Shown piece after piece: positions 1 through 64,000 of a DNA stretch of 64,000 nucleotides. The position numbers and the translations under genes are program-made. The notes under the pieces are model-generated. The model made no database searches and had not been told where the DNA came from. It saw nothing but the letters and a program-made list of their open reading frames with translations. Source of the stretch: a bacterium (lineage in GTDB: Bacteria; Patescibacteriota; Minisyncoccia; UBA6257; WO2-44-18). Within the stretch, counting starts at the first letter, position 1, and every line of letters starts with the position of its first letter. The stretch spans positions 76,092 to 140,091 of the forward strand of contig JAUSKF010000002.1 in the NCBI GenBank assembly GCA_030646995.1. The letters run 5' to 3'.

Positions 1-7
1 AACAACG

Positions 8-643
8 GTGATCGCGTTGAGCTTAGAACTTACAACTAGCATGAAAACCTCCGTCTACAATTTGAAGGGTGATGTAATCGGCGAAATTGAATTGCCGGAG
101 GATATTTTCGCCCGCGAATGGAATCCTGATCTAGTACATCAGGTTCTATTGTCGCAAGCCGCTAATCGCCGTCTCCCTTGGGCGCACGCCAAGAACCGCG
201 GAGAAGTTCGTGGTGGCGGCAAAAAGCCTTGGAAACAGAAGCACACCGGCCGCGCTCGTCATGGCTCTATTCGTTCTCCAATCTGGAAAGGAGGCGGCGC
301 TACTCATGGCCCGGTAAAGACTCGTAATTATTCTCAAAAAGTTAACAAGAAAATGGCCAAGGTGGCTATCTATTCCATTCTTTCCAAGAAATTGGCCGAC
401 GGTCATCTAAAAATAGTGGATACATTAGAATTGGAAACCGCCAAAACTAAAACATTATTCGCTTCCGTAAAAAAGTTCTTGCCTGCTTTGCTGATTGCCG
501 CTAAAGAAAACAAGAATATCGCCCGCGCTTCCAATAATATTCCAAGAACCCGTAGCTTGAGTGGAGCCAATTTGAATATCGAAGACGTGACGAAATACAA
601 GAATATCTTGCTGGATAAAAAGGCCGTATCGGAAATACAATAA
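8..643 (+). CDS. rplD: 50S ribosomal protein L4
   Basis: Translation carries the L4 signature ...GGGKKPWKQKHTGRARHGSIRSPIWKGGG...; first gene of a canonical S10-spc gene order. Confidence 0.9.
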   Translation: MIALSLELTTSMKTSVYNLKGDVIGEIELPEDIFAREWNPDLVHQVLLSQAANRRLPWAHAKNRGEVRGGGKKPWKQKHTGRARHGSIRSPIWKGGGATHGPVKTRNYSQKVNKKMAKVAIYSILSKKLADGHLKIVDTLELETAKTKTLFASVKKFLPALLIAAKENKNIARASNNIPRTRSLSGANLNIEDVTKYKNILLDKKAVSEIQ

Positions 644-666
644 AAATTTAAATATTTAAAAATCAT

Positions 667-945
667 ATGAACAAGTTTTTAATAAAACATCCGGTAATCA
701 GCGAGAAGGCGACTCAAATGGCTGCTTTGAATAAATACATCTTTGCCGTTGCCGACGAAGCCACCGCCCCGGAAGTAAAAAAGGCCATAGAGGGCATCCA
801 TAAAGTTAAAGTGGCCAAAGTAAATATGATTAACGGAAAAATGAAACCGAAACACTTCGGCCGCTTTTTGAACGAGCAAGCAGGATACCGGAAAGCGATC
901 GTTACTTTGAAAGAAGGTCAGAAACTCGATATTTTACCAAAATAA
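667..945 (+). CDS. rplW: 50S ribosomal protein L23
   Basis: 92 aa, position between L4 and L2, typical L23 N-terminus and length. Confidence 0.88.
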   Translation: MNKFLIKHPVISEKATQMAALNKYIFAVADEATAPEVKKAIEGIHKVKVAKVNMINGKMKPKHFGRFLNEQAGYRKAIVTLKEGQKLDILPK

Positions 946-982
946 AATATCGAAAATTTAAATATTTAAAGATTTAAACATT

Positions 983-1816
983 ATGAAAGTTTATAAACCA
1001 ACCTCACCATCACGCAGACACTTAACCGGCATCAAGTACTCGGATATTTTGACTACCAGTAAGCCGCATAAAGCGCTGACCCAGAAACTGCGGACTAATT
1101 CCGGCCGCAATAATCGCGGAGTAATTACGATGCGTCATCAAGGTGGCGGAAATAAAAAAGTTTACAGGATAGTTGATTTCTTGCAAAACAAAATCGGTGT
1201 GCCTGGAAAAGTAGAAACCATCGAATACGACCCGTATCGCAGCGGTTTTATCGCTTTGGTTTCCTATAAAGATGGCGATCGTCGCTATATTTTGGCTCCA
1301 AAAGACCTGAAAGTAGGGGATGTGGTAATCACTGCCGAAAATGCTCCTTTGAAGCCCGGAAATCGATTGCGTATTAAAAATGTGCCGGTCGGCTATTTCG
1401 TTTTCAACGTAGAAATTCGCGCCGGTGGCGGAGCTAAACTAGCTCGCTCAGCGGGTGCCTACGTAGAAGTTTTAGCTCACGAAGGCGGCTTAACGGATCT
1501 TCGCATGGGCTCGAAAGAAGTCCGAAAAGTCTCATCTGAAGGTTGGGCATCAATTGGACAAGTTTCCAATCCTGACTATAATCTAGTGAACATCGGAAAA
1601 GCCGGCCGTTCCCGCTGGTTGGGTATCCGTCCGACTGTCCGTGGCTCAGCTATGAATCCGGTTGACCATCCGTATGGTGGAGGTGAAGGCGCACAGCCTC
1701 GTGGCACCCGCCGTCCGAAAACTATCTGGGGTAAGGTTACCGGTGGACACAAAACTCGGGATAAAAAGAAATGGTCATCCAAGTGGATTATTCAACGTCG
1801 GCCGAAAATTAGATAA
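983..1816 (+). CDS. rplB: 50S ribosomal protein L2
   Basis: 277 aa with conserved L2 C-terminal region (GGGEGAQPRGTRRP...KTRDKKK); operon position. Confidence 0.95.
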   Translation: MKVYKPTSPSRRHLTGIKYSDILTTSKPHKALTQKLRTNSGRNNRGVITMRHQGGGNKKVYRIVDFLQNKIGVPGKVETIEYDPYRSGFIALVSYKDGDRRYILAPKDLKVGDVVITAENAPLKPGNRLRIKNVPVGYFVFNVEIRAGGGAKLARSAGAYVEVLAHEGGLTDLRMGSKEVRKVSSEGWASIGQVSNPDYNLVNIGKAGRSRWLGIRPTVRGSAMNPVDHPYGGGEGAQPRGTRRPKTIWGKVTGGHKTRDKKKWSSKWIIQRRPKIR

Positions 1817-1822
1817 AAAAAT

Positions 1823-2176
1823 ATGTCACGCTCAAGTAAAAAAGGTCCATTCGTGGATCCAAAATTATTGAAGAAGATTGCCAACATTAAACCCGGTCAA
1901 AAGACGGTTGTTAAGACTTGGTCGCGAGCTTCTGAAATTGCCCCGGAAATGGTGGGGCATACTTTTGGCGTGCACAACGGAAAAACTCATATCGAAGTCT
2001 TCGTCAAAGAAGAAATGGTGGGACATCGCTTGGGAGAATTTTCACCAACTAAGAAATTCGTGAAACACGGCGGTAAAATGCAACGAGAATTGGAAGCTTC
2101 TCAGCAAGCCGCTGAAGTTGCTAAAGCCCAAGCCGCTAAAGCAACCGTAGCTCCAGCTGCCGGCGCAAAGAAATAA
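1823..2176 (+). CDS. rpsS: 30S ribosomal protein S19, with Ala/Lys-rich C-terminal extension
   Basis: Core [11 protein letters not shown]...[17 protein letters not shown]...; ~30-aa low-complexity AKA-rich tail. Confidence 0.9.
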
Positions 2177-2178
2177 TT

Positions 2179-2670
2179 ATGAATCAGCAAATTGCAAAAC
2201 TTAATTATCTGACGATTGCCCCACGAAAAGTGAGGCTTATTGCCAATACCTTAAAAGGCTTGTCGGTTCAAGAAGCGGAAGCGCAACTTTTACTTCGCGT
2301 TCAGCGTTCCGCCCCTCCTCTATTAAAGCTTCTGCGTTCCGCTATCAGCAATGCGAAAAATAATAAGATGGACGCCTCCAAGCTGGTGATTTCTTCTATC
2401 TTAGTAAACCAAGGCCCGATGTTGAAGCGATTCTTGCCTCGAGCTATGGGCCGAGCTACTCCAATCCACAAAAAAATGAGTCATGTTGTTTTGGTGCTAA
2501 AAGAATCCGACAAAAAGATCGTGAATCGTTTCGTTATTACTCCACCGGCGAAGAAATCCACCGCTCCAAAAAAGGAACGGGTGAAGCCGAAAGCCGAAGG
2601 GGGACAAGCCGAGAAACCCAAGGATCAAAGGGGTTTCTTCAAAAAGATGTTCCAACGGAAATCCGTATAA
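2179..2670 (+). CDS. rplV: 50S ribosomal protein L22, with ~50-aa Lys-rich C-terminal extension
   Basis: Operon position between S19 and S3; L22-like core, basic tail. Confidence 0.85.
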   Translation: MNQQIAKLNYLTIAPRKVRLIANTLKGLSVQEAEAQLLLRVQRSAPPLLKLLRSAISNAKNNKMDASKLVISSILVNQGPMLKRFLPRAMGRATPIHKKMSHVVLVLKESDKKIVNRFVITPPAKKSTAPKKERVKPKAEGGQAEKPKDQRGFFKKMFQRKSV

Positions 2671-2718
2671 TGATATTTAAATATTTAAACGTTTAAATAA
2701 AAAAAATAAACAACCATC

Positions 2719-3408
2719 ATGGGTCAGAAAATACAACCATTTAAATACCGCTTAGGCATCATCAAGAACTGGAATTCCCGCTGGATGCCGAAGCACTTAA
2801 ACTTCAAGAATTATCTTGAGGAAGATTTAGTGATCCGCAAAATCATTCATAGCAAAATCGGATTGGCCGGAATCGTTTCAATTGAGATTGAACGCGGCAC
2901 CGATAATTCTTTCCGTGTGTTCGTGAAGGCCGCGAAACCGGGCTTAGTGATTGGCCGGGGAGGTAAAGGTGTTGAAGAGCTCTCCAAAGCCATCGATGAT
3001 AGCTTGAGGAAGTTATTCATTAAAAGGAAAACCGAAAAAGCCAAATTTTCGGTCCGTTTGAATATCGAAGAATTAAAACGTTCGGAGCTTTCCGCTCAGT
3101 TTATCGCCCAATCAATTGCTTGGGATATGGAAAAGCGCCTTCCTTATCGCCGCACTCTGAAAAAATATATTGAGAGCACGATGCAAAGCCGCGACGTACA
3201 GGGTGTAAAAATCAAAGTTTCCGGCCGCTTGGATGGAAATGAAATTGCTCGCCGTGAGTGGTTGGCGAAAGGTAAATTACCTTTGCAAACTTTGCGCGCC
3301 AACATTGATTACGGGGAAGCTGCTTCATACAACAGCTACGGCACCGTAGGTGTGAAGGTCTGGCTATACAAAGGCGATGTATTCAATACCGTAAAACGCG
3401 ATATTTAA
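2719..3408 (+). CDS. rpsC: 30S ribosomal protein S3
   Basis: 229 aa, KH/S3-C domains (GRGGKGVEEL...), operon position. Confidence 0.9.
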   Translation: MGQKIQPFKYRLGIIKNWNSRWMPKHLNFKNYLEEDLVIRKIIHSKIGLAGIVSIEIERGTDNSFRVFVKAAKPGLVIGRGGKGVEELSKAIDDSLRKLFIKRKTEKAKFSVRLNIEELKRSELSAQFIAQSIAWDMEKRLPYRRTLKKYIESTMQSRDVQGVKIKVSGRLDGNEIARREWLAKGKLPLQTLRANIDYGEAASYNSYGTVGVKVWLYKGDVFNTVKRDI

Positions 3409-3427
3409 ATAATAAAAATATCCTACA

Positions 3428-3841
3428 ATGCTAGTTCCAAAAAAAGTAAAACATAGAAAGTGGCAGAAGGGCCGCTCCAAGACCAGAATGGTGGAAACGC
3501 GTGGTACTACCTTAGCGTTCGGTTCTTTTGGTTTGAAGGCCACAACCGCCGCTTGGATAAATTCCCGCCAAATCGAAGCCGCCCGTCGCACCATCAGCAA
3601 CTTTATGAAACGCGAAGGAAAAGTTTGGATTCGCATCTTTCCGGACAAGCCGATCACTAAATCAAGCGGCGCCACTCTTGGTGGAGGAAAAGGAGCCGTG
3701 GACTACTATGTATTTCCGGTAAGACCCGGCCGCATGTTGTTCGAAATTGACGGAATCACTCCGGCTATCGCCAAAGAGGCTTTGCGTCTGGCCAGCCACA
3801 AACTTCCGGTGAGAACCAGAATGATTACCAAAGCTAAATAA
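3428..3841 (+). CDS. rplP: 50S ribosomal protein L16
   Basis: 137 aa, MLVPKKVKHRK...GGGKGAVDYYV... typical L16. Confidence 0.9.
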   Translation: MLVPKKVKHRKWQKGRSKTRMVETRGTTLAFGSFGLKATTAAWINSRQIEAARRTISNFMKREGKVWIRIFPDKPITKSSGATLGGGKGAVDYYVFPVRPGRMLFEIDGITPAIAKEALRLASHKLPVRTRMITKAK

Positions 3842-3846
3842 CAGCT

Positions 3847-4050
3847 ATGAAAAAGAAAGAAATTCAACAACTGAAAACGAAGCCCGTCGAAGAATTGAAA
3901 AAAATGCTGTCCGAACAGACGGAAAATTTGTGGACTTTAAAGCAGAGCCTATTGAACGGCAAAGTTAAAAATGTTAAAGAGATGCGTGACGTTAAGAAGG
4001 GAATTGCCCGACTTATGACGTTCGTCAAACAAAACAATGGAACAAAATAA
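3847..4050 (+). CDS. rpmC: 50S ribosomal protein L29
   Basis: 67 aa helical protein between L16 and S17. Confidence 0.8.
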
Positions 4051-4312
4051 AGCCAAAGCTGAAGTTAAGCACCGTAAACTCCAAGGAGTGGTGGTTTCGG
4101 ATAAAATGCAGAAAACTGCAGTCGTGGCTGTGACGCATGAGCGAAAGCATTCTAAATATTTGAAATACTTTAAGGTCACTACCCGTCTTAAAGCCCACAA
4201 TGAAAATAACGAATACAAGACAGGGGAGGTAGTAGTCATTGAAGAAACCCGCCCGCTCTCTAAAGAGAAGCGCTGGAAAATCATAGAAAGAATTGTTGAG
4301 AAAAAAGCATAA
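4037..4312 (+). CDS. rpsQ: 30S ribosomal protein S17
   Basis: 91 aa, [16 protein letters not shown]...[14 protein letters not shown] typical S17; overlaps rpmC by 14 nt. Confidence 0.85.
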
Positions 4313-4318
4313 AATAAC

Positions 4319-4687
4319 ATGATCCAAGAACGAACAATCTTAAAAGTTGCCGACAATTCAGGAGCGAAAACCGTTCGTTGTTTTCGCGTTCTCGGAGGTA
4401 GTCGCCGCCGCTACGCCGAAGTAGGGGATGTCATCGTGGCTTCTGTACAGGTAGCCGAACCGAGGAAGCCGGTAAAGAAAAAGGATGTTGTGAGAGCGGT
4501 GGTAGTCCGTCAGCACAAAGCCTTGCGTCGCGCCGATGGATCCTATGTGCGCTTTGACGACAACGCGGTCGTTTTAATTGACGACAAACTTGAGCCAAAG
4601 GGCACCCGCATCTTCGGACCAATTGCCCGCGAGGTCAAAGAAAAAGGTTATGAAAGTATTGCTTCATTAGCAGAAGAATTAATTTAA
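4319..4687 (+). CDS. rplN: 50S ribosomal protein L14
   Basis: 122 aa, [17 protein letters not shown]... highly conserved L14 start. Confidence 0.95.
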
Positions 4688-4700
4688 ATACTTAAATACC

Positions 4701-5021
4701 ATGCTTAAGAAAAACGACACAGTAAAAATAATCGTAGGAAAAGATCGCGGTAAAACCGGCAAGGTTTTGCGCGTGGATGTAAAGAATGGAATGGTGCTGG
4801 TAGAAGGCTTAAACACCGTTAAAAAGCATGTCCGTCCGAAAAAACAGGGGGAAAAAGGCCAGACGATTTCCTTGCCGCAGCCTTTATATTTTTCAAAAGT
4901 TATGCTATTTTGCTCTAGTTGCGCCAAAGGCGTAAGAACCAGGGTTAGAATGACCGAAAATAAGACTTCCAGTGTCACCCTAAAAGAGAGGGTGTGCATA
5001 AAATGCCAGAACGTAATCTAG
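4701..5021 (+). CDS. rplX: 50S ribosomal protein L24 (KOW)
   Basis: KKNDTVKIIVGKDRGKTGKVLRV... KOW motif; operon position. Confidence 0.85.
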   Translation: MLKKNDTVKIIVGKDRGKTGKVLRVDVKNGMVLVEGLNTVKKHVRPKKQGEKGQTISLPQPLYFSKVMLFCSSCAKGVRTRVRMTENKTSSVTLKERVCIKCQNVI

Positions 5022-5034
5022 CTATATAGCGACC

Positions 5035-5538
5035 ATGAAAATCACACCAATAAAACAAATCGAGAAGATAGTTGTGAATACCGGAATCGGGCGTCTTTCT
5101 TCACAGCCAAATTTCTCAGATAAAGTTCTGCCGGAGATCTCCGCTAATTTCGCCGCCATTACCGGCCAGAAACCCTCGGAACGTTCCGCAAAAAAGTCTA
5201 TTTCCAGCTTCAAACTTCGCGAAGGAACAGTAGTTGGTTTAAAAGCTACCTTGAGAAAAAAGCGGATGGAATTATTTTTAGATAAAGTAATCCGTGTTGT
5301 CTTGCCCCGCGTTCGGGATTTCCAAGGAATTAGTATTAATAATATTGACGGGCATGGAAATTTGAACTTTGGAGTAAAAGATCAGCTCGTTTTTCCGGAA
5401 ATCAACCCGGAAACTTCGAAATCTAATTTCGGTCTTGAAATCACGGTTGTTCCAAGAAAACACAAAACCAAGGATGAGGCGATCGCCTTTTATAAAGAAA
5501 TCGGAATTCCATTTGAAAAAACAATCACTAAAAAATAA
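5035..5538 (+). CDS. rplE: 50S ribosomal protein L5
   Basis: 167 aa; operon position; L5-like [13 protein letters not shown] region. Confidence 0.9.
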
Positions 5539-5723
5539 TGGCTAAGAAATCAGTGGTAGCGCGGGCCCTAAAACCGCCGAAGTTTTCTACCCGGATTGTC
5601 CGCCGTTGTTTCCGTTGCGGCCGCCGCAGGGGATTTATGCGAACCTTTGGAGTTTGCAGGATCTGTTTCCGAGAATTAGCGGCTAAAGGAGAAATTCCGG
5701 GAGTTAAGAAGTCTTCCTGGTAA
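5538..5723 (+). CDS. rpsN: 30S ribosomal protein S14, zinc-binding short type (Z)
   Basis: 61 aa with CxxC...CxxC ([20 protein letters not shown]). Confidence 0.88.
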
Positions 5724-5734
5724 AAAATAAAGAC

Positions 5735-6118
5735 ATGTTAAACAATCTTTTAATTACAATTAAAAACGCCCAGAAAGCACGGAAGGAAGCCGTGAAATTA
5801 CCGTACTCCAATTTTGACTTTGCAATCGCGGAAATTTTGGCGAAAAGAGGTTTTGTGGAAAGCGTCGCTAAAAAAGGCCGCATGCCGAAAAGAATAATTG
5901 AAGTAAAGATTAAATATGATGCTAACGGGCTAGGAGCAATCACCGGCATCAAAGTATTGAGCAAGCCATCCCGCCGCTTATATTCCGGCTACGCCGAGTT
6001 AAGAGCCGTTAAGCAGGGCTACGGTGTTTCTATTGTATCCACCTCAAAAGGAGTTATGACTTCCTCTGAAGCCAGAAAACAGAAAGTCGGCGGTCAATTA
6101 CTATTTGAGATCTGGTAG
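5735..6118 (+). CDS. rpsH: 30S ribosomal protein S8
   Basis: 127 aa, operon position, S8-like C-terminus ...GGQLLFEIW. Confidence 0.9.
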   Translation: MLNNLLITIKNAQKARKEAVKLPYSNFDFAIAEILAKRGFVESVAKKGRMPKRIIEVKIKYDANGLGAITGIKVLSKPSRRLYSGYAELRAVKQGYGVSIVSTSKGVMTSSEARKQKVGGQLLFEIW

Positions 6119-6137
6119 AGTAATCACGAATAAAAAA

Positions 6138-6689
6138 ATGTCTAAATTAGCTAAAAAACCAATAATCGTTCCGGCAGATGTAGAAGCCAAATTGGCCGAC
6201 GGGTTTTTGCGATTTTCCGGAAAAGAAGGAAAATTATCAGTAAAAGTTCTTCCTTATGTATCTGCTGAATTGAAAGATGGTCAGATAACTTTGAAATTGG
6301 AAAATGCCATCAAGCAGGGCCGCGCCAACATCGGCACGCTGGCGGCTTTGATAAAAAATTCGATTGCCGGTGTCAGCGCCGGATTCGTTAAAATTTTAGA
6401 AATGGAAGGCATCGGCTTTAAGGCCAGCATGGAAGGAACAACCATAGTTCTGACCGTAGGATTCTCTCATCCTGTAAAATATATTCCGCCTGACGGAGTA
6501 AAGGTGGTGGTAGAGAAAAATGTAATCAAAGTTTCCGGAGCCGACCGAGCCTTAGTTGGCTTGGCTGCGTCAAAGATCCGCAAAGTGCACCCACCGGAAC
6601 CTTATAAGGGTAAGGGTATCCACTATAAAGGAGAGGTGGTGCGACGCAAGGCCGGTAAAAAAGTTGCAGGCGCAGGAACGGCGGCCTAG
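6138..6689 (+). CDS. rplF: 50S ribosomal protein L6
   Basis: Start moved to MSKLAKKPIIVP (internal Met of the track ORF); two-domain L6. Confidence 0.88.
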   Translation: MSKLAKKPIIVPADVEAKLADGFLRFSGKEGKLSVKVLPYVSAELKDGQITLKLENAIKQGRANIGTLAALIKNSIAGVSAGFVKILEMEGIGFKASMEGTTIVLTVGFSHPVKYIPPDGVKVVVEKNVIKVSGADRALVGLAASKIRKVHPPEPYKGKGIHYKGEVVRRKAGKKVAGAGTAA

Positions 6690-6726
6690 GTAAGATTTCG
6701 AAATATCGATATATCGAAAATTCATT

Positions 6727-7080
6727 ATGAACAAAGCACAACTAAAAAATTTAAACAGGGGATTGAGGCAGAAACGTAACCGAGCGCGTGTTTCCGGCGT
6801 CTCCGAAAAGCCGAGGCTTTCCGTATTCCGGAGCAATAAATACACCTACGCTCAACTCATCGATGATGTTAACGGCCGCACAATCGCCTCTGCCTCCACT
6901 CAAGAGCTAAAAAAGAAAGGCAAAAAAACCGAACTCGCCCAAGAATTAGGGGCTTTGATTGCCGAAAAAGCAAAAAAGGCGGGGGTTACGGAGGCAGTTT
7001 TCAATCGCTCGTTCTATAAATTCCACGGCCGCATTAAAGCAGTCGCCGAAGGAGCTAGACAAGGAGGCCTCAAAATTTAA
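6727..7080 (+). CDS. rplR: 50S ribosomal protein L18
   Basis: 117 aa, RLSVFRSNKYTYAQLIDD... typical L18. Confidence 0.85.
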   Translation: MNKAQLKNLNRGLRQKRNRARVSGVSEKPRLSVFRSNKYTYAQLIDDVNGRTIASASTQELKKKGKKTELAQELGALIAEKAKKAGVTEAVFNRSFYKFHGRIKAVAEGARQGGLKI

Positions 7081-7117
7081 ATTTTTAAATATTTAAATAA
7101 AAAAATACACAACCAAC

Positions 7118-7690
7118 ATGGAACCAGTAAAACCAACAACTCAAGCAGTAGCGCCGGCAACCGGTAAACCAGGAGCCCCACATATGGGTGCCGCCACTCG
7201 CTTTGGCCAGCATCGTCCGGGTGGACGCCGCCCAGGGCGCCCGAAAGAGCAAAATCCATTCGGAATGAAAGATAAGATGTTGGATTTGCGTCGTGTTACC
7301 CGTGTAGTAGCCGGAGGTAAAAGATTCCGCTTCCGCGCCACAATTATTCTTGGTGATGAAAAAGGAAAAGTAGCTGTTGGTGTTGCTAAGGGATTAGACG
7401 TTCAATCCGCTATCTCTAAAGCTAAGCATGATGCCGCAAAGCATATCATTACCGTTCCGCTCAAAGGACGCACGATTCCTCATGAAGTTGCAGCAAAATT
7501 CAGCGCCGCTGATGTAATTATAAAACCAGCCAAAGAAGGTCACGGCTTGAGAGCGGGAGGCGCCGTACGCGTTGTGCTGTCATTGGCCGGAATCAAAGAT
7601 GCTACCGCCAAATGCCTTGGCCGCACTCCGAATAAATTGACTAATGCCCTCGCTACAATTGAAGCTTTAAAGAAACTGAAAAAGAAATAA
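7118..7690 (+). CDS. rpsE: 30S ribosomal protein S5 with Pro/Gly-rich N-terminal extension
   Basis: Core LDLRRVTRVVAGGKRFRFRATIILGDEKGKVAVGVAKG...; ~45-aa low-complexity N-terminus. Confidence 0.9.
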   Translation: MEPVKPTTQAVAPATGKPGAPHMGAATRFGQHRPGGRRPGRPKEQNPFGMKDKMLDLRRVTRVVAGGKRFRFRATIILGDEKGKVAVGVAKGLDVQSAISKAKHDAAKHIITVPLKGRTIPHEVAAKFSAADVIIKPAKEGHGLRAGGAVRVVLSLAGIKDATAKCLGRTPNKLTNALATIEALKKLKKK

Positions 7691-7694
7691 AATT

Positions 7695-8177
7695 ATGCAA
7701 TTACACGACTTAAAACCTAACCATCCGCTAAAAGCCAAAAAGCCGCGCGTCGGCAGAGGTGGTAAACGCGGAACTATGTCTGGAAAAGGGCAAAAAGGAC
7801 AAAAGTCCCGCGCTGGCCATCGTATCCGTCCGGCAGAACGCGACTTCATTCAACGCTTGCACAAATTGCGCGGTATTAAGAATAAACCTCACGAAGAAGG
7901 AGCGGCAGTTCTTAACGTTGGAGTTTTAGCTAAAATGGCTAAAGATGGCGTTATCAGCGAAAAAGTTCTTGGGAAAAAGGTGAAGATTTTAGGAGAGGGA
8001 GAAATTAAAGTAGCGCTAACGATAATGGGCTTAGAAATTTCTAAGTCTGCGCAAGCAAAGATTGAGAAAGCCGGTGGCAAAGTAGTGGTAGGAGTAAGAA
8101 TCGTACAGCCAGCGAAGGGGATGGGTAAGACGAGGTTGCCGGGCAGAAGGATAAAAGTAGCGGAGAAGACTAAATAA
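7695..8177 (+). CDS. rplO: 50S ribosomal protein L15
   Basis: 160 aa, KAKKPRVGRGGKRGTMSGKGQKGQKSR... typical L15. It begins 4 nt after rpsE, so no L30 gene lies between them. Confidence 0.85.
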   Translation: MQLHDLKPNHPLKAKKPRVGRGGKRGTMSGKGQKGQKSRAGHRIRPAERDFIQRLHKLRGIKNKPHEEGAAVLNVGVLAKMAKDGVISEKVLGKKVKILGEGEIKVALTIMGLEISKSAQAKIEKAGGKVVVGVRIVQPAKGMGKTRLPGRRIKVAEKTK

Positions 8178-8208
8178 GATATATAATTAGTGATCAGTAG
8201 GCTGAATA

Positions 8209-9480
8209 ATGAATAAACTACTTCAAATCTTTAAAATTCCGGACCTAAGAAAGAAAGTTTTTTACGTTCTCTTGGGATTGGTAGCTTTCCGCATCCTTGG
8301 CGCAATCCCGATTCCGGGAATTGATGCCGCAAAGCTTGCCCAATTCTTTAATTCGAACCAAATTTTTGGCTTCTTCAACTTGTTTTCTGGTGGTGGTCTA
8401 ACCAATCTCTCCATCGTAATGTTGGGAGTCGGTCCATATATCACCGCCACAATCATCATGCAGTTGCTCACAATGATTTTCCCAAGCTTGAAAGTGATGT
8501 ACTACGAAGAGGGAGCGGCCGGCCGAGCTAAGTTCAATCGCATCTCCCGCTATCTCACTATTCCTCTAGCGGCTCTACAGGCATATACATTCTTAAAGTT
8601 GCTTGGTAGCCAAGGGATTCTAGGCACCCTAACACCACTAGAAGCCCTTCAAAATGTCCTCATTATTACTGCCGGTAGTATGCTCTTGACTTGGATTGGT
8701 GAATTAATCGGCGAGCAAAAAATCGGAAACGGAATCTCTCTTATTATCTTCGCCGGTATCATTAGCGCTCTTCCGACAGTCATTAAAAATACCGTCATCT
8801 CCTTTGATCCGGCGAATCTTCCTACCTACATCGCCTTCGCGATTCTTTCCGTGATTATTATCGCCGGAGTCGTCTTCGTGAACCAAGGAGAACGCAAAGT
8901 ACCGGTCTCATATTCCCGACGTATCCGAGGGAATAAAGTTTATGGAGGCTCATCCAGCTACTTACCGCTAAAAATTAACCAAGCGGGCGTAATCCCGATT
9001 ATCTTTGCCATTTCAATAATGCTTTTCCCGCAATTCTTTGCCCAAATTATTTCTCTTTTCGCGCCGGAGCCTGCGGCGACATTGCAAAACTTAATTAATC
9101 AATTCTTAAATAACCAATATATCTACAGCGCGGTCTACTTCACTTTGGTTGTCGCCTTCACTTATTTCTACACTTCGATCACTTTTGACCCCAAAGAAAT
9201 TGCAAAGAATCTCCAACAGAGCGGGGGATTCGTGCCGGGAATTCGCCCGGGCGAGCCAACCGGAGAATACATCGGCAATCTTACCAAGCGATTAACTTTG
9301 TTCGGAGCTTTATTCTTAGGCTTGATAGCAGTTTTGCCGAACCTGACCCAAATCCTTACGGGGGTGCAAACTTTAACTATCGGCGGCACCGGCCTATTGA
9401 TCGTGGTTTCGGTAGTATTGGAAACTATAAAGCAATTGGATTCGGAACTAACCCTCCGAGAATACGAGGGGATTCAGTAA
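8209..9480 (+). CDS. secY: preprotein translocase subunit SecY
   Basis: 423 aa, 10 TM, conserved SecY segments (GIDAAKLAQFFNS..., RPGEPTGEYI). Confidence 0.92.
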   Translation: MNKLLQIFKIPDLRKKVFYVLLGLVAFRILGAIPIPGIDAAKLAQFFNSNQIFGFFNLFSGGGLTNLSIVMLGVGPYITATIIMQLLTMIFPSLKVMYYEEGAAGRAKFNRISRYLTIPLAALQAYTFLKLLGSQGILGTLTPLEALQNVLIITAGSMLLTWIGELIGEQKIGNGISLIIFAGIISALPTVIKNTVISFDPANLPTYIAFAILSVIIIAGVVFVNQGERKVPVSYSRRIRGNKVYGGSSSYLPLKINQAGVIPIIFAISIMLFPQFFAQIISLFAPEPAATLQNLINQFLNNQYIYSAVYFTLVVAFTYFYTSITFDPKEIAKNLQQSGGFVPGIRPGEPTGEYIGNLTKRLTLFGALFLGLIAVLPNLTQILTGVQTLTIGGTGLLIVVSVVLETIKQLDSELTLREYEGIQ

Positions 9481-9533
9481 GGGCTCCGGGAATAGCCTCC
9501 GGCATGTTCCTCGAAACTATTCCCTGCGCTTTG
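9481..9533 (+). repeat. short (53-bp) member of a dispersed structured repeat family (GGGCTCCGGGAATAG...CTATTCCCTGCGCTTTG)
   Basis: Matches the two ends of the 141/149-bp copies at 58299-58439 and 21179-21327; starts on the nucleotide after the secY stop codon. Confidence 0.7.
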
Positions 9534-9544
9534 TATAATATTGA

Positions 9545-9580
9545 AAAGCCCCGTTTTAAACGGGGCTTTGATTTTATTTA
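9545..9580. terminator. rho-independent terminator (bidirectional) after secY and after the minus-strand 199-aa gene
   Basis: AAAGCCCCG-TTTAAA-CGGGGCTTT stem then T-run. Confidence 0.7.
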
Positions 9581-10177
9581 TTCGATCCAGCCGCGGTCAA
9601 TGTAGCGGCCGCGATCAAAGATTGCAGATTCCAAATGCACGCTTCGGACCGGGAGAACTTTCTTAGCAGCAGTGAGTTTCTCGGCAAAGATCATTTCTGC
9701 GATTCGCGGGCTCATCCCATCGCTGATTCTTTGGGTCAGATAATACTTCAGCAGGCCGTCTTCTCTCGGCAAAAGATTTCGGCTCCAAGCCATGTTCAGG
9801 TCATCCGACAACTTCATGAAGGTCTTCACCTGATCCGGCTGCAACCCGAAGATGAAGTGAGTCTCATGGTAGATGGTTTGCGGAAAAAGTGTTGCCATTT
9901 CTCCCAGCCGGCACTCCAGTTTTGTCCTCATAATCGTGAACCCGGCCTTGCGCACATCCTCTTCCAGTTTGGTAATGTAATCTTCCATCTTCACGAAGCC
10001 GCACTGCAGATTTACCGCGCACATCATCTGTATGGGATACTGGCCCTTAGACAACTCAACCAGCACCGGCTTGATTTCGTTAGCCTTGCAGAACTTGGTC
10101 CACTTCTCAATTTCGGTCGGCGGATCAACGGTGATATGAAGCTCAAAATCCATCCTAGCCTCCTCTTCTTCTTTCAA
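9578..10177 (-). CDS. hypothetical protein inserted on the opposite strand between secY and adk
   Basis: 199-aa ORF with ordinary protein-like composition; the antisense ORF is His/Gln/Leu low-complexity. No family recognised. Confidence 0.5.
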   Translation of the reverse strand: MKEEEEARMDFELHITVDPPTEIEKWTKFCKANEIKPVLVELSKGQYPIQMMCAVNLQCGFVKMEDYITKLEEDVRKAGFTIMRTKLECRLGEMATLFPQTIYHETHFIFGLQPDQVKTFMKLSDDLNMAWSRNLLPREDGLLKYYLTQRISDGMSPRIAEMIFAEKLTAAKKVLPVRSVHLESAIFDRGRYIDRGWIE

Positions 10178-10226
10178 TGAACTAGCATACTTTATATTAA
10201 ACGCCGATCGTTGTAAAATGTTTCAT

Positions 10227-10913
10227 ATGGCAAAAGCAGTAGTAATTTATGGACCGCCCGGATCTGGAAAGGGGACACAGGCCAATCTTTTGGCATGGAC
10301 AAAAAACTATATCCACTTTGATACCGGAAAAATTTTGGAGCAATCTTTGAACGACCCGGAAAATTTAAAAGATCCGGAAGTTAAAAAAGAAAAAGAAAAT
10401 TTCGACAGCGGAATTTTGGTGACGCCGTCTTTCGTTTTAAAACTCACTGCGGAGAAAACAAAAGAAATAGGGGAGTCCGGTTTCAATATTGTTTTTAGCG
10501 GTTCACCTCGCACAATGTTTGAAGCCTTCGGCGATGATCAGAATGAGGGTCTGATTTCGGTTTTGGAAAAATCTTACGGGAAAGAGAATGTGAGTTTCTT
10601 GTTTTTGAAGATCGATCCGCAAGTGGCCATCAAGCGCAACGCCAACCGGAAAGTCTGCTCGCTTTGCGCTACGGCCATTCTATACAACGACTCTACCCAC
10701 CATCACACCGAATGCCCGCTCTGCGGCGCTAAACTGCGCACCCGAGCCGTGGATAATTTAGAAGTACTCCAGACCCGCATTAAAGAATACGAAGAACGCA
10801 CTAAGCCGATAGTTGATGAATTAAAGAAGCGCGGTTACAAAATTCTAGAAGTTGACGGAACCCCCGCTCCTTATATAGTCTTTGCGGAGGTCAAAAATAA
10901 CCTGGGACTATAA
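10227..10913 (+). CDS. adk: adenylate kinase (Zn-lid type)
   Basis: P-loop VVIYGPPGSGKGTQ, Cys4 lid CSLC...CPLCG; start set at MAKAVV. Confidence 0.85.
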   Translation: MAKAVVIYGPPGSGKGTQANLLAWTKNYIHFDTGKILEQSLNDPENLKDPEVKKEKENFDSGILVTPSFVLKLTAEKTKEIGESGFNIVFSGSPRTMFEAFGDDQNEGLISVLEKSYGKENVSFLFLKIDPQVAIKRNANRKVCSLCATAILYNDSTHHHTECPLCGAKLRTRAVDNLEVLQTRIKEYEERTKPIVDELKKRGYKILEVDGTPAPYIVFAEVKNNLGL

Positions 10914-10915
10914 AG

Positions 10916-11674
10916 ATGATTCTTAAAACTAAAGAAGAAATTGAGAAGATCCGGCAGGCCGGAAAAATTTTGGCGCAGGTAGCAAAAACCATTCTCGCGC
11001 AGGTGGAAGTAGGCGTGAATCTTAAATCGCTAGACCGACTTGCCAAGGAGCTGATTACCAAAGCAGGGGGCAGTCCGGCGTTTTTGAATTACCGGCCATA
11101 CGGCGCCGATAAACCATACGCCTTTTCTATCTGCACATCGCTAAATGAAGTCGTAGTGCACGGCACTCCGAAAGACTACAAGCTAAAGAACGGCGACATT
11201 TTAAAACTGGATTTCGGGGTGGACTATCAGGGCTACAAAGCTGACGCCGCTTGGACCATCGGAGTCGGACAAATCAGCGAGCGGGCGCAAAAATTGTTGA
11301 GAGTTACCGAAAAAGCCTTGTTTGATGGAATCAAAGCGGCAAACATCGATAAACATTTAGGTGATATCGGCCACGCAATCTCCGACACCGTTAAACAACA
11401 TGGCTTTTCAGTAGTAGACGGGCTAACCGGTCACGGAGTTGGAAAAGAATTACATGAAGATCCTAGCGTCTTCAATGAAGGGAAGAAGGGGAGTGGCCCG
11501 GTATTAAAAGAAGGTCTAGTGATCGCTATCGAACCGATGGTCAGCATTGGCTCCCCTAGCATCATCCAAACAAAAGACGAGGCCTACGCGACCGCCGACG
11601 GCAGTCTTTCCGCCCACTTTGAGCACACGATTGCGCTGACGGAAAACGGCACAGAAATACTGACTCTGATATAA
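10916..11674 (+). CDS. map: methionine aminopeptidase type I
   Basis: 252 aa, pita-bread fold motifs (FSICTSLNEVVVHG, DFGVDYQGY, HGVGKELHE). Confidence 0.9.
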   Translation: MILKTKEEIEKIRQAGKILAQVAKTILAQVEVGVNLKSLDRLAKELITKAGGSPAFLNYRPYGADKPYAFSICTSLNEVVVHGTPKDYKLKNGDILKLDFGVDYQGYKADAAWTIGVGQISERAQKLLRVTEKALFDGIKAANIDKHLGDIGHAISDTVKQHGFSVVDGLTGHGVGKELHEDPSVFNEGKKGSGPVLKEGLVIAIEPMVSIGSPSIIQTKDEAYATADGSLSAHFEHTIALTENGTEILTLI

Positions 11675-11704
11675 TAAATAAGTCGTAAAAAAATAAAAAC
11701 TTAA

Positions 11705-12163
11705 ATGCCGGAAAAATCAAAATCTAAAAAAAGGACAGTCATAGCGGTCGTTTTGTTGGCCATGGTCGCAGTAGTGTTATTACTCGGTTATTACTTATGG
11801 CAAAATGGCGGATTGGACTGGAAGCTGCCCACCTTACCACTTTTATCAGAAGCGCCCTACCAAGCGGTATTTTTGACCAATGGGCAGGTATATTTCGGTC
11901 GGGCATCTAATTTAAACGCCAATTACGTCACCTTAAAGGATGTTTATTACCTCCAAGTCAGTCAGGTTTTACAGCCGGTCCAGGGCAAAAAGGCCCCGGA
12001 AACCCAGCAATCCATCAGTTTAGCTAAACTGGGCGTTACCGAACTTCATAAACCAAAAGACGAAATGAAGATTAATCGGGCGCACGTGATATTCATCGAG
12101 GATCTAGATGATGACTCACAGGTGGTCAAAGCGATAGAGGATTACAAAGCAACGTTGAAATAG
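11705..12163 (+). CDS. hypothetical membrane-anchored protein
   Basis: 152 aa, N-terminal TM helix (VIAVVLLAMVAVVLLLGYYL). Confidence 0.5.
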   Translation: MPEKSKSKKRTVIAVVLLAMVAVVLLLGYYLWQNGGLDWKLPTLPLLSEAPYQAVFLTNGQVYFGRASNLNANYVTLKDVYYLQVSQVLQPVQGKKAPETQQSISLAKLGVTELHKPKDEMKINRAHVIFIEDLDDDSQVVKAIEDYKATLK

Positions 12164-12195
12164 AATAACGAATCAAGAATCATGAATTATGGAAA

Positions 12196-12218
12196 GGCGT
12201 CCACCCGGACGTTTTTTC
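12196..12218 (+). terminator. rho-independent terminator
   Basis: CGTCC-ACCC-GGACG followed by TTTTTT. Confidence 0.6.
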
Positions 12219-12355
12219 ATTCGTCAGGGGAGTGGCTTTCTGATTTATGAGGTACCTGTCGCAAAACCCTTCTTGTGCGACACTACCACTAATTCAAGCT
12301 GGGCGCTCCCCGACCTACTAATGCCGGTTTTTTCCTGTTATTATTTAGATGTTTT

Positions 12356-13666
12356 ATGAAGCAAGAAAAAAGAAACAGAGTTCATTTCATCGGCATCGGC
12401 GGGATTGGTATGAGCGCTTTGGCGCGATATTTTTTATCCGAAAAATGGCAGGTCTCCGGCTCCGACCTCTCCCCTTCATCTATTACCGACGAATTAAGAA
12501 AGGAGGGGGTGAAATTTTTCTCTGGTCATAAGGCTGCGAATATTTCTACAAACATCCAACTCGTCGTCTATAACAATGCGATTCCCGTCAGTAATCAGGA
12601 GTTAAGCTACGCTAAAGAGCTTGGACTCGCCTGCCGCACCTATCCGGAGGTCGTGGGTGAATTAACTAGAACTTACAAAACCATTGCCATCGCCGGCTCA
12701 CACGGGAAAAGCACTACCACCGCAATGACGGCGCTGATTCTTATTGAAGCCGGAATCGATCCGACAGTAATCGTAGGCACAAAATTGAAAGAGTTTGGTC
12801 CGCCATCCGCCCCTTCTGGCGGAGGCGGAAAAAATTTCCGTAAGGGAAAAGGCGGGTATCTGGTGCTCGAGGCCGATGAATGGAAGGCCGCCTTCCACCA
12901 CTACTCCCCTTTTGTGGCGACTATCACCAATATCGATGCCGAGCATTTGGATTTTTATAAGACTTTCGCCAACGTAAAAAAATCTTTTGAGAAATTTAAA
13001 TCACAGTGCCATAAAATCGTGGAGCGTCCGACCGACAAAAAAATTGCGGAAAAGATTCGCCGCGTCTTAAAAATACCCGGAGAGCACAATGTGCAAAACG
13101 CCTTGAATGCCTACGCGGTGGCTAGTTTTTTGGAAATCCCAGAAAAGATAATTTTGTCGGCTCTGGGTAAATACCAAGGCGCTTGGAGGCGAATGGAGTA
13201 TCGCGGAAAACTCGGGAATGCCCTCGTTTATGATGACTATGGCCACCACCCCTCCGAGATTAAGGCTACCCTAGCCGGATTTAGGCAGAAATGGCCTAAA
13301 AATGCCCTAATTTGCGTCTTTCAGCCCCATCAGGCCAAGAGACTAGTTGCGCTCTATGATAGCTTTAAAACGGCGTTTAAGGACGCTAGTCGGGTGGTTA
13401 TTCTACCTACCTATCAGGTAGCGGGCCGGGAAGCGGAAAAAACCAACAACCGACGACTAACAACTAACGACAAAACGGCGGAGGGGCTGGCTAAGGACAT
13501 CGGGGCCACTTACGTTCCCCATCCCGAAATAGACCTGAAAAAAGTCTTACTTTCCCTAGTCGCCCGGTCGTCAGTCGTAGGTCGTCAGTCGCCCCCCGTT
13601 ATCGTAATGATGGGCGCCGGAACTATTAACGAACTAACCCCCAAGCTACTAACTACTAACTACTAA
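12356..13666 (+). CDS. murC: UDP-N-acetylmuramate--L-alanine ligase
   Basis: N-terminal HFIGIGGIGMSALA, Mur ligase middle domain GSHGKSTTTAM, YGHHPSEI motif. The 3' end sits in a CTACTAA heptanucleotide repeat. Confidence 0.8.
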   Translation: MKQEKRNRVHFIGIGGIGMSALARYFLSEKWQVSGSDLSPSSITDELRKEGVKFFSGHKAANISTNIQLVVYNNAIPVSNQELSYAKELGLACRTYPEVVGELTRTYKTIAIAGSHGKSTTTAMTALILIEAGIDPTVIVGTKLKEFGPPSAPSGGGGKNFRKGKGGYLVLEADEWKAAFHHYSPFVATITNIDAEHLDFYKTFANVKKSFEKFKSQCHKIVERPTDKKIAEKIRRVLKIPGEHNVQNALNAYAVASFLEIPEKIILSALGKYQGAWRRMEYRGKLGNALVYDDYGHHPSEIKATLAGFRQKWPKNALICVFQPHQAKRLVALYDSFKTAFKDASRVVILPTYQVAGREAEKTNNRRLTTNDKTAEGLAKDIGATYVPHPEIDLKKVLLSLVARSSVVGRQSPPVIVMMGAGTINELTPKLLTTNY

Positions 13667-13678
13667 CTACTATTTTGT

Positions 13679-14452
13679 ATGGATTATTTTACAAACGTTG
13701 AACAATTCAAAGAGCAGTGCGGTTACACGATTGATGGAATTTGGTATCCGCGGGTCACAAAGATTGTTGGTATAAAAAATAAACCTGCCCTACTTTTCTA
13801 TTACGCCGAAGCTCCTAGCTATGCCGCCGCGCTGGCGCAGACGAAGATCTCGGCCGAGGAAGGCACTTTAATCCACCAGACAATGGAAAAAATATTCGTG
13901 GGAGAATCTCCGGAAATTCCGGAAAGTATCGCTCCGGCCATTAAGGCCGCCAAAGAATTAATTGCCCAAAAAGGAATCCAGATAGATGCGGCGAACATTG
14001 AGCGGAGAATATTCGACCATGAGCATCGATACGCCGGCACAATCGACGGCCTCGCTCTTATCGGCGGAAAATTTGGCGTGCTGGATATTAAAACCTCGCA
14101 GGCGATTTATCGGGATTACAATCTGCAAACTTCAGCGTATATGTTCGCCCTCTGCAAAGACCCAATCCTTTCGGGATTAAATACCCGCTGGATCTTCCGT
14201 ATCGATCAGCAAAAACAATGCTACCGATGCGGCGCTTCAATGCGCCCGAAGGGAGGACGGGAAAAAATCCGTGGCGCTAAAAAAGGAATTTGCCCGAATG
14301 ACGACAGCCATGAATGGTCCCCTCTTACCGGTATTGCCGAGCTACAAGAATTTCCGCTCTGGCGCGGGGATTTTGATGCGTTCTTGGGCGCGAAAAAATT
14401 GTGGGAGTGGGAGAATGAAGTATGGCTTCAGAAGACGGGATATTTAAAGTGA
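13679..14452 (+). CDS. PD-(D/E)XK (RecB/Cas4-like) nuclease-fold protein with C-terminal zinc ribbon
   Basis: Motif order ...GTIDGLALI...VLDIKTSQ...QTSAY (D, D/ExK, QxxxY), then CxxC...C...H. Confidence 0.45.
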   Translation: MDYFTNVEQFKEQCGYTIDGIWYPRVTKIVGIKNKPALLFYYAEAPSYAAALAQTKISAEEGTLIHQTMEKIFVGESPEIPESIAPAIKAAKELIAQKGIQIDAANIERRIFDHEHRYAGTIDGLALIGGKFGVLDIKTSQAIYRDYNLQTSAYMFALCKDPILSGLNTRWIFRIDQQKQCYRCGASMRPKGGREKIRGAKKGICPNDDSHEWSPLTGIAELQEFPLWRGDFDAFLGAKKLWEWENEVWLQKTGYLK

Positions 14453-14455
14453 TAT

Positions 14456-14506
14456 AAAAAAAGCCCCGCCACCCGCCAACATCTGCGAAGTTGTGGCGGG
14501 GCGGGG
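14456..14506. terminator. bidirectional GC-rich terminator hairpin between convergent genes
   Basis: GCCCCGCCAC...GTGGCGGGGC 10-bp stem; A/T runs on both sides. Confidence 0.65.
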
Positions 14507-14513
14507 CAGAACT

Positions 14514-14723
14514 TCACTTCCAGCAGTGGATCCGGAACAGCCGGATGCGGGCATCGGACACCTCGCTGACCATCGGATCAAGAATCTGGCGTCCGATTAC
14601 GACATCCTCCCCCTTGGTCTTCGCTTCCGTCAGATCCACGGCCTTGATTGTTTCGGCCGTGGAAACAATGTTTCCCGTGGGGTTGAGAAACTCGTAACTC
14701 ACCAGGTACTCGTTGTGGGGCAT
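14514..14723 (-). CDS. small hypothetical protein (69 aa)
   Basis: Start chosen at MPHNEY, preceded by AAGGAGAG RBS and a TTGACA-17-TAAACT promoter-like sequence. Confidence 0.4.
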   Translation of the reverse strand: MPHNEYLVSYEFLNPTGNIVSTAETIKAVDLTEAKTKGEDVVIGRQILDPMVSEVSDARIRLFRIHCWK

Positions 14724-14898
14724 AGCGCTCTCCTTGTTTGAGATGCGAACTAAAAAGAACTTAACGGCACAGGGGAAGTTTAGCATAAATATCGTGTCTT
14801 GTCAAGCCCGAAAACTTTGACAGCCCGAGCTTAGCCCCTCGAATTAACCATCAAAAAGGTTTATAATCTGGAAAGCGCAACTTGATCGGGGTCCGAAA

Positions 14899-15093
14899 AT
14901 GCTCAAGAAAAAAACCTTCTACAAAAACGGTCCGAATGCCGTCAAAGAGCTGGAAGAGGCGGTGGAAGATTGGCTGGATGAAATGGACGACAAAATTGAG
15001 ATTGAAGATATTCAGGAATTTGAAGACGAAAATGCGCAGGGAAAGATTACCATCACGGTAATTTCTTATAGAGATTTACCGGCCGACGGATAA
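14899..15093 (+). CDS. small acidic hypothetical protein (64 aa)
   Basis: ORF followed directly by a terminator; Asp/Glu-rich. Confidence 0.4.
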   Translation: MLKKKTFYKNGPNAVKELEEAVEDWLDEMDDKIEIEDIQEFEDENAQGKITITVISYRDLPADG

Positions 15094-15095
15094 AA

Positions 15096-15118
15096 CTGCC
15101 CCACTAGGGCAGTTTTTA
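15096..15118 (+). terminator. rho-independent terminator
   Basis: CTGCCC-CACTA-GGGCAG + TTTTT. Confidence 0.6.
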
Positions 15119-15122
15119 ATAG

Positions 15123-15950
15123 CTAGGCAGGCCTCCCTGATTTTTCAAATATCTTCAAGAATCTTCCGTAAGCGGCTTTTATATCGGGATTAACCGCAGG
15201 ATGTTTTGAAAAGCTTTCCGCCTGTTCTTTTAACTTTCCAATCAATCTCATCGAAGACTCGACGAGCTCATCAGATTCCACTCCTCCGGCCAAGTCGCGC
15301 ATCATACCCTCTAACTCGTCGCCGTCAAAAGAAATTATAAAATACGGAAGCTTTTGATTAGCTTTTTTTACCGCTTTATATCCGGGAGCCTCTTTTGTTT
15401 CCTCCAACGCATAGCCATATTTTACTTCCGCACCGTTTAATACTTTCTGAATTATTTCTTTTTGATCCTTTAGTTTAGCGGCCTGATTAGTGGTGGCATC
15501 AATAGCGGCCAATGGTTCGCGGGTAATCGTATCAAAAATTAAATTATCTACCTTATTACCGCACATATCATCATATTCAGAAGAGCGGACGGCAATGAAT
15601 CTTCCGCCAAACCAATGACTGTTTACCCCGGAAGTCTTTGTAACTTCCAACGCCTCCCCTACCGCCTTTTCAGCTTTCTTCTCCGGACTCGCGGCTGATT
15701 CTTTTTCAAATTTTGCCTTCAATTTTTTGGTTAGCGTCAGGTCGTCTTTTATCTCTTTTATCGGCACAGGGCCCAAAAACGCCTCCATTTTGACTCGGCA
15801 GTTTTCGTCCACATCAAAACCGAACTTATTCAACTTCTCCGCCTGCATTTTTAACTCCGGAGCCAATTGCTCTAATTTCTCCTGAAAAAACTCTCCCCTG
15901 TCTAATTTCTCGGTTTTAGATTCCGGCCGGCCGAATTTCATAGTAATCAA
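15123..15950 (-). CDS. hypothetical protein (275 aa)
   Basis: Long ORF, protein-like composition, no recognised family. Confidence 0.5.
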   Translation of the reverse strand: MITMKFGRPESKTEKLDRGEFFQEKLEQLAPELKMQAEKLNKFGFDVDENCRVKMEAFLGPVPIKEIKDDLTLTKKLKAKFEKESAASPEKKAEKAVGEALEVTKTSGVNSHWFGGRFIAVRSSEYDDMCGNKVDNLIFDTITREPLAAIDATTNQAAKLKDQKEIIQKVLNGAEVKYGYALEETKEAPGYKAVKKANQKLPYFIISFDGDELEGMMRDLAGGVESDELVESSMRLIGKLKEQAESFSKHPAVNPDIKAAYGRFLKIFEKSGRPA

Positions 15951-15981
15951 ATTATAACAGAACTGCTGGTTCAGCCGCTTA

Positions 15982-16010
15982 TTGACATTTATCTAGTTTT
16001 TTGCTATATT
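15982..16010 (+). promoter_or_regulatory. sigma70-like promoter (TTGACA-17nt-TATATT) for the 199-aa gene
   Basis: Near-consensus -35/-10 with 17-nt spacer, ~45 nt upstream of AAGGAG RBS and ATG at 16059. Confidence 0.5.
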
Positions 16011-16058
16011 ACCTGAAGTTGCACATCGACATCCCTCTTCCCCTTAAGGAGTCAGGCC

Positions 16059-16658
16059 ATGAATAACGGACCTACGGTTTTCACGTCGGAACTTCTCTGG
16101 AGGTTGGCAGATATCGGAAAGCATCTCCGCGACTGCACGGAAGACATCGTGAAATTCTCCAACATTTTCGGCGATCAGTTGGTTGCCGCAGGAGAATCCG
16201 AAATCCAGCCGAAAAATTTCGTCCTAAATTGGATCATCGCCCGCCGTAATTTCGCCGGACGCACTTCCCCGGAGCGCGCCGGTGACATAGAGCAGAAAAT
16301 GCCTATGTTTGCCGAAGATCTCTGTGGTAAAGAATTTGCGGCCGAAGTCCAGTTAATTCGTTCGCAAATCTATCCACCTTTCTCTATTGAAAGAGAGCGC
16401 CAGAGGCTTTCTGCTTCTGCCGCCTGCTACCCATTCCTTCCCGAAAAACCAGTAATGGTGACGGAGGCCGAACAAGGTATTCCCCAGAATGACGACGGAT
16501 CGCGGCAGACCGACTGGGCGGGCTTCACGAAGCTCGGCGAACGCCAGCCGGAAACGCCTACGGACGAGGAGGAATTCAAACCGGCAAGCCAATTACCACC
16601 CAATTATCGATTCAAGGAGCAACTCACCGACGAACATTCTTTTGACGGAATCGAATAA
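16059..16658 (+). CDS. hypothetical protein (199 aa)
   Basis: ORF with RBS and promoter upstream, terminator downstream. Confidence 0.5.
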   Translation: MNNGPTVFTSELLWRLADIGKHLRDCTEDIVKFSNIFGDQLVAAGESEIQPKNFVLNWIIARRNFAGRTSPERAGDIEQKMPMFAEDLCGKEFAAEVQLIRSQIYPPFSIERERQRLSASAACYPFLPEKPVMVTEAEQGIPQNDDGSRQTDWAGFTKLGERQPETPTDEEEFKPASQLPPNYRFKEQLTDEHSFDGIE

Positions 16659-16671
16659 CCCACAACCCAAC

Positions 16672-16698
16672 CCGCGCACGGTGCGCGGGTTTTTTGTC
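16672..16698 (+). terminator. rho-independent terminator
   Basis: CCCGCGCA-CGG-TGCGCGGG + TTTTTT. Confidence 0.7.
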
Positions 16699-16743
16699 TT
16701 GAATTTTTGTCCTTACTACTTACTACTCGCTACTTACTACTTT

Positions 16744-19101
16744 CTACCCCCTAAGCCTCTTCAAAATATCCAACTCCACCATCTGCCGATTGCGGCCGTA
16801 AACTTCCCGGGATAGATTCTTTGCTTTATCAATCATATTCAAATTGCCTTTTGCCGGAGGGAAAATATGGATATTGAAAGGCCTGGCGGTCTGCCCTTTA
16901 ATTAAAAGCTTCGCGAAGGCGTTGAAGTTATCGATATTCAACAAGTCATTTTTCGTAAAGACCGGCTCGAATTGCTTCACCAGAAATTCCGCATCTTCGG
17001 CGCCAACACGGAAGACAATCTGCGAACCGACGTTACCAAAAACCGCGTCGCGGATTTTTTCGGTCAACTGGCCGATAAACTGATGCGCGATTACCAAATT
17101 CAAACGATATTTCCGGGCTTCCGACAAAATCGTGGCGATAGAATCAGTGGTAAAGTTTTGGAACTCATCAATATACAAAGTAAAATCTTTCCTCTCTTCC
17201 TGCGCTGTGTCTACTCTAGAAAGCGCGGCAAGCAGAAGCTTTCCAACCACGACCATACCCAATAATCCGGCGTTAATATCCCCTATCTTACCTTTGGATA
17301 AATTCACCAACAAAATCTTCCCTTCATCCATAATCTTCCGGAAATTCAACGAAGAATTTGGCTGACCGATAATCGGACGTATATAATCATTCGAAGTGAA
17401 ATTATTAAACTTAGAGGTGATGTAGGGCGTCATATTCGCCAGCGAAGCCTCTCCTCCCGCCTTGATGGCTTCCTTTTCCCAAAAATCAATCACCGTCGGG
17501 TTAGTCGCTTTTTGTAAAAGACGCTTCCGATAATCCACGTCGGTAAAAACCCGCGGCACTTCCATAATAGTGGCGTGCTCATTCGGGTCATCCATAAGCA
17601 GTAGCAAGGCGTTCCGCATATACTGCTCAAACATCGGACCCATTGTTTCCGGATTGAAGAGTTTATTAAAAATACTCTGCATCTCATTGACGATAAAAGT
17701 CTTTTCTTCGGGCCGATTCGCATCGTATTCAAGCATATTCAAACCCAAAGGATGCTGGAGATCCCCCGGATCAAAAATCACCACATCTTTAAGGCGTTCT
17801 TCCGGAATTAAACCGAGCATATGCTCAATTAAATCTCCGTGCGGATCCACCACTGCTATCCCCTTTCCCGCCTGAATATCCCCTGTGGCCATATTAAACA
17901 TCGCCGTGGATTTACCGGTACCGGTCTGACCGATAACGTAAACGTGGCGGCGACGGTCTTCATCGGTAATAAACACTGGCCTTGATTCTCCACGGAATAC
18001 ACTTTCTCCTATCAACATTCCTCTATCCGGCAAAACAGACGGCGGTGGCGCGGACTCTTTCGACTTTACCCATTTCAATCTTGGAATTTCCGTCAGAGAA
18101 GTCGGGAGGTGCCAGATGCTCGCAATCTCGTCGGCATTCAAAATCATACTTTGGCTTTCATCGAATTCACGAAAAACAAATTTAAAAACCAAATCTTTCG
18201 GGTTACGCAGTTCGGATACTTTAAATTCGTTTCTCAAAGGAGCGGCAAATTGACTAAACGAGCCGGTTAGGGCGTAGAGCAATTCCTCCGCGCGATAGGC
18301 AGACGGGGCCGAAGAGACCAGCCGCACATTCACTTCAAATAACGGCTTAGAAACCTTCTGATTCAGAAGCTTCACCGCTTCTTCGTCTATCACCACAGGT
18401 TCCGGTTTATCTTCGGGTTTGGGCGGAGCTTTAGGAAGAATTCTACTAAGCAATTTAGTGTGGAAAAGATCACCCAACTTCTCTCCCTTCTTCAAACGAC
18501 CGATATAACTGGAAATACTTTTCCTTGCGGATTCGGGTGCCGGACGCACTAAAACTTGGAGCGCTATGCCTTCACCCGCCAACTCTACTTTGGAAAAATT
18601 ACTCAACATCGGCAAAAAGGTATCAATGTTCGCCTCGGCAAAAGTCCGCACCGGAGTGGCGTAATGTTGTTTTAATTTTAGAAAAGCCGCTTTTACTGCT
18701 CCCTGCGAATTAAAGATTGTGTAATCGTCGCATTTAGTCACCTGCGCGTCGGGCCAAAGCCCTTGAACCTGTTTCGCGGCGAACTCCATTGATTCCTCCG
18801 GCACAGCGACATAGAAATGAATATCCTCGCCTACGTTATGTACCGCCACCTCCAAGGAAAACGGTATCTTCAAGCCGGACAGGAGGCCGAAAAGCTGGCT
18901 GGAAGAATTAATCTCCTGCAGCATATCTTTCTTCTCCCGCTCGTCCATTTTTTGCGCCAAGCGTACGGATAAAAGCCGCAAGCGCAAAGTCTTTAGAAAT
19001 TGCCTACGTCGATTTTTTAGAAAACTCAAAACCGCCAAAACCATTGCCACAATTAGCAATGGAATGCCAAAAGAAACTGCTAACGCAATGTATCGGTCCA
19101 T
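16744..19101 (-). CDS. membrane-anchored P-loop ATPase of the HerA/VirB4/TraG (type IV secretion / conjugative coupling-type) superfamily
   Basis: N-terminal TM; Walker A VIGQTGTGKST, VVDPHGDL, Walker B LYIDEFQNF, then RKYRLNLVIAHQFIGQL. Confidence 0.5.
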   Translation of the reverse strand: MDRYIALAVSFGIPLLIVAMVLAVLSFLKNRRRQFLKTLRLRLLSVRLAQKMDEREKKDMLQEINSSSQLFGLLSGLKIPFSLEVAVHNVGEDIHFYVAVPEESMEFAAKQVQGLWPDAQVTKCDDYTIFNSQGAVKAAFLKLKQHYATPVRTFAEANIDTFLPMLSNFSKVELAGEGIALQVLVRPAPESARKSISSYIGRLKKGEKLGDLFHTKLLSRILPKAPPKPEDKPEPVVIDEEAVKLLNQKVSKPLFEVNVRLVSSAPSAYRAEELLYALTGSFSQFAAPLRNEFKVSELRNPKDLVFKFVFREFDESQSMILNADEIASIWHLPTSLTEIPRLKWVKSKESAPPPSVLPDRGMLIGESVFRGESRPVFITDEDRRRHVYVIGQTGTGKSTAMFNMATGDIQAGKGIAVVDPHGDLIEHMLGLIPEERLKDVVIFDPGDLQHPLGLNMLEYDANRPEEKTFIVNEMQSIFNKLFNPETMGPMFEQYMRNALLLLMDDPNEHATIMEVPRVFTDVDYRKRLLQKATNPTVIDFWEKEAIKAGGEASLANMTPYITSKFNNFTSNDYIRPIIGQPNSSLNFRKIMDEGKILLVNLSKGKIGDINAGLLGMVVVGKLLLAALSRVDTAQEERKDFTLYIDEFQNFTTDSIATILSEARKYRLNLVIAHQFIGQLTEKIRDAVFGNVGSQIVFRVGAEDAEFLVKQFEPVFTKNDLLNIDNFNAFAKLLIKGQTARPFNIHIFPPAKGNLNMIDKAKNLSREVYGRNRQMVELDILKRLRG

Positions 19102-19102
19102 C

Positions 19103-19369
19103 TCAGTGATGCCTGAATGCCCTCCTTTCCCAATTGAAGGCAGCGACCTTGTGGTGATTTATAGGCGCGCTTGCGAGCGATATAAACATATCGCGAGTAT
19201 GCGTAACACCTAAATCAGCCAAGTGTCGCGCCTCCCGAAGGGTAAGGAAATTTTTATCAACTCCTTCGTTGCTCGGGCTGGAAGTAGAGTCTACATCTGC
19301 GCTCTCGCGCCTTGGAGATTGAGTAAAAATTTCTCTTATCAATTGGGAAAAAGGGTATTCAGGCATCAC
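19103..19369 (-). CDS. hypothetical protein (88 aa), translationally coupled upstream of the ATPase
   Basis: Stop/start adjacent to neighbours; operon with 19372-19788 and 16744-19101. Confidence 0.45.
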   Translation of the reverse strand: MMPEYPFSQLIREIFTQSPRRESADVDSTSSPSNEGVDKNFLTLREARHLADLGVTHTRDMFISLASAPINHHKVAAFNWERRAFRHH

Positions 19370-19371
19370 CT

Positions 19372-19788
19372 TCAGTTTAGCAAACCACGCTTCTTGAGCT
19401 CTGGGTACAACTTATCAATTAGCGCATCATGAAAGGCATCTAAGACCAACGGACCCGAAATAGCCGCTTCTTTAGCGGCATGTTGAATGCCTTTATGCCA
19501 AGCAAGGTCGAGTAATTTCTCCACTTTTAGCTTCACGTCTGCCGGCTCCGATTGCATATACTCGGGAAGGGGGCTATTGGCAGATGGCGCTGGAGTCGCA
19601 GGCTGAGGCGCTGTTGGCTGGCCGGCCGCTCCCGATGAAGAAGACATTTTTTCTTTCAGGACTGATTGCAAAGCCTGTCTCCCCTGCTCGGAAAGCCCGC
19701 GTTCTTTTATCTCGCTGGTGAGTTCTTTGATATCCTGCTCGATTATTGAATGCTCTGTTGGTTCTGCAAATTTTTCTGCCATACGCAA
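19372..19788 (-). CDS. hypothetical protein (138 aa, Pro/Ala-rich linker), first gene of the ATPase operon
   Basis: ORF; operon context. Confidence 0.45.
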   Translation of the reverse strand: MRMAEKFAEPTEHSIIEQDIKELTSEIKERGLSEQGRQALQSVLKEKMSSSSGAAGQPTAPQPATPAPSANSPLPEYMQSEPADVKLKVEKLLDLAWHKGIQHAAKEAAISGPLVLDAFHDALIDKLYPELKKRGLLN

Positions 19789-19811
19789 ATTATAAGTTTT
19801 CTAAAAATTTT

Positions 19812-19858
19812 AAGCAAAAGAAAATCCCCATAGCATCTTTGATACTATGGGGATTTTA
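19812..19858 (-). terminator. rho-independent terminator for the small membrane-protein gene
   Basis: AAATCCCCATAG...CTATGGGGATTT 12-bp stem, T-run on the minus strand. Confidence 0.65.
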
Positions 19859-19879
19859 CGGCGCCTACGCTGGCGTGTT

Positions 19880-20068
19880 TCATTCGGCCTCCTTTTTGGA
19901 AAAAAAGCACCAACCGACCCAGCAACCGGCGACTCCGCCGATTACCGCTCCGATCACGATCCCCACCCACGGCATCGGGTAGCTGTAGGCCAGCGGCTTT
20001 GCCGCGGCCATCAGCGCTCCGCTCGCCGCGCCGAGCACCGTCAACATCACCTTCAGTTTGCGTCTCAC
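19880..20068 (-). CDS. small membrane protein (62 aa, Gly-zipper TM helices)
   Basis: Two hydrophobic helices; GGGAGAG RBS upstream. Confidence 0.4.
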   Translation of the reverse strand: MRRKLKVMLTVLGAASGALMAAAKPLAYSYPMPWVGIVIGAVIGGVAGCWVGWCFFSKKEAE

Positions 20069-20434
20069 ACGAGTCTCTCCCTAGATAAAACTCTGTTTTG
20101 TCGGGCGACCAATCCACAATGGATTGGTTTAGCCTTTCCTAATTACTGTTTGCAAGTATAGCGGAAAATTTCCCCCTTGTCAAGGGCTCATCGGCATTTC
20201 TTTCAGGAACCCGGTCCGGCTAGAAAAAATAGATTCGCTCCGGTTGATTTTTGGGATAAATTGAACAGCTCCCGTTCCTCCCTTCGGGATTTTCCGGCCA
20301 TTCAATTTTTTAACCAAAAATCTGTCCTGCGCTCATTATTTTGGGCTAGCCTCCCCTTGTGGTTCCTTACAAAGAAATGCCGATTCGCTTTGTTCTATAA
20401 ACGACGCCCTAATCGCTAGTGCCTGCCGCAGTTT

Positions 20435-21085
20435 TTATTTGCGCCGCATTACATAAAAATGCACCGAAGCTCCTTGCTGATTGCCACTCTTGTGAACAAT
20501 TCTTTCCAGTATCTCAAAGTAGCTTCCATACAACACCTCCACTTGCTGTGGCGATACGGCAATTTTTTTGATCCACTCCTCCACCCCCGGCATTGGATCA
20601 TCTTCGCTTTCTTTGCCGAACGTTTCAAAAAAGTAGTACCCGCCACTAGCTTGAACCTCCGCCAACTGCTCGATAAAAGAACTTTTCTCGTCGCCAATTA
20701 AAAATTGCGAACTTAAAAGGTCTAAAACAACGTCATATCTACGGGCCGCAATTTCTTTAATTTTTGCGAGGGCTGAAAAGTCTCCAACGAAAAACTCACT
20801 TTTTGCTCCCGCCGACTTAGCTTTTTCTCTTGCTTCAGTAATTGCAACTTCGGAAATATCTATGCCAACTGTTTCAAATCCATTTTTAGCGAAAAAAATT
20901 GATTTATCACCCACGCCACAACCGATATCCAACAATAATCCGCCTGATAATTTATATTTTTTTATCAGTTCTAGAAAAAAATCCGCTCTTTCGCCGCCCC
21001 AAACCGCAACCCCCTTTTTCTGCTTGTAGAAATCATTCCATATCATAACCTTGGTAACGTCCACTTTCGAAACGGCAACCAACAT
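20435..21085 (-). CDS. class I SAM-dependent methyltransferase
   Basis: Motif I LLDIGCGVGDKS; start uncertain (track ORF starts 21142, internal Met at 21085). Confidence 0.65.
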   Translation of the reverse strand: MLVAVSKVDVTKVMIWNDFYKQKKGVAVWGGERADFFLELIKKYKLSGGLLLDIGCGVGDKSIFFAKNGFETVGIDISEVAITEAREKAKSAGAKSEFFVGDFSALAKIKEIAARRYDVVLDLLSSQFLIGDEKSSFIEQLAEVQASGGYYFFETFGKESEDDPMPGVEEWIKKIAVSPQQVEVLYGSYFEILERIVHKSGNQQGASVHFYVMRRK

Positions 21086-21178
21086 GCAACTTCCTTTCAA
21101 AGTTTCTAGCAAGATTATAGCCACGATAAGGAAAAATGACAATGGCTCGGTCTAATTACTTACAAGAACTCGATCCTC

Positions 21179-21327
21179 CAAAGCGCAGGGAATAGTTTCG
21201 AGGAACATGCCGGAGGCGATTTTGCTTGGTTCGTTTGTTAATACAAACGAAAAATCGCCGAGGGAGAGGCAAATTTGCTCGCTGGAAGCAAATTATGCCG
21301 TTTCCGAGGGGCTATTCCCGGAGCCCC
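21179..21327 (-). repeat. 149-bp full-length member of the structured repeat family
   Basis: Reverse complement aligns end to end with 58299-58439 except for a different-sequence central hairpin; abuts the ychF stop codon. Confidence 0.7.
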
Positions 21328-22346
21328 TATCCGTGACGGAATTCGGTAACGTCCCCATCCTGAAACACATATTCTTTTCCTTCTAAGCGGAGCCAGCCTT
21401 TTTGCTTGGCAGAGCTCCAAGAACCGGCTTCTAATAGTTTTTGCCAGTTGATGACTTCAGCTCGGATGAATTTCTTTTCAAAATCGGTGTGAATAGCGCC
21501 GGCGGCTTGCGGAGCTTTGCTTCCCTGTCGGATCGTCCAGGCGCGAGATTCATCTGGTCCGGTAGTGAAGAAGCTCATTAGGCCGAGGATTTCATAAGCT
21601 TTTTTCACCAGCTCTGGAATTTCAGCGGCAGAAGAAAGATCAGACACCACATATCCCGCTCCCCTTTCGGCAATCTTTCCCTTCAAATCTTCAGACACAT
21701 CCTCCGGTTTGCCGTTCAATAAATAAACCTGCTTTTTCGCGGTGAGCAAATTTAGAGCGGAAACTTTTTCATTCTCCAAAGCCTCGGCAAATTCCGGAGT
21801 AGCCAAATTTTTCCCGGACTCCAATGCTTCTTTAACTTTTTTAATTGCTTCAAAATCTTTGATTGCCTGCTTTTGCGCGGGCCCGCCGGTTTTCGTGTCG
21901 CCTTCCGCTTTTTTATAAACTTTTTCTATTGAATCCAAATCTTTCAACCCCAGCTCGGCGTTGATAATCTCCATATCCCGAATTGGGTCAACCGAATTTT
22001 CCACGTGAATAATTTCACTACTCTGAAAAACACGAAGCACCATCAAGACCGCGTTGGTTTCGCGGATGTGGGTCAAAAATTTATTTCCCAAACCCTCTCC
22101 AGCACTCGCGCCCTTCACCAAACCGGCAATGTCGTAGAACTCCACTATGGCAGGAATGGTTTTCGCTGACTTACTCATTTCTGTAAGCTTGCTCAAACGC
22201 TCATCAGGAACGGTAACCACGCCTACATTCGGATCAATTGTGCAAAAGGGATAGTTGGCAATATTTACGTCATTTTTCGTGAGTATTTTAAAGAGCGTGG
22301 ACTTCCCCACGTTCGGCATCCCCACGATTCCGATAGATAATTTCAT
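21327..22346 (-). CDS. ychF: redox-regulated ATPase YchF (Obg-like GTPase family)
   Basis: MKLSIGIVGMPNVGKSTLF...NYPFCTIDPNVG; start set at the internal Met. Confidence 0.85.
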   Translation of the reverse strand: MKLSIGIVGMPNVGKSTLFKILTKNDVNIANYPFCTIDPNVGVVTVPDERLSKLTEMSKSAKTIPAIVEFYDIAGLVKGASAGEGLGNKFLTHIRETNAVLMVLRVFQSSEIIHVENSVDPIRDMEIINAELGLKDLDSIEKVYKKAEGDTKTGGPAQKQAIKDFEAIKKVKEALESGKNLATPEFAEALENEKVSALNLLTAKKQVYLLNGKPEDVSEDLKGKIAERGAGYVVSDLSSAAEIPELVKKAYEILGLMSFFTTGPDESRAWTIRQGSKAPQAAGAIHTDFEKKFIRAEVINWQKLLEAGSWSSAKQKGWLRLEGKEYVFQDGDVTEFRHG

Positions 22347-22419
22347 TCGCTTGATTATAGCCGATTTCAGTGGCAAAATAAAGCACGTTCGTTGAAAACT
22401 ACAAAGAACAGGAGGCGGG

Positions 22420-23532
22420 ATGAAACGAATCGTTCTGACTGGCGGACCTTGCGGTGGAAAAACCACAGGGAAAGAATATGTACGGGAAAAGCTGTTGAAT
22501 TATGGCCGCTCCCCTATCTTCGTTCCGGAGGTGGCAACACTAATCATTGGGTGCGGATTGAATCCTGGAGAACTGTCTCCGGAACAATATTTCGAATTCC
22601 AAAAACTTATCTTCAGCACCCAAATGAAATTTGAGGATGATATTTTCCTCAAAGCAGTAGAGATTAAAGCATCAAAAAAACCGATGATTATAATGGATCG
22701 GGGATTGATGGATGCCAAGGCTTATATGACTCCGGAAATGTTTGAGGCAGTGCTGAAAGATCACGGAATGGACGAAGTAGAGGCGCGGGATAAGCGTTAT
22801 GATGGCGTATTTCATTTGTCTACTGTAGCTGATGGCAAGCCAGAACTTTATAGTCAGGCAAATAATCCCTCCCGATTGGAAAAAACCCCGGAAGAAGCGG
22901 TATCTGCCGATCACAAGACGCGCAATGCCTGGCTTGGCCATCCGCATTTGCGAGTCATCGACAATTCCACAGACTTTGATCAGAAGATGAATCGTCTGTT
23001 GAACGAAATTCGGAGGTTGCTGGGAGATCCGGTTGCAATCGAAACCGAACGCAGTTTCGTGGTTCACGGAGGATTTCAGCTTCAGAAAATTCCTATTCCG
23101 TTCAAAAAAATCCACATCGAACAAGTTTATCTGAAGGGGAAAGCGGGAGAAGAAAGCCGGATACGCAGACGCAGTCAGGAAGATGCCGGTTCCGTCTACT
23201 ACGAAACCAGGAAACTGCCGGCCATTTCCGCCGCTTCTCGGCCGGAAAATGAATGGCAAATCTCCGCGAGGGAATACGCCAGCAAGCTTAGCTTGGCGAG
23301 TCCGGACCACGACATTGTCCGGAAAAATCGCTTCTGCTTCTTGTACAAAAATCAGTACTTTGAACTTGATAGGATTTTGGAACCGAAGCGACTATTTGGA
23401 CTCGTGCGCTTGGAAATTGAACTCACCGAAGAGAACGATAAGGTGGAAATTCCCGACTGGCTCGGGAAAGTCGAGGAAGTAACCGGCAATCCGAAGTGGA
23501 GCAACTACGAACTGTCCCGAAGGCCGAAGTAA
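22420..23532 (+). CDS. fusion protein: N-terminal P-loop nucleoside/nucleotide-kinase-like domain + C-terminal CYTH (triphosphate tunnel) domain
   Basis: IVLTGGPCGGKTT Walker A; C-terminal IETERSFVV...LEIELTE matches the CYTH ExExK start and closing acidic strands. Confidence 0.5.
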   Translation: MKRIVLTGGPCGGKTTGKEYVREKLLNYGRSPIFVPEVATLIIGCGLNPGELSPEQYFEFQKLIFSTQMKFEDDIFLKAVEIKASKKPMIIMDRGLMDAKAYMTPEMFEAVLKDHGMDEVEARDKRYDGVFHLSTVADGKPELYSQANNPSRLEKTPEEAVSADHKTRNAWLGHPHLRVIDNSTDFDQKMNRLLNEIRRLLGDPVAIETERSFVVHGGFQLQKIPIPFKKIHIEQVYLKGKAGEESRIRRRSQEDAGSVYYETRKLPAISAASRPENEWQISAREYASKLSLASPDHDIVRKNRFCFLYKNQYFELDRILEPKRLFGLVRLEIELTEENDKVEIPDWLGKVEEVTGNPKWSNYELSRRPK

Positions 23533-23540
23533 AAAAACAA

Positions 23541-23566
23541 CCCCCTCATTGAGGGGGTTTTTGTTG
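23541..23566 (+). terminator. rho-independent terminator
   Basis: CCCCCTC-ATT-GAGGGGG + TTTTTGTT. Confidence 0.7.
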
Positions 23567-23629
23567 CCAAAGCTATTTTTTTCTGGTAAAATAACTCCGG
23601 TTACTTTTACAAGAAAAGAGGAGGCTAGA

Positions 23630-24910
23630 ATGAACCGCGCAGTAATCGTGGACGGAGTACGAACTCCTTTTATGAAGGCGGGCTCGCTGACGAGTCTGCG
23701 GGCAACTACTCTGGGATGCGACGTAATCGAACATTTGCATCTGAATCTTCATGGGTTCCGGCTCGAGGACATTGATTTGGTAATTGGCGCCAACGTCGGC
23801 AACCAAGTTCTCCCCCCCGACGGTTCTAATCTGACCCGCCTGATTGCCTTAAAAGCAGGGATTCCAATAAAAGTTCCGGCTTTTACGGTAAATATCAATT
23901 GCGCTAGCGGCCTTCATGCCATTTTGACAGCGGTGAAAGAGGTGGAGCTGGGTCTGGCGAATTGCGTATTGGTGGTAGCGGTAGAAGTAATGTCGGATTA
24001 CACCGCCGCCTACAGCCGTAAACAGCGGCAGAAATTCGCTAATCTCCTGACAGCATCGAGAAGTAAATCGCTTTTGAAAAAGCTTTCATCCACCGCTTCA
24101 GCGCTTGTGAAAGTAAAGATTATGAAGCATGACCCGCAGTGGATGATTAAACTCGGTTTGACCGATCCGTCCTGTAATTTGAGTATGGATAAGGTTTCCG
24201 ACAAGATTGCCGAGAAATACAAAATTTCCCGAGAAGAGCTGGATCTCTATGCTCTGGAGTCTCACCGAAGAGCAAATAATGCATCAGATCGTTTGCGCGG
24301 AGAAATGTGTTCATTCACCCTGAATGGAAAAAAAGAGCTGCCGTGGTTCTATGATGACGGCGTTCGGCCAAATCAGACTTTGGCGGCACTCGCGAAATTG
24401 AAACCGCTGAATGAAGGCGGGGTCACGACCGCAGGAAATTCCTCCCAGATCACTGACGGCGCCGTGGCATTCCTAATCGCCAACAAAGAATGGGCAGCAG
24501 CAAGAAAGCTTCCTGTGCTAGCCGCGATGAGTTCTAAAAATTCTGCGGCCTGCGGCTGTGAACCCTCGATGATGGGTCTCGGGCCGGTCGGCGCTATCTC
24601 TAAGTTGAGGGCGCAGGGTTGGACCAAGATGAGTGATTTCTCTGTTGTGGAGACCAATGAAGCTTTCGCTTCTGTGGTGCTCGCTCAGTCGAAGATGCTC
24701 AAAGAGATTGGAATGGGTCCGCTTGATTGGGATCGCACCAACGTAAATGGCGGCGCGATCGCTATCGGCCATCCGATCTCCGCAAGTGGTGCCAGACTGG
24801 TGTTGACCTGCGCGAAAGAACTTCAGCGACGCAATCAGCAATATGGCCTCGTGACACTTTGTGTCGGTGGCGGCCAGGGTGTCGCGGCAGTGATTGAAAA
24901 CAATGAGTAG
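23630..24910 (+). CDS. fadA: acetyl-CoA C-acyltransferase / 3-ketoacyl-CoA thiolase (FadA-type)
   Basis: Thiolase N-terminus VIVDGVRTPF, active-site region NINCASGL, C-terminal NVNGGAIAIGHP and CVGGGQG; GAGGAGG RBS. Confidence 0.8.
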   Translation: MNRAVIVDGVRTPFMKAGSLTSLRATTLGCDVIEHLHLNLHGFRLEDIDLVIGANVGNQVLPPDGSNLTRLIALKAGIPIKVPAFTVNINCASGLHAILTAVKEVELGLANCVLVVAVEVMSDYTAAYSRKQRQKFANLLTASRSKSLLKKLSSTASALVKVKIMKHDPQWMIKLGLTDPSCNLSMDKVSDKIAEKYKISREELDLYALESHRRANNASDRLRGEMCSFTLNGKKELPWFYDDGVRPNQTLAALAKLKPLNEGGVTTAGNSSQITDGAVAFLIANKEWAAARKLPVLAAMSSKNSAACGCEPSMMGLGPVGAISKLRAQGWTKMSDFSVVETNEAFASVVLAQSKMLKEIGMGPLDWDRTNVNGGAIAIGHPISASGARLVLTCAKELQRRNQQYGLVTLCVGGGQGVAAVIENNE

Positions 24911-24916
24911 CCCCAT

Positions 24917-24951
24917 CCCCGTGTTCAACGCGTTGAACACGGGGATTTTTT
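24917..24951 (+). terminator. rho-independent terminator, member of the CAACGCGTTG hairpin family
   Basis: CCCCGTGTTCAACGCGTTGAACACGGGG perfect 28-nt palindrome + TTTTTT. Confidence 0.75.
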
Positions 24952-24953
24952 AT

Positions 24954-24989
24954 ATAACACTTATGTCCTGGTCAGGATATAAGTGTTAT
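24954..24989. promoter_or_regulatory. 36-bp near-perfect palindrome (candidate operator) between fadA terminator and fadB start
   Basis: ATAACACTTAT-GTCCTGGTCAGGAT-ATAAGTGTTAT, nested inner palindrome TCCTG..CAGGA. Confidence 0.4.
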
Positions 24990-25064
24990 ATTTTCATTCT
25001 TGATTTTTCGTTGAGTTCCTGTTATTTTAAGTTCGGTTCGTTCACAAACGAAAGGGAGAAAATA

Positions 25065-27080
25065 ATGAGTAAGTTCTGGAAATGTTCGACCGACGAAGAA
25101 GGAAATATGGTTGCCGAGCTTGATCTCGGACCGGATGAAAAGCAAAACCTTTTGCGGGCGGAAGTTCTGAAGGAATTGAACGTCATTTTGTCTACGAACA
25201 ACCCGAAGTGTCTGATTATCACGACTGCCAAGCCGCACAGTTTCTGCGCGGGCGCGGATGTCGGAGAAATCAACGCTTTGGCGAACGGGAAACAGGAACA
25301 TCTGGTAGCAGCTCTCGAGAGTATGCATGCGCTTCTGCTGAAGATTCGCAATTCCTCTTATCCAATCGTGGCCGCGACTTCCGGAGAATGTCTGGGGGGC
25401 GGAACCGAACTAGTACTCGCCTGCCACAAGCGCATTGCCGCAAGACACCCTAAGACGCGCTTCGGCTTGCCTGAAGTGATGCTGGGAGTGATTCCCGGTT
25501 TCGGTGGAACACAGCTGTTGCCAAAGTTGGTCGGAGTCCGGAAAGCAATGGAAGTGATTGTTGGCCAGAGGAAGCTCTCGGCTGATGATGCTCTCAAATG
25601 CGGATTAGTGGACAAAGTTGTGATTCCGGAACTGCTAATCGTGGAGGCAAAAAAAATTGCGTTTGAAGAAACGGAACGTAAGAAACTTTCGTGGGTAGAC
25701 AGAATCGGCGCCGTTCGTGATTTCGTGATGAGAATGGCAAAAAAGCAGACTCTGAAAGCCACGAAAGGTGTCTACCCTGCTCCGATGAAAGCCATCGAAG
25801 CAATCGATTTCAGCGACGCCAATCTGGAAGACGGTTTGGCCCGTGAAGGCCAACTCTTCCTCGAATGCGCCGCGACGATGGAGTCCGCCAGCTTGCGGGA
25901 TATTTTTCTGAAACAGCGCGAGGCAAAATCCAAAGATTGGATTGGTGTCAATCCGCCATCCGCCCATTCTGGCGGAGGCGGAACTCCTCCGGAAAAAGTA
26001 CTTATGCTCGGTGCCGGCGTAATGGGACGCGCAATCGCTTACGCCGTTCTGGCGGGAGGCGTGAGGGTGAACCTGCACGATATGAGTTCAAAAGCGATTC
26101 ACGAAGCGGTATTGTTCATCGAAGGACAGCTCGCTAAAGAAGTCAAAAAGAGCAAGCTCTCGCTTGAGAAAGCGCAGGGCATGCGCGATCGGCTGATTGT
26201 CAGCTACGGCGATGAGCCGACGATCGATGGCGTGGATTTCGTGATTGAGGCGATCGTGGAAGATCTGACCATCAAGCCGCGGGTTCTAGCCGAGCTGGAA
26301 AAGAAACTTCCGGAGAATGCGGTCATCGCCACCAACACTTCTTCGCTCCTGCCGAGCGATATTGCCGCTCCCCTGACTCGCAAAGACAAGTTCTGCGCGA
26401 TGCACTTCTTCAACCCGGCCCACAAAATGGACCTGGTAGAGATCGTTGGCACGGCGGAAACTTCCAAAGAAACTCTGGCAAAAACGCTGGCGCTCATCAA
26501 AGCGATGGGTAAGACCCCGATCCTTTTGGATAAGGAATGCGCCGGCTTGCTGGTGAATCGAGTACTGGTGCGTGGAATGGCTAAGGCGCTTGATTGTCTA
26601 TTGTCGGGAGAAGATCCTTGGGAAATAGACATGGCGCTCGAAGGGGCCGGAATGGTTATGGGTCCGTTCAAAACCATCGACCTCGTCGGCTTCGACATTG
26701 CCTACCACGTGATGAAGATGATGGGCCACTACTATCCGGAGATTTACGGGAAAACAGAAGTCGGCAATCTGGAGCTGCACAAGTTTAAGGACATACTCGG
26801 TCAGAAAACCGGTAAAGGTTTCTATGTCTGGGAGAACAACAAAGCCGTAAAGCCCAACAAGGAAATTTTGAAGAAGTTCGGCTGGGAGTTGTTCCCACAT
26901 GACAAAGAAATCGGAGCATTGGACTGCTGTCATTTGATCCGCAAAGAAATGAACGAAGAAGCGATGGCGCTCGTTAGCGAACGCATCTGCTCCGATCCGA
27001 ATATGATTGACCTCTCGCTGGTACTGGGTGCCGGACTCTTCCCGAACCGGCGCGGACTGCTGAAAAATCCGATCATCTAA
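25065..27080 (+). CDS. fadB: multifunctional fatty-acid oxidation protein (enoyl-CoA hydratase + 3-hydroxyacyl-CoA dehydrogenase, FadB/FadJ-like)
   Basis: N-terminal crotonase fold, then GAGVMGRAIA Rossmann NAD site, 3HCDH C-terminal domain; AAAGGGAG RBS. Confidence 0.8.
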   Translation: MSKFWKCSTDEEGNMVAELDLGPDEKQNLLRAEVLKELNVILSTNNPKCLIITTAKPHSFCAGADVGEINALANGKQEHLVAALESMHALLLKIRNSSYPIVAATSGECLGGGTELVLACHKRIAARHPKTRFGLPEVMLGVIPGFGGTQLLPKLVGVRKAMEVIVGQRKLSADDALKCGLVDKVVIPELLIVEAKKIAFEETERKKLSWVDRIGAVRDFVMRMAKKQTLKATKGVYPAPMKAIEAIDFSDANLEDGLAREGQLFLECAATMESASLRDIFLKQREAKSKDWIGVNPPSAHSGGGGTPPEKVLMLGAGVMGRAIAYAVLAGGVRVNLHDMSSKAIHEAVLFIEGQLAKEVKKSKLSLEKAQGMRDRLIVSYGDEPTIDGVDFVIEAIVEDLTIKPRVLAELEKKLPENAVIATNTSSLLPSDIAAPLTRKDKFCAMHFFNPAHKMDLVEIVGTAETSKETLAKTLALIKAMGKTPILLDKECAGLLVNRVLVRGMAKALDCLLSGEDPWEIDMALEGAGMVMGPFKTIDLVGFDIAYHVMKMMGHYYPEIYGKTEVGNLELHKFKDILGQKTGKGFYVWENNKAVKPNKEILKKFGWELFPHDKEIGALDCCHLIRKEMNEEAMALVSERICSDPNMIDLSLVLGAGLFPNRRGLLKNPII

Positions 27081-27089
27081 TAACCTCAA

Positions 27090-27116
27090 GCCCCCTTTTC
27101 AAAGGGGGTTTTTTGT
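27090..27116 (+). terminator. rho-independent terminator
   Basis: CCCCCTT-TTCAA-AGGGGG + TTTTTTGTTTT. Confidence 0.7.
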
Positions 27117-27153
27117 TTTAAAATAGCTTCGGTTCCTTAATAAGGAGAAAGAC

Positions 27154-29139
27154 ATGGACGTTGCCAAGTCTTTGGGAGCGGGAGTGGCGATTGCAGAAGC
27201 AAGTCGCGACAAAGAAAAGCTGGCCAGTCTGATGCCGGATATTTTCCGGGGAAAGTTGGATGTCAGTTATTTCGAAGATCTTCCGAAAGACACTTTGTGC
27301 GATTTGAAGTTCCAGGCGAACTATCGAAAACTCGAGGAATTTTTGAAAACGGAAGTCGATCCGAATGAGATCGAGAAAACCAATGAAGTTCCGAAAGGGG
27401 TCTTGGATTGGCTTTGTGAAAATGGCTACTTCGCTCTGAAGTTGCCGGAAAAGTATGGCGGTATGAATCTGTTGCAGTCCCAGTATATGGCGCTGCTTCA
27501 GCTGACTGCCACGCGTTGCGGAGCGCTCGTTGCTTTGCTTTCTGCCTCCAACACCATCGGTGTCGGTTGGCCGATCATGGCTTTCGGCTCTCCGGAACAG
27601 CAGGATACCTGGCTTCCATTGGTTGCTAAGTCCCCTTCCGGATTCGCCTTCACTGAAGAAAAGGCCGGTTCCGATCCTTCCAGTATGGAAACCCATGCTG
27701 TGCGGGTTCGCGAAAACGGTAAGGTGGCCGGTTACCAGATTAGCGGTCGCAAGTGGTGGACCACTAACGGCCCGGCCAGCGACAATTCCTATCTTTCCAA
27801 GGTGATCATTGTGATCGCCAAGATCGTGGATTATCCGGATCAGCTTTCCGATTTGGAATACAAAAAGAATCCCGTTTTCGGAGCTTTTATTGTTCCGACT
27901 GGTTCTCCGGGAGTAAAGGTTGTTCAGAGATGTGAGTTCCTCGGTTTGAGGGGCATCTACAACGGCATCACGGACTTCGAAAAAGTCTACATTCCGCTCG
28001 AACAGCTGATCGGGAAGAAGACCGATTCCAGCGGAAAAACCGAATACTATCAGGAAGGTTCCGGTTTCCGGATCGCTTTGCAGGCGCTCAACAGCGGCCG
28101 AATCACGGTCTCCGGTTGTTGCTCTGCAACTGCCAAGATCGCTCTGCAAGTCGAGCGTTGGTGGGGTCTTACCCGCCATCAGTGGGGAAAGCAGATCGGC
28201 CAGCATGAACTTGTTGGCACCGGAAAGCTTGCCGAAGGCGTCGCGAAAGCTTTTACGATGGAAGCGATGACCTGGTTTGCCGCCGGTCGCGCTGATAAGC
28301 ATCTGGATTGCCGGATGGAGGCCGCGACTGCCAAAGTCTTCAATTCCGAACAACTCTGGCAGATCGTTGATGATCTGGCGCAGATCCGTGGTGGACGAGC
28401 CTACGAAACTCCGGAATCTCTGAAGAAGCGAGGCGAAGCGCCGATCCCAGTTGAAAGAATGATCCGCGATGCTCGGCCGAATCGAATCTTCGAAGGCGAA
28501 TCCTCGATCCTTGGACTGTTCGTAGTTCGTGAAGGAGTTGAGGAATACAAGGCGCAGGGTGAAATCTTCTTTGAAAAAGGCCGGTACGGAAAGAAAATGA
28601 AGGCCGCTGTTGGCTTCGCGAAAGAACTCGCTAAGCTTTCTATCCCGAACTTTAAAATGCGTTCACAAATCAAAAAGTTCTCGAAGGATTGGCCTCAGCT
28701 TGCGAAGCACCTACTTCACGCAGATAAGTGCGCGCGGAAGCTGGCAAAAGCGATCATTATCATTTCCGGTAAGTACCAGGCCAAGCTGATGCATAAGCAG
28801 CTGACCCTTACCCGGTTCTTCAATATCGCCACCGAGATCTACGCGATGGCCGCTGTTTGCGGATACGTGATCAAGGAGTGGCCGGTCCACGCAAAGGCTG
28901 ATCTGGCTGACTTCTATTGCCAGGGAGCCCGCCGTAGGATCGAAAAAGAATTCGCCGCCTTGTCGGACAACAGTGATGCGCTCGGTCGCAAAATTGCCAA
29001 TCTCACTCTAATGAATGGCTACGAAGATTTCCTTACGGACGGCACCATTCCGATGGTTGAGATGCTGGATCTGAAAGATCCCCAGCCTCCGAACCTCATG
29101 CCGCTGCCGCACTCACGCCGTGTTGATCGTAAAGCCTAA
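27154..29139 (+). CDS. long-form acyl-CoA dehydrogenase
   Basis: ACAD N-, middle and C-terminal domain motifs (GYFALKLPEKYGG, FAFTEEKAGSDPSSMET, WWTTNGP, QIRGGRAYE), ~250-aa extra C-terminal domain. Confidence 0.75.
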   Translation: MDVAKSLGAGVAIAEASRDKEKLASLMPDIFRGKLDVSYFEDLPKDTLCDLKFQANYRKLEEFLKTEVDPNEIEKTNEVPKGVLDWLCENGYFALKLPEKYGGMNLLQSQYMALLQLTATRCGALVALLSASNTIGVGWPIMAFGSPEQQDTWLPLVAKSPSGFAFTEEKAGSDPSSMETHAVRVRENGKVAGYQISGRKWWTTNGPASDNSYLSKVIIVIAKIVDYPDQLSDLEYKKNPVFGAFIVPTGSPGVKVVQRCEFLGLRGIYNGITDFEKVYIPLEQLIGKKTDSSGKTEYYQEGSGFRIALQALNSGRITVSGCCSATAKIALQVERWWGLTRHQWGKQIGQHELVGTGKLAEGVAKAFTMEAMTWFAAGRADKHLDCRMEAATAKVFNSEQLWQIVDDLAQIRGGRAYETPESLKKRGEAPIPVERMIRDARPNRIFEGESSILGLFVVREGVEEYKAQGEIFFEKGRYGKKMKAAVGFAKELAKLSIPNFKMRSQIKKFSKDWPQLAKHLLHADKCARKLAKAIIIISGKYQAKLMHKQLTLTRFFNIATEIYAMAAVCGYVIKEWPVHAKADLADFYCQGARRRIEKEFAALSDNSDALGRKIANLTLMNGYEDFLTDGTIPMVEMLDLKDPQPPNLMPLPHSRRVDRKA

Positions 29140-29143
29140 AAGC

Positions 29144-29172
29144 TCACCGCCCAGAAATGGGCGGTTTTTATT
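29144..29172. terminator. bidirectional terminator
   Basis: CCGCCCA-GAAA-TGGGCGG + TTTTTATTT. Confidence 0.65.
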
Positions 29173-29551
29173 TATCTTTAGCAAACCAAGCCTCTTTAAT
29201 CTCGGCCATCAATTCATCCGAAATAGGCAATCGCTTTCCGGGCTGACTTTTGCCGGGGTAACGCCAAGTAGAAATCATCACTCTTGTTGAACTTTTTACT
29301 TTCAACTTTTCACTATTCAACTCCCCCGAGCCAATTGCATACATCAGCCAAATCTCCTGCTTCCGCTTTGGTGTATCATTCCGCATCATCACCGCCAAAG
29401 TTCCTTCGGCGACCCCCTCTTCCTTGCGGGCGGGGTTTTTCAAAATAGTTTTAATTTTTTGCTCGGAAATGCCGTAAAAAAGCATCTTATCTTTTATATG
29501 CTGGGTCCACCGGAAATTCTTGTCGTTTTTAGGAAACTTCACGAAAGACAT
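29168..29551 (-). CDS. hypothetical protein (127 aa)
   Basis: ORF convergent with the ACAD gene; no family recognised. Confidence 0.45.
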   Translation of the reverse strand: MSFVKFPKNDKNFRWTQHIKDKMLFYGISEQKIKTILKNPARKEEGVAEGTLAVMMRNDTPKRKQEIWLMYAIGSGELNSEKLKVKSSTRVMISTWRYPGKSQPGKRLPISDELMAEIKEAWFAKDK

Positions 29552-29592
29552 AGAAGCGCCGTTAAGGCGTAGTTGTTATATACTAAAGGTAA

Positions 29593-31416
29593 ATGAGGTA
29601 CTTATCTACTCTGGTCCGGATCATCCTACTCTCCTTCATAGTTTTCTTAGCCGGAGTCTTAATGGTCAAAAGCTCCCTTGGAGACTCTCCTATTAGCCAA
29701 GAACCCGCCAATTTAGCCGCCGGCTATGGCTATATAAGACTTCTGGACTATCGACTTGGTGTGGAGCAACCGCCACTCGGCAAGGCTTTATCTGCGGTGC
29801 CACTTTTATTTCAAAAATTAACCTTCCCAATCGCCAGCTTGAACTGGCAACGAGATATTAATAGCTCGCAAGCCGTCGGCCGGCAATTTCTGTACGAATC
29901 AGGAAATAGCCCGAGTCAGATGATTAACGCCAGAAGAATCGTGCCGATTATTTTTACTTTATTATTAATCCTCGCAATTTATTGGACATCTAAAGAATTA
30001 ATCGGAAAATGGTGGGCGCTTTTGCCCGCTTTTCTTTTTGCCTTTTTCCCAACCGCGCTGGCCTACGGGCACTATGCCACCACTTCAGCCGCCTCCACTC
30101 TAGCAATCTTTGGAGCGGTAATAAGTTTTCTGTGGTTCCTCAATCAACCCTCCAAGCGAAAAATGCTCTGGGCGGCCGTCGCTTTCGGATTAGCTCAACT
30201 AACCACCTTCGCGGCTTTAATTCTTATTCCCTATTTTCTGATAATTTTGACAATTTTCTATCTGGCAAGCGTAACACGAGATTACCGGATGACTGACCCG
30301 CGCGAGCGCTTGCGACGCTTTGGCTTGCGGGCCTTTCGTTATTTTCGGTCACTGATGGTTATTTTCACAATTGGTTTCTTGTTGGTTTTTAGCATTTATT
30401 TGCTTTTCACTTTGAGCTACCCGCTTGAGAAACAGCAATCCGACACCACTTTCATCCTCGATCAATTCCAACCGCAATGGCTGGGCGACTTCGTAACACA
30501 AATTTCCGGCACGCCCGTCTTGCGGGCTGCCGCGCATTATCTTTTGGGAATTACATTGAATTGGCCGGTAGAATCCAACTCTGCAGAAGGGTCGCTCTTG
30601 ATAAGCGCGGGCCTCAAAACCCCAATCGCTTTGCTATTGCTGATACTCATCTCCTTAGTATTTTCTCTGATGAACATTGGCAAAGCCCTTTGGAGCATGC
30701 TCCGCCGCCGCACAAAGAACTTTTCTGATTATTTAAATACCGACTTCACTGAATTCGCGATGTTAATTTTCACTGGAACCTACTGGGCCGGTAGCCTAGC
30801 ACTGGGCGCGACAGGGTTAGAAAAAATACTACCCACACTCCCCTTCTTGTTCATCTTAATCAGCAACGGAATCAGAAAGTGGTCTGCCGGCACAGAGCTC
30901 GCCAATGCCCGCAATTTGGTAATCAAAATATTTCTAGTATACGAAGAATTTCTCCAACTTTCTTTAAAATCCGCAGCTTTGATAATTCTGGTAGTCGCCT
31001 ATTTCATAACTCCTCTGATTACCTATCCTCATTTTCTATCATTCTCTAATTTGCTGGCCGGCGGCACAAAAAACGGCCATCGACACCTCACCGATTCAGA
31101 TTATGACCTCGGCCAAGATTTAATCCGCCTTAAAACTTGGACTGTGGCTAACCTACCCGAATTTGATAAAATTGCCGTGGACTATTCCGGCGGCGGGGAT
31201 ATAAAAATCATAGCGCTAGCCGAAGAGTGGGAGTCCGCAAAAGGCGACCCGATTAATGATGGAATCCGCTGGCTTGCAATCTCCGCAACTACGCTCGCCA
31301 ACGCAAAAAAATCTGCCAATGCCGAAGATCAATATATCTGGCTAACCGCGTCCGCCAGCTGGCGGATTTACGCCCGCGCCGGAACTTCGATATTTATTTA
31401 TAAACTGGTGGAGTAA
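29593..31416 (+). CDS. large polytopic membrane protein, possibly GT-C-fold (PMT/ArnT-like) glycosyltransferase
   Basis: 607 aa, >10 predicted TM helices; family assignment by architecture only. Confidence 0.4.
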   Translation: MRYLSTLVRIILLSFIVFLAGVLMVKSSLGDSPISQEPANLAAGYGYIRLLDYRLGVEQPPLGKALSAVPLLFQKLTFPIASLNWQRDINSSQAVGRQFLYESGNSPSQMINARRIVPIIFTLLLILAIYWTSKELIGKWWALLPAFLFAFFPTALAYGHYATTSAASTLAIFGAVISFLWFLNQPSKRKMLWAAVAFGLAQLTTFAALILIPYFLIILTIFYLASVTRDYRMTDPRERLRRFGLRAFRYFRSLMVIFTIGFLLVFSIYLLFTLSYPLEKQQSDTTFILDQFQPQWLGDFVTQISGTPVLRAAAHYLLGITLNWPVESNSAEGSLLISAGLKTPIALLLLILISLVFSLMNIGKALWSMLRRRTKNFSDYLNTDFTEFAMLIFTGTYWAGSLALGATGLEKILPTLPFLFILISNGIRKWSAGTELANARNLVIKIFLVYEEFLQLSLKSAALIILVVAYFITPLITYPHFLSFSNLLAGGTKNGHRHLTDSDYDLGQDLIRLKTWTVANLPEFDKIAVDYSGGGDIKIIALAEEWESAKGDPINDGIRWLAISATTLANAKKSANAEDQYIWLTASASWRIYARAGTSIFIYKLVE

Positions 31417-31518
31417 TCACGAATAATGCAAATTAATTAACTAAATAATGCGAATGGTAATCCGCACTTCTTATTCGCAATATTACCTCCCCCAATTCGT
31501 ATTATTAGCGATTACTCC
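31405..31518. repeat. 114-bp intergenic element bounded by inverted copies of the GGAGTAATCRCGAATAA motif, each overlapping the stop codon of a convergent gene
   Basis: Left CTGGTGGAGTAATCACGAATAA (+), right TTATTAGCGATTACTCC (-); internal partial copies GGTAAT..GCGAATAA. Confidence 0.6.
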
Positions 31519-32256
31519 TTACCTGCTTTTAAGGTAAATCCGGTTTTCTACAGTAAAGTCTACGTATTCAGAAGTCCGCAGTTTGCCGGACAACATCAAA
31601 TCCTGAAGATAAGAAAATATTTTTAGAGAAGGTAAAAATCGGACGCTAAAAATTAACTTTTCCCCGCGCACGCCAAAAGCAGTCAGTTCCTGTAGACGCG
31701 CGTCAAAACGATATTCGCTGACTCCCAACACCAACCCATTCAATCCGGCCATAATCCTTTGCACGTTCTCAAAGGCATCAACCGCCATCACAGAATCTCC
31801 AATTCTGACAATTTTGCCGGCCGCATCCACAATCTTAGGAATGGCCGAACCCTCGGTGTCGGGGGCTTTCTCTATTAACTGCCCGCCTCGGCTAATCCAA
31901 TAGCAATCATTACTGCACCAGATTGCAAACCTATCAGCCGCTCTGGCCACTATTCGCAAAGTGCCGGTCAAGAAGTCCTTCTCTACCTTAAATCCTGAAA
32001 CCGTGGACGGCCAAGAAAGGAAGTTTCCGAAACCTAAAAATCTGGCTAAGTCGCCATTCAAAAGCTCCCCGCGAATCTCCTCGAAGTCCGCAGAGCCGGA
32101 AACATCAAATTTCTTAATCCGAAAAAAATCAAAATTTAAAAGAGTGTACAAAATGCCTAATCCTAGAAAAGTCAGCAGGCCTGCGTAGCAATAAAGTTTT
32201 AATCTAAGTCTGCGGTAGTATTTTCGCTTTTGAATTTTAGAAAGAGGTAGAGCCAT
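31519..32256 (-). CDS. FtsQ/DivIB-like cell-division protein (TM + POTRA)
   Basis: N-terminal TM, then FRIKKFDVSGSADFEEIRGEL POTRA-like; downstream of alr. Confidence 0.45.
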   Translation of the reverse strand: MALPLSKIQKRKYYRRLRLKLYCYAGLLTFLGLGILYTLLNFDFFRIKKFDVSGSADFEEIRGELLNGDLARFLGFGNFLSWPSTVSGFKVEKDFLTGTLRIVARAADRFAIWCSNDCYWISRGGQLIEKAPDTEGSAIPKIVDAAGKIVRIGDSVMAVDAFENVQRIMAGLNGLVLGVSEYRFDARLQELTAFGVRGEKLIFSVRFLPSLKIFSYLQDLMLSGKLRTSEYVDFTVENRIYLKSR

Positions 32257-32267
32257 CCGGTCATTAT

Positions 32268-33383
32268 TTACTTAATAATGCGTTCAATTAAAGGATTAAT
32301 CCGAGTTAAAACTTCATAATAACTCGCTCCACCGGCGCGACGGGCAACTTCGTAAGCGCTCATTTCTTCAGTTTTCTGCCTGCCTATCAACGTAACGGAA
32401 TCCCCTCTTTTTACAGAAATTCCTGTCACATCCACCACTATCATATCCATAGAAACGCGGCCCAAAATTCTAGCTCGCTTGCCTCCCACTAATACTTCAC
32501 CAACACCGGAGAGTGAGCGCGGATATCCATGCCAATAACCAATCGGAATTACGGCAATTTTAGATTTTTTGGAAACCCGCTCGGTTAGGTCGTAGCCCAC
32601 AAAATCACCGGCCTCCACTTCTTTCACCTCGCTGATCAACGCGCGCCACGATAGAACCGGTTCCAGTTTAATTTTTTCCATCTGAATGCCAAGCTCGGTA
32701 GAAGGCCATAAACCATAAAGCCCGATACCAATGCGGACCGCATCCAAATGGTATTTTTTATTCACTAAAGTGCCGCCGGTTGCCGCCGCGTGACGTAAAA
32801 GATTCTTCAGGCCGGCTTTTTCCAGAACCTCAACAGCTTTCTGAAATTCCGCGAATTGCTGATCAGTAAAGGTCGGGTAATTAATGTCTTTGGCGGAAGC
32901 GAAGTGCGTATAAACACCGGTGCAATCGGCTTTCATTGCATCATTCATTAGTTTCAAAGCGCCCGGTAAATCTTTTGTATAGAAACCTTGGCGATGCATT
33001 CCGGTATCAATCTTCAAATGAAACTCGGGATGATATTTTGAAGTCTTTAATTCTTTCAATGCCTCTAAGCTGGAGATAGTTATAGTAATTTCATTTTCCG
33101 CAGCCGCTTTTAGAAGATTCGTGAAGGTCGGGCCAAGTACCAAGATTGGCTTAGTGATCCCTTCTTCACGTAAGCGAACTCCTTCTACTACGCTATCCAC
33201 ACAAAAACCATCAACCCCCAAAGAATCGGCTATTTTAGAAAAGGTTACGAGACCATGGCCGTAGGCGTTGGATTTCACAACCGCAAAAAGCTTGGTCTTG
33301 GAACCAACCAAATTGCGGAAGATTTTCAGATTGCGCTGAACCGCCTTTCGGCTTATTTCTATCCAAGTCTTGTAAGTATTCAT
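32268..33383 (-). CDS. alr: alanine racemase
   Basis: PLP-lysine motif AVVKSNAYGHG; start set at internal Met (MNTYKTW). Confidence 0.8.
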   Translation of the reverse strand: MNTYKTWIEISRKAVQRNLKIFRNLVGSKTKLFAVVKSNAYGHGLVTFSKIADSLGVDGFCVDSVVEGVRLREEGITKPILVLGPTFTNLLKAAAENEITITISSLEALKELKTSKYHPEFHLKIDTGMHRQGFYTKDLPGALKLMNDAMKADCTGVYTHFASAKDINYPTFTDQQFAEFQKAVEVLEKAGLKNLLRHAAATGGTLVNKKYHLDAVRIGIGLYGLWPSTELGIQMEKIKLEPVLSWRALISEVKEVEAGDFVGYDLTERVSKKSKIAVIPIGYWHGYPRSLSGVGEVLVGGKRARILGRVSMDMIVVDVTGISVKRGDSVTLIGRQKTEEMSAYEVARRAGGASYYEVLTRINPLIERIIK

Positions 33384-33470
33384 CAATGAGCTTAATTTAT
33401 CACAAAAATTGCGTTTTGCATAGGTTCGTTGTAAAATAATTCTAGTTTTGTTGATAGATGAGGAGGCTGG

Positions 33471-33995
33471 ATGGCACGCTTTAAAGTTTGGCGGCCATTC
33501 AAAGAGTGGCCTCCGGTAATGAAAGCGGCGGCGTTTATGCTTCCGGCCACGCTGACCGTCATTCTGCATCAGTGGCTAATGCCCATATCACCCGACACTC
33601 GGGAAATATTGGCGCGCTACTATCGTAGCGAGCTGCAGTCTTGGATGAATATCGTGGACTTCATCATCTTTATTCCCTTTAAAGAAGAAGCCCTCTATCG
33701 CTGGCCATCGCTAATGCTCCTGCTTTGCTTGTTCGGTCAGATTCATAGGCGAGACCCAGCCAACAGGAGAAGCTGGGTGATAACGGCCTACGTTCTATCC
33801 ATCTCCACCCTGGTCGCGATGACGGCTTATTGGGCAAGCTTCCATGATTACCCGCTTACGGTTTTCTGCTACGGGCTAGTCTGGGGCTGGCTGATATTCA
33901 AAACCAGAAACCCTTTCTATTCCTGGCTCTTCCACTCCCTAAGCAACGCCTTCTCAATTCTCTTCATCGTTTTGGGCTATCACCTGATCTACTAA
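33471..33995 (+). CDS. CPBP (CAAX-protease/Abi) family intramembrane protease
   Basis: Motifs FKEEALYRW (EExxxR), FHD, HSLSN (HxxxN). Confidence 0.55.
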   Translation: MARFKVWRPFKEWPPVMKAAAFMLPATLTVILHQWLMPISPDTREILARYYRSELQSWMNIVDFIIFIPFKEEALYRWPSLMLLLCLFGQIHRRDPANRRSWVITAYVLSISTLVAMTAYWASFHDYPLTVFCYGLVWGWLIFKTRNPFYSWLFHSLSNAFSILFIVLGYHLIY

Positions 33996-34024
33996 TGACT
34001 AACAACAACTTACGACGAACGACA

Positions 34025-34053
34025 AAGCCTCCGAGAAATCGGGGGCTTTTTTA
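34025..34053 (+). terminator. rho-independent terminator
   Basis: AGCCTCCG-AGAAAT-CGGGGGCT + TTTTTT. Confidence 0.6.
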
Positions 34054-34074
34054 TTCGCGATTACTCCACCTGTC

Positions 34075-34175
34075 CGTCATTGCGAGGATTCACCAGAATC
34101 CGTGGCAATCTTACTATAGTGCGATTTATAAATAGCTTTTCTGCTAGATTGCCGCGGGATTACCCTCGCAATGAC
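34075..34175. ncRNA. 101-nt nested long hairpin element flanked by direct copies of TTATTCGCGATTACTCC (34051-34067 and 34185-34201)
   Basis: Outer 12-bp perfect inverted repeat GTCATTGCGAGG / CCTCGCAATGAC, inner CCGTGGCAATCT / AGATTGCCGCGG; lies between CPBP and serS 3' ends. Confidence 0.4.
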
Positions 34176-34184
34176 AGCCGGGAC

Positions 34185-35498
34185 TTATTCGCGATTACTC
34201 CTGATTTCTTTCTTGCCAACCAATTTTCTCAAAACTTTCGGTACCATCACCGTCCCCTCTTTAGTCTGATAATTTTCCAGAATCGCGATAATGATACGCC
34301 CGATGGCGAAAGCAGTAGCGTCGTTCATATGCACGAACTCGGTCTTCCCATCTTTCCGGCGGACCTTCGTCGATAATCGACGAGACTGGTAATCGGTCAT
34401 CAAATCAGAAGTATGGGTCTCGCGATATTTATTCTGACCGGGAAGCCAAGCCTCAATATCAATCTGCCGATAATCTGGACCGCCCATATCGCCGGTGCAA
34501 ACCGAAACCACCTGATATGGAATCTCCAGCTGCTGCATCAGATACTCCTGAATACCCACGATAAAATCTTGCTCCTTACGGGAATTTTCGGGAGTCGTGA
34601 AAGACTCCATTTCCAACTTATCGAACTGATGCATCCGCAAGATTCCCTTTACGTCTTTTCCGTGGGAACCGGCCTCACGGCGGAAGCTAGTGGAATAGCC
34701 GATATATCGTAAAGGAAACTTATCCTCCTGAATCGTAGAATCCATATGAATCGGACCGAGTGTATGCTCGGCGCTTCCAACAAGATAGATGTCGTCTGTC
34801 TGCAAATGATAACGCTCTTCTTCTTGGCCGGGATCTAATCGAGCCATTCTCTTAAATACTTCCGGCTTAATCATTACAGGAGGAAGGACCGGCACAAAAG
34901 GCTTCGCCGAATATCCTTTTTCAACTTGGTTAGCAATCTTTTTTAAAACTTTTTCATTTCCCAGCGTATCAAATACGAATTTGATGATTGCCATCTGCAA
35001 TAAAGCCGCATCCCCTTTCAGGTAAGCAAAACGGCTGCCGGAAACTTTTCCGGCGGTTTCAGTATCAATGATTCCTAGCGCTTCGCCGAGAGTCAGATGA
35101 TCTTTCGGTTCGAAATTAAATTTAGTCGGAGCGCCTTCACCCGCCTGGGCGGGCCACTGGCGGATTGGTTTATTCCCCGATTCATCAGGCCCCACCGGCA
35201 CATCGTCAGCTGGTAGGTTTGGGATTTTTACCCAAGCCAAATGCCTTTCTTTCTCCAATTCCGGCAGTCCCACTTCAGCCGCTTTCATTTCTTCTTTCAC
35301 TTTTTTCGCCTCTTCGATATTCCGCTCTTTACTGAACTGATTCAGTTTCGCGCGTAAATCCTCAATTTTCTTTACCGCCTCACGCCATTTGGTATCTTTT
35401 TCTAATAATAAATCCACGGCAGCAGCCGGCACATTCTTTTTGGCAACGCCATCTTTAACTAAATCTGGATTTTTGCGAATGAGTTCGATATCCAACAT
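34185..35498 (-). CDS. serS: seryl-tRNA synthetase
   Basis: MLDIELIRKNPDLV N-terminal coiled coil, class II motifs; start moved to the internal Met at 35498. The track ORF is extended upstream through the heptad repeat. Confidence 0.9.
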   Translation of the reverse strand: MLDIELIRKNPDLVKDGVAKKNVPAAAVDLLLEKDTKWREAVKKIEDLRAKLNQFSKERNIEEAKKVKEEMKAAEVGLPELEKERHLAWVKIPNLPADDVPVGPDESGNKPIRQWPAQAGEGAPTKFNFEPKDHLTLGEALGIIDTETAGKVSGSRFAYLKGDAALLQMAIIKFVFDTLGNEKVLKKIANQVEKGYSAKPFVPVLPPVMIKPEVFKRMARLDPGQEEERYHLQTDDIYLVGSAEHTLGPIHMDSTIQEDKFPLRYIGYSTSFRREAGSHGKDVKGILRMHQFDKLEMESFTTPENSRKEQDFIVGIQEYLMQQLEIPYQVVSVCTGDMGGPDYRQIDIEAWLPGQNKYRETHTSDLMTDYQSRRLSTKVRRKDGKTEFVHMNDATAFAIGRIIIAILENYQTKEGTVMVPKVLRKLVGKKEIRSNRE

Positions 35499-35504
35499 AC
35501 AAAT

Positions 35505-35545
<41 letters not shown>

Positions 35546-35548
35546 TCG

Positions 35549-35575
35549 GAACAAAAATCCATATGTCCAACGCGT
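35549..35575 (-). terminator. second of two tandem rho-independent terminators (CAACGCGTTG family)
   Basis: CCATATGTCTAACGCGTTGGACATATGG on minus strand followed by ATTTTTGTT. Confidence 0.65.
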
Positions 35576-35587
35576 TAGACATATGAA

Positions 35588-35615
35588 AAATAAAAATCCC
35601 CATGTCCAACGCGTT
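35588..35615 (-). terminator. first tandem terminator (CAACGCGTTG family) after the 88-aa gene
   Basis: CCCCATGTCCAACGCGTTGGACATGGGG perfect 28-nt palindrome, followed on minus strand by ATTTTTATTTTT. Confidence 0.75.
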
Positions 35616-35632
35616 GGACATGGGGATTCTAG

Positions 35633-35899
35633 TTAACAGCCGTTTTCCGGAGACCACTTCTTGTCGGCCGAAGTCTCTTCTGCTGTCTTTATCAGCCTCC
35701 TGGTTTCGGCATGAGAGTCAATTGGCTTTGGGGATTCCACTTTCGGAGTGAAGGGATAAGAGACCTCATTGAGCATTTCTACTGACCCTTCGCTGGTTTC
35801 CAGCAAAAGGTATCTTCCGCAGTCTTTGACCTTTACCCCATGACTCTGAAACAGGGCCGCGAGCTGTGCGACATCAATTTCCATGGCTTTCCTCCTCAA
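35633..35899 (-). CDS. hypothetical protein (88 aa)
   Basis: GAGGAGG RBS, TTGCTT-16-TAAAAT promoter-like element upstream. Confidence 0.45.
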   Translation of the reverse strand: MRRKAMEIDVAQLAALFQSHGVKVKDCGRYLLLETSEGSVEMLNEVSYPFTPKVESPKPIDSHAETRRLIKTAEETSADKKWSPENGC

Positions 35900-35946
35900 T
35901 AGTGCTGTGGGCTATTTTAGCACAACCGGCCCCAAAAGCAACCCCC

Positions 35947-35984
35947 CAACTTAAACATCTTACGACCGCAAGATGTTTAAGTTG
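35947..35984. other. perfect 15-bp stem hairpin (CAACTTAAACATCTT / AAGATGTTTAAGTTG, 8-nt loop) downstream of lysS
   Basis: Seen directly; no T-run follows, so not a canonical terminator. Confidence 0.5.
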
Positions 35985-36059
35985 AGGTGCGCAAATAGAA
36001 ATAAAATTTTTTGCAATCAAATTTAGCCCGTAATTCTACTATTGGCTTTTGGCTAAACC

Positions 36060-37400
36060 CTACCCCTTAGGCCTTAAAGTCGGAAACAAAATAATCTCCT
36101 TCACCGCGTGCGCTTTAGTGGCGATAGCTACTAAGCGATCAATCCCAATACCCAAACCAGCGGCGGGAGGCATACCGTATTCAAGGGCCTCCAAGAAATC
36201 CTCGTCTTTGCGGGAAGCTTCCTCGTCCCCTGCTCTGAATGCCTTCTCTTGCCGCTCCATCTGCTCACGCTGAAAAACCGGATCATTCAGTTCGGAAAAT
36301 CCTTTAACCACTTCCGCTCCGTTTACAATCAACTGGAAGCTTTCGGTCAGGGTTTTGTCTTTCTCATGCAATTTCGCCAAGGGCATTAATGACTCCGGAT
36401 AATCAGTCACAAAGGTAGGCTCCACAATCTTCGGACGTACAGAGCGCTTAAACGCCTCATCCAACTCTTTCGCCGGAATAGTCTTATAATCCTTGCCGGA
36501 GTGCTGTTTGAAAATTTCTGCAAAAGTAACTGTCTTCCATTTTCCGGGTATAAGTTTTTTCAATAATTTCTGAGTGAATTTCATCAAACCCTGATAATCC
36601 TGATAAGCCCAATAGAGCTCAAGCTCGGTGAATTCCGGATTGTGGTCGCGATCCATTCCTTCGTTGCGGAAAACTTTGCCCAGCTCAAAAACTTTCTCCA
36701 TTCCGCCGATCAACAATCGTTTCAGGTAAAGCTCCGGGGCGATACGCAGGAAAAAATCCACATCCAAGGCGTTGTGGTGAGTTTTAAATGGCCGAGCTTT
36801 GGCTCCGCCGGGAATCGGCTGAAGAGTTGGGGTTTCTACTTCCAAAAATCCTTCCTCGGCCAAAAAGTCTCGGATGTATTCAATTATCTGCGAACGCTCA
36901 ACCAACTGCTGGCGGACTTCGGCATTCAGCATTAAATCCAGGTAGCGTTTACGAAAACGTTCTTCGGTGTCGCTTAGGCCATGCCAGACGGATGGCAAAG
37001 GACGCAAAGTCTTCGTTATCACCCTCATCGATTTTGCCTCTACGCTCTTCTCCCCTCTTTTCGTCTTAAATAGCGGGCCGGCAACTTCCACAAAATCACC
37101 GATATCTAAATTATCTTTGAGGGCCTGAAAATTACCCAAATTAGTTTTGCTGAAAACAATCTGGATTTTTTCTCTCGAGCCATCAGTAAGATCGGCAAAA
37201 GCCACGCCACCCTGCACGCGAAGGCCAAGCAAACGGCCGGTCAACCAAACTTTAGTTTTCTTTTTAGATAACGCAGCGAAATCCTTTACCACATGAGCCA
37301 CCAGATGGGTGCGCTTAACTTGCGATGGATAAACGTTTACGCCCAGCTTCTCCAGCTCGGCCTTCTTTTTAAGGCGCTCTTTAATAAGGTCTTCCAACAT
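36060..37400 (-). CDS. lysS: lysyl-tRNA synthetase (class II)
   Basis: N-terminal OB anticodon-binding domain, class II motifs, C-terminal GIGIDRLV. Confidence 0.9.
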   Translation of the reverse strand: MLEDLIKERLKKKAELEKLGVNVYPSQVKRTHLVAHVVKDFAALSKKKTKVWLTGRLLGLRVQGGVAFADLTDGSREKIQIVFSKTNLGNFQALKDNLDIGDFVEVAGPLFKTKRGEKSVEAKSMRVITKTLRPLPSVWHGLSDTEERFRKRYLDLMLNAEVRQQLVERSQIIEYIRDFLAEEGFLEVETPTLQPIPGGAKARPFKTHHNALDVDFFLRIAPELYLKRLLIGGMEKVFELGKVFRNEGMDRDHNPEFTELELYWAYQDYQGLMKFTQKLLKKLIPGKWKTVTFAEIFKQHSGKDYKTIPAKELDEAFKRSVRPKIVEPTFVTDYPESLMPLAKLHEKDKTLTESFQLIVNGAEVVKGFSELNDPVFQREQMERQEKAFRAGDEEASRKDEDFLEALEYGMPPAAGLGIGIDRLVAIATKAHAVKEIILFPTLRPKG

Positions 37401-37416
37401 TTATATATAAAGAATA

Positions 37417-37869
37417 CTACTTAACAGACACAATCTTGTAAGTCATTTCGCCAGCCGGAGTTTTTACCTTAACGGAATCTCCTTTAGATTTATGCATAAA
37501 AGCGGAACCCATAGGCGATTCATTGGAAATCTTGCCACCAGCTGGATCGGTTTCATTATGGCCAACGATTTTGAGTGCTAATTTTTTACCGTCTTTTTCG
37601 ACTTCAATCTCGGAACCAATCTGCACCTTGTCTCCCTTAACTTGAGTAATCAAAATAGCGTTCTTAATCATGTCTTCCAGCTCAAAGATGCGGGTCTCAA
37701 CTTGCACCTGCTCATCGCGGGCCTCCATATATTCGGCGTTCTCGGAAAGATCGCCCAACTCTTTGGCGCGCTTCAAGCGCTCGGCAACCTCTGCGCGTTT
37801 CTGAGTTTTTAATATTTCCAATTCTTTCTTCAATTCCTCAAGCTTCTCGGATGATAGATGATATTCCAT
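37417..37869 (-). CDS. greA: transcription elongation factor GreA
   Basis: Coiled-coil N-terminus with acidic tip (LSENAEY), FKBP-like C-domain. Confidence 0.85.
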   Translation of the reverse strand: MEYHLSSEKLEELKKELEILKTQKRAEVAERLKRAKELGDLSENAEYMEARDEQVQVETRIFELEDMIKNAILITQVKGDKVQIGSEIEVEKDGKKLALKIVGHNETDPAGGKISNESPMGSAFMHKSKGDSVKVKTPAGEMTYKIVSVK

Positions 37870-37883
37870 TGTTGTATATTCTA

Positions 37884-37945
37884 ACTATTTAAACATTTAA
37901 ATATTTAAATATCAAGCAAAAATTTAAATATCAAGAATTTAAATC
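37884..37945. repeat. cluster of ATTTAAATATTTAAA-type motifs upstream of greA
   Basis: TATTTAAACATTTAAATATTTAAATATCAAG...AATTTAAATATCAAGAATTTAAATC. Confidence 0.6.
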
Positions 37946-38665
37946 ATAAGACTTCCTCCAGAGCCACCAGCGAACTTTCACCGCCTCAAAAAGCACCTGG
38001 AAATACGAGTACCATCGGACATGGGAGCGGGCGTCATTCACCCAATGCACCGGCATTTCACGAATCTGATAGCCAAGTGACCGAGCTAAAGCCAGAGCCT
38101 CCACGTCGGACCCCCAGCGATTCAGCCGGGCCAAAGAAAAAATCTTCTTACTCGCCTCTTCAGAAAAACATTTAAACCCACACTGACTGTCCCAAATACC
38201 CCGCAACAACAAAATCTGCACAAATAAATTACCCAACTTACCGGCGAGTTGCTTTAAAATATTCTGCGGCGGATTGAGCTTCGAGCCCTTCACTGCGCGC
38301 GAACCGATTACTACTTCATAGCCCTCATCAAGAGATGGAATCATTTTATTGAACTCGACGATTGAGGTGGAATTGTCGGCGTCCATAAATACCCGCCAGT
38401 TGCCTTTTGCAGCCAACATCCCCTCCCGTACCGCCGCTCCTTTCCCTTTATTTTCTTTCAGCCTGATTATTTTTAAATTTTCTATCAACGGCTTAAACCG
38501 CTCCGTAATCTCTGCGGTGGCATCAGTGGAGCCATCGTCAATCACCAGAATTTCATAGGAATACTCCTGCTCAGAAAGATGCCGGTCAACGTCAATCAAC
38601 GTCAAAGGAAGCCTTTTGGCTTCGTTGTAAGCGGGAATAATAACGGACAGATATGGTTTTGCCAC
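37931..38665 (-). CDS. family 2 glycosyltransferase (polyprenol-phosphate sugar synthase-like, DPM1/ArnC type)
   Basis: SVIIPAYNE...VIDDGSTD...FMDADN DxD region. Confidence 0.7.
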   Translation of the reverse strand: MAKPYLSVIIPAYNEAKRLPLTLIDVDRHLSEQEYSYEILVIDDGSTDATAEITERFKPLIENLKIIRLKENKGKGAAVREGMLAAKGNWRVFMDADNSTSIVEFNKMIPSLDEGYEVVIGSRAVKGSKLNPPQNILKQLAGKLGNLFVQILLLRGIWDSQCGFKCFSEEASKKIFSLARLNRWGSDVEALALARSLGYQIREMPVHWVNDARSHVRWYSYFQVLFEAVKVRWWLWRKSYDLNS

Positions 38666-38694
38666 TACTCTTAGTATATCAAAGCAACGAGATG

Positions 38695-39027
38695 CTAATT
38701 AAAAAAATCTAAGCCTATTTTATTCAGCACAAAATAGAATACTGAAGAAATTATGCCGAGCATCCAGTCAAAAATTTTAGCAAAAAATCTAACCACTATC
38801 ATCACTATCTTCCAAACCCCTGCCAAAAATCCCTTAGCCTGCTCTTCTGTGGGCAGTGCCTTATTAATCTCTTGCGCTACCGGAGCGATGTTAATCTTTT
38901 TTTGAATCTCCTGATTAACGGTTTTAGCGGCATCTAAAGCTTTATCAAAATTTACTTCGGCCAAGACGGGCGTGGCAGAAAGTAGTAAGTAGAAAATAGA
39001 TAGTAGAATAATTCGAAAAGGTATCAT
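38695..39027 (-). CDS. small secreted protein (110 aa)
   Basis: Signal peptide IFYLLLSATPVLA encoded by the AGTAGTAAGTAGAAA repeat; overlaps next gene start by 4 nt. Confidence 0.45.
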   Translation of the reverse strand: MIPFRIILLSIFYLLLSATPVLAEVNFDKALDAAKTVNQEIQKKINIAPVAQEINKALPTEEQAKGFLAGVWKIVMIVVRFFAKIFDWMLGIISSVFYFVLNKIGLDFFN

Positions 39028-40283
39028 AGGTAATTTCTAGGATTTAAATCTCCACCAAAGGGCATTGACCCGCAGACGCGACTCGCTCCCATATAGAAGG
39101 TCTGCGCGGCGTAAACTGTGAAATGAAGGTGTGGGCCGGTAGCGTAACCAGTGCGCCCCACATAGCCGATGAGTTGACCTCTCTTAACTATATCCCCTTT
39201 CTTGATTAGTTGTCCGTCCACACTTCCGAACCTGGAAAGATGCGCGTAAAGAGTGGTGAGGTTATTATCGTGCTGAACTACGATGAATTTTCCGTAAGCT
39301 CCCCGATAACAAAGCTGGTCCTGGTCTCCTATCGCCACTACCGTGCCATCTTCAGCAGACCAGACCTCCGAACCAATCGGCGCCCCAATATCTACTCCAT
39401 TGTGAAATTGCCCTTTGTACCCATATTTTGCGAAAGCAGTCGCGCCGTAATCCTGCGTCATCACTCCGGCGGCAGGCATCGCCAGCACTCCCGGCCTAGG
39501 GATTGGCAGCAACGAGGGATCAATACTTGCTCGCAATTCTTTTTCAATTTTTTCTATTTCCGCGGAAATATCCGCCTGTTTTTTAGATAAATCATCTAAA
39601 ACCAGCGCGTAAACCTTTTCCTGACTTTTTGTCTGAGTCAAAAGCTGCTGCCGCTCGGTTTTTTGATCGGCAACGATATTCTTGCGATTTTTTAGAGTGC
39701 TATTTTCTACTTCTATTTTTTTCTTTTTAGAACTAGTGGTTTGAAACTTACCATCCAGCTGCTGGCCCAATTCTTTCAAATTCGTAACTTCGGTGGAAAT
39801 TCCGTTGTTTAAGCTGGCGATACTTTCATTCTCCAACACACTCTCCGCCAAACTGCGGTTCTTCAATAACATCATCAGCGACCCCTCGCCGTCCTTTTCA
39901 TACAACTCACGCATTAATATAATCAGAGCAAGTTTTTTAGTGCCTACTGAGGCATTGATTTGGTTGATATCCAACTGAACTTCCTGTAATTCCAATCCCA
40001 ATTTTTCAATATTTATCTGACTAGACTTAATCCCCAAATTTAACTGATTAATGCCGTAATCTATGGTCTTGATCTCCTTACTCAAACTCTTTTGCTGACT
40101 CTGTGTCTGCTCTATTTGTTTCTGCGTAGCCTGAATCTGATTATTGATTTCCAATAATCCTTTGGCCTTCTCTTCAATGGCCTTACGTAAATCATCGGCG
40201 GCTGAAGCGCCCGCTGGCGCGGCAGAAAGTAGTAAGTAGAAAGTAGTAAGTAGAAAAACTGTAGCTAAAATAGAGCGTTTCAT
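39024..40283 (-). CDS. M23 family metallopeptidase with N-terminal coiled coil (EnvC/LytM-like)
   Basis: Signal peptide TFYLLLSAAPAGA; HxxxD and HxH M23 motifs (HNGVDIGAP, GPHLHF). Confidence 0.75.
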   Translation of the reverse strand: MKRSILATVFLLTTFYLLLSAAPAGASAADDLRKAIEEKAKGLLEINNQIQATQKQIEQTQSQQKSLSKEIKTIDYGINQLNLGIKSSQINIEKLGLELQEVQLDINQINASVGTKKLALIILMRELYEKDGEGSLMMLLKNRSLAESVLENESIASLNNGISTEVTNLKELGQQLDGKFQTTSSKKKKIEVENSTLKNRKNIVADQKTERQQLLTQTKSQEKVYALVLDDLSKKQADISAEIEKIEKELRASIDPSLLPIPRPGVLAMPAAGVMTQDYGATAFAKYGYKGQFHNGVDIGAPIGSEVWSAEDGTVVAIGDQDQLCYRGAYGKFIVVQHDNNLTTLYAHLSRFGSVDGQLIKKGDIVKRGQLIGYVGRTGYATGPHLHFTVYAAQTFYMGASRVCGSMPFGGDLNPRNYL

Positions 40284-40301
40284 ATCCTCTTTAATAATAG
40301 C

Positions 40302-41756
40302 TTACTTACCGAGCAATTTAATGGCTTCCGCAACCCGCACTAAAGTCTCTTTTTTTCCTATAACTTCCATAATTTCAAATGGGCCGGGAGATTTTTCCAA
40401 GCCGGACAAAGCGATTCTGATAGGCCACAAGAAATCCCCCTTCCCTCGCGCTTCCGCAATCGGCATTAAAACCTTATCCAATTTATTTTTCGCGAAATCA
40501 TCACTGATAATCGCGGAAATAATCTGCTCCGCCTCTTTGAGATTAGCCAGGGTCTTTTCTTTAGTGGAAGTTTTCCAAATTAAAAGCGCCGGATTATATT
40601 CGGCCACCTCCACAAAAAATCCCGCCATCTCCTGAAAATCAGAGAGTTTCTTTAGCCGCTCTTTCGTGGCTTCCACGATGCGCAAATTCTGTTCGGTATC
40701 TTTCACTTTCAAAAGCTTGGCCAAGTCTTTCGAGTCCATCTTCTTTATATACTGGGCGTTCAGCCAATCTAATTTATCCACGTTGAAAATCGCACCCGCT
40801 TTTTGGATGCGATTGATATCAAATTCTTTAACCAATTCTTCGGCGGTAAAAATTTCCTTCTCAACAACAGCGGACTTGCCCCGTGCCTCAACCGAAGGTT
40901 GTGGTGCGGGGTGCCAGCCAAGCAAAGCCATAAAATTCACCATCGTTTCCGGCAGATAGCCTTTTTCGCGATATTCGTTGATTGAAGTCGCCGAGAAGCG
41001 CTTGGACATCTTGCTTCGGTCGGCGTTCAAAATAAGCGGGATGTGGCCGTATTCGGGAGAGCCGAAACCTAATGCTTTCTGAATCAAAATTTGCTTAGGG
41101 GTGTTGGCAATATGATCTTCTCCGCGGATTACATGAGAAATCGCCATCTCCTCGTCGTCTACCACCACCGCAAAATTATATAAAGGCACCCGAGGGTCTT
41201 TAGCGATTGCTATATCCCCCATTAGGGCGGCATCAAAGGTAATGTCGCCACGGATGATATCGGTAAAAGTAATCTTGGTTTCCGGAACCTTCAAACGAAT
41301 AACATGACTGGCTGTGGATTTTAAATTTTCTTTTACCTGCTCGGCGGTTAAAAGCCGGCATCGCCCGCTATATTTTGAGCCGAACCCCTGCGCCAACATC
41401 GCCTGCCGCTCTTCTTCCAGCTGTTCTTTACTGCAGAAACAATAATAAACCGAGCCTTCGGCCAATAACTGATTAAGATATTTTTCATAAACCTCCAGCC
41501 GGTCAGTCTGCTTGATTGGACCTTCGTCCCAATCCAAACCAAGCCATTTTAAACTTTCAATAATATCTTTCTCATACTTTTCTTCCGAGCGTTCAAGGTC
41601 GGTGTCCTCAATACGTAAAACAAACACGCCATTGTTTTGCTTAGCAAAAAGCCAGTTAAAAAGCGCCGTGCGGGCAGTGCCGATATGCAAGTAGCCGGTC
41701 GGCGAAGGGGCGATTCGAACCCGAACCTGTTTTTTATTCGTTGGACTCATAAACAA
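40302..41756 (-). CDS. gltX: glutamyl-tRNA synthetase
   Basis: HIGH motif RIAPSPTGYLHIG, KMSKR at KMSKRF. Confidence 0.9.
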   Translation of the reverse strand: MFMSPTNKKQVRVRIAPSPTGYLHIGTARTALFNWLFAKQNNGVFVLRIEDTDLERSEEKYEKDIIESLKWLGLDWDEGPIKQTDRLEVYEKYLNQLLAEGSVYYCFCSKEQLEEERQAMLAQGFGSKYSGRCRLLTAEQVKENLKSTASHVIRLKVPETKITFTDIIRGDITFDAALMGDIAIAKDPRVPLYNFAVVVDDEEMAISHVIRGEDHIANTPKQILIQKALGFGSPEYGHIPLILNADRSKMSKRFSATSINEYREKGYLPETMVNFMALLGWHPAPQPSVEARGKSAVVEKEIFTAEELVKEFDINRIQKAGAIFNVDKLDWLNAQYIKKMDSKDLAKLLKVKDTEQNLRIVEATKERLKKLSDFQEMAGFFVEVAEYNPALLIWKTSTKEKTLANLKEAEQIISAIISDDFAKNKLDKVLMPIAEARGKGDFLWPIRIALSGLEKSPGPFEIMEVIGKKETLVRVAEAIKLLGK

Positions 41757-41759
41757 AAA

Positions 41760-42899
41760 CTAAGATATAAACTCAAGAATATCAACCGCAATGCGGTCGG
41801 CGGCATCGGCTTGGTAGAACGCGGTGGCGGCGGAAGACATTTTTGCTTTCACTTCCGGATCCAAGACGATTTTCTCAACTTGGTCTAAAAATATACTGGG
41901 CAATAGATTGTCCTGCTCAATCACTACCGCCGCCCCTGAAGAAGCATAGGCATAGCCATTTTCTTTTTGATGATCAGCGGACGCTTCGGGAAACGGCACA
42001 ATAATCGCCGGTTTCCCTTTCGCGGCTATTTCAAATATCGCTCCGGCTCCGCCCCGCGCCATAATCAAGTCGGCGGCATCCATTGCTTTACTCATTTCAA
42101 CCCCGAGATAATCAGAAAATTTATAGCTGGCGAGCAGAATCGGGGAAAAATTCTTAGTCAAAAAATCATATTGATTCTTATAATCTTGGAACTTTTCCCG
42201 GCCAATCACATGCATCACCTGAAATTTCAATAAAATTGCTTCAAGATTGCCGAGGATAAAATCGTTCATCCGATTGGAGCCCTGCGAGCCGCCAAAAATC
42301 AAAATCAGCGGTTTAGCGGGATCAAAACCTAACGCTACCTTGGCCTGCTCCGGAGAGGTTTTAATCAATAATTCAGAGCGGACCGGATTTCCCACTACAT
42401 CCAATTTCGCCGTAGTTCTCGGAAAACGCTTTGCGGCCGAACCGAAAGCTAAACCGATAACTCTGGCGAATCTGCTCGCCAGACGATTCGCTAATCCGGG
42501 AACTGAATCCGATTCATGGATAACTATAGGGGTAGCGTAGAGAAAGCTAACTAAAACCACCGGCAAAGAGCCCGGTCCGCCCTTAGAAAAAACTACATCC
42601 GGCATAAACCAATATATTTTCCATAAACACTGCAGTACGGAAAAACCGAATTTAAAAATATCCAGAAAGTTCAGCAAAGAAAAATAACGACGCCACTTAC
42701 TTTCCGCAACCCGAGAAATTCGAATAGCGTTAGCGGATAAAGCCTCCCGAAAAGCGCCGGGGTTTCCAAAATATCGGAAATCGGCCTGCACGCCGTTTTT
42801 TTCCGTCCAAGCCCGCAGTTTTTCTGAAACGGCGATAATCGGATAGATATGTCCGCCCGTTCCCCCTCCAGTAAAGATAATCCGAAGCTTTTTAGCCAT
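41760..42899 (-). CDS. murG: undecaprenyldiphospho-muramoylpentapeptide beta-N-acetylglucosaminyltransferase
   Basis: FTGGGTGGHIYP N-terminal G-loop; GT28 architecture; next to ftsW. Confidence 0.85.
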   Translation of the reverse strand: MAKKLRIIFTGGGTGGHIYPIIAVSEKLRAWTEKNGVQADFRYFGNPGAFREALSANAIRISRVAESKWRRYFSLLNFLDIFKFGFSVLQCLWKIYWFMPDVVFSKGGPGSLPVVLVSFLYATPIVIHESDSVPGLANRLASRFARVIGLAFGSAAKRFPRTTAKLDVVGNPVRSELLIKTSPEQAKVALGFDPAKPLILIFGGSQGSNRMNDFILGNLEAILLKFQVMHVIGREKFQDYKNQYDFLTKNFSPILLASYKFSDYLGVEMSKAMDAADLIMARGGAGAIFEIAAKGKPAIIVPFPEASADHQKENGYAYASSGAAVVIEQDNLLPSIFLDQVEKIVLDPEVKAKMSSAATAFYQADAADRIAVDILEFIS

Positions 42900-43041
42900 T
42901 AATGAAATTATATCAGAATTACTAAAGTAAGCTCTAAATTCTAAACCCTAAATCCTAAACAATGTCTTAATTAGAAAATTTCAAAATTTTGGTATTTGAA
43001 TTTATTTAGAGTTTAGAAATTAAGATTTAGAATTTTTAGAC

Positions 43042-44130
43042 TCAAGAGTGTTTGCTTATATTCGCCACAATCCCGCCCATTGTCATAAATACCGCAAGGG
43101 CGGTGCCGCCATAGCTAATAAACGGCAAAGGAACCCCAGTGAGCGGCAAAAGGCCAGAAATAGCGCCGATATTGATAAAAACCTGCAGACTAATCAGCGT
43201 ACCGAAGCCCACCAGTACTAATTTTCCGAACTTATCCTTAACGGATCTAGCCAAAAGTAGGATTCGCAAAACCAACAATAAAAACACTGATACCAAGCCG
43301 ACCGAACCAACAAACCCCAACTCTTCCGCCACTACGGCAAAAATTGAATCCCCGATTGGCTCCGGTAAATAACTTATTTTTGTAGTTGATTGCCCATAGC
43401 CAACACCAAAAATTTCTCCGGCTCCAATAGCCATTTGCGCCTGATTGATATGATAGCCTCCACCCAAAGGGCTGGCATCCGGATTTAAAAAATTAGCAAT
43501 ACGTTGAAAGCGATAAGGGGTCATGGCAACGGCAACAGCCAAAGCCAGAACTCCGATTACGGCCACGCCTCCTACATAAGAAAGTTTCGCCCCGCTCACA
43601 AAATAAAGCACCAGCGCCGAAACGGAAATAATCACTACGGTAGTGGTAGTCGGCTGCTTGAGCAGAAGACCGGCGACCGCCCCCAACACAATAAAAAACG
43701 GAAAAAAGCCCTTCCAAAAACTTCGGCTACGCTCACTCTGGCCGGCCAACCAAGCCGCGAAATAAATAATGACCGTCAATTTCAAAAATTCCGCCGGTTG
43801 GAAGGTAATCGGCCCAATCTGCAGCCATCGCTCCGCCCCGCCGGCTTTCAGTCCAAGCGGAGTGAATACTAGGGCAGTCAGCACTATACTCGCCAGCAGT
43901 AAAATCAGGGCAAATTTCTGATAGCGCCGATAATAGATATTATAAGCTAAGAAAAATCCTGCCAGTCCCACGATTAACCCGGTGAAGACCTGATGCTTCA
44001 GATAATAGAAGCTGTCGTTGAATTTTGCCTGCCCGAGATTGGAAGAAGCGCTCGCCAACGCCAGTAATCCGAAAATTACTAAGAAGAGCAGGCAGAGAAG
44101 AATTATATAATCCGGCCGATGACTTCTCAT
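43042..44130 (-). CDS. ftsW: SEDS family peptidoglycan polymerase (FtsW/RodA)
   Basis: 10-TM protein with conserved SEDS C-terminal region; dcw-like context. Confidence 0.8.
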   Translation of the reverse strand: MRSHRPDYIILLCLLFLVIFGLLALASASSNLGQAKFNDSFYYLKHQVFTGLIVGLAGFFLAYNIYYRRYQKFALILLLASIVLTALVFTPLGLKAGGAERWLQIGPITFQPAEFLKLTVIIYFAAWLAGQSERSRSFWKGFFPFFIVLGAVAGLLLKQPTTTTVVIISVSALVLYFVSGAKLSYVGGVAVIGVLALAVAVAMTPYRFQRIANFLNPDASPLGGGYHINQAQMAIGAGEIFGVGYGQSTTKISYLPEPIGDSIFAVVAEELGFVGSVGLVSVFLLLVLRILLLARSVKDKFGKLVLVGFGTLISLQVFINIGAISGLLPLTGVPLPFISYGGTALAVFMTMGGIVANISKHS

Positions 44131-44135
44131 CGCAA

Positions 44136-45641
44136 TTATATCTTCCTCAAAATTTCGCCCGATAAAATATTCTGGTACTGCCTATCCTTGACCGCCAACT
44201 GCCCATTAACAATGACATGTTCAACCTTAACTCCATGCCGAGTGGAGAACAACACCAAATCCGCAACCGCTCCTTCGGCAATCAAGCCGCGATTCTTCAA
44301 GCCGAACTTTTGCGCCGGTTCGGACGTAATCTTACTGATGGCCTGCGCCAAAGAAAGCATTTTTCTCTGGGTAACCACCTCGATAAATCTTGGGAAGGTA
44401 TTGGTGAATCGCTCATGCTTCAGCGAACGAGTATCATCCGGCAAGCTGGCGCCGTTGGAGGCGATTAATGCCTGCTCGCGCTCCAAATTCTGCAAAGCGA
44501 GATCCAAATTGATGTTGCGATAAAATACCAAAGCTCGTAATCCGGTTAAGCTCATCAGCTTCATCAAAGCTTCCGCCATATTCAATTCCTGATTTTCCGC
44601 AAAATCCTGCAAAGTTTTTCCAACCAGATAATCTTGGCCGGCTGCTTGCGCTATCCGAATATCTTTCCCTTTGATACCGGCAAAGTCTTTCAGAAGACGA
44701 GCCGCCAAGTCGGGATTTTTTAAATATGAAAGCATTATTTCCAAATTTCCAACCTGCGCCCAAGCCGGTAGTAGTGTGTATATCGGAATAATTGTTTCGC
44801 CAAAAGGATAGCTATCAAAATGAATATCCAGCGAAGCGGCGGAGCTATGGATTAACTCCACGGCTTTTTTATAATCTTGCTCGAATCCGATAATCGGCTT
44901 GAAATGGCTGATTAAAGTTTTAGCTTTAGTTTCTTCGGCAATTTTAATTGTTTCTTCCACCGCCGCCAGCACGCCCTCTTTATCGTCGCGCAAATGAGTT
45001 GCATAGACTCCCCCTTTTTCTGCCACTACCTTCACCAGCTCTTTAATCTCTGAATAAGGAACGCGGCGGGAATGCGCGTAACCCAAACCCGTAGATAACC
45101 CGAAGGCGCCTTCTTTAATGGCGTCTCTGACTATTTTTTTCAAAGCCTCCAACTCCGGCAGAGTAAGATCGCGGGCGTCTTCCTGCACTAAACCACGGCG
45201 AATCGTGGAGTGCCCGACCAAAGTTCCGAAATTAACTCCCAATCCCCTTCTTCCCAAAACTTTCAAAAACTCGGCGACGGTATGCCAATCAATATTTACC
45301 TGCTTGGTATCAGTCCACTTACGGATAGAATCCAAGCTTCCCGAAAACAACGGGGCAAGAGAGGCGCCGCAAACTCCGCCGAAGATAGTCGTGACTCCCT
45401 GAAGCAAAAAATCCTGCTGTTGCGGGTTAGTGAAAAGCGAAAGATGGTGGTCGGAGTCGGTGTCTACATCTATAAATCCGGGAGCAAGATAAAGGCCGAG
45501 GGCTTCTATTGTAAGCTGGGATTTCTTGGTCGGAAATTTGCCGATAGCGGCTATTTTATTACCCTTCAACAAAACATCGGCGGTAAAAACCGGCCGCTTC
45601 CCGGAACCATCCAGAATTTTCGCGCCTTTTATTAGAATCAT
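44136..45641 (-). CDS. amidohydrolase superfamily protein (D-aminoacylase / dihydroorotase-like)
   Basis: N-terminal GFIDVDTDSDHH metal-binding region, TIM-barrel amidohydrolase layout. Confidence 0.6.
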   Translation of the reverse strand: MILIKGAKILDGSGKRPVFTADVLLKGNKIAAIGKFPTKKSQLTIEALGLYLAPGFIDVDTDSDHHLSLFTNPQQQDFLLQGVTTIFGGVCGASLAPLFSGSLDSIRKWTDTKQVNIDWHTVAEFLKVLGRRGLGVNFGTLVGHSTIRRGLVQEDARDLTLPELEALKKIVRDAIKEGAFGLSTGLGYAHSRRVPYSEIKELVKVVAEKGGVYATHLRDDKEGVLAAVEETIKIAEETKAKTLISHFKPIIGFEQDYKKAVELIHSSAASLDIHFDSYPFGETIIPIYTLLPAWAQVGNLEIMLSYLKNPDLAARLLKDFAGIKGKDIRIAQAAGQDYLVGKTLQDFAENQELNMAEALMKLMSLTGLRALVFYRNINLDLALQNLEREQALIASNGASLPDDTRSLKHERFTNTFPRFIEVVTQRKMLSLAQAISKITSEPAQKFGLKNRGLIAEGAVADLVLFSTRHGVKVEHVIVNGQLAVKDRQYQNILSGEILRKI

Positions 45642-45676
45642 TTGACTTACCCTAAAATTATAGCATTTTGCTAATT

Positions 45677-45823
45677 AGTGCTGCCGAATAGCTTTCTCGG
45701 ACACAGCGTTGCTGGCCTCCGGCGGGCCAGCCCGCTTCTCTCTCGACAAGTTGTTTCGGCTAATCGCCGAAAACCAATCCAACTTGCCTCCGAGATGTTC
45801 CTTAAAAGCCATTCGGCAGCACT
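45677..45823. repeat. 147-bp element with 16-bp terminal inverted repeats (AGTGCTGCCGAATAGC / GCCATTCGGCAGCACT) and internal hairpins
   Basis: Seen directly; GC-rich relative to flanks, between a terminator and the amidohydrolase start. Confidence 0.5.
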
Positions 45824-45837
45824 AGCGAATCAAACAA

Positions 45838-45865
45838 AAAACCTCCCTTGCGGGAGGTTAGTCTT
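45838..45865 (-). terminator. rho-independent terminator after the 130-aa gene
   Basis: CCTCCC-GCAA-GGGAGG followed by TTTTTTGTTTG on minus strand. Confidence 0.65.
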
Positions 45866-45872
45866 GTTGCTG

Positions 45873-46265
45873 TTACTTCTTACATGCCACCCAGTAGTAG
45901 GTGGTGACGCCCGTATTGCCCTTCTGGTTGGCGGGCGCGGACGAAACAGAAACCATGCAATCAGCGTGATCCTTGCAGAACTTCACCAGCGCGGCTTCAT
46001 AGTCTTCGCGAGAGTCAGCGGAAGTCTTCACCTCTACCCGATAAACACCGCCTCCGAGGTCCTTCATTTCCACGTCACTCTTATCTACCGGATCAGCCAG
46101 GAGCTCCGGCTTCACATCGTCCGTCATGGGCCTTTCATCGGCTGGAAGGACAGGCGCAGGAGGATCGGCATAGAGACTCTGCGGAGAGAACCAAGCGAGG
46201 CAGAGCAATGTCAGCGCGGCGAGACAACAAACGGCGGCAAGAGCGTTACCGAGGAAATTCTTCAC
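45873..46265 (-). CDS. small secreted Cys-containing protein (130 aa)
   Basis: Signal peptide then ...YADPPAPV...; the overlapping plus-strand ORF is judged spurious. Confidence 0.45.
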   Translation of the reverse strand: MKNFLGNALAAVCCLAALTLLCLAWFSPQSLYADPPAPVLPADERPMTDDVKPELLADPVDKSDVEMKDLGGGVYRVEVKTSADSREDYEAALVKFCKDHADCMVSVSSAPANQKGNTGVTTYYWVACKK

Positions 46266-46342
46266 TGGAATACTCCCTTCATGAAATGAACGTACTAAAG
46301 GGTATTATAACAAAAAAAGCCCCCCAAAACAAGGGGGCTAAT

Positions 46343-47944
46343 CTATGCCGACACTACCAGATGATCATATGCCGCGAGCGTAAGGAACTCGGGGAACTTT
46401 TCGGAAAATACCATCTCCCGGAAAATCTTTTCGGCGAGGTTAAACTTCCCGCCCGCCCAGGCGGGCAAGCCCCGCAAATCCTGCATCACTTCCTTAATCA
46501 CTTCATCCAAAGCCTTAGCCGAACACATTTCCACGTTGTGCTTCCGCCACTGCCAAATCTGTGCGCGAGAAATCTCTGCCGTCGCCGCATCTTCCATTAG
46601 GTTGTTCAAAGTGACACAACCGACGCCCCGCAGCCAAGCCTCCAGATACTGGATGCCGATACTGACATTACTGTATACGCCATCGCCGCTAATTGCCCCC
46701 TTCGGAACGCGGAGCAAATCTTCCGCGGTGACATGGACATCTTCACGCAAAACATCCAGCTGATTCGGCCCGGGCATTCCCAGATCGAAAATTTCTTTCA
46801 CATCCGGAACATACGCCGGATGAGAAACCCATTTACCATCAAAGCCCAACCCTATCTCACGCGCAGAATCAGCTTTAACTTTCAGGCTATTTGCGATGTT
46901 AACTTTCTCATCCTTGCTGGGACTCTGCGCCGCCATTCCGCCCATCGCGAGAGCTCCCCGCTTATGACAGGTCTCCACCAGAAGATCAGCATACGGAGCG
47001 AGAAAACCTCCGTCCATTTTCAAAGTGGAGCGGTCCGGCAAAACAAAACGCGGATGAGCAGAAAGCTTCTTGATGTAGCTGAAAATGTAGTCCCAGCGGC
47101 CGCAATTCAGGCCAGCCGAATGCTCGCGAAGAGCATAGAGAATTTCTTCCATCTGGAACGCCGCCGGCAAAGTCTCAATCAGCACGGTCGCGCGGATAAT
47201 TCCCCGCGGCAAACCAAACTGGTCTTCAGACCACCGGAAGATTGCATCCCAAAGCATCGCTTCGACAGAGCTCTCCATTTTAGGAAGGTAGAGATAAACT
47301 CCCGTACCTTTATCTACGAGTGCCTGAGCGTTATGGAAAAAATACATTCCGAAGTCGAACAAACTCGCCGACATCGGCTTGCCGTCCACCAGCACGTGCT
47401 TCTCCGGCAAATGCCAGCCGCGAGGACGGAAAAACTGCACAGCTGTTTTTTCTTTCAGCGCATACTTTTTCCTGCCGGTCTCAAAATCAATCTGCCTTCT
47501 TACAGCGTCAAAAAGATTAATCTGCCCGTTGACGATATTCGCCCAAGTCGGAGCATCGGAATCTTCCGAGTCCGCCATGTAGCAATTCGCCCCGGAGTTC
47601 AAAGCATTAATTACCATCTTCCGGCTTGATGCCGGCCCGGTAATCTCCACTCGCCTATCTTCCAGATCTTTCGGAGCCGGAACAACTTTCCATTCGGAAG
47701 TACGAATAACCGTATTGCCGAAAGAAAGGCTACGGAAATCGCCGGTGTCTAGCCTGCGCTGGAAAACATCTCGCCACTCCAAATTTTTCCTGCGAATATC
47801 TCCGAACTCTTTATTAAGTTCGCCAACGAAGCGCAGGGCTTCAGGCGTCAGAATTTTCTCGTCCCCTTCTACCTTCGGACCTCTGACTCGGACGTCAGTA
47901 TTCACAAACCTCTCCTTTTCAATGGACCGAGAAGAGCATATCAA
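46343..47944 (-). CDS. aceB: malate synthase A
   Basis: Contains the malate synthase signature region ...REHSAGLNCGRWDYIFSYIKK...; 533 aa, typical of the A form. Confidence 0.85.
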   Translation of the reverse strand: MICSSRSIEKERFVNTDVRVRGPKVEGDEKILTPEALRFVGELNKEFGDIRRKNLEWRDVFQRRLDTGDFRSLSFGNTVIRTSEWKVVPAPKDLEDRRVEITGPASSRKMVINALNSGANCYMADSEDSDAPTWANIVNGQINLFDAVRRQIDFETGRKKYALKEKTAVQFFRPRGWHLPEKHVLVDGKPMSASLFDFGMYFFHNAQALVDKGTGVYLYLPKMESSVEAMLWDAIFRWSEDQFGLPRGIIRATVLIETLPAAFQMEEILYALREHSAGLNCGRWDYIFSYIKKLSAHPRFVLPDRSTLKMDGGFLAPYADLLVETCHKRGALAMGGMAAQSPSKDEKVNIANSLKVKADSAREIGLGFDGKWVSHPAYVPDVKEIFDLGMPGPNQLDVLREDVHVTAEDLLRVPKGAISGDGVYSNVSIGIQYLEAWLRGVGCVTLNNLMEDAATAEISRAQIWQWRKHNVEMCSAKALDEVIKEVMQDLRGLPAWAGGKFNLAEKIFREMVFSEKFPEFLTLAAYDHLVVSA

Positions 47945-47952
47945 AAAACCTT

Positions 47953-47982
47953 AGATTTAAAAAGCCACCCTCATGGGTGGCT
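47953..47982 (-). terminator. terminator/attenuator hairpin overlapping the nrdJ stop, 36 nt upstream of aceB
   Basis: AGCCACCC-ATGA-GGGTGGCT + TTTTTAAATC on minus strand. Confidence 0.55.
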
Positions 47983-50290
47983 AAATTTCACAAACTCCTC
48001 CGGCACAAGCTGCTTCCTTCGCGCCCTTGGTTTCATCATCCTGCTCATAAAGCACGATATCAGCGAAGTTAATTTCCGGAAGCTTGGCCTTCAACTCCCG
48101 ATATTTTTCTTCAGCGGTTTTTACTACCACCATTTCTCCGGTTTTTTCATTCACGGCTACATCATCCATAATTTCCTCATAAGGAGATTGCACGTAAACG
48201 TTCTGCTCGGAGAAGAAAGCCAGACCACCCACCATATCCCAATTTTTCCTCACCCAATGCACTGCCTCAATCCACTCTTCGGGCTTGATGTAAATCGAAG
48301 CCGAGGGATTGTGCTCGGTATAATTCTCTTTAAGAATTTTCCAATAATCCAGCTGCTGCACGACATTTTTATCGCGGCGGGTAATTGCTCCCTCTGGAGC
48401 TTTGACCACGAAAGTAATCACATAATTCGCCAGAGCACCCGTGCTCTGATAAGCATCAGCTTCATACGGGTATTTCTGCTCTTTAAGCATCTCAAAAATC
48501 GGATCGGTCGCGGACAAACGAGTGCGGCGAAGGTAGTACTTAGCATAGCGGGTATGCAGGCCGGATGCCGAATTGACCAATTGGGAAACAGTTCCGGACG
48601 GCTTCACACAAGTGATTGCCGTCGACTGATTGATGCCAAATCGCTTGGCATATTCCTTATTAACCTCAACGGCCCTTTCCTTAAGCTTTCGCAAGGTCTC
48701 AGGATTACGCACGGCAGGGCAATCCCACTGACCGGTTAGAGAAACGCCAAGAAGGCGCTCTTCGTCACAATTCTCCTTCCACTCTTTGGACAGATATGGA
48801 AAATTAGTAAGGGTCGCCTGATAGGTGCCCATAATGGTCGCCAAGCGTACCTTTTCCAGCAAAGTTTCCTCGGTATCTTCCGCCCGACAAATAACCTCCG
48901 TAAGGTTACAAAACTGTTTGGACTTCAACACAATTTCACCACAAGGATTAGTGCCGCTAGTGGCGGCATCCTTCTCAAAAATTTTCCAGCGCCGAGGAGG
49001 CAGCTGATCTTTCAGGCCCGCCCGATTAAATATGCCCCGTTCACCGGTTCCGCCTTCAGCCAATTGCTGCCATTCTTTCATCAAAACGACGTCAGTCGGC
49101 TTAGAAGCGTAGGCAACCGAGTTGTTGGCCATATGCCGCTGTTTTTCATCTCTCTCCCAAAAACGCTTATCTTTAGCAACGCGCATTTCCAAATCATCAA
49201 GATTGGACAAAGAAAGCATCGCGCTACGACGCACACCTCCCATTTCTACAATCTCTCCGACCTTACAGGCAATATCATGCACATCAATCGGCTTCAATCG
49301 CCTGTCCTGCCGCTCCAAAACTTTGTCGCGGGCAAACTCCATCAATGCCTTCAATGGTCCGGGGCCGGAACTTCTTCCGCCCATGGTATGCAATCTCGCT
49401 CCCATCGGGCGCAGTTCAGAATAATCAACTTCCACGTCCTTACCGTCATACCAATGTCGCATGCACTTCACAAACGCATCCGCCCATCCTTCTTTGCTGT
49501 CTTCTACGACAATTTTTACCTTAGGCTTCCCGGTCTGACGCTTAATCTGCGGAAGTTTTTCAATACTCTGATACTCCACAGAAAAACCGACTCCGGTACC
49601 GCACATCGAGAGATACATGATTTCACCGAAATCCTGAAGCTCCGAAATGGCGATAAACGAACAATTGTATCCGGAAACGTTGGTGGATTCAGCTGCCCCG
49701 CCGGCGCTCCAGAAAAGCCGCATAGACGGCATAACTCGCATATTGAGAACCGCCTCTTTCAAATCACCATATTCTTGGTCGATCATCTTGTTGCCAAGAT
49801 TTTTAAACATGAAATCGAAGTAGCGTTGAACGCTTTCAATCCAAGTTTCACGCCTTCCTTCCGATTCTATCCATCTGGAATACCGGCTAAAAAAAATGTA
49901 CTCGCTAAAATCATCAGAAAAGAATTTTTTACTGTCAGCTACGAGCTGTTTAACTTTCTCGGGCACTTCTTTTTTCTTTTCCCGGACTTCGGCTCGTTTT
50001 TCCCGATAAAGAATGTAGGCCTTGGCGGTCTTGGTATAGTCCAAAAGCATCAAAGTGCGCTCAACGTAATTTTGAATCGTTTCGATATCCAAAATCTCCT
50101 TCGCGGAATGCTCTTTTTTAAGCGCTTTCAGCACCTTGTCGGAAACACGAGCAGCTTCCTCCTCGCCACCTTCTCCTGTGGCATTTAGCGCCTTAAAAAT
50201 AGCGCTGGTAATGCGGCTCTGCTCGAAATCGAGGATTGATCCGTCCCGCTTACGAACTTTGGTAAACATCGTAGTTTCTTTTTTCATCAC
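47981..50290 (-). CDS. nrdJ: ribonucleotide reductase, class II (B12-dependent NrdJ-like) with N-terminal ATP-cone
   Basis: ATP-cone VRKRDGSILDFEQSRITSAI; RNR 10-stranded barrel motifs; C-terminal Cys pair ...ACAGGVCEI. Confidence 0.7.
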   Translation of the reverse strand: MMKKETTMFTKVRKRDGSILDFEQSRITSAIFKALNATGEGGEEEAARVSDKVLKALKKEHSAKEILDIETIQNYVERTLMLLDYTKTAKAYILYREKRAEVREKKKEVPEKVKQLVADSKKFFSDDFSEYIFFSRYSRWIESEGRRETWIESVQRYFDFMFKNLGNKMIDQEYGDLKEAVLNMRVMPSMRLFWSAGGAAESTNVSGYNCSFIAISELQDFGEIMYLSMCGTGVGFSVEYQSIEKLPQIKRQTGKPKVKIVVEDSKEGWADAFVKCMRHWYDGKDVEVDYSELRPMGARLHTMGGRSSGPGPLKALMEFARDKVLERQDRRLKPIDVHDIACKVGEIVEMGGVRRSAMLSLSNLDDLEMRVAKDKRFWERDEKQRHMANNSVAYASKPTDVVLMKEWQQLAEGGTGERGIFNRAGLKDQLPPRRWKIFEKDAATSGTNPCGEIVLKSKQFCNLTEVICRAEDTEETLLEKVRLATIMGTYQATLTNFPYLSKEWKENCDEERLLGVSLTGQWDCPAVRNPETLRKLKERAVEVNKEYAKRFGINQSTAITCVKPSGTVSQLVNSASGLHTRYAKYYLRRTRLSATDPIFEMLKEQKYPYEADAYQSTGALANYVITFVVKAPEGAITRRDKNVVQQLDYWKILKENYTEHNPSASIYIKPEEWIEAVHWVRKNWDMVGGLAFFSEQNVYVQSPYEEIMDDVAVNEKTGEMVVVKTAEEKYRELKAKLPEINFADIVLYEQDDETKGAKEAACAGGVCEI

Positions 50291-50532
50291 TGCTCCTTTG
50301 CTGGATTCGAATTATTAAACTGCTAAACGGAATTATACAGTTTGGGAACGAATTGGGCAACGAGTGATATCTAAATTTTTATATCTTCAGTCTACTCCCG
50401 CTTTTCAAGATTATAGAAGTGCATAAGTACTTTGTCGGTTGTTTTATCCCGCTACGCGGGATCCCGCCTTATTTATATTTAAAAATAGTGCGGCGGGACA
50501 AAATTCGGATTTCATGGTATCATCCAGGCAAT

Positions 50533-51240
50533 ATGGACAATGAAATTTTCCCGATGCGTCTCAATAAATATCTCGCTTGGAAAAAACTGGCTAGCCGCCG
50601 TGAAGCGGACAGGTTGATTTCAGACAAAAAAGTACTCATCAATGACAGGGTGGCGGTTTTGGGTGATAAAGTTTCAGAAAAAGACGTTGTAAAAATCATC
50701 GAAAGAAAGGGTAAAGAAGAACTTCCAAAATTAACCGTCGCACTAAACAAGCCACGCGGTTTGATTTCGGCCATTAATGAGAAGGGCGGCGAAACAATCT
50801 TTGATTATCTACCTCAATACAAACACCTCAACGCCGTCGGCCGGCTAGATAAAGAAAGCGAGGGTTTAATTCTGCTTTCCAACGATGGAGTTCTCACCGC
50901 CGTCGTTACCAGCGAAAAACATCTAATTGAAAAGGAATACGAGGTTCAGGTTTGGGAAAAAATTCAACCGTTGAGTCTTAGGCGCTTAGCGGAAGGCGTT
51001 CTACTGGATGGCAAAATGACTCTGCCGGCCGTAGTAGAGCAGCTAAATGACATGTCTTTTTCGATAGTTTTAAAAGAAGGACGCAAACATCAGATTCGCC
51101 GGATGGCCGCCGAGACACATCTGACAATTAAAAATTTGAAAAGAATTCGTATAGGGAAAATAACACTCAAAGAAATTGAAAAACCCGGCGAATATCGGGA
51201 ACTGAAGCCGGAAGAAGTAAATAAACTAAAAAACGCCTAA
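50533..51240 (+). CDS. rluB: pseudouridine synthase, RsuA/RluB family (S4 + catalytic domain)
   Basis: S4 domain MRLNKYLAW..., catalytic VGRLDKESEGLILLSNDG; start set at internal Met. Confidence 0.75.
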   Translation: MDNEIFPMRLNKYLAWKKLASRREADRLISDKKVLINDRVAVLGDKVSEKDVVKIIERKGKEELPKLTVALNKPRGLISAINEKGGETIFDYLPQYKHLNAVGRLDKESEGLILLSNDGVLTAVVTSEKHLIEKEYEVQVWEKIQPLSLRRLAEGVLLDGKMTLPAVVEQLNDMSFSIVLKEGRKHQIRRMAAETHLTIKNLKRIRIGKITLKEIEKPGEYRELKPEEVNKLKNA

Positions 51241-51257
51241 GGCGGTTTTTAGTTTTG

Positions 51258-51466
51258 GTGCCGCGGGAGGGAATCGCCTACAACTCTCGCCTCGCCGTCG
51301 CTCGGTTCGGTCGCAGGCCGCCCCTCGCGACCCCGCAAGCTTGCGGGGTATCGCTGCGTTCTTCAATATCCCTACGCGAGCCAAACAATTGGCTCGCTCC
51401 CGCCGCTACAAACAAAAAATAAAGCGCCTTTTCGTGGCGCTTTATTTTTCTGTTGTGCCGCGGGAG
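51258..51466 (-). ncRNA. GC-rich multi-hairpin segment ending (minus strand) in a 17-nt duplicate of the tRNA 3' end plus templated CCA (ATTCCCTCCCGCGGCAC-CA)
   Basis: Closed by a 12-bp helix 51262-51273 / 51395-51406; internal perfect hairpins ACCCCGCAAGCTTGCGGGGT and GCGAGCCAAACAATTGGCTCGC; terminators on both sides. Confidence 0.45.
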
Positions 51467-51761
51467 GGAATTGAACCCCCGACGCCAGCCTCTTCCAAAG
51501 GCTAGTTGGACTATCTCATTCCCGTTCTTAAAAACTTAAGAGTGCGGGATCGGGCGCTATTGCAGGATTATTGTTGGGACTCACCTGCTAGTCTCTACAC
51601 CTTCCAGAAAACTTAAACCCTTTCTGGCTCGGCTCGGGATTGTCGTATGCATATTTTACTATACATCCGGTTTTCCCCGAATTCACCCAATTTTTCGATC
51701 CGCATTACTACGGAAGGCCCCAAAGATCTAGGGCTGCGCTCTACCACTGAGCTACCGCGGC
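51467..51761 (-). tRNA. tRNA (inferred Phe, anticodon GAA) interrupted by a group I intron after U33; CCA not encoded
   Basis: Exons fold as canonical cloverleaf (acceptor GCCGCGG/CCGCGGC, D arm TAGCTCAGTGGTAGAGC, T arm GGGGGTTCAATTCCCTC, A73). Spliced anticodon loop is CU|GAAGA. Confidence 0.6.
51507..51729 (-). ncRNA. group I self-splicing intron (223 nt) in the tRNA anticodon loop
   Basis: P1 pairs 5' exon GCCCU with intron GGGGC (U.G at splice site); final nucleotide is G; P/Q/R/S-like elements GAATTCGGGGAAAA, CAATCCCGAGCC, GTAGAGACTAGCAGG, GAGATAGTCCAAC (P7 GACTA/TAGTC). Confidence 0.65.
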
Positions 51762-51764
51762 ATA

Positions 51765-52481
51765 CTAACTAAAATTGTGGTTCTTAACGCCATCTATCCA
51801 GCCAATTATGCGATGGAATAGCTTGGTATCACTTATTCTAACCTGCAAAACCCCATAAGGCAAGCGATTAAATGGCCTCTTTCCCATACTGGATTTACTA
51901 ATTCCAAGATAGGTTTTATTAAAGTTCTCCCTGGGAATACCGGTTGTCTTAACCCAATACTTCAGGGTCGCCTCAGCATTCATATGTTGAAAAATTCTTA
52001 AATTGGCTTTTATTTTCTCGACCGGTACTTTACAAATCTTTTTAATAAACGCCAAGAAGACATTGATTAAAACCGGATCAGCATTAGTAAGACTAATGGG
52101 GTGATATGTGACTTCCCTTCCACCTCTCACAATCGGCCGCTTATACCCCTCCGCCCAGTACAACGCCAAACCGATAAAAAATAGATTCTGAATAGAGATA
52201 TTTGCAATCTCGCCGTGCGCTAATTTCTGGATTTCTTCTTTTCTTTGCAGAGCCAAATGAGTTTGATTTTTATTTCTTTTCAAAAGGCCTTCCAACGATT
52301 TTTGTTTGGACCGATTCTCAATTTTTTCCCTTGCACTCGCGGATAAAACTATGTTTTTCAACCATAGCGACAAAGTAGACTTAGAAATACCAGGCAAGGT
52401 TTTCTGGATTTCGCTATAACTCTTGCCCTGCAACCGTAGCTTAATGGCCGAGAATTTATCATTACGCATTATATATATCAT
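51765..52481 (-). CDS. HTH + LAGLIDADG-like domain protein; candidate free-standing homing endonuclease ending 4 nt from the intron-containing tRNA
   Basis: N-terminal HTH KSYSEIQKTLPGISKSTLSLWLKN; motif FIGLALYWAEGYK resembles a LAGLIDADG helix ending in E-G. Confidence 0.3.
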   Translation of the reverse strand: MIYIMRNDKFSAIKLRLQGKSYSEIQKTLPGISKSTLSLWLKNIVLSASAREKIENRSKQKSLEGLLKRNKNQTHLALQRKEEIQKLAHGEIANISIQNLFFIGLALYWAEGYKRPIVRGGREVTYHPISLTNADPVLINVFLAFIKKICKVPVEKIKANLRIFQHMNAEATLKYWVKTTGIPRENFNKTYLGISKSSMGKRPFNRLPYGVLQVRISDTKLFHRIIGWIDGVKNHNFS

Positions 52482-52529
52482 AGCGCCGTCGTTCGATTAT
52501 ATCAACCCTCCCGCGACACAAAAATCAAT

Positions 52530-52600
52530 AAATAAAAATCCCCGCCACTATGCCATAGCATAGTGGCGGATATAAAAAACAGGCCCTAGGGCCTGTTTTA
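52530..52600 (-). terminator. two tandem terminator hairpins after the SemiSWEET-like gene
   Basis: ACAGGCCC-TA-GGGCCTGT + T-run, then CCGCCACTATG-6nt-CATAGTGGCGG + T-run on minus strand. Confidence 0.6.
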
Positions 52601-52870
52601 TTTTTCCCGATACAAAATGAATTTTTGAGTACAAATGATACCAATCATCACCAAAGCAAAAACGTTGACCCAAATCAAATGAGGATTGTCGAGAACCAAA
52701 CCATAAGCGCACCAGAGGATATGACTGACTAGTGGCCAAGCGGCATAGAAAGCCGTCAGACCAACCTTCTTTTCCCGATAGTGCTTAATAATTTGCGTCG
52801 GCGAAGCCACTGAAAAGAAAATGAAAGTGGCCACCGAAGCCGACCATCCGAGCATATCGGCGAGGGTCAT
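52598..52870 (-). CDS. SemiSWEET / PQ-loop family small transporter (3-TM)
   Basis: 90 aa, three TM helices, PQ-loop-like SPTQIIK. Confidence 0.45.
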   Translation of the reverse strand: MTLADMLGWSASVATFIFFSVASPTQIIKHYREKKVGLTAFYAAWPLVSHILWCAYGLVLDNPHLIWVNVFALVMIGIICTQKFILYREK

Positions 52871-52917
52871 CCGGACTCCTTTTTATAACCAAAGGGTTCT
52901 GCTCGTATTTTAGCTAT

Positions 52918-54093
52918 TTACCGCTCTTTGGCAATCTTCTCGCGGATTTCTTTCAAAAGTTTTTCCATAAAAGAAAGATTGTGGATAGTGGTCAGAATCG
53001 GGCCAAGCATTTCCTTGGCGTTAAAAAGATGGCTAATGTAAGCGCGGGAATAATTGGCGCAAGTATAACAACCGCAATCTTTATCAATCGGATTCTTATC
53101 TTTTCCATAGCGGCCGGATTTTATATTCAAGCGTTCGCCGCGCAGTAAAGCTCCTCCATTCCTTCCTAAGCGAGTCGGCGCTACGCAATCGAAGGTATCT
53201 ATCCCCCGCTTCACCGCTTCCCAAATATCTTCCTCCGAGCCGATTCCCAACAAATGCCGCGGTTTATTTTCCGGCAATAATGGAATCGTCCAATCCAAAA
53301 TCTTATACATATCTTTTTTAGACTTACCCAAGGAACCACCGATGCCAAAGCCATCAAATCCCATTCCGCCAATTAGTTTCGCGCTTTTCAAACGTAAATC
53401 CTTATAAGCTCCACCCTGCACGATACCGAAAAGAGCCTGACTTTGGACTAACGACTTTGGACTAACGACTTTGGACTTGAATGCCGCTAAGCAACGCTTA
53501 GCCCAATTATGTGTGCGCTCCAAAGATTTTTTAGTATATGCGTAGTCATGTAAAGGGGAAGTGCATTCATCAAAGGCAAAAATCAAATCAGCGCCTAGAT
53601 TCTCCTGAATTTTTATAGATTTTTCAGGAGTGAAGAAATGCTTTGAGCCGTCTAAATGCGAACGAAATTCAACTCCGTCATCGGTGATAGTGGTCAAACT
53701 CTGTCCGCGCGGAGAATTTTGCTTGTGCGCAAGCTCGGCTTCCGACGGGAAGATATTCGCAATCTTGCTCACGCCATGTTCAATTGCCGCCCCTAAGCTA
53801 AAGGCCTGAAAGCCGCCGCTGTCTGTCCAGATCGGCCGATCCCAGTTCATAAACTTATGAAGCTTACCAATTCTTTTCACCGTCAAATCTCCCGGCCTCA
53901 AGTAAAGGTGGTAGGTGTTACAAAGCAAAGATTCAGAGCCGATGGCTTTTAATTGATCGGTGGTTAAGCCCTTAATCGCCGCCTGCGTCGCTACGGGAAT
54001 AAAAGCCGGAGTATTAATCACGCCGTGCTTTGTGTGAATTTCTCCAAGTCTTGCGCGGGACTTTTTTGATTTCTTTAAAATCTTAAATTCCAT
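52918..54093 (-). CDS. tgt: queuine tRNA-ribosyltransferase
   Basis: TGT catalytic and zinc subdomain motifs (CGCYTCANYSRAY); contains a 15-bp tandem duplication at ~53447-53490. Confidence 0.88.
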   Translation of the reverse strand: MEFKILKKSKKSRARLGEIHTKHGVINTPAFIPVATQAAIKGLTTDQLKAIGSESLLCNTYHLYLRPGDLTVKRIGKLHKFMNWDRPIWTDSGGFQAFSLGAAIEHGVSKIANIFPSEAELAHKQNSPRGQSLTTITDDGVEFRSHLDGSKHFFTPEKSIKIQENLGADLIFAFDECTSPLHDYAYTKKSLERTHNWAKRCLAAFKSKVVSPKSLVQSQALFGIVQGGAYKDLRLKSAKLIGGMGFDGFGIGGSLGKSKKDMYKILDWTIPLLPENKPRHLLGIGSEEDIWEAVKRGIDTFDCVAPTRLGRNGGALLRGERLNIKSGRYGKDKNPIDKDCGCYTCANYSRAYISHLFNAKEMLGPILTTIHNLSFMEKLLKEIREKIAKER

Positions 54094-54140
54094 AGAATAC
54101 TTAATACTAGCTACTTTCTACTAACTACTAAAATTGTGCG

Positions 54141-54704
54141 CTAGGCGCGCACGATTTTATAAGGCTTCTTTGTCAAGTCTACTATCTTAGAGCCTTTTGT
54201 CTTTTTATTGATACCTGCATGGATAACCGCATCGATCATTTCCGCCGTTTTCTTGAACATTTCCTTATATTGGGAAGGGTCCCTCAACGGATCTTTTCCC
54301 GCAACGTTAGCGCTGGTCGCTATGATTGGCCTATCGAAGTAACGAAACAATTCCTTGGTCCAACGATGTTTGGCCAAACGAAAAGCGCCGGTGTGCTTCA
54401 TCGCCGCCAACGGAGAAAGATTTTTAGCTTTTAAAATGAAAGTGGTCGGCTTCTTAGACTTAGTCATCGCTTTTTTCTGGTCGGGACTAAAAGAAGCGTA
54501 CTCCGCCAACATATTAAAATCTTTAACCAGAATCGGAAAAGCCTTACCAATCTGGCGGCCTTTTATCTGATAGATCTTCAACAGCGCCTGCGGATTAGTG
54601 GCATCACAGCCGAGTCCATACAGAGTTTCAGTCGGAAAAATCATCACGCCGCCGGCATTAAGGATTTGAGTGACTTCTTGAGGTTTTAAGCTTATTTTAG
54701 GCAT
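54141..54704 (-). CDS. tsaC: L-threonylcarbamoyladenylate synthase (YrdC/TsaC domain)
   Basis: VMIFPTETLYGLGCDA...KGRQIGKAFPILV typical YrdC. Confidence 0.8.
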   Translation of the reverse strand: MPKISLKPQEVTQILNAGGVMIFPTETLYGLGCDATNPQALLKIYQIKGRQIGKAFPILVKDFNMLAEYASFSPDQKKAMTKSKKPTTFILKAKNLSPLAAMKHTGAFRLAKHRWTKELFRYFDRPIIATSANVAGKDPLRDPSQYKEMFKKTAEMIDAVIHAGINKKTKGSKIVDLTKKPYKIVRA

Positions 54705-54772
54705 AAGTTAAGTTAACAATGGAAATTATAGCAAAAATCCGCTTAGGTGTCAACCCTAAGCGGATTTGGTGA

Positions 54773-55270
54773 TTACCAGCAAAAAGCGATGAGTCTGATA
54801 ATGAAAATATTGTATAGGAAGTGGCTGAACGATACGGCCGCCAAGGCCTTGAACTGAAACTGGCTCTTGGCGTCCACGCACTTAACAAACAAAAGGCCCC
54901 AAACGAGAAAGAGCACTCCTTGCAAAGCCGCCGCGCAAACAATTGCCATGTTGCGCCCGGCAAAATCACGAAAAAGTTCGTAATGGGCCATTCCAAAATA
55001 AAGACTAGCGGGCAGAGCAACCATCAGCAAAATCCCTACCCTTTTCCGTCCGCAAAGAATTACGGTCAAAGCGATAAGCCACCACTGCGCAATAGCGGTC
55101 TCGCCCAACACGCCCATCATCTGCCCCACCAAATGCATCGCCGACGGAAGATTCCAGTTGATCTCTGGGGGCTCCAAAGAGTAACTCCGAATAATAATTC
55201 CGGTAACCATCAGACCCCAAAGCAAGGAAAAAATCGTAACTGCAAAGCCGATCTTCAACCAAGAGCGCAT
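54773..55270 (-). CDS. polytopic membrane protein, weak CPBP/Abi-like features
   Basis: Hydrophobic 5-6 TM protein, C-terminal SHFLYN (HxxxN-like); start uncertain. Confidence 0.3.
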   Translation of the reverse strand: MRSWLKIGFAVTIFSLLWGLMVTGIIIRSYSLEPPEINWNLPSAMHLVGQMMGVLGETAIAQWWLIALTVILCGRKRVGILLMVALPASLYFGMAHYELFRDFAGRNMAIVCAAALQGVLFLVWGLLFVKCVDAKSQFQFKALAAVSFSHFLYNIFIIRLIAFCW

Positions 55271-55411
55271 ATCGCTCGGGGGACTCTCTAGACAACTCAT
55301 CGCTTCCGACCAACAACTCTTCAACTTGCACATAACTCACCTCATTTTTAATGAACAAATCCAGTATAGTCAGTTGCTCGTTAATAGCAAATATTGTATC
55401 GTTTCCTCATT

Positions 55412-55484
55412 GGTCTCATCGTCTAGTTGGTCAGGACATACGGTTCTCATCCGTAAAACATGGGTTCGAATCCCATTGGGACCA
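55412..55484 (+). tRNA. tRNA-Glu (anticodon CUC), CCA not encoded
   Basis: Cloverleaf with acceptor GGTCTCA/TGGGACC, D arm TCGTCTAGTTGGTCAGGAC, loop TTCTCAT, T arm ATGGGTTCGAATCCCAT. Confidence 0.8.
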
Positions 55485-55649
55485 CAAAACTCAAAATAAA
55501 TCTGGGATTCGAACCCAGCAGCACACCGTGTTGGAAGGCGCTCGGAAACCAGAAGGTGTCCGAGACGGGGGTCGGGGTGCTGCGATAGTGGTTCGGCAAA
55601 CATTAGGCGGCAGCCTCAATGCGCAGCGAAAATCCCATTGGGACCACCA
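55485..55649 (+). ncRNA. structured GC-rich segment ending in a 17-nt duplicate of the tRNA-Glu 3' end plus templated CCA (AATCCCATTGGGACCAC-CA)
   Basis: 7-bp helix GCAGCAC/GTGCTGC enclosing hairpin CTCGGA..TCCGAG; T-arm-like TGGGATTCGAACCCA on the opposite strand. Confidence 0.45.
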
Positions 55650-55652
55650 AAA

Positions 55653-56615
55653 TTACGAGATCAACTTCTTCAACTCTTCCACCATCGGAACATTTTCCGG
55701 GTCAGCTCCGTATGCTTCAGCTAGGTAAAAAGCGGTCCAATCCGCCAAAAGAGTGCTGGAGAATATTTTCTCCCAAACATTACCGCCGGTCATTTCAATT
55801 TCTTCAACACCAAATCCCCTGTCCCGATAAAGCTTAGCGGTCACTGCCATCCGCTTTCCGATGCGCGGATGATCTTCTGAATCGCGCAGGAAAATAAAAT
55901 GGAAATTTTCCGCGATTGGTTTTGCTTTTGGCGCGCAATCAAAGCCGGTCATTTCGTTGTGATTCAATTCCGGAAACCGGTTGGCGAACGCCGGAATTTT
56001 CGCCGTTTCGTTAAATTTTATTTTCCAATTATAAGCGACGGGCATATTCACCCGCGAAGTATAAATAACCGGAACTTTTCCCACCAACTTCTCCGCCAGC
56101 TTCTTTCCGGCAACTTCGGACGGCTTGGTATTCAATTTCGCCACGGCGGCGATCTCTTTCAACGCCTCATCCATCCCCAATAGCGCCAAAATCGCCTTTA
56201 TGCTGAAGCCCGTAGCCATTCTGGGCTGGATACCGTCCGCCGGCAATTCAACGTAAGGCAAACCTAACTCCTTCGCTTTCGCCAGCAACTTCCCTCCCGC
56301 GGCCACCACTGCAACCGCCAAGCCAAATTCTGTCGCCGTCTCCATAGCGCTCAAAGTTTCTTCAGTATTTCCGGAGTAAGAACTGGCGATCACCAAAGTG
56401 CGGCTCAAATCGGCTTCAGCAATTTCCGGCAGGCCATAATCGCGATGGATCACCAGGTCCAGCAATGGATTCCAAACTTTCAAAAGATCCGCTCCCAAAC
56501 TGGAACCGCCCATTCCGGCAACTACAAATTTGCTGTATTGATGCAGTAAATCTTCGTTCTCTATTTTCGGCGCCCAAGCAAACTGCTTGGGGAAATTTTG
56601 GATCGCTTCTTTCAT
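55653..56615 (-). CDS. bifunctional phosphoglucose/phosphomannose isomerase (SIS-domain, archaeal-type PGI/PMI)
   Basis: SIS motif VVAGMGGSSLGADLL, two SIS halves, ~320 aa. Confidence 0.6.
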   Translation of the reverse strand: MKEAIQNFPKQFAWAPKIENEDLLHQYSKFVVAGMGGSSLGADLLKVWNPLLDLVIHRDYGLPEIAEADLSRTLVIASSYSGNTEETLSAMETATEFGLAVAVVAAGGKLLAKAKELGLPYVELPADGIQPRMATGFSIKAILALLGMDEALKEIAAVAKLNTKPSEVAGKKLAEKLVGKVPVIYTSRVNMPVAYNWKIKFNETAKIPAFANRFPELNHNEMTGFDCAPKAKPIAENFHFIFLRDSEDHPRIGKRMAVTAKLYRDRGFGVEEIEMTGGNVWEKIFSSTLLADWTAFYLAEAYGADPENVPMVEELKKLIS

Positions 56616-56629
56616 TGCCTAATTATAAC

Positions 56630-56660
56630 AAAAAGCCTCCCTCTTGCGAGGGAGGCGCTA
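56630..56660. terminator. bidirectional terminator
   Basis: GCCTCCCTC-TTGC-GAGGGAGGC. Confidence 0.65.
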
Positions 56661-56663
56661 AAG

Positions 56664-58238
56664 TTACTTCGGATTCTGATCGTCCTTCTTTTCCTGTTTT
56701 TGGTTCTTCACCATCCACTTCATCAGGTTGCCCATCATTCCTTCGTTATCGCCGCTCCCACCCCAGAAAGTGCCCTCGTTGGAAGGCATCCAGACGAAGG
56801 TGGTATTAGCCGCGATGGCCTTCGCGAACTCATAGCGAGCCAGCGATTCACCGCCTCCGAAAGCCTCGGTCATCACCTTGGTGCCGTCAGCGTCCGCCTT
56901 CTTCTTGAGGAAGATGACGTCCGCTTCAGCCGTGCCTCGGGCAACCGTGTTTTCGGCTTCCTTCTTGGCGGTCTGAAGATCAATTTCCGCCACCGCCAGC
57001 TTTTGCTTCGCCTGCGTCTCGGCAACCATCTTTGCCGTCTCGGCCTCGATCTGCTTCTTACGCTGATCGATCTTGGTCTCCTCTTCCATCCGCGCCGCGT
57101 CCGCTTTCGCCTTCTCCATCTGCTCCTTCGAGCGGAGGGTTTCCTGACGAGCGACCTCGGCTTCCCGGACCGGCTTGCGTAGTTCTTCCGGAACCTCGAT
57201 TTTCCGCACAAGGCAACGCAGAATTTCAATACCCTTCTCCACGCACACCCTCTTCATCTCTGCCAGGAAGGCGTGTTCAAACTTCTCACGACCGATGCCC
57301 TGGATGAATTCCTTGGCGCCATACTTCGATCCCTCGACTCGAGAGATCGAGCGGGTGTTCTGCACGATCACCTTACGATCCAGCGCCGCGATGTCGCCCT
57401 GATCCTGAAAAACCTTGGCGATCAGATGCTCGTTCACCTGCCACTCGACGGCCACGTCGAATTCGATCGTGAATCCGTCGTTGGAGGGGAACTCGATTGC
57501 ATCGTTAGCAGGGCCGGTCCCGTCGCTGTGAAACTCGGTCACCTGCGTCTGGGTACTCATTTGTGTGACCTGATACATGTAGGGGTTCATGAAGTAGGTG
57601 CCCGAACCGAGCACTTTTCCCTGAACACCTTTCTGTCCCTCGGTGGCCAGCTCCTGATCTTCTGGCGTTTTCTCACCAGACTTGGCAGTCACCACGCCCA
57701 CGAAGCCGGCGGGAATCTTGATCGAGTCCACCTTCTCCAGCTTGTACATCGTCGGATGGACACGATACCTGCCGGGGCCAAGCACCTGGGCCAACGGGCC
57801 CTGATAGTCGCTTTCCGGCAGACCGAATTCATTGGCCTTCTTTACCGGGGCCACGACCATTCCATTGGGCATCGTAGCTCCGAAACGCTGGTGCAAGACG
57901 CCGATCTGTCCTTCCGAGATCTCTTCCATCTTCACCGCTTCGGCTCTCCGACCCCAACGGAAGTAAAGAGTAAAGCCCTGTGAATGGATCTCTTGGGTCG
58001 GGCCGCGCTGGCCCGCCTGAGCCAGGTTCTGGCCCGCCGGCAAGCTCTCTCCGAACCGATTTACGAAGTAGTAGAACTCATCCTGATCGGGAAGGAGCCA
58101 GCCGACCGGACTCGCGACCACGAGGATCAGGAGCAGGCCAAGCAGGGTTCCACCGAAAACAGCAAGCTTCTTCTGCAATGAGGTCACTGCAATCTCCTTG
58201 AAAAGAACGGCTTCTGCGCGATTAACCCATCGCGCCAT
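56664..58238 (-). CDS. SPFH/band-7 (flotillin/YqiK-like) membrane protein with long coiled-coil C-terminus
   Basis: N-terminal TM, SPFH core, Ala/Glu/Lys-rich coiled coil; start set at MARWVNR. GC-rich alternative-frame ORFs inside are judged spurious. Confidence 0.75.
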   Translation of the reverse strand: MARWVNRAEAVLFKEIAVTSLQKKLAVFGGTLLGLLLILVVASPVGWLLPDQDEFYYFVNRFGESLPAGQNLAQAGQRGPTQEIHSQGFTLYFRWGRRAEAVKMEEISEGQIGVLHQRFGATMPNGMVVAPVKKANEFGLPESDYQGPLAQVLGPGRYRVHPTMYKLEKVDSIKIPAGFVGVVTAKSGEKTPEDQELATEGQKGVQGKVLGSGTYFMNPYMYQVTQMSTQTQVTEFHSDGTGPANDAIEFPSNDGFTIEFDVAVEWQVNEHLIAKVFQDQGDIAALDRKVIVQNTRSISRVEGSKYGAKEFIQGIGREKFEHAFLAEMKRVCVEKGIEILRCLVRKIEVPEELRKPVREAEVARQETLRSKEQMEKAKADAARMEEETKIDQRKKQIEAETAKMVAETQAKQKLAVAEIDLQTAKKEAENTVARGTAEADVIFLKKKADADGTKVMTEAFGGGESLARYEFAKAIAANTTFVWMPSNEGTFWGGSGDNEGMMGNLMKWMVKNQKQEKKDDQNPK

Positions 58239-58242
58239 CGGG

Positions 58243-58262
58243 TTGTCCCGCAAACGGGACAA
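58243..58262. promoter_or_regulatory. perfect palindrome TTGTCCCG-CAAA-CGGGACAA 4 nt upstream of the SPFH start codon
   Basis: Seen directly. Confidence 0.4.
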
Positions 58263-58298
58263 TGGCAATAAAGTAGCAAGAAATCTTATTAAAGTCAA

Positions 58299-58439
58299 GG
58301 GCTCCGGCCAATAGCCCCTCGGAAACGGCATAATTTGCTTCCAGCGAGCAAATTTGCCTCTCCCTCGCTTCGCCACTTTAGATAAGACCAAGCTGGCGAA
58401 GCTCCGGCATGTTCCTCGAAGCTATTGGCCTGCGCTTTG
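58299..58439 (+). repeat. 141-bp full-length member of the structured repeat family, in the divergent SPFH / membrane-protein promoter region
   Basis: Shares both ~50-bp arms with 21179-21327. Central hairpin differs in sequence but keeps pairing. End pairing GGCCAATAGC/GCTATTGGCC covaries with GGGAATAG/CTATTCCC of the other copies. Confidence 0.7.
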
Positions 58440-58458
58440 TTATAATTAAGCGATACCG

Positions 58459-59994
58459 ATGAAAAAAATTAGCGCCGCTTTGTTAATTTTAGGAGCTTTA
58501 GCGGTTTTTTGGCATTTTGTATCGCCGAACATACCCGATCTGGATAGTTTTTTTTATCTCGGAAAGGCCTTATTGATGCGAGAGCAGGGTTTGGCGGAAG
58601 CAACCTTCCCATGGGCCCAGCTGTCGGTCATTAAAGAAACTTCATCTTCCTTATGGTTCGGCTTCAGCTTATTGATGCTCCCCTTTTCTTTTTTGCCGTC
58701 ACCCTCTCTGGCGATTAAAATATTCGGAATCTTGGTCACCCTTTTCGCCTTGGGGTCGTGCTATTTCGTGGCGCGGCGGCATCAATTCCACTGGCCGATC
58801 TTTTGGCCGCTCCTGATGTTTTTTTCCGCGCCTAATGTCACGGCGCAGCTCCTGATGGTCCGCCCGCAAACTCTGACAGTCGGCCTCGGTTTGCTTTTGC
58901 TGTCGTTTCTGATCCGTGGCGGCTGGATGCCGGTCTTTATAGTTTCCTTTTTCATCTCTTGGATTCATTTAAATTTTTCCTGGATAGCCATCGCTATTTT
59001 GGGCATAGTAATAGTTGGCCGAATAATTATTGATAGAAAAGTAGAATGGCTGAAAATCATCGCGGTACCCGCGGCTTTATTGCTTGGCTGGGTAGCCCGC
59101 CCGAATCCGATCGGCGCCGCAAAACTTTTTTATATCCAGGTAGTCCAACAAATATTAGAGAAGCAAAGTGGGCTTCCCCTTCTTTTTGGCACCGAAAACC
59201 TTCCCCTTGGTTCAGCGACGCTCTTCCGTAACTTTTCGCCATTCCTGGCCATCTGGATATTCGCCGGTCTAATGCTCGCTTGGTGGATAATCAAAAAACA
59301 GCTAGTGGATAAACAAAAAATTCTGATTGCCTCGTCGTCAGTCTTCTTGTCATTGGTGTTTTTCTCGTTAAGCATCCTGATAGCGCGCCGGAGTTATAAT
59401 TTCTGGATTGCATTTGGAGTTCTGGCCATCGCCCTAGCCTTCAGTTGGATATTAGATTTAGCCAGGCAACGTTATGATTTAAAACCCCTAAAAGACTGGG
59501 CAGCCGGAATTGCTGTCTTCTCTTTAATATTTCTGACCTTCTTCTCCGGGTTAAAAACTCTGAATAGTCTGGCGAAAAGCTACCCGCCGGACCTAATGAA
59601 AGAATCTGCGGAATGGCTGGCAAAAAATTCCCAACCCGGAGATTTAGTGTTCAATCTGCATTGGAGCCATTTTTCTCCTTTATTTCTCTGGAATCGCTCT
59701 AATTATTACATCGGGGGGCTGGATCCAATTTTCCAATACCGCTACAACCCCGAACTTTACTGGCTTTTCCACTATCCGTCAGCCGGCATAAGCACCTCCG
59801 TGACCTGCCGATACCTAGAATGCACCAATGACTCAGTAGAAAGCACCTATTCTGCTCTGAAAAACGACTTTCGCGCGAAATATATTCTGGTCAGCAAGCC
59901 GCACAATCCAAACTTCAATAAATTCGCGGCCTCCGACCCAAGATTTGAAAAGGTGTTTGAGGCTGTCAATGAAGTCGTTTATCTAATAAAATGA
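58459..59994 (+). CDS. large polytopic membrane protein, paralog A (candidate GT-C-fold glycosyltransferase)
   Basis: ~10 TM + C-terminal soluble domain; D-x-D-S-F-F/Y motif in first extracytoplasmic loop (IPDLDSFFY); paralog of 60014-61579. Confidence 0.5.
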   Translation: MKKISAALLILGALAVFWHFVSPNIPDLDSFFYLGKALLMREQGLAEATFPWAQLSVIKETSSSLWFGFSLLMLPFSFLPSPSLAIKIFGILVTLFALGSCYFVARRHQFHWPIFWPLLMFFSAPNVTAQLLMVRPQTLTVGLGLLLLSFLIRGGWMPVFIVSFFISWIHLNFSWIAIAILGIVIVGRIIIDRKVEWLKIIAVPAALLLGWVARPNPIGAAKLFYIQVVQQILEKQSGLPLLFGTENLPLGSATLFRNFSPFLAIWIFAGLMLAWWIIKKQLVDKQKILIASSSVFLSLVFFSLSILIARRSYNFWIAFGVLAIALAFSWILDLARQRYDLKPLKDWAAGIAVFSLIFLTFFSGLKTLNSLAKSYPPDLMKESAEWLAKNSQPGDLVFNLHWSHFSPLFLWNRSNYYIGGLDPIFQYRYNPELYWLFHYPSAGISTSVTCRYLECTNDSVESTYSALKNDFRAKYILVSKPHNPNFNKFAASDPRFEKVFEAVNEVVYLIK

Positions 59995-60013
59995 GAGCAT
60001 AGACACCGCTGAT

Positions 60014-61579
60014 ATGTCGCCCGAATTCAAAAAAATAATTTATTGGCTCTTGCCCCTGGTCTTAATAGTCAGCTTCGCTTTTTTTATTCACGGAAGACTG
60101 GTTAATTTCTCCGATGCGGACAGTTTTTATCACATCCGTCATTCCTGGGTCTACCGCACGACGGGACTGTTTAATACTTCTTTTCCCTGGGTGCAATATT
60201 CGGTAATCAATCAGTACGCCGCGGATATTTGGTACGGCTTCCATATGCTGATTCTACCCTTCACTTATTTCCAAAATCTGACGGATGGAATCAACTGGGG
60301 AGCTTTGTTTGTGACCACGATTGCCGCCTCGCTTTTCTTTTTATCGCTTCTTAAGCTAAAAATACGCTGGCCCCTGCTCTGGCTGGGTGTATTTTTATTT
60401 GCCTCTGCGGATCTTCTGTATCGGATAACTATGCTCCGTCCCCATCCCCTCTCCCTTGGATTAAGTATGCTGCTGTTTGCCTATCTCTCCACAAAAGAAA
60501 CCAGCCGGTCCCGCTGGGTGATTTTCTTTCTTGCCGCCGGCCTATCTTGGCTCCATCTTTCTTTGAGCTGGATGGGCCTGCTGATAGTCGGAGTAGTTTC
60601 TATGATTGAATTCATACAACAACGAAAAATATCCATCTGGAAATATCTTACCGTGATTCTGGGACTACTGACTGGTCTGATTCTGCGACCAAATCCGATA
60701 GGTGCCACCAAGCTGGCCTATATTCAGGTGGTAAAATTGCTCTTTGAAAAACAAGGCGATGCACCTCTCCGATTTGGACGCGAGCTTACTCCGTTTGTAT
60801 GGGAAAATTTTGCCGACCAGCTTGTGCCCATCGCTATCCTAATCTTGATCGCCGTCGGATTCGTTATTTGGCTAATCGCGACTAAAAAATGGCGGGCTGT
60901 CCCTATTGATTTCCGCTCCCCGATCATCTCCAGCCTCGCGTTGGAAATAATTTTTTTCCTGCTGACTTTCGGGGTGGCTCGCCGCTCCAATGAAATTTTC
61001 ATCGGTTTCGCGGTTTTGTTTGTGGGATTGACCTTCTCGCAAGTAAAAATTTGGATATCAAAATATGAATGGCAGCACTACGCGCTCGGCATCGCGATTT
61101 TTATCGCCCTGATCTATATGCCATTTAAAACAATGTACCGCTTTGACACTTACATGGCCGGCACTTTCCCAGTTGACCGCTTCAAAGAAGTGACGGACTG
61201 GCTGAAAGCAAACACGCAGCCGGAAGAAATAGTTTTCAACATCCACTGGGACCGCTTTGCTCAACTGTTCTATCACGACCAGCATAATTATTTCATTAAT
61301 GGCATGGATCCGATTTTTGAATATGCGTATGACCCGAGTTTATATTGGAAAACGCATTTCCTTGCGATTGATGCCGCTACTTCACATACTTGTGGCAAGG
61401 TGCGTTGCACAGCGGAAGAAGTGGAACCGATCGCTCAAGTCTTGAAAAAAGACTTCAAAGCGTCGTATATTCTAGTAGAAAAGCAACGTAGCCCAAAATT
61501 ATCCGCATATCTGAACAGCGCTCCGGAATTTAATAAGGTTCTGGACACCGACCAAGACGCCCTCTATAAAATATTGTGA
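60014..61579 (+). CDS. large polytopic membrane protein, paralog B (candidate GT-C-fold glycosyltransferase)
   Basis: Same architecture; SDADSFYH loop motif; conserved C-terminal block NIHWDRF...GMDPIFEYAYDPSLYW matches paralog A. Confidence 0.5.
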   Translation: MSPEFKKIIYWLLPLVLIVSFAFFIHGRLVNFSDADSFYHIRHSWVYRTTGLFNTSFPWVQYSVINQYAADIWYGFHMLILPFTYFQNLTDGINWGALFVTTIAASLFFLSLLKLKIRWPLLWLGVFLFASADLLYRITMLRPHPLSLGLSMLLFAYLSTKETSRSRWVIFFLAAGLSWLHLSLSWMGLLIVGVVSMIEFIQQRKISIWKYLTVILGLLTGLILRPNPIGATKLAYIQVVKLLFEKQGDAPLRFGRELTPFVWENFADQLVPIAILILIAVGFVIWLIATKKWRAVPIDFRSPIISSLALEIIFFLLTFGVARRSNEIFIGFAVLFVGLTFSQVKIWISKYEWQHYALGIAIFIALIYMPFKTMYRFDTYMAGTFPVDRFKEVTDWLKANTQPEEIVFNIHWDRFAQLFYHDQHNYFINGMDPIFEYAYDPSLYWKTHFLAIDAATSHTCGKVRCTAEEVEPIAQVLKKDFKASYILVEKQRSPKLSAYLNSAPEFNKVLDTDQDALYKIL

Positions 61580-62280
61580 ATAAAGAAATGAAATTTTCCG
61601 TAATCATCCCCGCCTACAACGAAAAGGACACGCTTCCGGTTATTTTAGAGCGCGTCCAGAAGCAGAAACCAACTGAAATAATTATTGTTGATGATGCCTC
61701 CACCGATGGCACGGAGGAATTCCTGAAGACTTATCAGGCTAAAAACGTAAAAATTATCCGCCATCAACAAAACTCCGGCAAAGGAGCGGCGGTACACACG
61801 GGCATCAAAAATGCCACACAGGAAGTAATTTTGATACAGGATGCTGATTTGGAATACGACCCGGAAGAATACGAGAAATTACTCAACCCGATTGAAAGCG
61901 GGCTGGCAGATGTAGTTTATGGCTCACGCTTCATCGGCTCTTCTCCGCACCGCGTAATGCTTTTCTGGCATTTCACCGGAAATAGATTCTTAACCCTACT
62001 CTGCAATATCGCCGCCAACTTGAATCTCACCGATATGGAAACGGGCTTTAAAGCTTTCCGAAAAAAAGCTCTGGACTCCATAACTCTTGAAGAAACTGAT
62101 TTCGGATTTGAGCCGGAAGTCACGATTAAACTGGCGAAAAGGGGCTGGAAATTCTATGAAGTAGGAATTTCCTATCACGGCCGGGATTACGATCAAGGGA
62201 AAAAGATCCGTTGGACTGATGGCCTAAAGGCGATTGGTATCATTTTAAAACACTGGCTCAATCCCAGCGCTCAAAAATAA
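61576..62280 (+). CDS. family 2 glycosyltransferase, polyprenol-phosphate hexosyltransferase type (DPM1/GtrB/ArnC-like)
   Basis: SVIIPAYNE, IIVDDASTDGT, QDADLEYDPEE (DxD) motifs; overlaps previous gene by 4 nt. Confidence 0.75.
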   Translation: MNKEMKFSVIIPAYNEKDTLPVILERVQKQKPTEIIIVDDASTDGTEEFLKTYQAKNVKIIRHQQNSGKGAAVHTGIKNATQEVILIQDADLEYDPEEYEKLLNPIESGLADVVYGSRFIGSSPHRVMLFWHFTGNRFLTLLCNIAANLNLTDMETGFKAFRKKALDSITLEETDFGFEPEVTIKLAKRGWKFYEVGISYHGRDYDQGKKIRWTDGLKAIGIILKHWLNPSAQK

Positions 62281-62283
62281 CAA

Positions 62284-62318
62284 ACAAAAATCCCGCGACA
62301 CAAACGCGGGATTTTTGA
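62284..62318. terminator. bidirectional terminator between GT2 and pilin genes
   Basis: ATCCCGCG-ACACAAA-CGCGGGAT + TTTTT. Confidence 0.65.
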
Positions 62319-62335
62319 TTGCTATCGCTACCGAA

Positions 62336-62794
62336 CTAGCGGGAAACGGAAAGTGAAGTGGAGGCTTGTCCGGAAATTGTTTCTCCGTATTTTCCTTCCA
62401 CAGTAACTCGCCCAGCGTTATTCGCGATATCGTAATTAGTATCGTAATCGGTGCCACTAGTGAATGAACCGGCCGAAGGATCAAATGGCAAGCTGGTCAT
62501 ATAGGTAGGCACGAGACACTCATAGATGTCATATCCGCCGGTAGACTGCATCGTAGTAGTCGCAGTCGGAAGCGCAGCGCAATCGCCGGAGGTCTCCCAA
62601 ACACCGCGGTTATCAGCCAAGCGCTGGCCAACCGCGTTCAAGATGGCGTTGATGTTGGCGGAGCGTTGAGTGTTCCGAGCCTGGGCAAATTGCCGAGCCG
62701 GGTTCAAAGCTACGATAACTACTCCAGCCAAGATCGCGATAATGCCGATAACAACCAACAATTCGATCAAAGTAAAACCTTTTTTGTTTTTCAT
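62336..62794 (-). CDS. type IV pilin (prepilin with N-terminal cleavage/methylation motif)
   Basis: MKNKKGFTLIELLVVIGIIAILAG class III signal peptide; C-terminal Cys pair; start set at internal Met. Confidence 0.7.
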   Translation of the reverse strand: MKNKKGFTLIELLVVIGIIAILAGVVIVALNPARQFAQARNTQRSANINAILNAVGQRLADNRGVWETSGDCAALPTATTTMQSTGGYDIYECLVPTYMTSLPFDPSAGSFTSGTDYDTNYDIANNAGRVTVEGKYGETISGQASTSLSVSR

Positions 62795-62851
62795 AGTAAA
62801 TAATGTAATTTTCACGACCTTTCTTGATACACAATCACTTCAATTATTATA

Positions 62852-63253
62852 TCAAAGAGTAGGTAATTCTTCGAGGGAGACTGTGGATAAGCTAGTAGAA
62901 TTGACGGTTAGCTTCAAATTCGTAGTTGCTCCGTTGATGATAGCCTTGGCTTGAATTATTTTATTAGGCGCCGAAGTGGTAATTGCAGACAGCGTGCAGG
63001 CCCTGGAAGAGATCATCAAAGTTTCATTTCCGGTATAAGAAGATGAATCTGCCAACTTTAATAGCGCTTCGTTAAGGCAGGATCGGGCAATAAAATAACT
63101 CAACTGCTTATTGCCGAAATCAGCAACATTGAGCCGTGTAAATAGACTGGAAGACCCGAGTGATATTGCCACTACCATAAGCACCAGGGAAAGAACGATT
63201 GAGGACATTATTGCGATATACCCACCTCTGGGATTTTTTCTATTCATAATCAT
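62852..63253 (-). CDS. pilin-like / minor pseudopilin candidate
   Basis: Basic N-terminus then hydrophobic helix (GGYIAIMSSIVLSLVLMVVAISL), Ser/Thr-rich; degenerate prepilin motif. Confidence 0.35.
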   Translation of the reverse strand: MIMNRKNPRGGYIAIMSSIVLSLVLMVVAISLGSSSLFTRLNVADFGNKQLSYFIARSCLNEALLKLADSSSYTGNETLMISSRACTLSAITTSAPNKIIQAKAIINGATTNLKLTVNSTSLSTVSLEELPTL

Positions 63254-63771
63254 TTAGTGAGTATTACCGTGTTTAAATCAATTGAAGTGGAAGCAAAGGC
63301 GTTATACATCGTCCCGCTAATCTGGATTGCCGGGCGACCCGAGAAATCATAATTATGGAACTCCAGATTCTGAACCACAACATATTCATTAGTGATTGGA
63401 TTGGCTGCGTTACTTCCCAATTTTAATGTGACAACTCCATTGTTCACTGCCACTATCACCGGATTATTGACGTAGCTAAGTTTATTTACCGACAAGCTGG
63501 TGGTTGTAGCCCCGGTGGATGGGGAATTAATCGCGGACAAGTTCTGAAGAACCCAGTAGATTTTCTGTTCAAAAAATTTTTTATTCTCCGCCACCTCTTT
63601 GTGATGTCGTATTGTATCGGCAGAATCAATTAACTGATAGGAAGCGAAAATCGAAAAAGTAATCATGCCCGTTACGATAGCGGCATAAATTAAAATTTCT
63701 ATTAGCGTGAAAGCTTGCTCGCCTATGGAGAGCCGCTTATTGCCCCGCTGTGATAATTCTAAGCGCATCAT
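63250..63771 (-). CDS. prepilin-type N-terminal cleavage/methylation domain protein (minor pilin)
   Basis: GEQAFTLIEILIYAAIV motif; start at internal Met uncertain. Confidence 0.55.
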   Translation of the reverse strand: MMRLELSQRGNKRLSIGEQAFTLIEILIYAAIVTGMITFSIFASYQLIDSADTIRHHKEVAENKKFFEQKIYWVLQNLSAINSPSTGATTTSLSVNKLSYVNNPVIVAVNNGVVTLKLGSNAANPITNEYVVVQNLEFHNYDFSGRPAIQISGTMYNAFASTSIDLNTVILTK

Positions 63772-63994
63772 TGCTTCGCACAGACATAAATACCATATTA
63801 TCAGCATAATCGATTCCCGTGCCGACCTGCGGGAAATTCAAAGAGGCATATTCGGTCATGGCGTCGGGGTTAGCCACGTTAACCACAAGAAATTCTTTGC
63901 CGGTGTTCGTAGTAGATAGAAAAGCCAAATCTCCAGTCGCACACACGATATCATTCACCTCTCCGCCAACGTTTAACCGGTCGCGGACATACAT
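63737..63994 (-). CDS. hypothetical protein, N-terminal part outside the window
   Basis: ORF running off the window edge; overlaps the upstream gene start region. Confidence 0.3.
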   Translation of the reverse strand: MYVRDRLNVGGEVNDIVCATGDLAFLSTTNTGKEFLVVNVANPDAMTEYASLNFPQVGTGIDYADNMVFMSVRSNDALRIITAGQ

Positions 63995-64000
63995 CTGAGT

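Follow-up and report, generated by a model that had tools for sequence, protein, structure and literature searches.

The coupling proteins VirD4, TrwB, TraD and TraG (T4CPs) combine an N-terminal membrane anchor with a RecA-like nucleotide-binding domain (NBD) that contains Walker A and B motifs, a helical insertion and a C-terminal ...AHQ...GQL block. The all-alpha domain is variable in canonical T4CPs. Small proteins accompany some of these motors, such as TrwA, whose 121-aa gene lies directly upstream of trwB in R388 (sequence NC_028464), CagZ with Cagbeta (PDB 8dol) and the adaptors of DotL (PDB 6sz9). VirB4/TrwK of R388 (PDB 8rtd, 7o42) consists of an N-domain followed by a C-terminal ATPase, and HerA of the HerA-NurA pair, the HerA-based defence systems and FtsK/SpoIIIE belong to the same ATPase superfamily.

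Patescibacteria are ultra-small bacteria that account for a large part of bacterial diversity and subsist on material drawn from host cells. Their type IV secretion system (T4SS) is essential in the one species tested, and its cluster has no recognisable coupling protein. According to a survey of T4CP homologues (Quinonero-Coronel et al., 2025, PMC12102498), nearly every Patescibacteria genome has an orphan T4CP-like gene: homologues occur in 2,918 of 3,035 genomes (96%), VirB4 is less widespread (80%), and only 148 of the 5,713 homologues are located near virB4. The survey left the role of the orphans open and stated that exaptation cannot be ruled out; its accessible text makes no mention of DUF8128, an upstream partner, fusions or the fold. 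The number of homologues given there, about two per genome, indicates that a second paralogous family probably exists. The orphan VirD4-type homologues of the survey are very probably the same gene set as the ATPase described here, whose relatives are named [quoted passage not shown] by NCBI.

Layout and family of the ATPase

The window, a 64-kb stretch of a patescibacterial genome, contains three minus-strand ORFs of 785, 88 and 138 aa separated by gaps of 1–2 nt. Their coordinates agree with those in a first-pass annotation made from the DNA alone. The features of the region are as follows.

13679-14452, weak PD-(D/E)XK protein, 257 aa
16669-16691, GC-rich hairpin in the gap that separates the ATPase gene from the convergent ORF 16059-16658
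16744-19101, minus strand, ATPase gene (ORF of 785 aa)
16852-18018, minus strand, RecA-like NBD, residues ~362-750
17065-17115, minus strand, C-terminal motif block RKYRLNLVIAHQFIGQL, residues 663-679
17152-17169, minus strand, Walker B motif DEFQNF, residues 645-650
17392-17709, minus strand, all-helical insertion, residues ~465-570 (DSSP helices H465-569 of the AF2 model)
within the ATPase gene, VVDPHGDL motif, residues 417-424
17905-17931, minus strand, Walker A motif GQTGTGKST, residues 391-399
18082-18984, minus strand, DUF8128 (PF26449), predicted cytoplasmic alpha/beta N-domain, residues ~40-340
19021-19089, minus strand, predicted TM helix, residues 5-27, N-out/C-in
19103-19369, minus strand, 88-aa ORF with a GTG start
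19104-19369, minus strand, structured palindromic insertion of ~264 nt between the partner and ATPase genes
19372-19788, minus strand, small partner gene as listed (138 aa, TTG start)
19372-19782, minus strand, likely real extent of the partner gene (136 aa from the ATG at 19782)
19789-19794, minus strand, TATAAT box, 6 nt upstream of the ATG of the partner
20435-21142, SAM-dependent methyltransferase

The order proposed by the first-pass annotation, an N-terminal TM helix, a domain of ~350 aa and then an ATPase, was borne out, and GQTGTGKST, VVDPHGDL, DEFQNF and the C-terminal block are all located where it had placed them. The TM helix was assigned from Kyte-Doolittle windows of up to 2.7 and from helix H2-39 of the AF2 model, whose pLDDT is 79.8. 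Residues 28-45 include seven Lys/Arg, compared with "MDRY" ahead of the helix. The ~350 aa between the TM helix and the ATPase had no match in the Pfam set searched, which was without the PF26449 model; the DUF8128 assignment of the window protein comes via its homologues, with PF26449 present on all 120 homologues listed (precomputed Pfam annotation). Using the N-domain of the window protein as the query, 1,195 DUF8128 representative clusters were retrieved. The DUF8128 region is modelled mostly with pLDDT values of 85–95 and is composed of beta-alpha-beta-beta-alpha-beta units.

The Walker A, Walker B and RKY...HQ motifs are invariant across 50 homologues, and the mean column identity is 69%. 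The ATPase is intact, with its catalytic motifs kept, and this conservation points to an active enzyme under selection. In the AF2 model, the helical insertion sits where coupling proteins have their all-alpha domain. Unlike that of the canonical proteins, it is unusually conserved, with many invariant columns among the 50 homologues (NMLEY and TSKFNNF..NDY.RPIIGQ). Further differences from VirD4, TrwB, TraD and TraG are the single TM helix in place of the usual two and the ~300-aa DUF8128 between the anchor and the NBD.

Comparison with family models placed the ATPase among the T4CPs. The scores exceeded the gathering cut-offs for Pfam T4SS-DNA_transf (35.5 bits against 20.1, E = 7e-9), TrwB_AAD_bind (26 against 20.5, a match that covers the P-loop part only), TraG-D_C (23.5 against 22) and DUF87, and both TrwB_AAD_bind and TraG-D_C matched 50 of 50 homologues. 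An hhalign comparison with TrwB gave a probability of 95.7% (E = 1e-8) for residues 379-683 (TrwB 117-393), and a profile search of the PDB returned TrwB (4e-7) and DotL. The weak matches to HerA_C (14 bits against a Pfam cut-off of 22; NCBIfam HerA, 19 against 970), FtsK_SpoIIIE (14.3 against 24, P-loop region only) and NCBIfam VirB4_CagE (19.6 against 643) were all below the cut-offs. The best of the NCBIfam TraD, VirD4-like and CedD equivalogs, SXT_TraD (43.5 bits against 366) and CD1115 VirD4-like (42.9 against 250), fall so far short of their curated cut-offs that the ATPase is no equivalog of any named T4CP. We assign it to the VirD4/TrwB-type (T4CP-like) motors, in the branch of the HerA/FtsK superfamily that holds the T4SS ATPases; the first-pass annotation had named the class correctly as coupling/VirB4/HerA-type.

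Foldseek matches of the ATPase model comprised VirB4, DotL, HerA, TrwB and Cagbeta (E = 1e-12 to 1e-7), with TM-scores of 0.60–0.62 against TrwB when normalised to the target. The best were full-length TrwK/VirB4 chains of similar size (E = 1e-12), with alignments of ~900 columns over both domains, while ATPase-only targets were weaker (1e-8 for T4CPs and 4.5e-6 for a lone VirB4 C-domain). This ranking, together with the 785-aa size and the two-domain layout, would suit a divergent VirB4 instead of a coupling protein, namely a VirB3-VirB4-like assembly ATPase that carries an N-terminal TM helix. We consider such an identity quite unlikely. The hhalign comparison of the family profile with TrwK aligned the Walker A loop alone, with a probability of 2.8%, and homology of DUF8128 to the VirB4 N-domain by sequence was rejected at a profile-profile probability of 0.2% (169 DUF8128 sequences and 14 plasmid VirB4 N-domains). 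Moreover, T4CP motifs (TraG-D_C, QxxxQL) and T4CP HMMs match the protein, and Patescibacteria have a separate VirB4 clade of their own, whose genes cluster with VirB3, VirB6 and VirB8; none of these was found beside the ATPase in 82 loci or among the window ORFs. A kinship between DUF8128 and the VirB4 N-domain survives only as a lead from the Foldseek comparison of models. The VirB4-like overall fold offers a possible window on how VirB4 and the coupling proteins diverged.

The small partner protein

The first-pass annotation had coupled two small proteins to the ATPase in a three-gene operon. The 138-aa protein is a real and conserved partner, whereas the 88-aa ORF lies inside the ~264-bp insertion described below, which is absent from two relatives. 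In 65 of 83 loci (clustering gives 66 of 82), the partner gene, ~132 aa across the family, lies directly upstream of the ATPase gene in the same orientation, and in the 82 loci it is the sole gene consistently linked to the ATPase gene. The conserved unit is two genes, encoding the partner and the ATPase. In the window, the true start of the partner gene is probably the ATG at 19782; the resulting 136-aa form is identical to a deposited protein (P0121).

The AF2 model of the partner shows N-terminal helices, a Pro/Ala-rich linker and a C-terminal three-helix bundle, and its alignment contains the invariant pattern LP.Y ... LDAFHDAL..K.Y.E...RG. It is predicted to be a soluble helical protein. 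It had no match in Pfam, NCBIfam or PADLOC, and Foldseek with its model found no structural relative among PDB chains (best E = 3). A TrwA-like identity was rejected (hhalign probability 0.2%). In its size and co-encoded position the partner resembles TrwA, CagZ and the DotL adaptors, and Cagbeta and DotL are among the Foldseek matches of the ATPase; it has no similarity to TrwA itself or to any PDB chain, and an adaptor role is suggested by analogy.

In distant relatives, the partner is fused onto the N-terminus of the ATPase in place of the TM helix (HMM E = 1e-9 and 9e-9; hhalign probability 89.5% over 124 columns). Among the best 150 representatives, a TM helix is present in 106 and missing from 16, which carry the partner domain instead. 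Membrane anchoring, and hence translocation across a membrane, is therefore not universal in the family. The two-component unit with its lineage-specific fusion, in which the anchor is interchangeable with the partner domain, adds to the orphan T4CP-like genes described so far; neither the partner nor the fusion nor the VirB4-like overall fold seems to have been reported before.

Two other upstream genes, one of 108 aa next to the fused form and one encoding a protein of ~100 aa in 21 loci, are unrelated to the partner and absent from the window. A stand-alone DUF8128 class of ~327 aa probably consists of fragments, because one member of the cluster is 766 aa long.

Genomic context and possible function

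The search for homologues returned 3,834 proteins, and the listed relatives are 59–90% identical. The ATPase is encoded by at least 593 species representatives, almost all of which carry the label Patescibacteria. It is always set among housekeeping genes, for example ychF, murC and the secY-adk-map operon. The first-pass annotation had named an FtsK-like or other housekeeping family with conserved synteny as the contrary outcome; housekeeping synteny does hold across relatives, but the family is T4CP-like and not FtsK. Its suggested search for VirB-like partners, a relaxase or a NurA-like nuclease found none in the 64-kb window or among the conserved neighbours of the 82 loci. The same neighbours included no linked VirB4, VirB6, relaxase or nuclease gene, and mating-pair-formation genes were likewise absent from both sets. 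Pfam matches on the 20 large ORFs of the window were to housekeeping genes only, with no T4SS partners. These comparisons identify the locus as a typical example of a two-gene module that is chromosomal, passed on vertically and widespread in Patescibacteria. It is unlike the VirD4-type systems in its phylum-wide vertical inheritance, its very high conservation and the absence of a linked relaxase or T4SS.

The first-pass annotation had suggested a remnant conjugative or DNA-translocation module. A T4CP-type motor normally belongs to conjugative elements, a PD-(D/E)XK gene and fast-evolving hypothetical genes are nearby, and the locus has received a small mobile element. However, this is an intact gene with high conservation and vertical inheritance in a housekeeping context, and no integrase, flanking tRNA, flanking repeats or composition anomaly was found at the locus, which also has no relaxase, VirB or other T4SS gene. 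The PD-(D/E)XK gene goes with murC, is found only in five close relatives and has no family-wide linkage to the ATPase in the 82 loci. A remnant of a conjugative or integrative element is very improbable on this evidence.

The other suggestion, a HerA-like component of anti-phage defence, is equally hard to credit. Weak PADLOC matches to mad8 (3e-14) and HerA models, Foldseek matches to HerA complexes and the Cas4-like PD-(D/E)XK gene 2.3 kb away would fit it, but the PADLOC and HerA matches are confined to the shared P-loop core and T4CP-specific models outscore the HerA models. No NurA, Sir2, DUF4297 or mad partner was found in the 82 loci, in contrast to the nuclease partner of HerA in HerA-NurA, and a family that is near-universal, single-copy and syntenic is not distributed as defence islands are. 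Such genes should not be annotated as conjugative relics or defence genes.

Starting from the family, domain layout, intact motifs, partner linkage and fusion, and housekeeping context established above, we propose that the module pairs a small soluble helical protein with a membrane-bound T4CP-like motor that threads a substrate, most likely to feed a T4SS (probability about 0.6 for this explanation as a whole). The second gene would encode a single-pass membrane protein in which cytoplasmic DUF8128 precedes the P-loop motor with its helical insertion. By analogy with TrwB, VirB4 and HerA, we infer that the ATPase forms a hexameric ring at the inner face of the membrane, and the partner may dock on its N-terminal side, close to the membrane, and act there as an adaptor or regulator, as small partners of other coupling proteins would suggest. 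Powered by ATP hydrolysis, the ring would recruit a polymer substrate, a nucleic acid or an unfolded protein, and thread it. It would most likely feed substrates in this way to the patescibacterial T4SS, presumably encoded at another site in the genome, and the alternative would be a T4SS-independent role in translocation or remodelling. In Southlakia epibionticum, the t4cp homologue is dispensable for epibiotic growth and the T4SS is essential, according to PMC12102498 (citing Wang 2023), which argues against an obligatory T4SS coupling role. The S. epibionticum homologue may not belong to the DUF8128 family. The wider distribution of T4CP homologues (96%) than of VirB4 (80%) and the representatives without a TM helix also count against the proposed explanation.

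One form of the alternative setting is a housekeeping motor exapted from a T4SS ATPase, which would serve for example the import or processing of host RNA or DNA, or chromosome handling. The near-universal distribution, commoner than that of VirB4, and the possibility of exaptation left by the 2025 survey (PMC12102498) are in agreement with it, as are the 82 loci without a linked T4SS gene, the fused forms without a TM helix and the conserved place beside the ribosomal/secY-adk-map operon. In addition, one locus of the fused form (L118) has cmk, adk, ndk and an RNase J-like gene nearby, Patescibacteria do not synthesise nucleotides, and uptake of host RNA has been described for one cultivated member (bioRxiv 10.64898/2026.06.21.733656). 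On the other hand, this nucleotide-gene neighbourhood was seen at a single locus, and adk normally belongs to the operon; the ATPase also has no linked gene for a nuclease, a channel protein or a partner that binds nucleic acid. A comEC knockout is viable in S. epibionticum, so DNA uptake is not essential in that species (PMC12857230). We regard a T4SS-independent motor as possible but on the unlikely side, and T4SS feeding remains the preferred reading. A more specific version, in which the partner, DUF8128 and the motor form a phylum-wide T4SS-independent machine that arose from a VirB4/coupling-protein intermediate and energises the uptake or processing of host nucleic acid (RNA or DNA), is unlikely; if true, it would supply the motor that the parasitic nucleotide economy of Patescibacteria has so far lacked.

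The inserted element and flanking signals

The 88-aa ORF spans the ~264-nt insertion, which is absent in two relatives (L005 and L006) whose ATPases are 87% and 90% identical. The insertion ends in inverted repeats of ~32 nt and folds with a dG of -119.8 (z = -9.45). Two further copies, which also fold, are located at unrelated intergenic sites, giving three copies in three contexts. Compensatory changes were observed in 22 of 100 predicted pairs, and the copies share 54–56% amino-acid identity at 78–82% DNA identity. On the terminal inverted repeats, the presence/absence polymorphism and the three known copies at different sites, the insertion is classified as a MITE-like or ERIC-like mobile hairpin element inserted in this genome. 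No clear target-site duplication was seen at the three copies, and no matching transposase or Rfam family was found. The window holds no further copies, and nhmmer over 1.2 Mb of loci recovered just the three known ones. A metagenome scan with a long pattern was empty, and the 15 matches from a scan with a short pattern covered a single arm each and did not extend into longer similarity, which is consistent with chance. The 88-aa ORF is most likely not a gene but an artefact of the inserted element, and ORFs inside small hairpin elements should not be called genes.

The first-pass annotation had also described the region from 13.7 to 21 kb as GC-richer and set off by strong terminators. Its GC content is 0.468 compared with 0.466 for the whole window, and 54 of 114 equal-sized windows are richer. 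There are two good hairpins near the ATPase region, at 16669-16691 and 19821-19857, but the six terminator-like sites in the region equal the 6.0 expected from shuffles. The former hairpin, with 10 pairs of which 7 are GC in the terminator scan, is likely a bidirectional terminator. The neighbourhood had been listed as all hypothetical proteins plus a PD-(D/E)XK nuclease; the nuclease-like gene is present, but the list missed the SAM-dependent methyltransferase.

The TATAAT box ahead of the partner gene was not flagged by a two-hexamer promoter scan and is a possible promoter of a leaderless transcript. The sequence around it, TTATAATT, is conserved in L005.

Family and fold of the ATPase

All three minus-strand open reading frames (ORFs) of the first-pass annotation were found in the window, separated by 1-2 nt. 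The features of the unit are as follows.

16700-16743, minus strand: short run of GTAGTAA-like repeats (AAAGTAGTAAGTAGCGAGTAGTAAGTAGTAAGG), between the ATPase stop codon and a terminator hairpin
16744-19101, minus strand: ATPase gene, 785 aa
19103-19369, minus strand: 88-aa ORF with a GTG start
19372-19788, minus strand: 138-aa ORF with a TTG start (partner gene)
19789-19794, minus strand: TATAAT box

The four ATPase motifs that had been claimed are located at residues 391-399, 417-424, 645-650, and 663-679. A single N-terminal TM helix was also confirmed, and the 18 residues that follow it contain 7 Lys/Arg, by which the remainder of the protein is predicted to be cytoplasmic. The AlphaFold2 model (pLDDT 79.8) is composed of four parts.

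Residues 5-27: TM helix
Residues ~40-340: alpha/beta N-domain, mostly with pLDDT 85-95
RecA-like core
Residues 465-570: all-helical insertion, in the same place as the all-alpha domain of coupling proteins

The N-domain is annotated as Pfam PF26449 (DUF8128) in the precomputed annotation of every listed homologue. In the Pfam search, residues 367-703 matched T4SS-DNA_transf (7e-9), TrwB_AAD_bind, TraG-D_C, and DUF87, all above the gathering score, while HerA_C and FtsK_SpoIIIE were below the cut-offs. The best NCBIfam matches were TraD and VirD4-like models, with scores far under the equivalog cut-offs. A PDB search using a profile of 50 homologues retrieved TrwB and DotL. With hhalign, the profile was aligned with R388 TrwB over residues 379-683 (probability 95.7%, E = 1e-8), and nothing beyond the Walker A loop was common to it and R388 TrwK/VirB4. 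The proposed assignment to the HerA/VirB4/TraG class was therefore right, as judged from the Pfam coupling-protein families and the alignment to TrwB. The 50 aligned homologues have a mean column identity of 69%, with no variation in Walker A, Walker B, or the RKY...HQ block, nor in much of the helical insertion.

A Foldseek search of the PDB with the model retrieved VirB4, DotL, HerA, TrwB, and Cagbeta. The top matches were full-length TrwK/VirB4 chains (E = 1e-12) with alignments of ~900 columns, which must take in the N-domains. For targets consisting only of the ATPase, the values were 1e-8 (T4CPs) and 4.5e-6 (VirB4 C-domain alone). Homology of DUF8128 to the VirB4 N-domain was not supported at the profile level: a DUF8128 profile showed no similarity (probability 0.2%) to a profile of the VirB4 N-domain made from 14 plasmids. 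Based on the profile comparisons, the sequence of the motor is regarded as T4CP-like, and the resemblance of the model to VirB4 in overall architecture as a structural lead only.

The upstream partner and its fusion to DUF8128 proteins

In 65 of 83 loci, the gene directly upstream of the ATPase, in the same orientation, encodes a partner of ~132 aa; 8 of the 18 loci without it have too little upstream sequence for a call. It matched nothing in Pfam, NCBIfam, or PADLOC. The invariant residues cluster in the C-terminal half (LP.Y ... LDAFHDAL..K.Y.E...RG). Its model begins with two helices of low confidence, which a disordered Pro/Ala-rich linker connects to a confidently predicted three-helix bundle; a structure search with this model found no relative. 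A TrwA-like identity was considered and dismissed, as no similarity to TrwA was detected.

The strongest new evidence on the partner is gene fusion. The partner HMM matched the N-terminus of distant-lineage DUF8128 proteins (P0262, E = 1e-9; P0334, E = 9e-9), and the hhalign comparison of its profile with the N-terminal extensions of the class without a TM helix gave a probability of 89.5% over 124 columns. The layouts of the 150 best representatives are shown below.

Domain layouts among the 150 best representatives
TM-DUF8128: 106
Partner-DUF8128, no TM helix: 16
Partner-TM-DUF8128: 1
Standard start, TM helix not detected: 3
Fragments: 24

These fusions indicate that the partner is probably part of the machine, at its N-terminal end. 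Membrane anchoring of the ATPase, as predicted from these layouts, is common, not universal. One fused gene, for a form without a TM helix, is located directly downstream of secY-adk-map and upstream of ndk (L118:3600-11461, a locus of a relative). The genes around it are cmk, adk, map, ndk, and one for an RNase J-like beta-CASP protein; such a nucleotide/RNA-metabolism neighbourhood was observed in that one locus only.

The element between the two genes

The unit had been described as a three-gene operon. In the relatives L005 and L006, whose ATPases are 87% and 90% identical, the partner and ATPase genes are 15-26 nt apart, and the window carries about 264 extra bases at this point. The operon consists of two genes, and the 88-aa ORF lies inside the inserted element, starting at the element's first base and closing at the TGA that flanks it. 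The element has inverted ends of ~32 nt, and its predicted fold is one long hairpin with branches (dG -119.8 kcal/mol, z = -9.45). A protein search with the 88-aa ORF found two relatives (54-56% identity), giving three copies of the element in related Patescibacteria.

Window 19104-19369, minus strand
L116:1191-1455
L117:553-814

The two other copies are located elsewhere: one follows a DHHA1 gene, the other precedes murG, and both are wedged between same-strand genes. The three copies thus occupy three different intergenic sites, all co-oriented with the flanking genes. They share 78-82% DNA identity and fold alike (z = -10.0 and -6.0 for the other two), with compensatory changes in 22 of 100 predicted pairs. 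A search for further copies found none beyond these three, no Rfam family matched, and no transposase was identified for the element. We conclude that the insertion is a small, structured mobile element of intergenic sites. The 88-aa ORF is most likely spurious, since its amino acid identity is well under the DNA identity, which argues against selection at the protein level. Its retention in the other copies is an ascertainment effect because they were found by protein search.

The TATAAT box is 6 nt upstream of the partner ATG and is kept in L005, suggesting that the two-gene unit may be transcribed as a leaderless mRNA. The surrounding region (13.7-21 kb) is not GC-richer as had been stated (0.468 vs 0.466 for the window; 54 of 114 equal-size windows are richer). 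As for its strong terminators, two good hairpins do flank the unit, but the number of terminator-like sites is that of shuffled sequences (6 vs 6.0).

Distribution, neighbourhood, and relation to the T4SS

The homology search with the ATPase yielded 3,834 proteins. The best 120 of these are full-length proteins with 59-90% identity, and their named sources are nearly all Patescibacteria or Parcubacteria MAGs. At least 593 stretches in species-representative genomes encode a relative, and the DUF8128 N-domain alone matched 1,195 clusters (50% identity). Source groups among the stretches listed include Wolfe-, Lipton-, Jorgensen-, Moran-, Yanofsky-, Sung-, Niyogi-, Giovannoni-, Specht-, Vogel-, and Portnoybacteria, Microgenomatus, and others. 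A few records are labelled Bdellovibrionales, Bacillota, Micavibrio, or Planctomycetales; we regard these labels as unreliable names of bins.

The ATPase is surrounded by housekeeping genes (ychF, murC, gltX, murG, ftsW, and the ribosomal/secY-adk-map operon). All-against-all ORF clustering within 5 kb in 82 loci identified the partner gene (66 of 82) as the sole consistently linked family, and no VirB4, VirB6, relaxase, integrase, or nuclease family was linked. The PD-(D/E)XK gene recurs in five close relatives only, adjoining murC, and the hypothetical genes separating it from the ATPase are fast-evolving and restricted to the closest relatives. Breadth, conservation, housekeeping neighbours, and a single linked family are typical of an ancient core gene passed on by vertical descent. 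The first-pass annotation had suggested a remnant conjugative module or a HerA-like defence component. Both are incompatible with this pattern. The former also conflicts with the lack of linked T4SS genes, relaxase, or integrase families; the latter also fails as PADLOC gave only P-loop-level matches and no nuclease family was linked in the 82 loci.

A recent survey covering 3,035 Patescibacteria genomes counts 5,713 VirD4-type T4CP homologues, which occur in 2,918 of the genomes and of which only 148 are near virB4; VirB4 occurs in 2,417 genomes (Quinonero-Coronel et al., 2025, PMC12102498). The family is hence already catalogued and counted, yet uncharacterised; no paper found in our literature search names DUF8128. 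No mention of the partner, its fusion to the ATPase, the layout of the domains, or the comparison of folds was found in the survey text available, and these appear to be new.

By homology with TrwB, VirB4, and HerA, the protein may assemble as a ring-shaped ATPase on the cytoplasmic side of the membrane, with the partner as a putative adaptor or regulator at its N-terminal end. ATP hydrolysis would then power the engagement of a polymer and its threading. The motor may feed the patescibacterial T4SS in trans, the more likely setting, or act alone. Three observations lean towards some independence of the T4SS: in the survey, T4CP homologues are more widespread than VirB4, and that of S. epibionticum is noted as not essential (PMC12102498); forms without a TM helix also exist. 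The survey authors also allow for exaptation. The T4CP ancestry of the motor leans the other way, as does the absence of a recognisable coupling protein from the T4SS cluster. In the one species tested, the T4SS was reported to be essential, and its cluster to have neither such a coupling protein nor a relaxase (Wang et al., 2023, PMC10633639). A cultivated member of the Patescibacteria is reported to take up host RNA (2026 preprint, bioRxiv 10.64898/2026.06.21.733656).

Other features of the window were observed as follows.

14514-16658: small islet of hypothetical genes, downstream of the ATPase, that are lineage-specific and evolve fast
21327-22466: longest ychF ORF (GTG at 22466), overlapping the divergent AAA_28 gene (22420-23532) by 47 nt
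23549-29139 and 46343-47944: thiolase, enoyl-CoA hydratase/3-hydroxyacyl-CoA dehydrogenase, and acyl-CoA dehydrogenase (beta-oxidation set), plus malate synthase
58459-59994 (511 aa) and 60014-61579 (521 aa): two adjoining large ORFs without a Pfam match

In the islet, the p199 product is just 28-35% identical in relatives with 82-90% identical ATPases, and p275 is present in two close relatives only. The true ychF start is probably further downstream, because its relatives are 335-356 aa long, compared with 379 aa in the window. A beta-oxidation set with malate synthase is probably unusual in a metabolically reduced Patescibacteria genome, and the beta-oxidation genes are also present in the relatives L001 and L005.

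Follow-up and report, generated by a model that had tools for sequence, protein, structure and literature searches.

Several described β-oxidation systems invite comparison with the locus analyzed here. In the anaerobic E. coli FadI-FadJ trifunctional enzyme (PDB 6YSV, 8BNU), the thiolase gene comes first and that of a fused hydratase/3-hydroxyacyl-CoA dehydrogenase follows, and mitochondrial long-chain β-oxidation relies on VLCAD/ACAD9 together with HADHA/HADHB. Syntrophic fatty-acid oxidizers of the Syntrophomonas type, which carry out β-oxidation anaerobically and have to dispose of the electrons from acyl-CoA dehydrogenase (ACAD) against the same thermodynamic obstacle, employ ETF, membrane Fe-S oxidoreductases, and reverse electron transport. 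Surveys of CPR bacteria for the most part report β-oxidation to be absent (PMC9166423, PMC11809585, PMC12361377). One prior report describes another form of it in Ca. Parcunitrobacter nitroensis, for which recent acquisition was argued against (Castelle et al. 2017, PMC5220378).

We analyzed a 64-kb stretch of DNA (the window) carrying consecutive, intact genes for a thiolase, a FadB-type enzyme, and a long ACAD (Table 1). These family assignments, made in the original prediction, were confirmed by Pfam and NCBIfam, and the predicted limits of the block, 23630 to 29139 on the plus strand, were exact. Like the Parcunitrobacter genes, the three genes are co-localized in a member of the Parcubacteria/CPR and are highly divergent from non-CPR homologues. 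In contrast, Parcunitrobacter has short-chain ACADs (glutaryl-CoA, short/branched-chain) where the window ACAD is long, monofunctional hydratases and a 3-hydroxybutyryl-CoA dehydrogenase where the window enzyme is fused, and adjacent ETF genes as well as an acyl-CoA synthetase and respiratory complexes, whereas the window holds neither ETF nor synthetase within 64 kb (PMC5220378).

Table 1. Features of the fad block and its upstream neighbor in the window.
Feature	Position	Strand	Details
AAA_28 P-loop protein, 370 aa	22420..23532	+	Pfam AAA_28 1.9e-19
Terminator hairpin after AAA_28 gene	23539..23559	+	9-bp stem, 6 G-C pairs, then T-run
Thiolase promoter	23564..23602	+	-35 TTGCCA, 17-nt spacer, TG-extended -10 TAAAAT, AACT-CCGGTT
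3-Ketoacyl-CoA thiolase, 426 aa	23630..24910	+	Pfam Thiolase_N 2.4e-47, Thiolase_C 3e-36
Intrinsic terminator of thiolase gene	24915..24946	+	perfect 16-nt inverted repeat
Near-perfect 40-bp palindrome	24952..24991		19-nt arms, 95% complementary, 2 nt between
fadB promoter	25000..25038	+	-35 TTGATT, 17-nt spacer, TGT-TATTTT, AAGT-TCGGTT
Bifunctional enoyl-CoA hydratase/3-hydroxyacyl-CoA dehydrogenase, 671 aa	25065..27080	+	ECH_1, 3HCDH_N, 3HCDH domains
Intrinsic terminator of fadB	27088..27111	+	10-bp stem, then T-run
ACAD promoter	27119..27134	+	-10 TAAAAT, AGCT-TCGGTT; exact motif match
ACAD9/VLCAD-like acyl-CoA dehydrogenase, 661 aa	27154..29139	+	ACAD N, M, C domains + ACAD9/ACADV_C
Intrinsic terminator of ACAD gene	29146..29165	+	8-bp stem, 6 G-C pairs, then T-run

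Judging from its genes, the host belongs to the CPR and, within it, to the Parcubacteria (Harrisonbacteria-related); a CPR-like genome had been predicted from the ribosomal protein set and pilin content. The fad genes share their contig with SecY and with a ribosomal-protein operon in which L30 is indeed absent, S5 (end at 7690) adjoining L15 (start at 7695), and among named sequences SecY is closest to those of Parcubacteria GW2011_GWA2_47_8b (75%), Ca. Harrisonbacteria (70 to 74%), and Patescibacteria. The suggestion of an unusual lineage capacity also fits the CPR surveys. A domain scan of 62 ORFs of at least 100 aa, comprising all plausible genes apart from three short ones within the ribosomal operon, detected no ETF, AMP-binding, or TetR/GntR domains, and a tblastn search of the window with the FadD-like protein of a relative gave no match, so that the predicted lack of acyl-CoA synthetase and ETF genes in the window was borne out. 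Genes for acyl-CoA synthetase, ETF, ETF-quinone oxidoreductase, and any respiratory component were missing from the 64-kb window and from the ±10-kb flanks in five relatives, and nothing comparable to the ETF/Fe-S oxidoreductase system of the syntrophs was seen in the window.

The thiolase exceeded the cut-off of NCBIfam TIGR01930 (346.8 versus 240.55), and its NCASG, NEAFA, GHP, and CVGGG motifs are legible. It belongs to the long (∼430-aa) thiolases, which carry an N-domain insertion, a subfamily also seen in a representative search, and it aligns over its full length with the 436-position FadI model, although its top PDB matches are generic thiolases rather than the beta subunit of the trifunctional enzyme. 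The second protein, identical to NCBI MDO8466718.1, is a FadB/FadJ-type alpha subunit; among NCBIfam models it scores highest against FadJ (425 bits, far under the FadJ/FadB equivalog cut-off of 869), and its nearest PDB entries by sequence are the E. coli FadJ-type alpha subunits 8bnu/6ysv (312 bits), with human TFP alpha at 284 bits. Residues GGGxE115, PE137, G316xG318xxG321, H447FFNP, and E459 are invariant in the clade. The ACAD differs from FadE and YdiO of E. coli and carries an additional C-terminal helical domain, as do the mitochondrial enzymes (ACAD9/ACADV_C, 34.2 bits, cut-off 27.8). Its nearest PDB sequences are ACAD9 (157 bits) and VLCAD (126 bits), both of which were also the top fold matches of its predicted structure (pLDDT 89; TM 0.84 to 0.87 over ∼620 columns), and the catalytic Glu447 of the FEG motif, a residue shared with the mitochondrial enzymes, is unchanged across 28 ACAD sequences. 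Identity to the mitochondrial proteins is merely 23 to 26%, however, ETF/ETF-QO was not seen in the window, and the host belongs to a group generally reported without a respiratory chain. Since all three proteins stay below the equivalog cut-offs for FadJ/FadB and FadE (the ACAD scoring 142 against a FadE cut-off of 600), we infer the substrate range from architecture alone.

β-Oxidation of scavenged fatty acids is the most likely function of these enzymes. The ACAD9/VLCAD-like flavoenzyme would desaturate the acyl-CoA, the FadB/FadJ-type enzyme would hydrate the enoyl-CoA and oxidize the product with NAD+, and the thiolase would release acetyl-CoA. The proposed source of the fatty acids, scavenging from a host or the environment, is suggested by the reported lack of fatty-acid synthesis in CPR, where the origin of membranes is unresolved (PMC9166423, PMC12114108), and by a divergent relative (L005) that has a long-chain-fatty-acid-CoA-ligase-like gene and a patatin-like phospholipase gene together with thiolase and FadB. 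That same lack of fatty-acid synthesis would also suit enzymes running reductively or fermentatively, as reverse β-oxidation that would either elongate or remodel scavenged acyl chains destined for membrane lipids or form butyrate-like products as an electron sink. The reactions of thiolase and FadB are reversible, a relative (L097) combines a crotonase-Bcd-like fusion with an Hbd-like gene in the corresponding slot, a typical butyrate-pathway set, and the absence of a respiratory chain would favor a reductive role; butyrate production was considered for Parcunitrobacter by Castelle et al. (PMC5220378). Against this, the ACAD has the ACAD9/VLCAD architecture, EtfAB or a Ter-type reductase is not in the window, and the association with acyl-CoA ligase and phospholipase in L005 points to degradation. 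ACADs of the ACAD9/VLCAD type are, to our knowledge, catabolic, and we know of none that serves as an enoyl-CoA reductase. We therefore regard the reductive alternative as unlikely and the cycle as probably catabolic, while noting as counts against a working cycle the synthetase, ETF, and respiratory genes missing from the regions scanned, the general lack of electron-transport chains in CPR (PMC7507113), and that, to the best of our knowledge, an ACAD cannot turn over without a high-potential acceptor.

The three fad genes would be transcribed as separate units, in contrast to E. coli FadI-FadJ. As predicted, each is followed by its own rho-independent terminator, a G+C-rich hairpin with a T-run. 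In a scan of 11 kb, which listed 26 sites against 15.2 expected, these three and the hairpin after the AAA_28 gene were all within the five strongest. The thiolase terminator was scored with 14 stem pairs and a 4-nt loop before TTTTTT, and that of the ACAD gene is convergent with a 127-aa ORF at 29168-29551 on the minus strand. The motif TAWWWT-N4-YCGGTT occurs exactly three times in 64 kb (0.26 expected; 0 of 100 shuffles reached three), every copy lying 25 to 43 nt upstream of a fad start codon, and no exact copy was present at the remaining 57 window genes. The thiolase promoter (10/12 with TG in the promoter scan) matches it exactly at 23587-23602 and the fadB promoter at 25023-25038; a near-identical fadB promoter is found in L171, L172, and L084, and the identical ACAD promoter sequence precedes the ACAD gene of L003. 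The motif or a near variant precedes the fad genes of eight relatives (L001, L003, L084, L086, L088, L091, L171, and L172), the exception being fadB of L003, with no match at its annotated start. Because each unit combines a sigma-70-type extended -10 promoter, YCGGTT four bases further on, and then a Shine-Dalgarno leader, the three genes are probably co-regulated. Such leaders occur in all four genes of the block, including the AAA_28 gene, and in 5 of 56 other genes.

The AAA_28 gene lies immediately upstream of the thiolase gene in the window as well as in L003, L084, L088, and L091, and is missing where the slot is empty. A PDB sequence search with its product gave no match; it is possibly an accessory member of the block, to which its position links it. 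The hairpin behind it, scored as a terminator on either strand, is predicted to end the AAA_28 unit and insulate that of the thiolase.

A 36-bp palindrome before fadB (24954-24989) had been proposed as a site for a TetR/FadR-type repressor. The palindrome is real and extends slightly further, over 40 bp. It is long, nearly perfect, and unique in the window, without a second occurrence of its half-site, and it stops 8 nt short of the fadB -35 box, all of which would suit an operator controlling fadB; in L001, a 36-bp palindrome of unrelated sequence stands ahead of the ACAD promoter in a similar position. However, it is missing in 7 of 7 relatives, being absent from the thiolase-fadB spacer of L003, L084, L086, L088, L171, and L172, with no such spacer at all in L001, and the window ORFs yielded no HTH regulator of the TetR, GntR, or any other type. 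Its absence even at 66 to 70% FadB identity, where nearly every base of the neighboring promoter is retained, leaves the operator unsupported. As RNA, it forms an 18-bp hairpin followed by UUUU that was scored as terminator-like (together with the thiolase terminator, -46.1 kcal/mol, z = -9.8). An operator is thus improbable, and the element, which is specific to this genome, may be an additional terminator-like hairpin or else a binding site or an insertion peculiar to the strain.

The block occupies a fixed slot between the YchF side and the 127-aa ORF, which is conserved, beside PMT2, Alr, SerRS, and AspRS. In at least six relatives (L001, L003, L084, L086, L088, and L091), known from independent assemblies and different studies, the trio has this same position (YchF ... 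Alr-SerRS-AspRS); these relatives have diverged to 46 to 52% FadB identity, with syntenic thiolases at 55 to 61%. Both block junctions recur in GCA_007376445.1, GCA_964545345.1, GCA_964354905.1, GCA_023244815.1, and GCA_964637575.1, in ENA Hainich contigs, and in Logan contigs from several runs. Chimerism can occur in MAG contigs, and the metabolic genes exceed their neighbors in GC, but these junctions across independent assemblies, and a clade ACAD in a genome named by NCBI "Patescibacteria group bacterium AH-259-L05," make it scarcely credible that a chimeric contig or contamination joined non-CPR metabolic genes to CPR core genes. Elsewhere, the slot is remodeled, holding only a short ACAD in L092 and an ECH-ACAD fusion plus a 3-hydroxyacyl-CoA dehydrogenase in L097, and it is empty in more distant relatives, the 127-aa ORF directly adjoining YchF in L104, L112, L114, L146, and L163, and YchF directly following Alr in L132 and L136, which are without this ORF.

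The original prediction suggested horizontal acquisition as one of two readings; on that view, the genome would recently have received the block as an island from outside the CPR. The prediction's observation of a GC-richer segment was correct: the fad genes have a GC of 0.514 to 0.522 and a GC3 of 0.55 to 0.61, compared to means of 0.462 and 0.494 (sd, 0.058) for 60 window genes. The Shine-Dalgarno leaders, and the ranks of ACAD (second) and FadB (fourth) among 18 long genes in codon-usage deviation, could likewise be read as signs of recent transfer. Codon usage nevertheless lies inside the core-gene range (0.15 to 0.23 versus 0.08 to 0.31; SecY, 0.21); malate synthase, PGI, Band7, and one hypothetical gene match or exceed the fad genes in GC; and the GC/GC3 excess is present in 5 of 5 relatives tested, where it scales with the GC of the respective genome. 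Neither integrase nor transposase genes were seen, nor were flanking repeats. The nearest homologues are those of the syntenic relatives. The 26 clade FadB sequences, all from CPR, split from all others with a neighbor-joining bootstrap of 1.0, with Yanofskybacteria FadB as the sister, the next matches outside the clade being 35 to 37% identical and from many phyla; ACAD identity falls from 44 to 100% within the clade to at most 39%, and the clade grouped apart from named non-CPR matches. We consider recent transfer largely refuted and very improbable.

Conservation at the same chromosomal spot in related genomes instead indicates that the fad block is an old lineage trait, and its vertical inheritance forms part of what seems the best explanation. 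The block may go back to one ancient gain by an ancestor. In a neighbor-joining species tree of two proteins (Alr and SerRS), the fad-bearing loci form two subclades with a bootstrap of 1.0 each, joined at a node whose bootstrap of 0.40 leaves one gain unproven. Detailed congruence between the FadB and Alr-SerRS trees was not obvious.

Taken together, this tiny-genome CPR host probably has a working long-chain-type β-oxidation cycle, encoded by an old, vertically inherited block of three units that are probably co-regulated. The acetyl-CoA released may feed ATP formation and/or malate synthase A, whose gene lies 17 kb from the block (660 bits; equivalog cut-off, 594.5).

The three genes at 23630-29139, which the original prediction read as a complete β-oxidation core, proved to be intact: domain content, model scores and catalytic motifs agree in identifying a thiolase, a FadB/FadJ-type enzyme and a long acyl-CoA dehydrogenase (ACAD), together called the fad block here. 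The thiolase scored 162 bits against Pfam Thiolase_N and 124 bits against Thiolase_C, and it exceeded the cut-off of the NCBIfam acetyl-CoA C-acyltransferase model TIGR01930 (346.8, cut-off 240.55). Its translation carries NCASG, NEAFA, AIGHP and LCVGGGQG, so that the motifs NxxCxSG, GHP and CxGGG, which we take to supply the catalytic Cys nucleophile, the His and the second Cys, are intact. It did not qualify as an equivalog of FadA, FadI or any named thiolase, the best model being PRK08170 (304, cut-off 593) and the FadI model scoring 208 (cut-off 560).

Features of the fad block and of other window regions mentioned in the text
Feature	Positions	Strand	Description
Ribosomal protein S5	7118-7690		
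Ribosomal protein L15	7695-8177		
T4SS-coupling-like ATPase	16744-19101	-	785 aa; T4SS-DNA_transf, DUF87, TraG-D_C (DUF8128 in relatives)
AAA_28 P-loop protein	22420-23532	+	370 aa; with fad cluster in five genomes, missing where slot is empty
Terminator hairpin closing upstream gene	23539-23559		G+C-rich stem, then T-run
Thiolase	23630-24910	+	426 aa; Thiolase_N and Thiolase_C domains
Terminator hairpin after thiolase	24915-24946	+	G+C-rich stem, then T-run
Palindrome	24952-24991		19-nt arms, 95% complementary
FadB/FadJ-type enzyme	25065-27080	+	671 aa; enoyl-CoA hydratase fused to 3-hydroxyacyl-CoA dehydrogenase
Terminator hairpin after fadB	27088-27111	+	G+C-rich stem, then T-run
ACAD	27154-29139	+	661 aa; ACAD N, M, C domains and extra C-terminal helical domain
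Terminator hairpin after ACAD	29146-29165	+	G+C-rich stem, then T-run
Amidohydrolase	44136-45641	-	Neighbours malate synthase A
Malate synthase A	46343-47944	-	GC3 0.57
Partial tRNA-Phe 3'-end copy	51258-51275		GTGCCGCGGGAGGGAAT
tRNA-Phe(GAA) gene	51455-51761	-	Split by 234-nt group I intron
Band7/SPFH-domain gene	56664-58391	-	575 aa; highest GC3 in window (0.705)

In the longer ORF of the bifunctional enzyme (FadB), ECH_1 (residues 70-261) is followed by 3HCDH_N/3HCDH (368-646), and residues 19-660 align with 8bnu over the full length. Among solved structures it comes closest to the FadJ-type alpha subunit of E. coli (8bnu/6ysv, 312 bits) and to the alpha subunit of the human trifunctional protein. 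The best NCBIfam models, FadJ (425.4, cut-off 869) and FadB (414.4, cut-off 870), were both matched below equivalog level, which marks the predicted protein as a distinct subfamily. An alignment of 26 FadB sequences left E115, E137, G316/G318/G321 (GxGxxG), H447 and E459 invariant, with the HFFNP...E dyad intact; E115 and E137 are presumably the hydratase glutamates, GxGxxG the NAD site and H447-E459 the His-Glu dyad.

The ACAD passed the cut-off of Pfam PF21343, the extra C-terminal domain of ACAD9/VLCAD (34.2 bits, cut-off 27.8), and the solved structures closest to it in sequence are those of ACAD9 (157 bits) and VLCAD (126 bits). Its predicted model (pLDDT 89, pTM 0.89) matched the folds of the ACAD9/VLCAD structures 8phf, 3b96 and 2uxw with TM scores of 0.84-0.87 over about 620 columns. 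The IFEG of the query aligns with the IFEG of ACAD9, where the (Y/F)EG motif holds the catalytic glutamate base, and E447 and G448 were invariant among 28 sequences. From this architecture alone we infer a probable preference for long-chain substrates. Reading the protein as an acyl-CoA oxidase found no support, as no oxidase was among the top 50 fold matches, though the protein may have oxidase activity. An identical ACAD was found on one 10.6-kb Logan contig; the exact FadB sequence, identical to NCBI MDO8466718.1, matched no indexed contig.

All three enzymes are ordinary members of known families, and it is their host that is unusual. The window, 64 kb out of a 162-kb contig, starts with a ribosomal-protein operon (L4, L2, S19, L22, S3 and L16 through to L6, L18, S5, L15 and SecY) in which L30 is absent between S5 and L15. 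Every SecY match that names a lineage is to Parcubacteria, Ca. Harrisonbacteria or Patescibacteria at 69-75% identity, the top named ones being Parcubacteria GW2011_GWA2_47_8b (75%), Ca. Harrisonbacteria (74% and 70%) and a "Patescibacteria group bacterium". The assignment to the candidate phyla radiation (CPR), made initially from the DNA alone, was thereby borne out. Many window ORFs match no Pfam family; among the genes identified is one for a type IV pilin. The tRNA-Phe(GAA) gene is interrupted by a group I intron (Rfam RF00028, 41.4 bits, E 4e-9, under the gathering score of 50); ARAGORN detects it only with introns allowed, and neither the tRNA scan nor the Rfam scan picked it up at default settings. 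Part of the 3' end of this tRNA is present a second time at 51258-51275.

CPR bacteria, or Patescibacteria, are usually pictured as symbionts that live by fermentation and neither synthesise nor degrade fatty acids. β-Oxidation genes were described in the CPR bacterium Ca. Parcunitrobacter by Castelle et al. in 2017 (PMC5220378); that organism has short-chain ACADs, monofunctional enzymes, ETF and a respiratory chain, whereas the window encodes a long-chain-type ACAD and a fused FadB. According to later surveys, β-oxidation is missing from CPR or Patescibacteria (PMC9166423, PMC11809585, PMC12361377), in line with the predicted rarity of this capacity in the lineage. One study names fadBDN among genes of CPR MAGs, giving no detail (PMC11608272), and neither Jaffe et al. 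2020 (PMC7304191) nor Beam et al. 2020 (PMC7507113) mentions β-oxidation. We found no earlier account of this syntenic long-chain trio in the searchable literature, although one may exist.

Horizontal acquisition had been proposed as one possibility, and the segment had been judged by eye to be richer in GC than the ribosomal operon. The elevation itself is real: GC is 0.514-0.522 in the fad genes versus a window mean of 0.462, and GC3 is 0.55-0.61 versus a mean of 0.494 (sd 0.058), i.e., 1 to 2 sd higher. The same offset was observed in all five relatives tested, where it tracks the genome background (for example, 0.59-0.62 versus 0.53 in locus L088), and the malate synthase, PGI and Band7 genes of the window are as GC-rich as the fad genes or richer. 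The offset appears to be a stable property of the fad genes rather than the mark of an unameliorated import. For synonymous codon usage, the scaled chi-square values of the fad genes (0.15-0.23) fell inside the range of long window genes (0.08-0.31; SecY, 0.21). The most deviant of the long genes is the Band7/SPFH gene (0.31), a stronger compositional outlier than the fad genes.

Comparison with loci on the contigs and genomes of relatives (L-numbers) showed that the block has a fixed chromosomal position. In the window and five clade members, a T4SS-coupling-like gene (DUF8128), YchF, sometimes the AAA_28 gene, thiolase, FadB and ACAD are followed by a small minus-strand ORF (127 aa in the window), PMT_2, a 245-aa ORF, Alr, SerRS, AspRS and GreA. 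Assemblies with the syntenic block include GCA_007376445.1, GCA_964545345.1, GCA_964354905.1, GCA_023244815.1 and GCA_964637575.1. A metagenome scan anchored on Alr added 80 further loci, tabulated by tblastn. The block was present in every relative with at least 73% Alr identity and a contig spanning this slot between YchF and the small ORF (L003, L084 and L091; L090 ends before the slot), and also in several relatives at 60-64% Alr identity. Neither mobility genes nor flanking repeats were found beside it. The T4SS-coupling-like gene lies 4.5 kb from the block and keeps its position in relatives, even in L092, which has no thiolase or fadB, which makes it look more like part of the CPR core than a marker of mobility. 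For the AAA_28 protein, there was no sequence relative in the PDB and no NCBIfam family, and its C-terminal half is uncharacterised.

The contents of the slot vary among relatives. L091, which came from the Hainich wells, has the complete set. Five loci, L104, L112, L114, L146 and L163, have an empty slot, the small ORF adjoining YchF; so do L132 and L136, in which the small ORF is missing and YchF directly follows Alr. In L092 it contains a lone 383-aa ACAD (14536-15687, minus strand), and in L097 (9362-12681, minus strand) a 694-aa ECH-ACAD fusion with a 3-hydroxyacyl-CoA dehydrogenase; such a fusion is noteworthy as an unusual protein. In L003 (12174-14093) and L091, thiolase and FadB are orthologous to those of the window, but their ACAD shares just 33-34% identity with the window's and falls outside the ACAD clade in a neighbor-joining (NJ) tree, which indicates replacement in place.

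Homologue searches and trees gave a consistent picture. FadB has 26 homologues at 41-100% identity, the next ones, from many phyla, being at 35-37%; for ACAD, 22 proteins at 44-100% are followed by others at 39% or less, and one of the close group comes from the genome "Patescibacteria group bacterium AH-259-L05". The 26 FadB clade members were separated from all others with an NJ bootstrap of 1.0 (clade supports are explicit bipartition counts). Their sister is a Yanofskybacteria FadB (L013); the same genome encodes a thiolase and a long ACAD in another gene order, and this ACAD nests with the clade. L013 and the divergent locus L005 came from a generic peptide-pattern contig scan in which the matches listed were mostly distant non-CPR FadB homologues. 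In an NJ tree of Alr plus SerRS, fad-bearing loci formed two subclades, each with bootstrap 1.0 (joining node, 0.40), and the clearly empty-slot loci lay outside both. Based on synteny, the gap in homologue identity, the trees and composition, we reject a recent transfer into this genome. We favour instead the view that this Parcubacteria lineage has long had the genes and that, as these sequence patterns suggest, some loci later lost or remodelled them; the lineage may have gained them in ancient times from beyond the CPR, with no identifiable donor.

Each fad gene is followed by a terminator of its own, as predicted, and each is preceded by a promoter of common layout. This consists of a -35 box (TTGCCA, TTGATT), a 17-nt spacer, a TG-extended -10 box (TAAAAT or TATTTT), 4 bases and the hexamer YCGGTT; the leader that follows is 20-30 nt long and bears a strong Shine-Dalgarno site. 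Three exact copies of TAWWWT-N4-YCGGTT occur in the 64 kb versus 0.26 expected, a number reached in 0 of 100 shuffles, and the pattern precedes all three fad genes and none of 57 other genes examined. Upstream of the fad genes, it or a near variant was also found in L001, L003, L084, L086, L088, L091 (three exact matches), L171 and L172, the sole miss among these being fadB of L003, which had no pattern match at its annotated start. TCAGTT/GCAGTT variants lie upstream of the alternative acyl-CoA genes in L092 and L097. The position of YCGGTT fits a transcription start, making it a candidate initiator or regulator site. With longest-ORF starts, a Shine-Dalgarno motif was present in 9 of 60 window genes but in all four genes of the AAA_28-fad block. 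In about 10 of the 60, a TATAAT-like box ends 3-14 nt upstream of the start codon, a placement suggestive of leaderless or nearly leaderless mRNAs. Repeated TTTAAATATTTAAA-like motifs were seen in spacers of the ribosomal-protein operon, with examples before S3, S5 and GreA. Since the trio is syntenic across a Parcubacteria clade and has its own promoter signature, we conclude that it is maintained by selection and is neither a one-off import nor a binning error.

The palindrome in the thiolase-fadB spacer, originally taken for a TetR/FadR-type operator, is real and unique in the window, its half-site occurring elsewhere in the window no more than expected by chance. It ends 8 nt from the fadB -35 box. 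As RNA, it forms two tandem hairpins with the thiolase terminator (-46.1 kcal/mol, z = -9.8), and a terminator scan rated it terminator-like. The palindrome is missing from the thiolase-fadB spacers of L003, L084, L086, L088, L171 and L172, while L001 is without such a spacer; in the closest available relatives, L171 (FadB 70% identical) and L172 (66%), it is absent, yet the adjacent promoter is kept almost base for base. Given this lack of conservation, and with no TetR, GntR or other HTH regulator among the scanned window ORFs, the operator reading is unsupported. An unrelated 36-bp palindrome (GGTTGCTTTTATGACC...GGCCATAAAAGCAACC) was observed in L001 (12040-12245), downstream of the fadB terminator and ahead of the ACAD promoter, and the two, at analogous positions, may be recurrent but non-homologous elements.

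The simplest reading of the predicted enzymes is a catabolic long-chain-type β-oxidation cycle; the main rival is that the enzymes act reductively or fermentatively. The scanned ORFs of the 64-kb window and the flanks of relatives revealed no ETF domain, and acyl-CoA synthetase and respiratory genes were likewise not found in either, so that the noted lack of synthetase and ETF genes in the window holds. Within the FadB clade, L005 (8661-15551; 41% identity) diverges most, and its MAG is labelled Saccharibacteria. There, thiolase-FadB is followed directly by a long-chain-fatty-acid-CoA-ligase-like gene and one for a patatin-like phospholipase, with no ACAD nearby. This set suggests a possible route from phospholipid via free fatty acid and acyl-CoA to β-oxidation.

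A possible acetyl-CoA sink is the genuine malate synthase A of the window (TIGR01344, 660 bits, cut-off 594.5; MS_TIM-barrel, 5e-95), beside which an amidohydrolase is encoded. No isocitrate lyase was seen in the window. In groundwater CPR, isocitrate lyase was found and malate synthase was not (PMC12114108), which makes malate synthase A unusual for CPR. Joining these elements gives a scenario that we regard as rather improbable: a Harrisonbacteria-related CPR clade would live partly on host membrane lipids by means of a dedicated and co-regulated long-chain β-oxidation regulon without a canonical ETF/respiratory chain, ACAD electrons would pass to O2 or to a novel partner, and acetyl-CoA would be captured by malate synthase A. 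If true, this would be a lipid-based economy of carbon and energy not described for CPR bacteria.

What the analysis adds is the long-term retention of the trio, a variable "acyl-CoA slot", a shared promoter element and the question of the electron acceptor. The last is a biochemical puzzle, namely, the destination of the electrons from ACAD if, as expected, the organism has neither ETF nor quinones. For cultivation and transcriptomes, the leads are fatty acids or host lipids as candidate substrates and YCGGTT as a candidate regulatory element.

Follow-up and report, generated by a model that had tools for sequence, protein, structure and literature searches.

The closest described systems are the REP/REPIN repeats with their RAYT (TnpA_REP) genes, the bacterial MITEs (e.g., the Correia elements of Neisseria, RUP and Nezha), the free-standing homing endonuclease genes (e.g., seg/mob of phage T4 and the PD-(D/E)XK enzyme I-Ssp6803I), the Rickettsia palindromic elements and the DNA uptake sequences (DUS of Neisseria, USS of the Pasteurellaceae). 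Neisseria and Haemophilus genomes carry roughly one DUS/USS every 1-2 kb, a very high density. PD-(D/E)XK enzymes are, to our knowledge, not known as transposases by themselves. The GxxExxY/PDDEXK_3 family was listed as "Unknown" in a 2012 survey of PD-(D/E)XK proteins (PMC3424549), besides which no relevant published account of the motif described here, its subrepeats, CPR repeat elements or a role of GxxExxY/PDDEXK_3 was found.

Here, a 17-mer that recurs in the window (the whole 64-kb stretch of DNA that was analyzed) is compared with these systems. It resembles uptake sequences as a short conserved word found in inverted pairs 3' of genes, and differs from them in density, sequence context, occurrence in gene interiors and the presence of a linked gene. 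The element to which it belongs shares with the Rickettsia elements the format of a selfish palindrome of ~100 bp that joins reading frames in a reduced genome; however, those lie in-frame inside genes and have no known associated gene, whereas here only gene tails are rewritten. The reading that we favor, with a probability of about 0.72, is that the 17-mer is the outer end of a ~44-nt arm of palindromic insertion elements found in Patescibacteria of the Parcubacteria/Paceibacteria type, with the window form derived from a selfish nuclease cassette by internal deletion, in the manner of a MITE. This corresponds to the "mobile-element end" that the sequence-only reading had listed as an alternative to its preferred uptake sequence.

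Motif copies and their surroundings in the window

All five copies of the 17-mer noticed from the sequence alone are present (Table 1), versus 0.03 expected in the 64-kb window at up to two mismatches (dinucleotide shuffles), so that the motif is enriched in the window. At up to three mismatches, the expectation from the same shuffles is 0.42; no copy beyond the five was found in the window at three mismatches, nor with a profile built from the arms of other genomes. The location on or next to stop codons was verified for rpsH, the 607-aa gene, the 245-aa gene and serS, as was the changing reading frame relative to the motif, and none of the five copies lies in a gene interior. The "ftsQ-like" label of the 245-aa gene, in turn, found no support in Pfam. 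Rfam returned only a tRNA over the whole window at gathering scores, and no credible match around both loci at permissive E-values.

Table 1. Coordinates of the repeat features and of neighboring elements in the window
Feature	Positions	Strand	Detail
17-mer copy, solo, AGAGTAATCACGAATAA	6117..6133	+	AGAG variant; fills the rpsH-rplF spacer
Complete short palindromic element, 109 bp, non-autonomous	31410..31518	-	Two full arms, between convergent genes
Left arm, 3'-type (A)	31410..31455	+	GGAGTAATCACGAATAA + TGCAAAT + 10-nt spacer + AATAATGCGAAT
17-mer copy	31410..31426	+	
Right arm, 5'-type (B')	31473..31518	-	GGAGTAATCGCTAATAA + TACGAAT + TGGGGGAGGT + AATATTGCGAAT
17-mer copy	31502..31518	-	GCT variant
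Intrinsic terminator hairpin	34024..34049	+	Common to convergent CPBP and serS; context, outside the element
17-mer copy, solo	34051..34067	-	Direct repeat of 34185-34201
Hairpin of a second repeat family, GTCATTGCGAGG..CCTCGCAATGAC, 117 nt	34068..34184	-	Between direct 17-mers
17-mer copy, solo	34185..34201	-	Encodes the last four codons and stop of serS
Prepilin-type N_methyl protein	62336..62815		

The copies facing each other at 31410 and 31518 do form an inverted pair, yet the 17-mer accounts for no more than the outermost 17 nt of 46-nt arms that belong to one complete element. On one side of the element is the 607-aa gene (PMT_2), on the other the 245-aa gene; as the right-hand arm is the 5'-type (B) one, the element is assigned to the minus strand. 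The profile from other genomes detects both arms, at E-values of 9e-12 and 2e-10. As a whole, the element folds into a hairpin of -33 kcal/mol (z -5.5), and the orthologous site is empty in two relatives (loci L125 and L126). On the left side, the 607-aa gene ends in CTG GTG GAG TAA with its stop (31414-31416) inside the motif, and its product thus terminates in ..IYKLVE* (VE* from GGT|GGAGTAA) versus ..IYKLN* in L125. On the right side, the stop TAA of the 245-aa gene (31519-31521) touches the reverse copy. The right arm has kept a GGAGG Shine-Dalgarno remnant of the nuclease gene, with both ATG positions mutated (ATA, ATT); in the 5' arm of locus L068 (CGGGGGAGGTAATAATGCGAATG..), used for comparison, the nuclease ORF begins at this place. 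A scan of the element for a sigma-70-like promoter or a U-tract terminator found neither.

The remaining three copies are solo 17-mers, which make up 3/5 of the window copies versus ~7% elsewhere. At rpsH-rplF, the rpsH TAG stop (6116-6118) straddles the motif and the rplF ATG follows at 6138. The same spacer measures 6 nt in relatives L212 and L214 (TAA-ACCAAT/TAAAAA-ATG), while L211 and L213 carry an unrelated palindrome of 39-42 nt at this junction and Liptonbacteria L012 an 80-bp element of a different repeat family. The serS tail reads AGG AGT AAT CGC GAA TAA, with a product ending in ..KKEI-RSNRE*; in relatives, the protein ends in ..KKEIK* or ..KKEIKK* and a terminator hairpin follows directly. 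The direct copies at 34051 and 34185 enclose a hairpin, as had been observed, although the gap between them, inside which the hairpin lies, measures 117 nt (34068-34184). This hairpin (-72.9 kcal/mol, z -5.9) represents a second family, which adjoins 17-mer arms in the JBBTRE loci L018, L098 and L121 and is missing from the empty serS sites of L125 and L126. The terminal TAA of 34051-34067 with the subsequent AAAAGCCCCC.. is the counterpart of the ancestral serS stop and terminator; the terminator at 34024-34049, the only one found in our scan, predates the element, and its homologues stand directly after serS in L125 and L126. The solo 17-mers may be remnants, or parts of composite insertions with the second hairpin repeat.

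The arm family and the nuclease gene of its long form

Among the matches listed in a scan of public genomes, the 17-mer occurs in many Patescibacteria MAGs, labelled as several candidate phyla with a G+C content of 37-58%, and additional near-copies are seen only there; the 33 listed matches in other phyla are all singletons. A sample of ~90 Patescibacteria loci was picked by exact match to the 17-mer. Since this inflates conservation within the 17-mer, only the positions outside it count as independent evidence. With them, the motif extends into an arm of 44 nt, GGAGTAATCGCGAATAA-YGCGAAT-N8-11-AATAAYGCGAAT, with three ATTCGC-type subrepeats: the motif continues into the conserved arm (YGCNAAT next) in 184/197 copies (93%), and the third subrepeat is present after 175/197 copies, as compared with 0/32 for chance matches. 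The richest genome has 50 copies in 186 kb of loci, these having been selected for motif presence. Tandem duplications of arms are common.

Inverted pairs of arms fall into two size classes only, 41 of 81-131 bp and six of 460-515 bp. The window element at 31410-31518 belongs to the short class, whose members have kept their 5' and 3' arms in the same polarity as in the long form. Across ~0.9 Mb of Patescibacteria loci, arm pairs contain a GxxExxY gene or nothing, and no larger element bounded by the same arms was found. All window copies stemming from a single duplicated segment, which the earlier note had named as a refutation, is not what is seen literally; yet all of them are ends of one repeat-element family. 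Spread by viruses was considered and rejected: a scan of viral contigs gave four matches, all to be regarded as chance because the arm extension is missing.

A long element consists of a 5' arm, one nuclease gene of ~135 aa and an inverted 3' arm. Every long pair (6/6) encloses a GxxExxY ORF, scoring 109-113 bits against TIGR04256 (cutoff 35) and 108-114 bits against PF13366 (cutoff 22; E 1e-31 to 1e-33), and the gene matches these two models only and no Y1 HUH transposase. The GxxExxY/PDDEXK_3 assignment thus applies to the long elements of related loci, as the window contains no such gene or pseudogene (tblastn, hmmsearch). The enclosed proteins are RecB/Cas4-like, with E..D..ExK and QxxxY motifs and invariant catalytic residues E63, D81, E91 and K93; the predicted structure (pLDDT 90.7) resembles Cas4, lambda exonuclease and MGME1. 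The 5' arm supplies the ribosome-binding site, the start codon and the first codons (M-R/Q-M-x-A-N-N-A-N) of the gene.

Metagenomic homologues were searched with an alignment of four nuclease sequences as the query. The 17-mer was found at 23 of the 24 homologues with at least 50% identity and at none of the 53 with 46% or less. Significant flanking inverted repeats composed of other triplet subrepeats occur at 45/77 scored nuclease loci, and an equivalent design (a GxxExxY gene between other inverted triplet repeats) was identified at more distant homologues, in the cultured Flavivirga algicola and in NC10 MAGs. As judged from these sequences, nuclease clade and repeat type co-vary. A broader proposal, which we hold tentatively and at somewhat less than even odds, is that GxxExxY/PDDEXK_3 genes with inverted triplet subrepeats form an unrecognized class of self-mobilizing elements across Patescibacteria, Bacteroidota, NC10 and others. 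These would be gene-junction specialists driven by a small RecB/Cas4-like nuclease and no known transposase type, and one of their branches, the 17-mer family of Parcubacteria, would have given rise to abundant MITE-like derivatives in very small genomes.

Elements occupy gene-gene junctions exactly

The elements sit exactly at gene-gene junctions, mostly oriented along the direction of transcription. Their outer GGAG ends either provide stop codons or adjoin starts as CTCC-N0-1-ATG: the 5'-arm end carries the stop of the upstream gene (TA|G GAG TAA ... TAA) and the 3'-arm end adjoins the next start codon. Among the 49 start-abutting copies of either arm type, 41 have the start codon 0-1 nt from their end. 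Copies inside long ORFs are infrequent (20/172, versus 25/33 for chance matches). The bias in position and strand relative to stop codons, which had been proposed as a check, is evident, with stop codons peaking at -2, +4 and +14 and 3'-type arms neighboring 22 starts and six stops as compared with six starts and 24 stops for 5'-type arms (p = 1.6e-5). At occupied sites, the junction sequence that is conserved in relatives has been replaced and gene tails have been rewritten. A Shine-Dalgarno or anti-Shine-Dalgarno role of the GGAG was dropped, given that, on its own strand, the motif is at least 16 nt away from the starts downstream and that CTCC, not GGAG, is found at the abutted starts.

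Mobility, alternative explanations and known systems

Syntenic relatives have empty sites at 3/3 window loci, where the equivalent genes overlap or stand 5-6 nt apart; at 65-87% protein identity, these relatives are too diverged to place insertion breakpoints or to reveal a target duplication. The elements form genome-specific subfamilies with inner parts 83-98% identical between different loci, and 19/36 elements have their best match within their own genome, versus 7.7 expected. At one orthologous junction, some genomes have the short form, others the long form and others again a GxxExxY cassette flanked by repeats of another type. Long elements are also encountered repeatedly at orthologous junctions of different genomes, a pattern that vertical inheritance or site-specific homing fits as well as transposition does. 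No target-site duplication is evident; the flanking positions -2/-1 are weakly T/A-biased, a bias for which stop and start codons account just as well. A TA target duplication was looked for among the flanks and could not be established; TA is found on both sides in some copies only.

We infer that the nuclease itself mobilizes the element. It would bind the triplet subrepeats of both arms and cut at or near the element ends, or at empty junctions, after which host repair or recombination would copy or move the element. The short forms would have arisen from the long form by internal deletion and, as non-autonomous, MITE-like elements, would be served in trans by the nuclease. As a side effect, transcribed copies may give rise to long hairpins at operon junctions and a possible RNase III substrate. 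The 3'-end RNA processing signal that was also raised from the sequence alone may have its place here: given their long hairpins, the elements could act in this way secondarily.

An unlikely alternative is that the arms are host punctuation, i.e., vertically inherited, host-conserved cis-regulatory modules at operon junctions (RNase III hairpin, terminator/insulator or translation-start context), with the GxxExxY gene as an occasional passenger. This would agree with ends placed exactly at stops and starts, the polarity along transcription and the strong hairpins, as well as with orthologous junctions that share nearly identical arms between flanking proteins only 43-62% identical. However, the element is missing from all three window sites in close as well as in distant syntenic relatives; no host function depends on it there. 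Moreover, the window copy lies between two convergent stops, which need neither promoter nor start context, and the scan for promoter and terminator signals was negative. The near-identical genome-specific subfamilies, the nuclease as the only gene ever inside a pair and the repeats that differ between nuclease clades also argue against this explanation.

It is likewise improbable that an unrelated transposase (e.g., IS630/Tc1-like, with a TA target) moves the element in trans as it would any ordinary MITE, with GxxExxY as cargo and not as driver. The element has the size, the terminal inverted repeats and the copy number of a typical MITE, TA is the commonest flanking dinucleotide, and the rpsH-rplF copy reads TGGTA|GAGTAATCACGAA|TAAAAAA as compared with TGGTAATAAAAA in a relative. 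On the other hand, TA is not consistent on both sides, the arm pairs of the ~0.9 Mb enclose GxxExxY or nothing else, the start codon and N-terminus of the nuclease are part of the arm, and across phyla the repeat type shifts with the nuclease clade.

A further reading, which has little chance of being right, takes the 17-mer as an attachment or target site duplicated when the 117-nt GTCATTGCGAG hairpin or other elements integrate. The direct 17-mers around the hairpin at 34051 and 34185, members of the hairpin family after a 17-mer in L018 and L085, and the frequent tandem arms are in its favor. The empty serS sites of relatives, however, have no 17-mer at all, and therefore both copies came with, or before, the hairpin; elsewhere, 93% of 17-mers are arm ends without this hairpin, and the hairpin family is found also without 17-mers. 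Finally, a DNA uptake sequence read by a competence or type IV pilus receptor, as suggested by a short conserved word, inverted pairs downstream of genes and the prepilin-type protein that is indeed encoded in the window, is scarcely credible, being contradicted by the low density (5 copies/64 kb, and even in the motif-selected loci of the richest MAG only 50/186 kb), the inclusion of the word in a 44-nt arm with internal polarity, the avoidance of gene interiors, the occupation of gene starts, the nuclease gene linked to and enclosed by the arms, and the sharing of one word by MAGs of several candidate phyla across that G+C range.

Under the nuclease-cassette reading, a role can be proposed for the uncharacterized GxxExxY/PDDEXK_3 family, and the triplet repeats that flank its own genes become a candidate DNA ligand. 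Streamlined Patescibacteria genomes would tolerate selfish palindromes and be reshaped by them, with gene tails rewritten and operon junctions taken up, including one in a ribosomal protein operon. The repeats can account for odd C-terminal extensions and spurious small ORFs, and may be a cause of contig breaks in MAGs. If the nuclease is the mobilizing enzyme, this would be a type of mobile element outside the known transposase classes.

In comparison with known systems, free-standing homing endonuclease genes are similar in that a small selfish nuclease gene lies exactly between host genes, co-oriented with them, varies in presence among relatives and repeatedly occupies one junction. Homing genes, however, have one cognate site and neither terminal inverted repeats nor MITE-like derivatives, whereas the elements described here never lack arms and are found at dozens of unrelated junctions. 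Bacterial MITEs are also ~100 bp long with terminal inverted repeats, are internally deleted kin of a longer element, as the window form would be, and lie in intergenic or gene-end positions where they may donate a stop codon. The 41 short pairs correspond to the definition of a MITE (terminal inverted repeats, short and non-coding, many copies). A longer form with the same arms exists, but its only gene encodes a small PD-(D/E)XK nuclease, which is not a recognized transposase. The known MITE parents are insertion sequences with a DDE transposase and defined target duplications, whereas here no duplication is evident. The REP/REPIN repeats and their RAYT genes likewise comprise short extragenic inverted doublets that fold into hairpins, with many non-autonomous copies per genome, a cognate gene that itself stands between inverted repeats, and co-variation of gene clade and repeat sequence. 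In that system, the gene encodes a Y1 HUH transposase (IS200/IS605-like) and the repeat is an imperfect palindrome, whereas here the gene encodes a GxxExxY/PDDEXK_3 nuclease, the arm is a triplet of direct subrepeats with the start codon inside it, and the ends adjoin start and stop codons.

The repeated arm and its inverted pairs

The sequence-only reading had described five copies of a 17-mer lying on or next to stop codons. Five copies are indeed present in the window, where dinucleotide-preserving shuffles gave 0.03 expected matches at up to two mismatches, and no further copies appeared in it when three mismatches were allowed. The relation to stop codons is also as stated at the four genes checked: the rpsH stop TAG (6116-6118) straddles the edge of the 17-mer, the terminal GTG GAG TAA of the 607-aa PMT_2-type gene falls within it, the TAA stop of the 245-aa gene touches a reverse copy, and the final four codons and stop of serS (..KKEI-RSNRE*) come from it. 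The label "ftsQ-like" for the 245-aa gene found no Pfam support.

A public scan with the exact 17-mer, using one genome per species, matched at least 120 stretches. Among the matches listed, about 87 were from Patescibacteria MAGs with a G+C of 37-58% (labelled Liptonbacteria, Harrisonbacteria, Wolfebacteria, Paceibacteria, Parcubacteria and "uncultured Saccharibacteria") and 33 were lone matches in unrelated phyla. Additional near-copies among these matches were confined to the Patescibacteria loci (e.g., 50 in 186 kb of the Liptonbacteria MAG JACPLI01), with 1 extra near-copy in 242 kb for the unrelated phyla. When 197 distinct copies from the listed matches were aligned on the motif, conservation had a sharp onset at the first G of the 17-mer; YGCNAAT follows it in 184 copies, and a third subrepeat, ATAAYGCNAAT, lies 8-11 nt further on in 175. 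This extension is present in 0 of 32 chance hits. The repeated unit is therefore a ~44-nt arm of three ATTCGC-type subrepeats. An arm profile built from other genomes alone found two full arms in the window and, beyond these, only three solo 17-mers, a class rare elsewhere. Tandem duplication of arms, confined to a single side of the element and at a period of 46-58 nt, is frequent and yields three-arm or four-arm structures that possibly arose by nested insertion or slippage.

Inverted arm pairs occur in two sizes: among the matches listed, 41 of 47 span 81-131 bp (short elements) and six span 460-515 bp (long elements), with none intermediate or larger. The spacer distinguishes the 5' arm (type B, ..GGCAAATAA or ..GGAGGTAATAA) from the 3' arm (type A, ..GATTCAATAA). 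All six long pairs enclose one ORF of ~135 aa; in one long copy (L049) the ORF is broken. The encoded protein scores 109-113 bits with TIGR04256 "GxxExxY protein" (cutoff 35), and its match to Pfam PF13366 PDDEXK_3 has E 1e-31 to 1e-33. Its residues E63, D81, E91-x-K93 and Q105 do not vary, and it has a QxxxY motif. In Foldseek, its AlphaFold model (pLDDT 90.7) came closest to Cas4 SSO0001, lambda-type exonucleases and MGME1 (E 2e-5 to 1e-3, TM about 0.5). From these family matches, the invariant residues and the likeness of the model, the protein appears to be a small RecB/Cas4-like nuclease of the PD-(D/E)XK type, and apparently an active one. Its ATG, preceded by GGAGG in one subtype, sits within an AATAATGCGAAT subrepeat, so the 5' arm encodes the N-terminus M-R/Q-M-x-A-N-N-A-N.

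Placement at gene junctions and empty sites

The 172 Patescibacteria copies among the matches listed were sorted by the feature that adjoins their outer GGAG end. In 49 it abuts the opposite-strand start codon of a gene of at least 70 codons, 41 of these at 0-1 nt (CTCC-ATG or CTCC-N-ATG). In 77 the stop of a long ORF lies at -8 to +14, with peaks at -2 (TA/G), +4 (GGAG/TAA) and +14 (terminal TAA), the slash marking the motif boundary. Most other copies belong to tandem or nested arms or are close to contig ends. Only 20 lie within a long open frame, versus 25 of the 33 chance hits of other phyla; the majority of the 20 are from the high-G+C MAGs JACPLI and JAUSKB, some (e.g., the L012 7193/7273 pair) are part of complete intergenic elements, and they are read as frames that run through an element.

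Type A arms adjoin 22 starts and 6 stops, type B arms 24 stops and 6 starts (Fisher p = 1.6e-5), and tandem junctions have the order stop-B..A-start in 13 cases versus 2 reversed. The polarity of the long form is retained in the short elements. Long elements share the orientation of the gene downstream of them, and (T)ATG opens the 3' flank in 14 of 19 metagenomic ones.

Syntenic relatives of the window sites were obtained via homologues of neighbouring genes. At the junction of the 245-aa and PMT_2 genes, L125 (69% identity) has no element, both stops overlapping in CTAG, and its PMT_2 protein ends in ..IYKLN* (..IYKLVE* in the window); L126 (65%) has a gap of 5 nt, and L122 (81%) and L124 (78%) carry unrelated inserts. 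In relatives, serS ends in ..KKEIK* or ..KKEIKK* with a terminator hairpin directly after. In the window, two 17-mers and the 117-nt hairpin they enclose stand between ..GAAATCA and TAAAAAAGCCCCC. The rpsH-rplF spacer is 6 nt in L212 (87%) and L214 (74%), and the window junction reads TGGTA/GAGTAATCACGAA/TAAAAAAATG. Judged by these comparisons, the window copies are evidently insertions. At rpsH-rplF, L211 and L213 hold another palindrome of 39-42 nt and the Liptonbacteria locus L012 an 80-bp short element from a different repeat family. The palindromes at the window-element junctions of L211, L213, L122, L124 and L012 are unrelated to the window element, being made of other subrepeats (ATATCGA, AGTTATA, TACGAAC), which suggests that different element families have settled time and again in some gene junctions.

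Other repeats of the window

The hairpin between direct copies at 34051 and 34185 had been noticed before; the direct pair stands, with the spacing corrected to 117 nt. The hairpin belongs to a second hairpin family, common to the MAG JBBTRE01, that often directly adjoins a 17-mer or arm and is sometimes a half-hairpin immediately upstream of a gene start. A candidate structured RNA is present twice, with the conserved blocks TTCGAGGAACATGCCGGAG ... GAGGGAGAGGCAAATTTGCTCGCTGGAAGCAAATTATGCCGTTTCCGAGGGGC in common. The closing helix shows two compensatory pairs (GGGAATAG/CTATTCCC versus GGCCAATAG/CTATTGGCC), and the sequence of an internal hairpin is unrelated between the copies; no Rfam match was found for this RNA. 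The ribosomal protein operon, in its intergenic spacers, and the region around 37.9 kb together have ~11 occurrences of an AT-rich motif, a possible promoter or leader element. Heptamer arrays lie immediately upstream of several start codons without Shine-Dalgarno, e.g., that of serS, and in two paralogous genes encode a signal-peptide-like N-terminus, FLLTTFYLLLSA; the sole Logan contig found for the locus (L001, via the 607-aa protein) ends in or beside the 35.5-kb array. Two copies of a palindrome stand in tandem upstream of serS. The earlier remark that type IV pilins are encoded was correct, with a 159-aa protein at 62336-62815 (-) carrying the prepilin-type N-terminal methylation motif (PF07963, E 7e-10).

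Coordinates of repeats and elements in the window and in loci fetched from other genomes or metagenomes (L numbers)
Feature	Location	Remarks
17-mer copies, pattern GGAGTAATCRCGAATAA	6117+, 31410+, 31502-, 34051-, 34185-	n=5 in window
Full arm	31410-31455	profile match E 9e-12
Full arm	31473-31518	profile match E 2e-10
Tandem-duplicated arms	L006, L011, L068, L075 (JAUSKB01); L059 (MHJJ01); L100; L134, L136	
Unrelated small palindromes at window-element junctions of relatives	L211 1385-1423, L213 1385-1426, L122 1757-1880, L124 966-1065, L012 3682-3762	
GxxExxY genes far beyond Patescibacteria	L208 1936-2412 (Flavivirga algicola JABBHF01); L209/L210 (NC10 MAGs); L153-L202	inverted triplet subrepeats, tight co-directional junctions
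Second hairpin family (GTCATTGCGAGGGTAATCCCGYGGCAATCT ... TATAAAT ...)	window 34068-34184; L018 ~5860-5960, L098 ~4950-5030, L121 ~1260-1345	window genome and MAG JBBTRE01 (H41-bin011_1)
Candidate structured RNA, ~140-155 nt	21178-21332 (+), 58296-58432 (-)	two copies; partial copy 9491-9533
AT-rich motif, type TTTAAATATTTAAA	641-665, 951-983, 2678-2702, 4677-4701, 7070-7102, 37882-37941	
Heptamer arrays CTACTTT/CTACTAA (gene's direction)	13647-13672, 16717-16742, 35501-35543, 54105-54130; 38969-39011 and 40216-40272	
33-nt perfect/near-perfect palindrome ATCCCCGTGTTCAACGCGTTGAACACGGGGAT	24915-24947, 35550-35634	

Signs of spread of the elements, and the nuclease family

With the searched-for ends stripped, short elements resemble one another more closely inside a genome (0.675) than across genomes (0.624; Mann-Whitney p = 1e-5), and 19 of 36 have their best partner in the same genome, versus 7.7 expected; identity across different loci reaches 87-98% in the Harrisonbacteria MAG MHJJ01 and 83-91% in JAUSKB01. 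In four genomes, an orthologous junction between a gene ending in ..ADRHV* and an exonuclease gene starting with MDxLV.DIETKN is filled differently: two have a short element there, one a long element, and one a GxxExxY cassette with very different repeats (CCAATATA type).

A metagenome scan with the nuclease alignment returned 80 loci, and nuclease and repeats co-vary. The 17-mer is nearby in 23 of 24 examined homologues at ≥50% identity, both 17-mers bracketing the gene in 16 (elements of 460-501 bp), and in 0 of 53 scorable homologues at ≤46%. Significant inverted repeats (z > 4 versus shuffles) surround the gene in 45 of 77 scored loci, with at least three short direct subrepeats of other sequence (ACGAAT, CACAGATT, CACGGAT, CATAGAT or TCCGTG). 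The cultured Flavivirga algicola has a GxxExxY gene between co-directional genes, flanked by GACACGAATTTCACGAATTTTCACGAAT and its inverse, and NC10 MAGs have one with the repeat CACAGATTTCGCAGATTACGCAGATT. Inverted triplet repeats in tight junctions thus look like a general property of the GxxExxY family.

We infer that the nuclease would recognise the subrepeats and drive the spread of the elements, the short forms being probable deletion derivatives. A host-regulatory role as the primary explanation is unlikely, because relatives manage without the element at the window sites, the full copy of the window has a stop on either side, and the element showed neither a promoter nor a U-tract terminator. 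A conventional transposase as the driver is disfavoured, since nothing except the nuclease gene was ever found between the arms of the inverted pairs among the matches listed. Density, context and polarity speak strongly against the DNA uptake sequence proposed earlier.

No description of the general flanking-repeat design of GxxExxY genes was found in the literature. Searches for the family names, motif and subrepeats, in texts mostly outside subscription journals, gave nothing relevant other than a survey of PD-(D/E)XK proteins, in which PDDEXK_3 is entered as "Unknown", with multiple transfers (PMC3424549).
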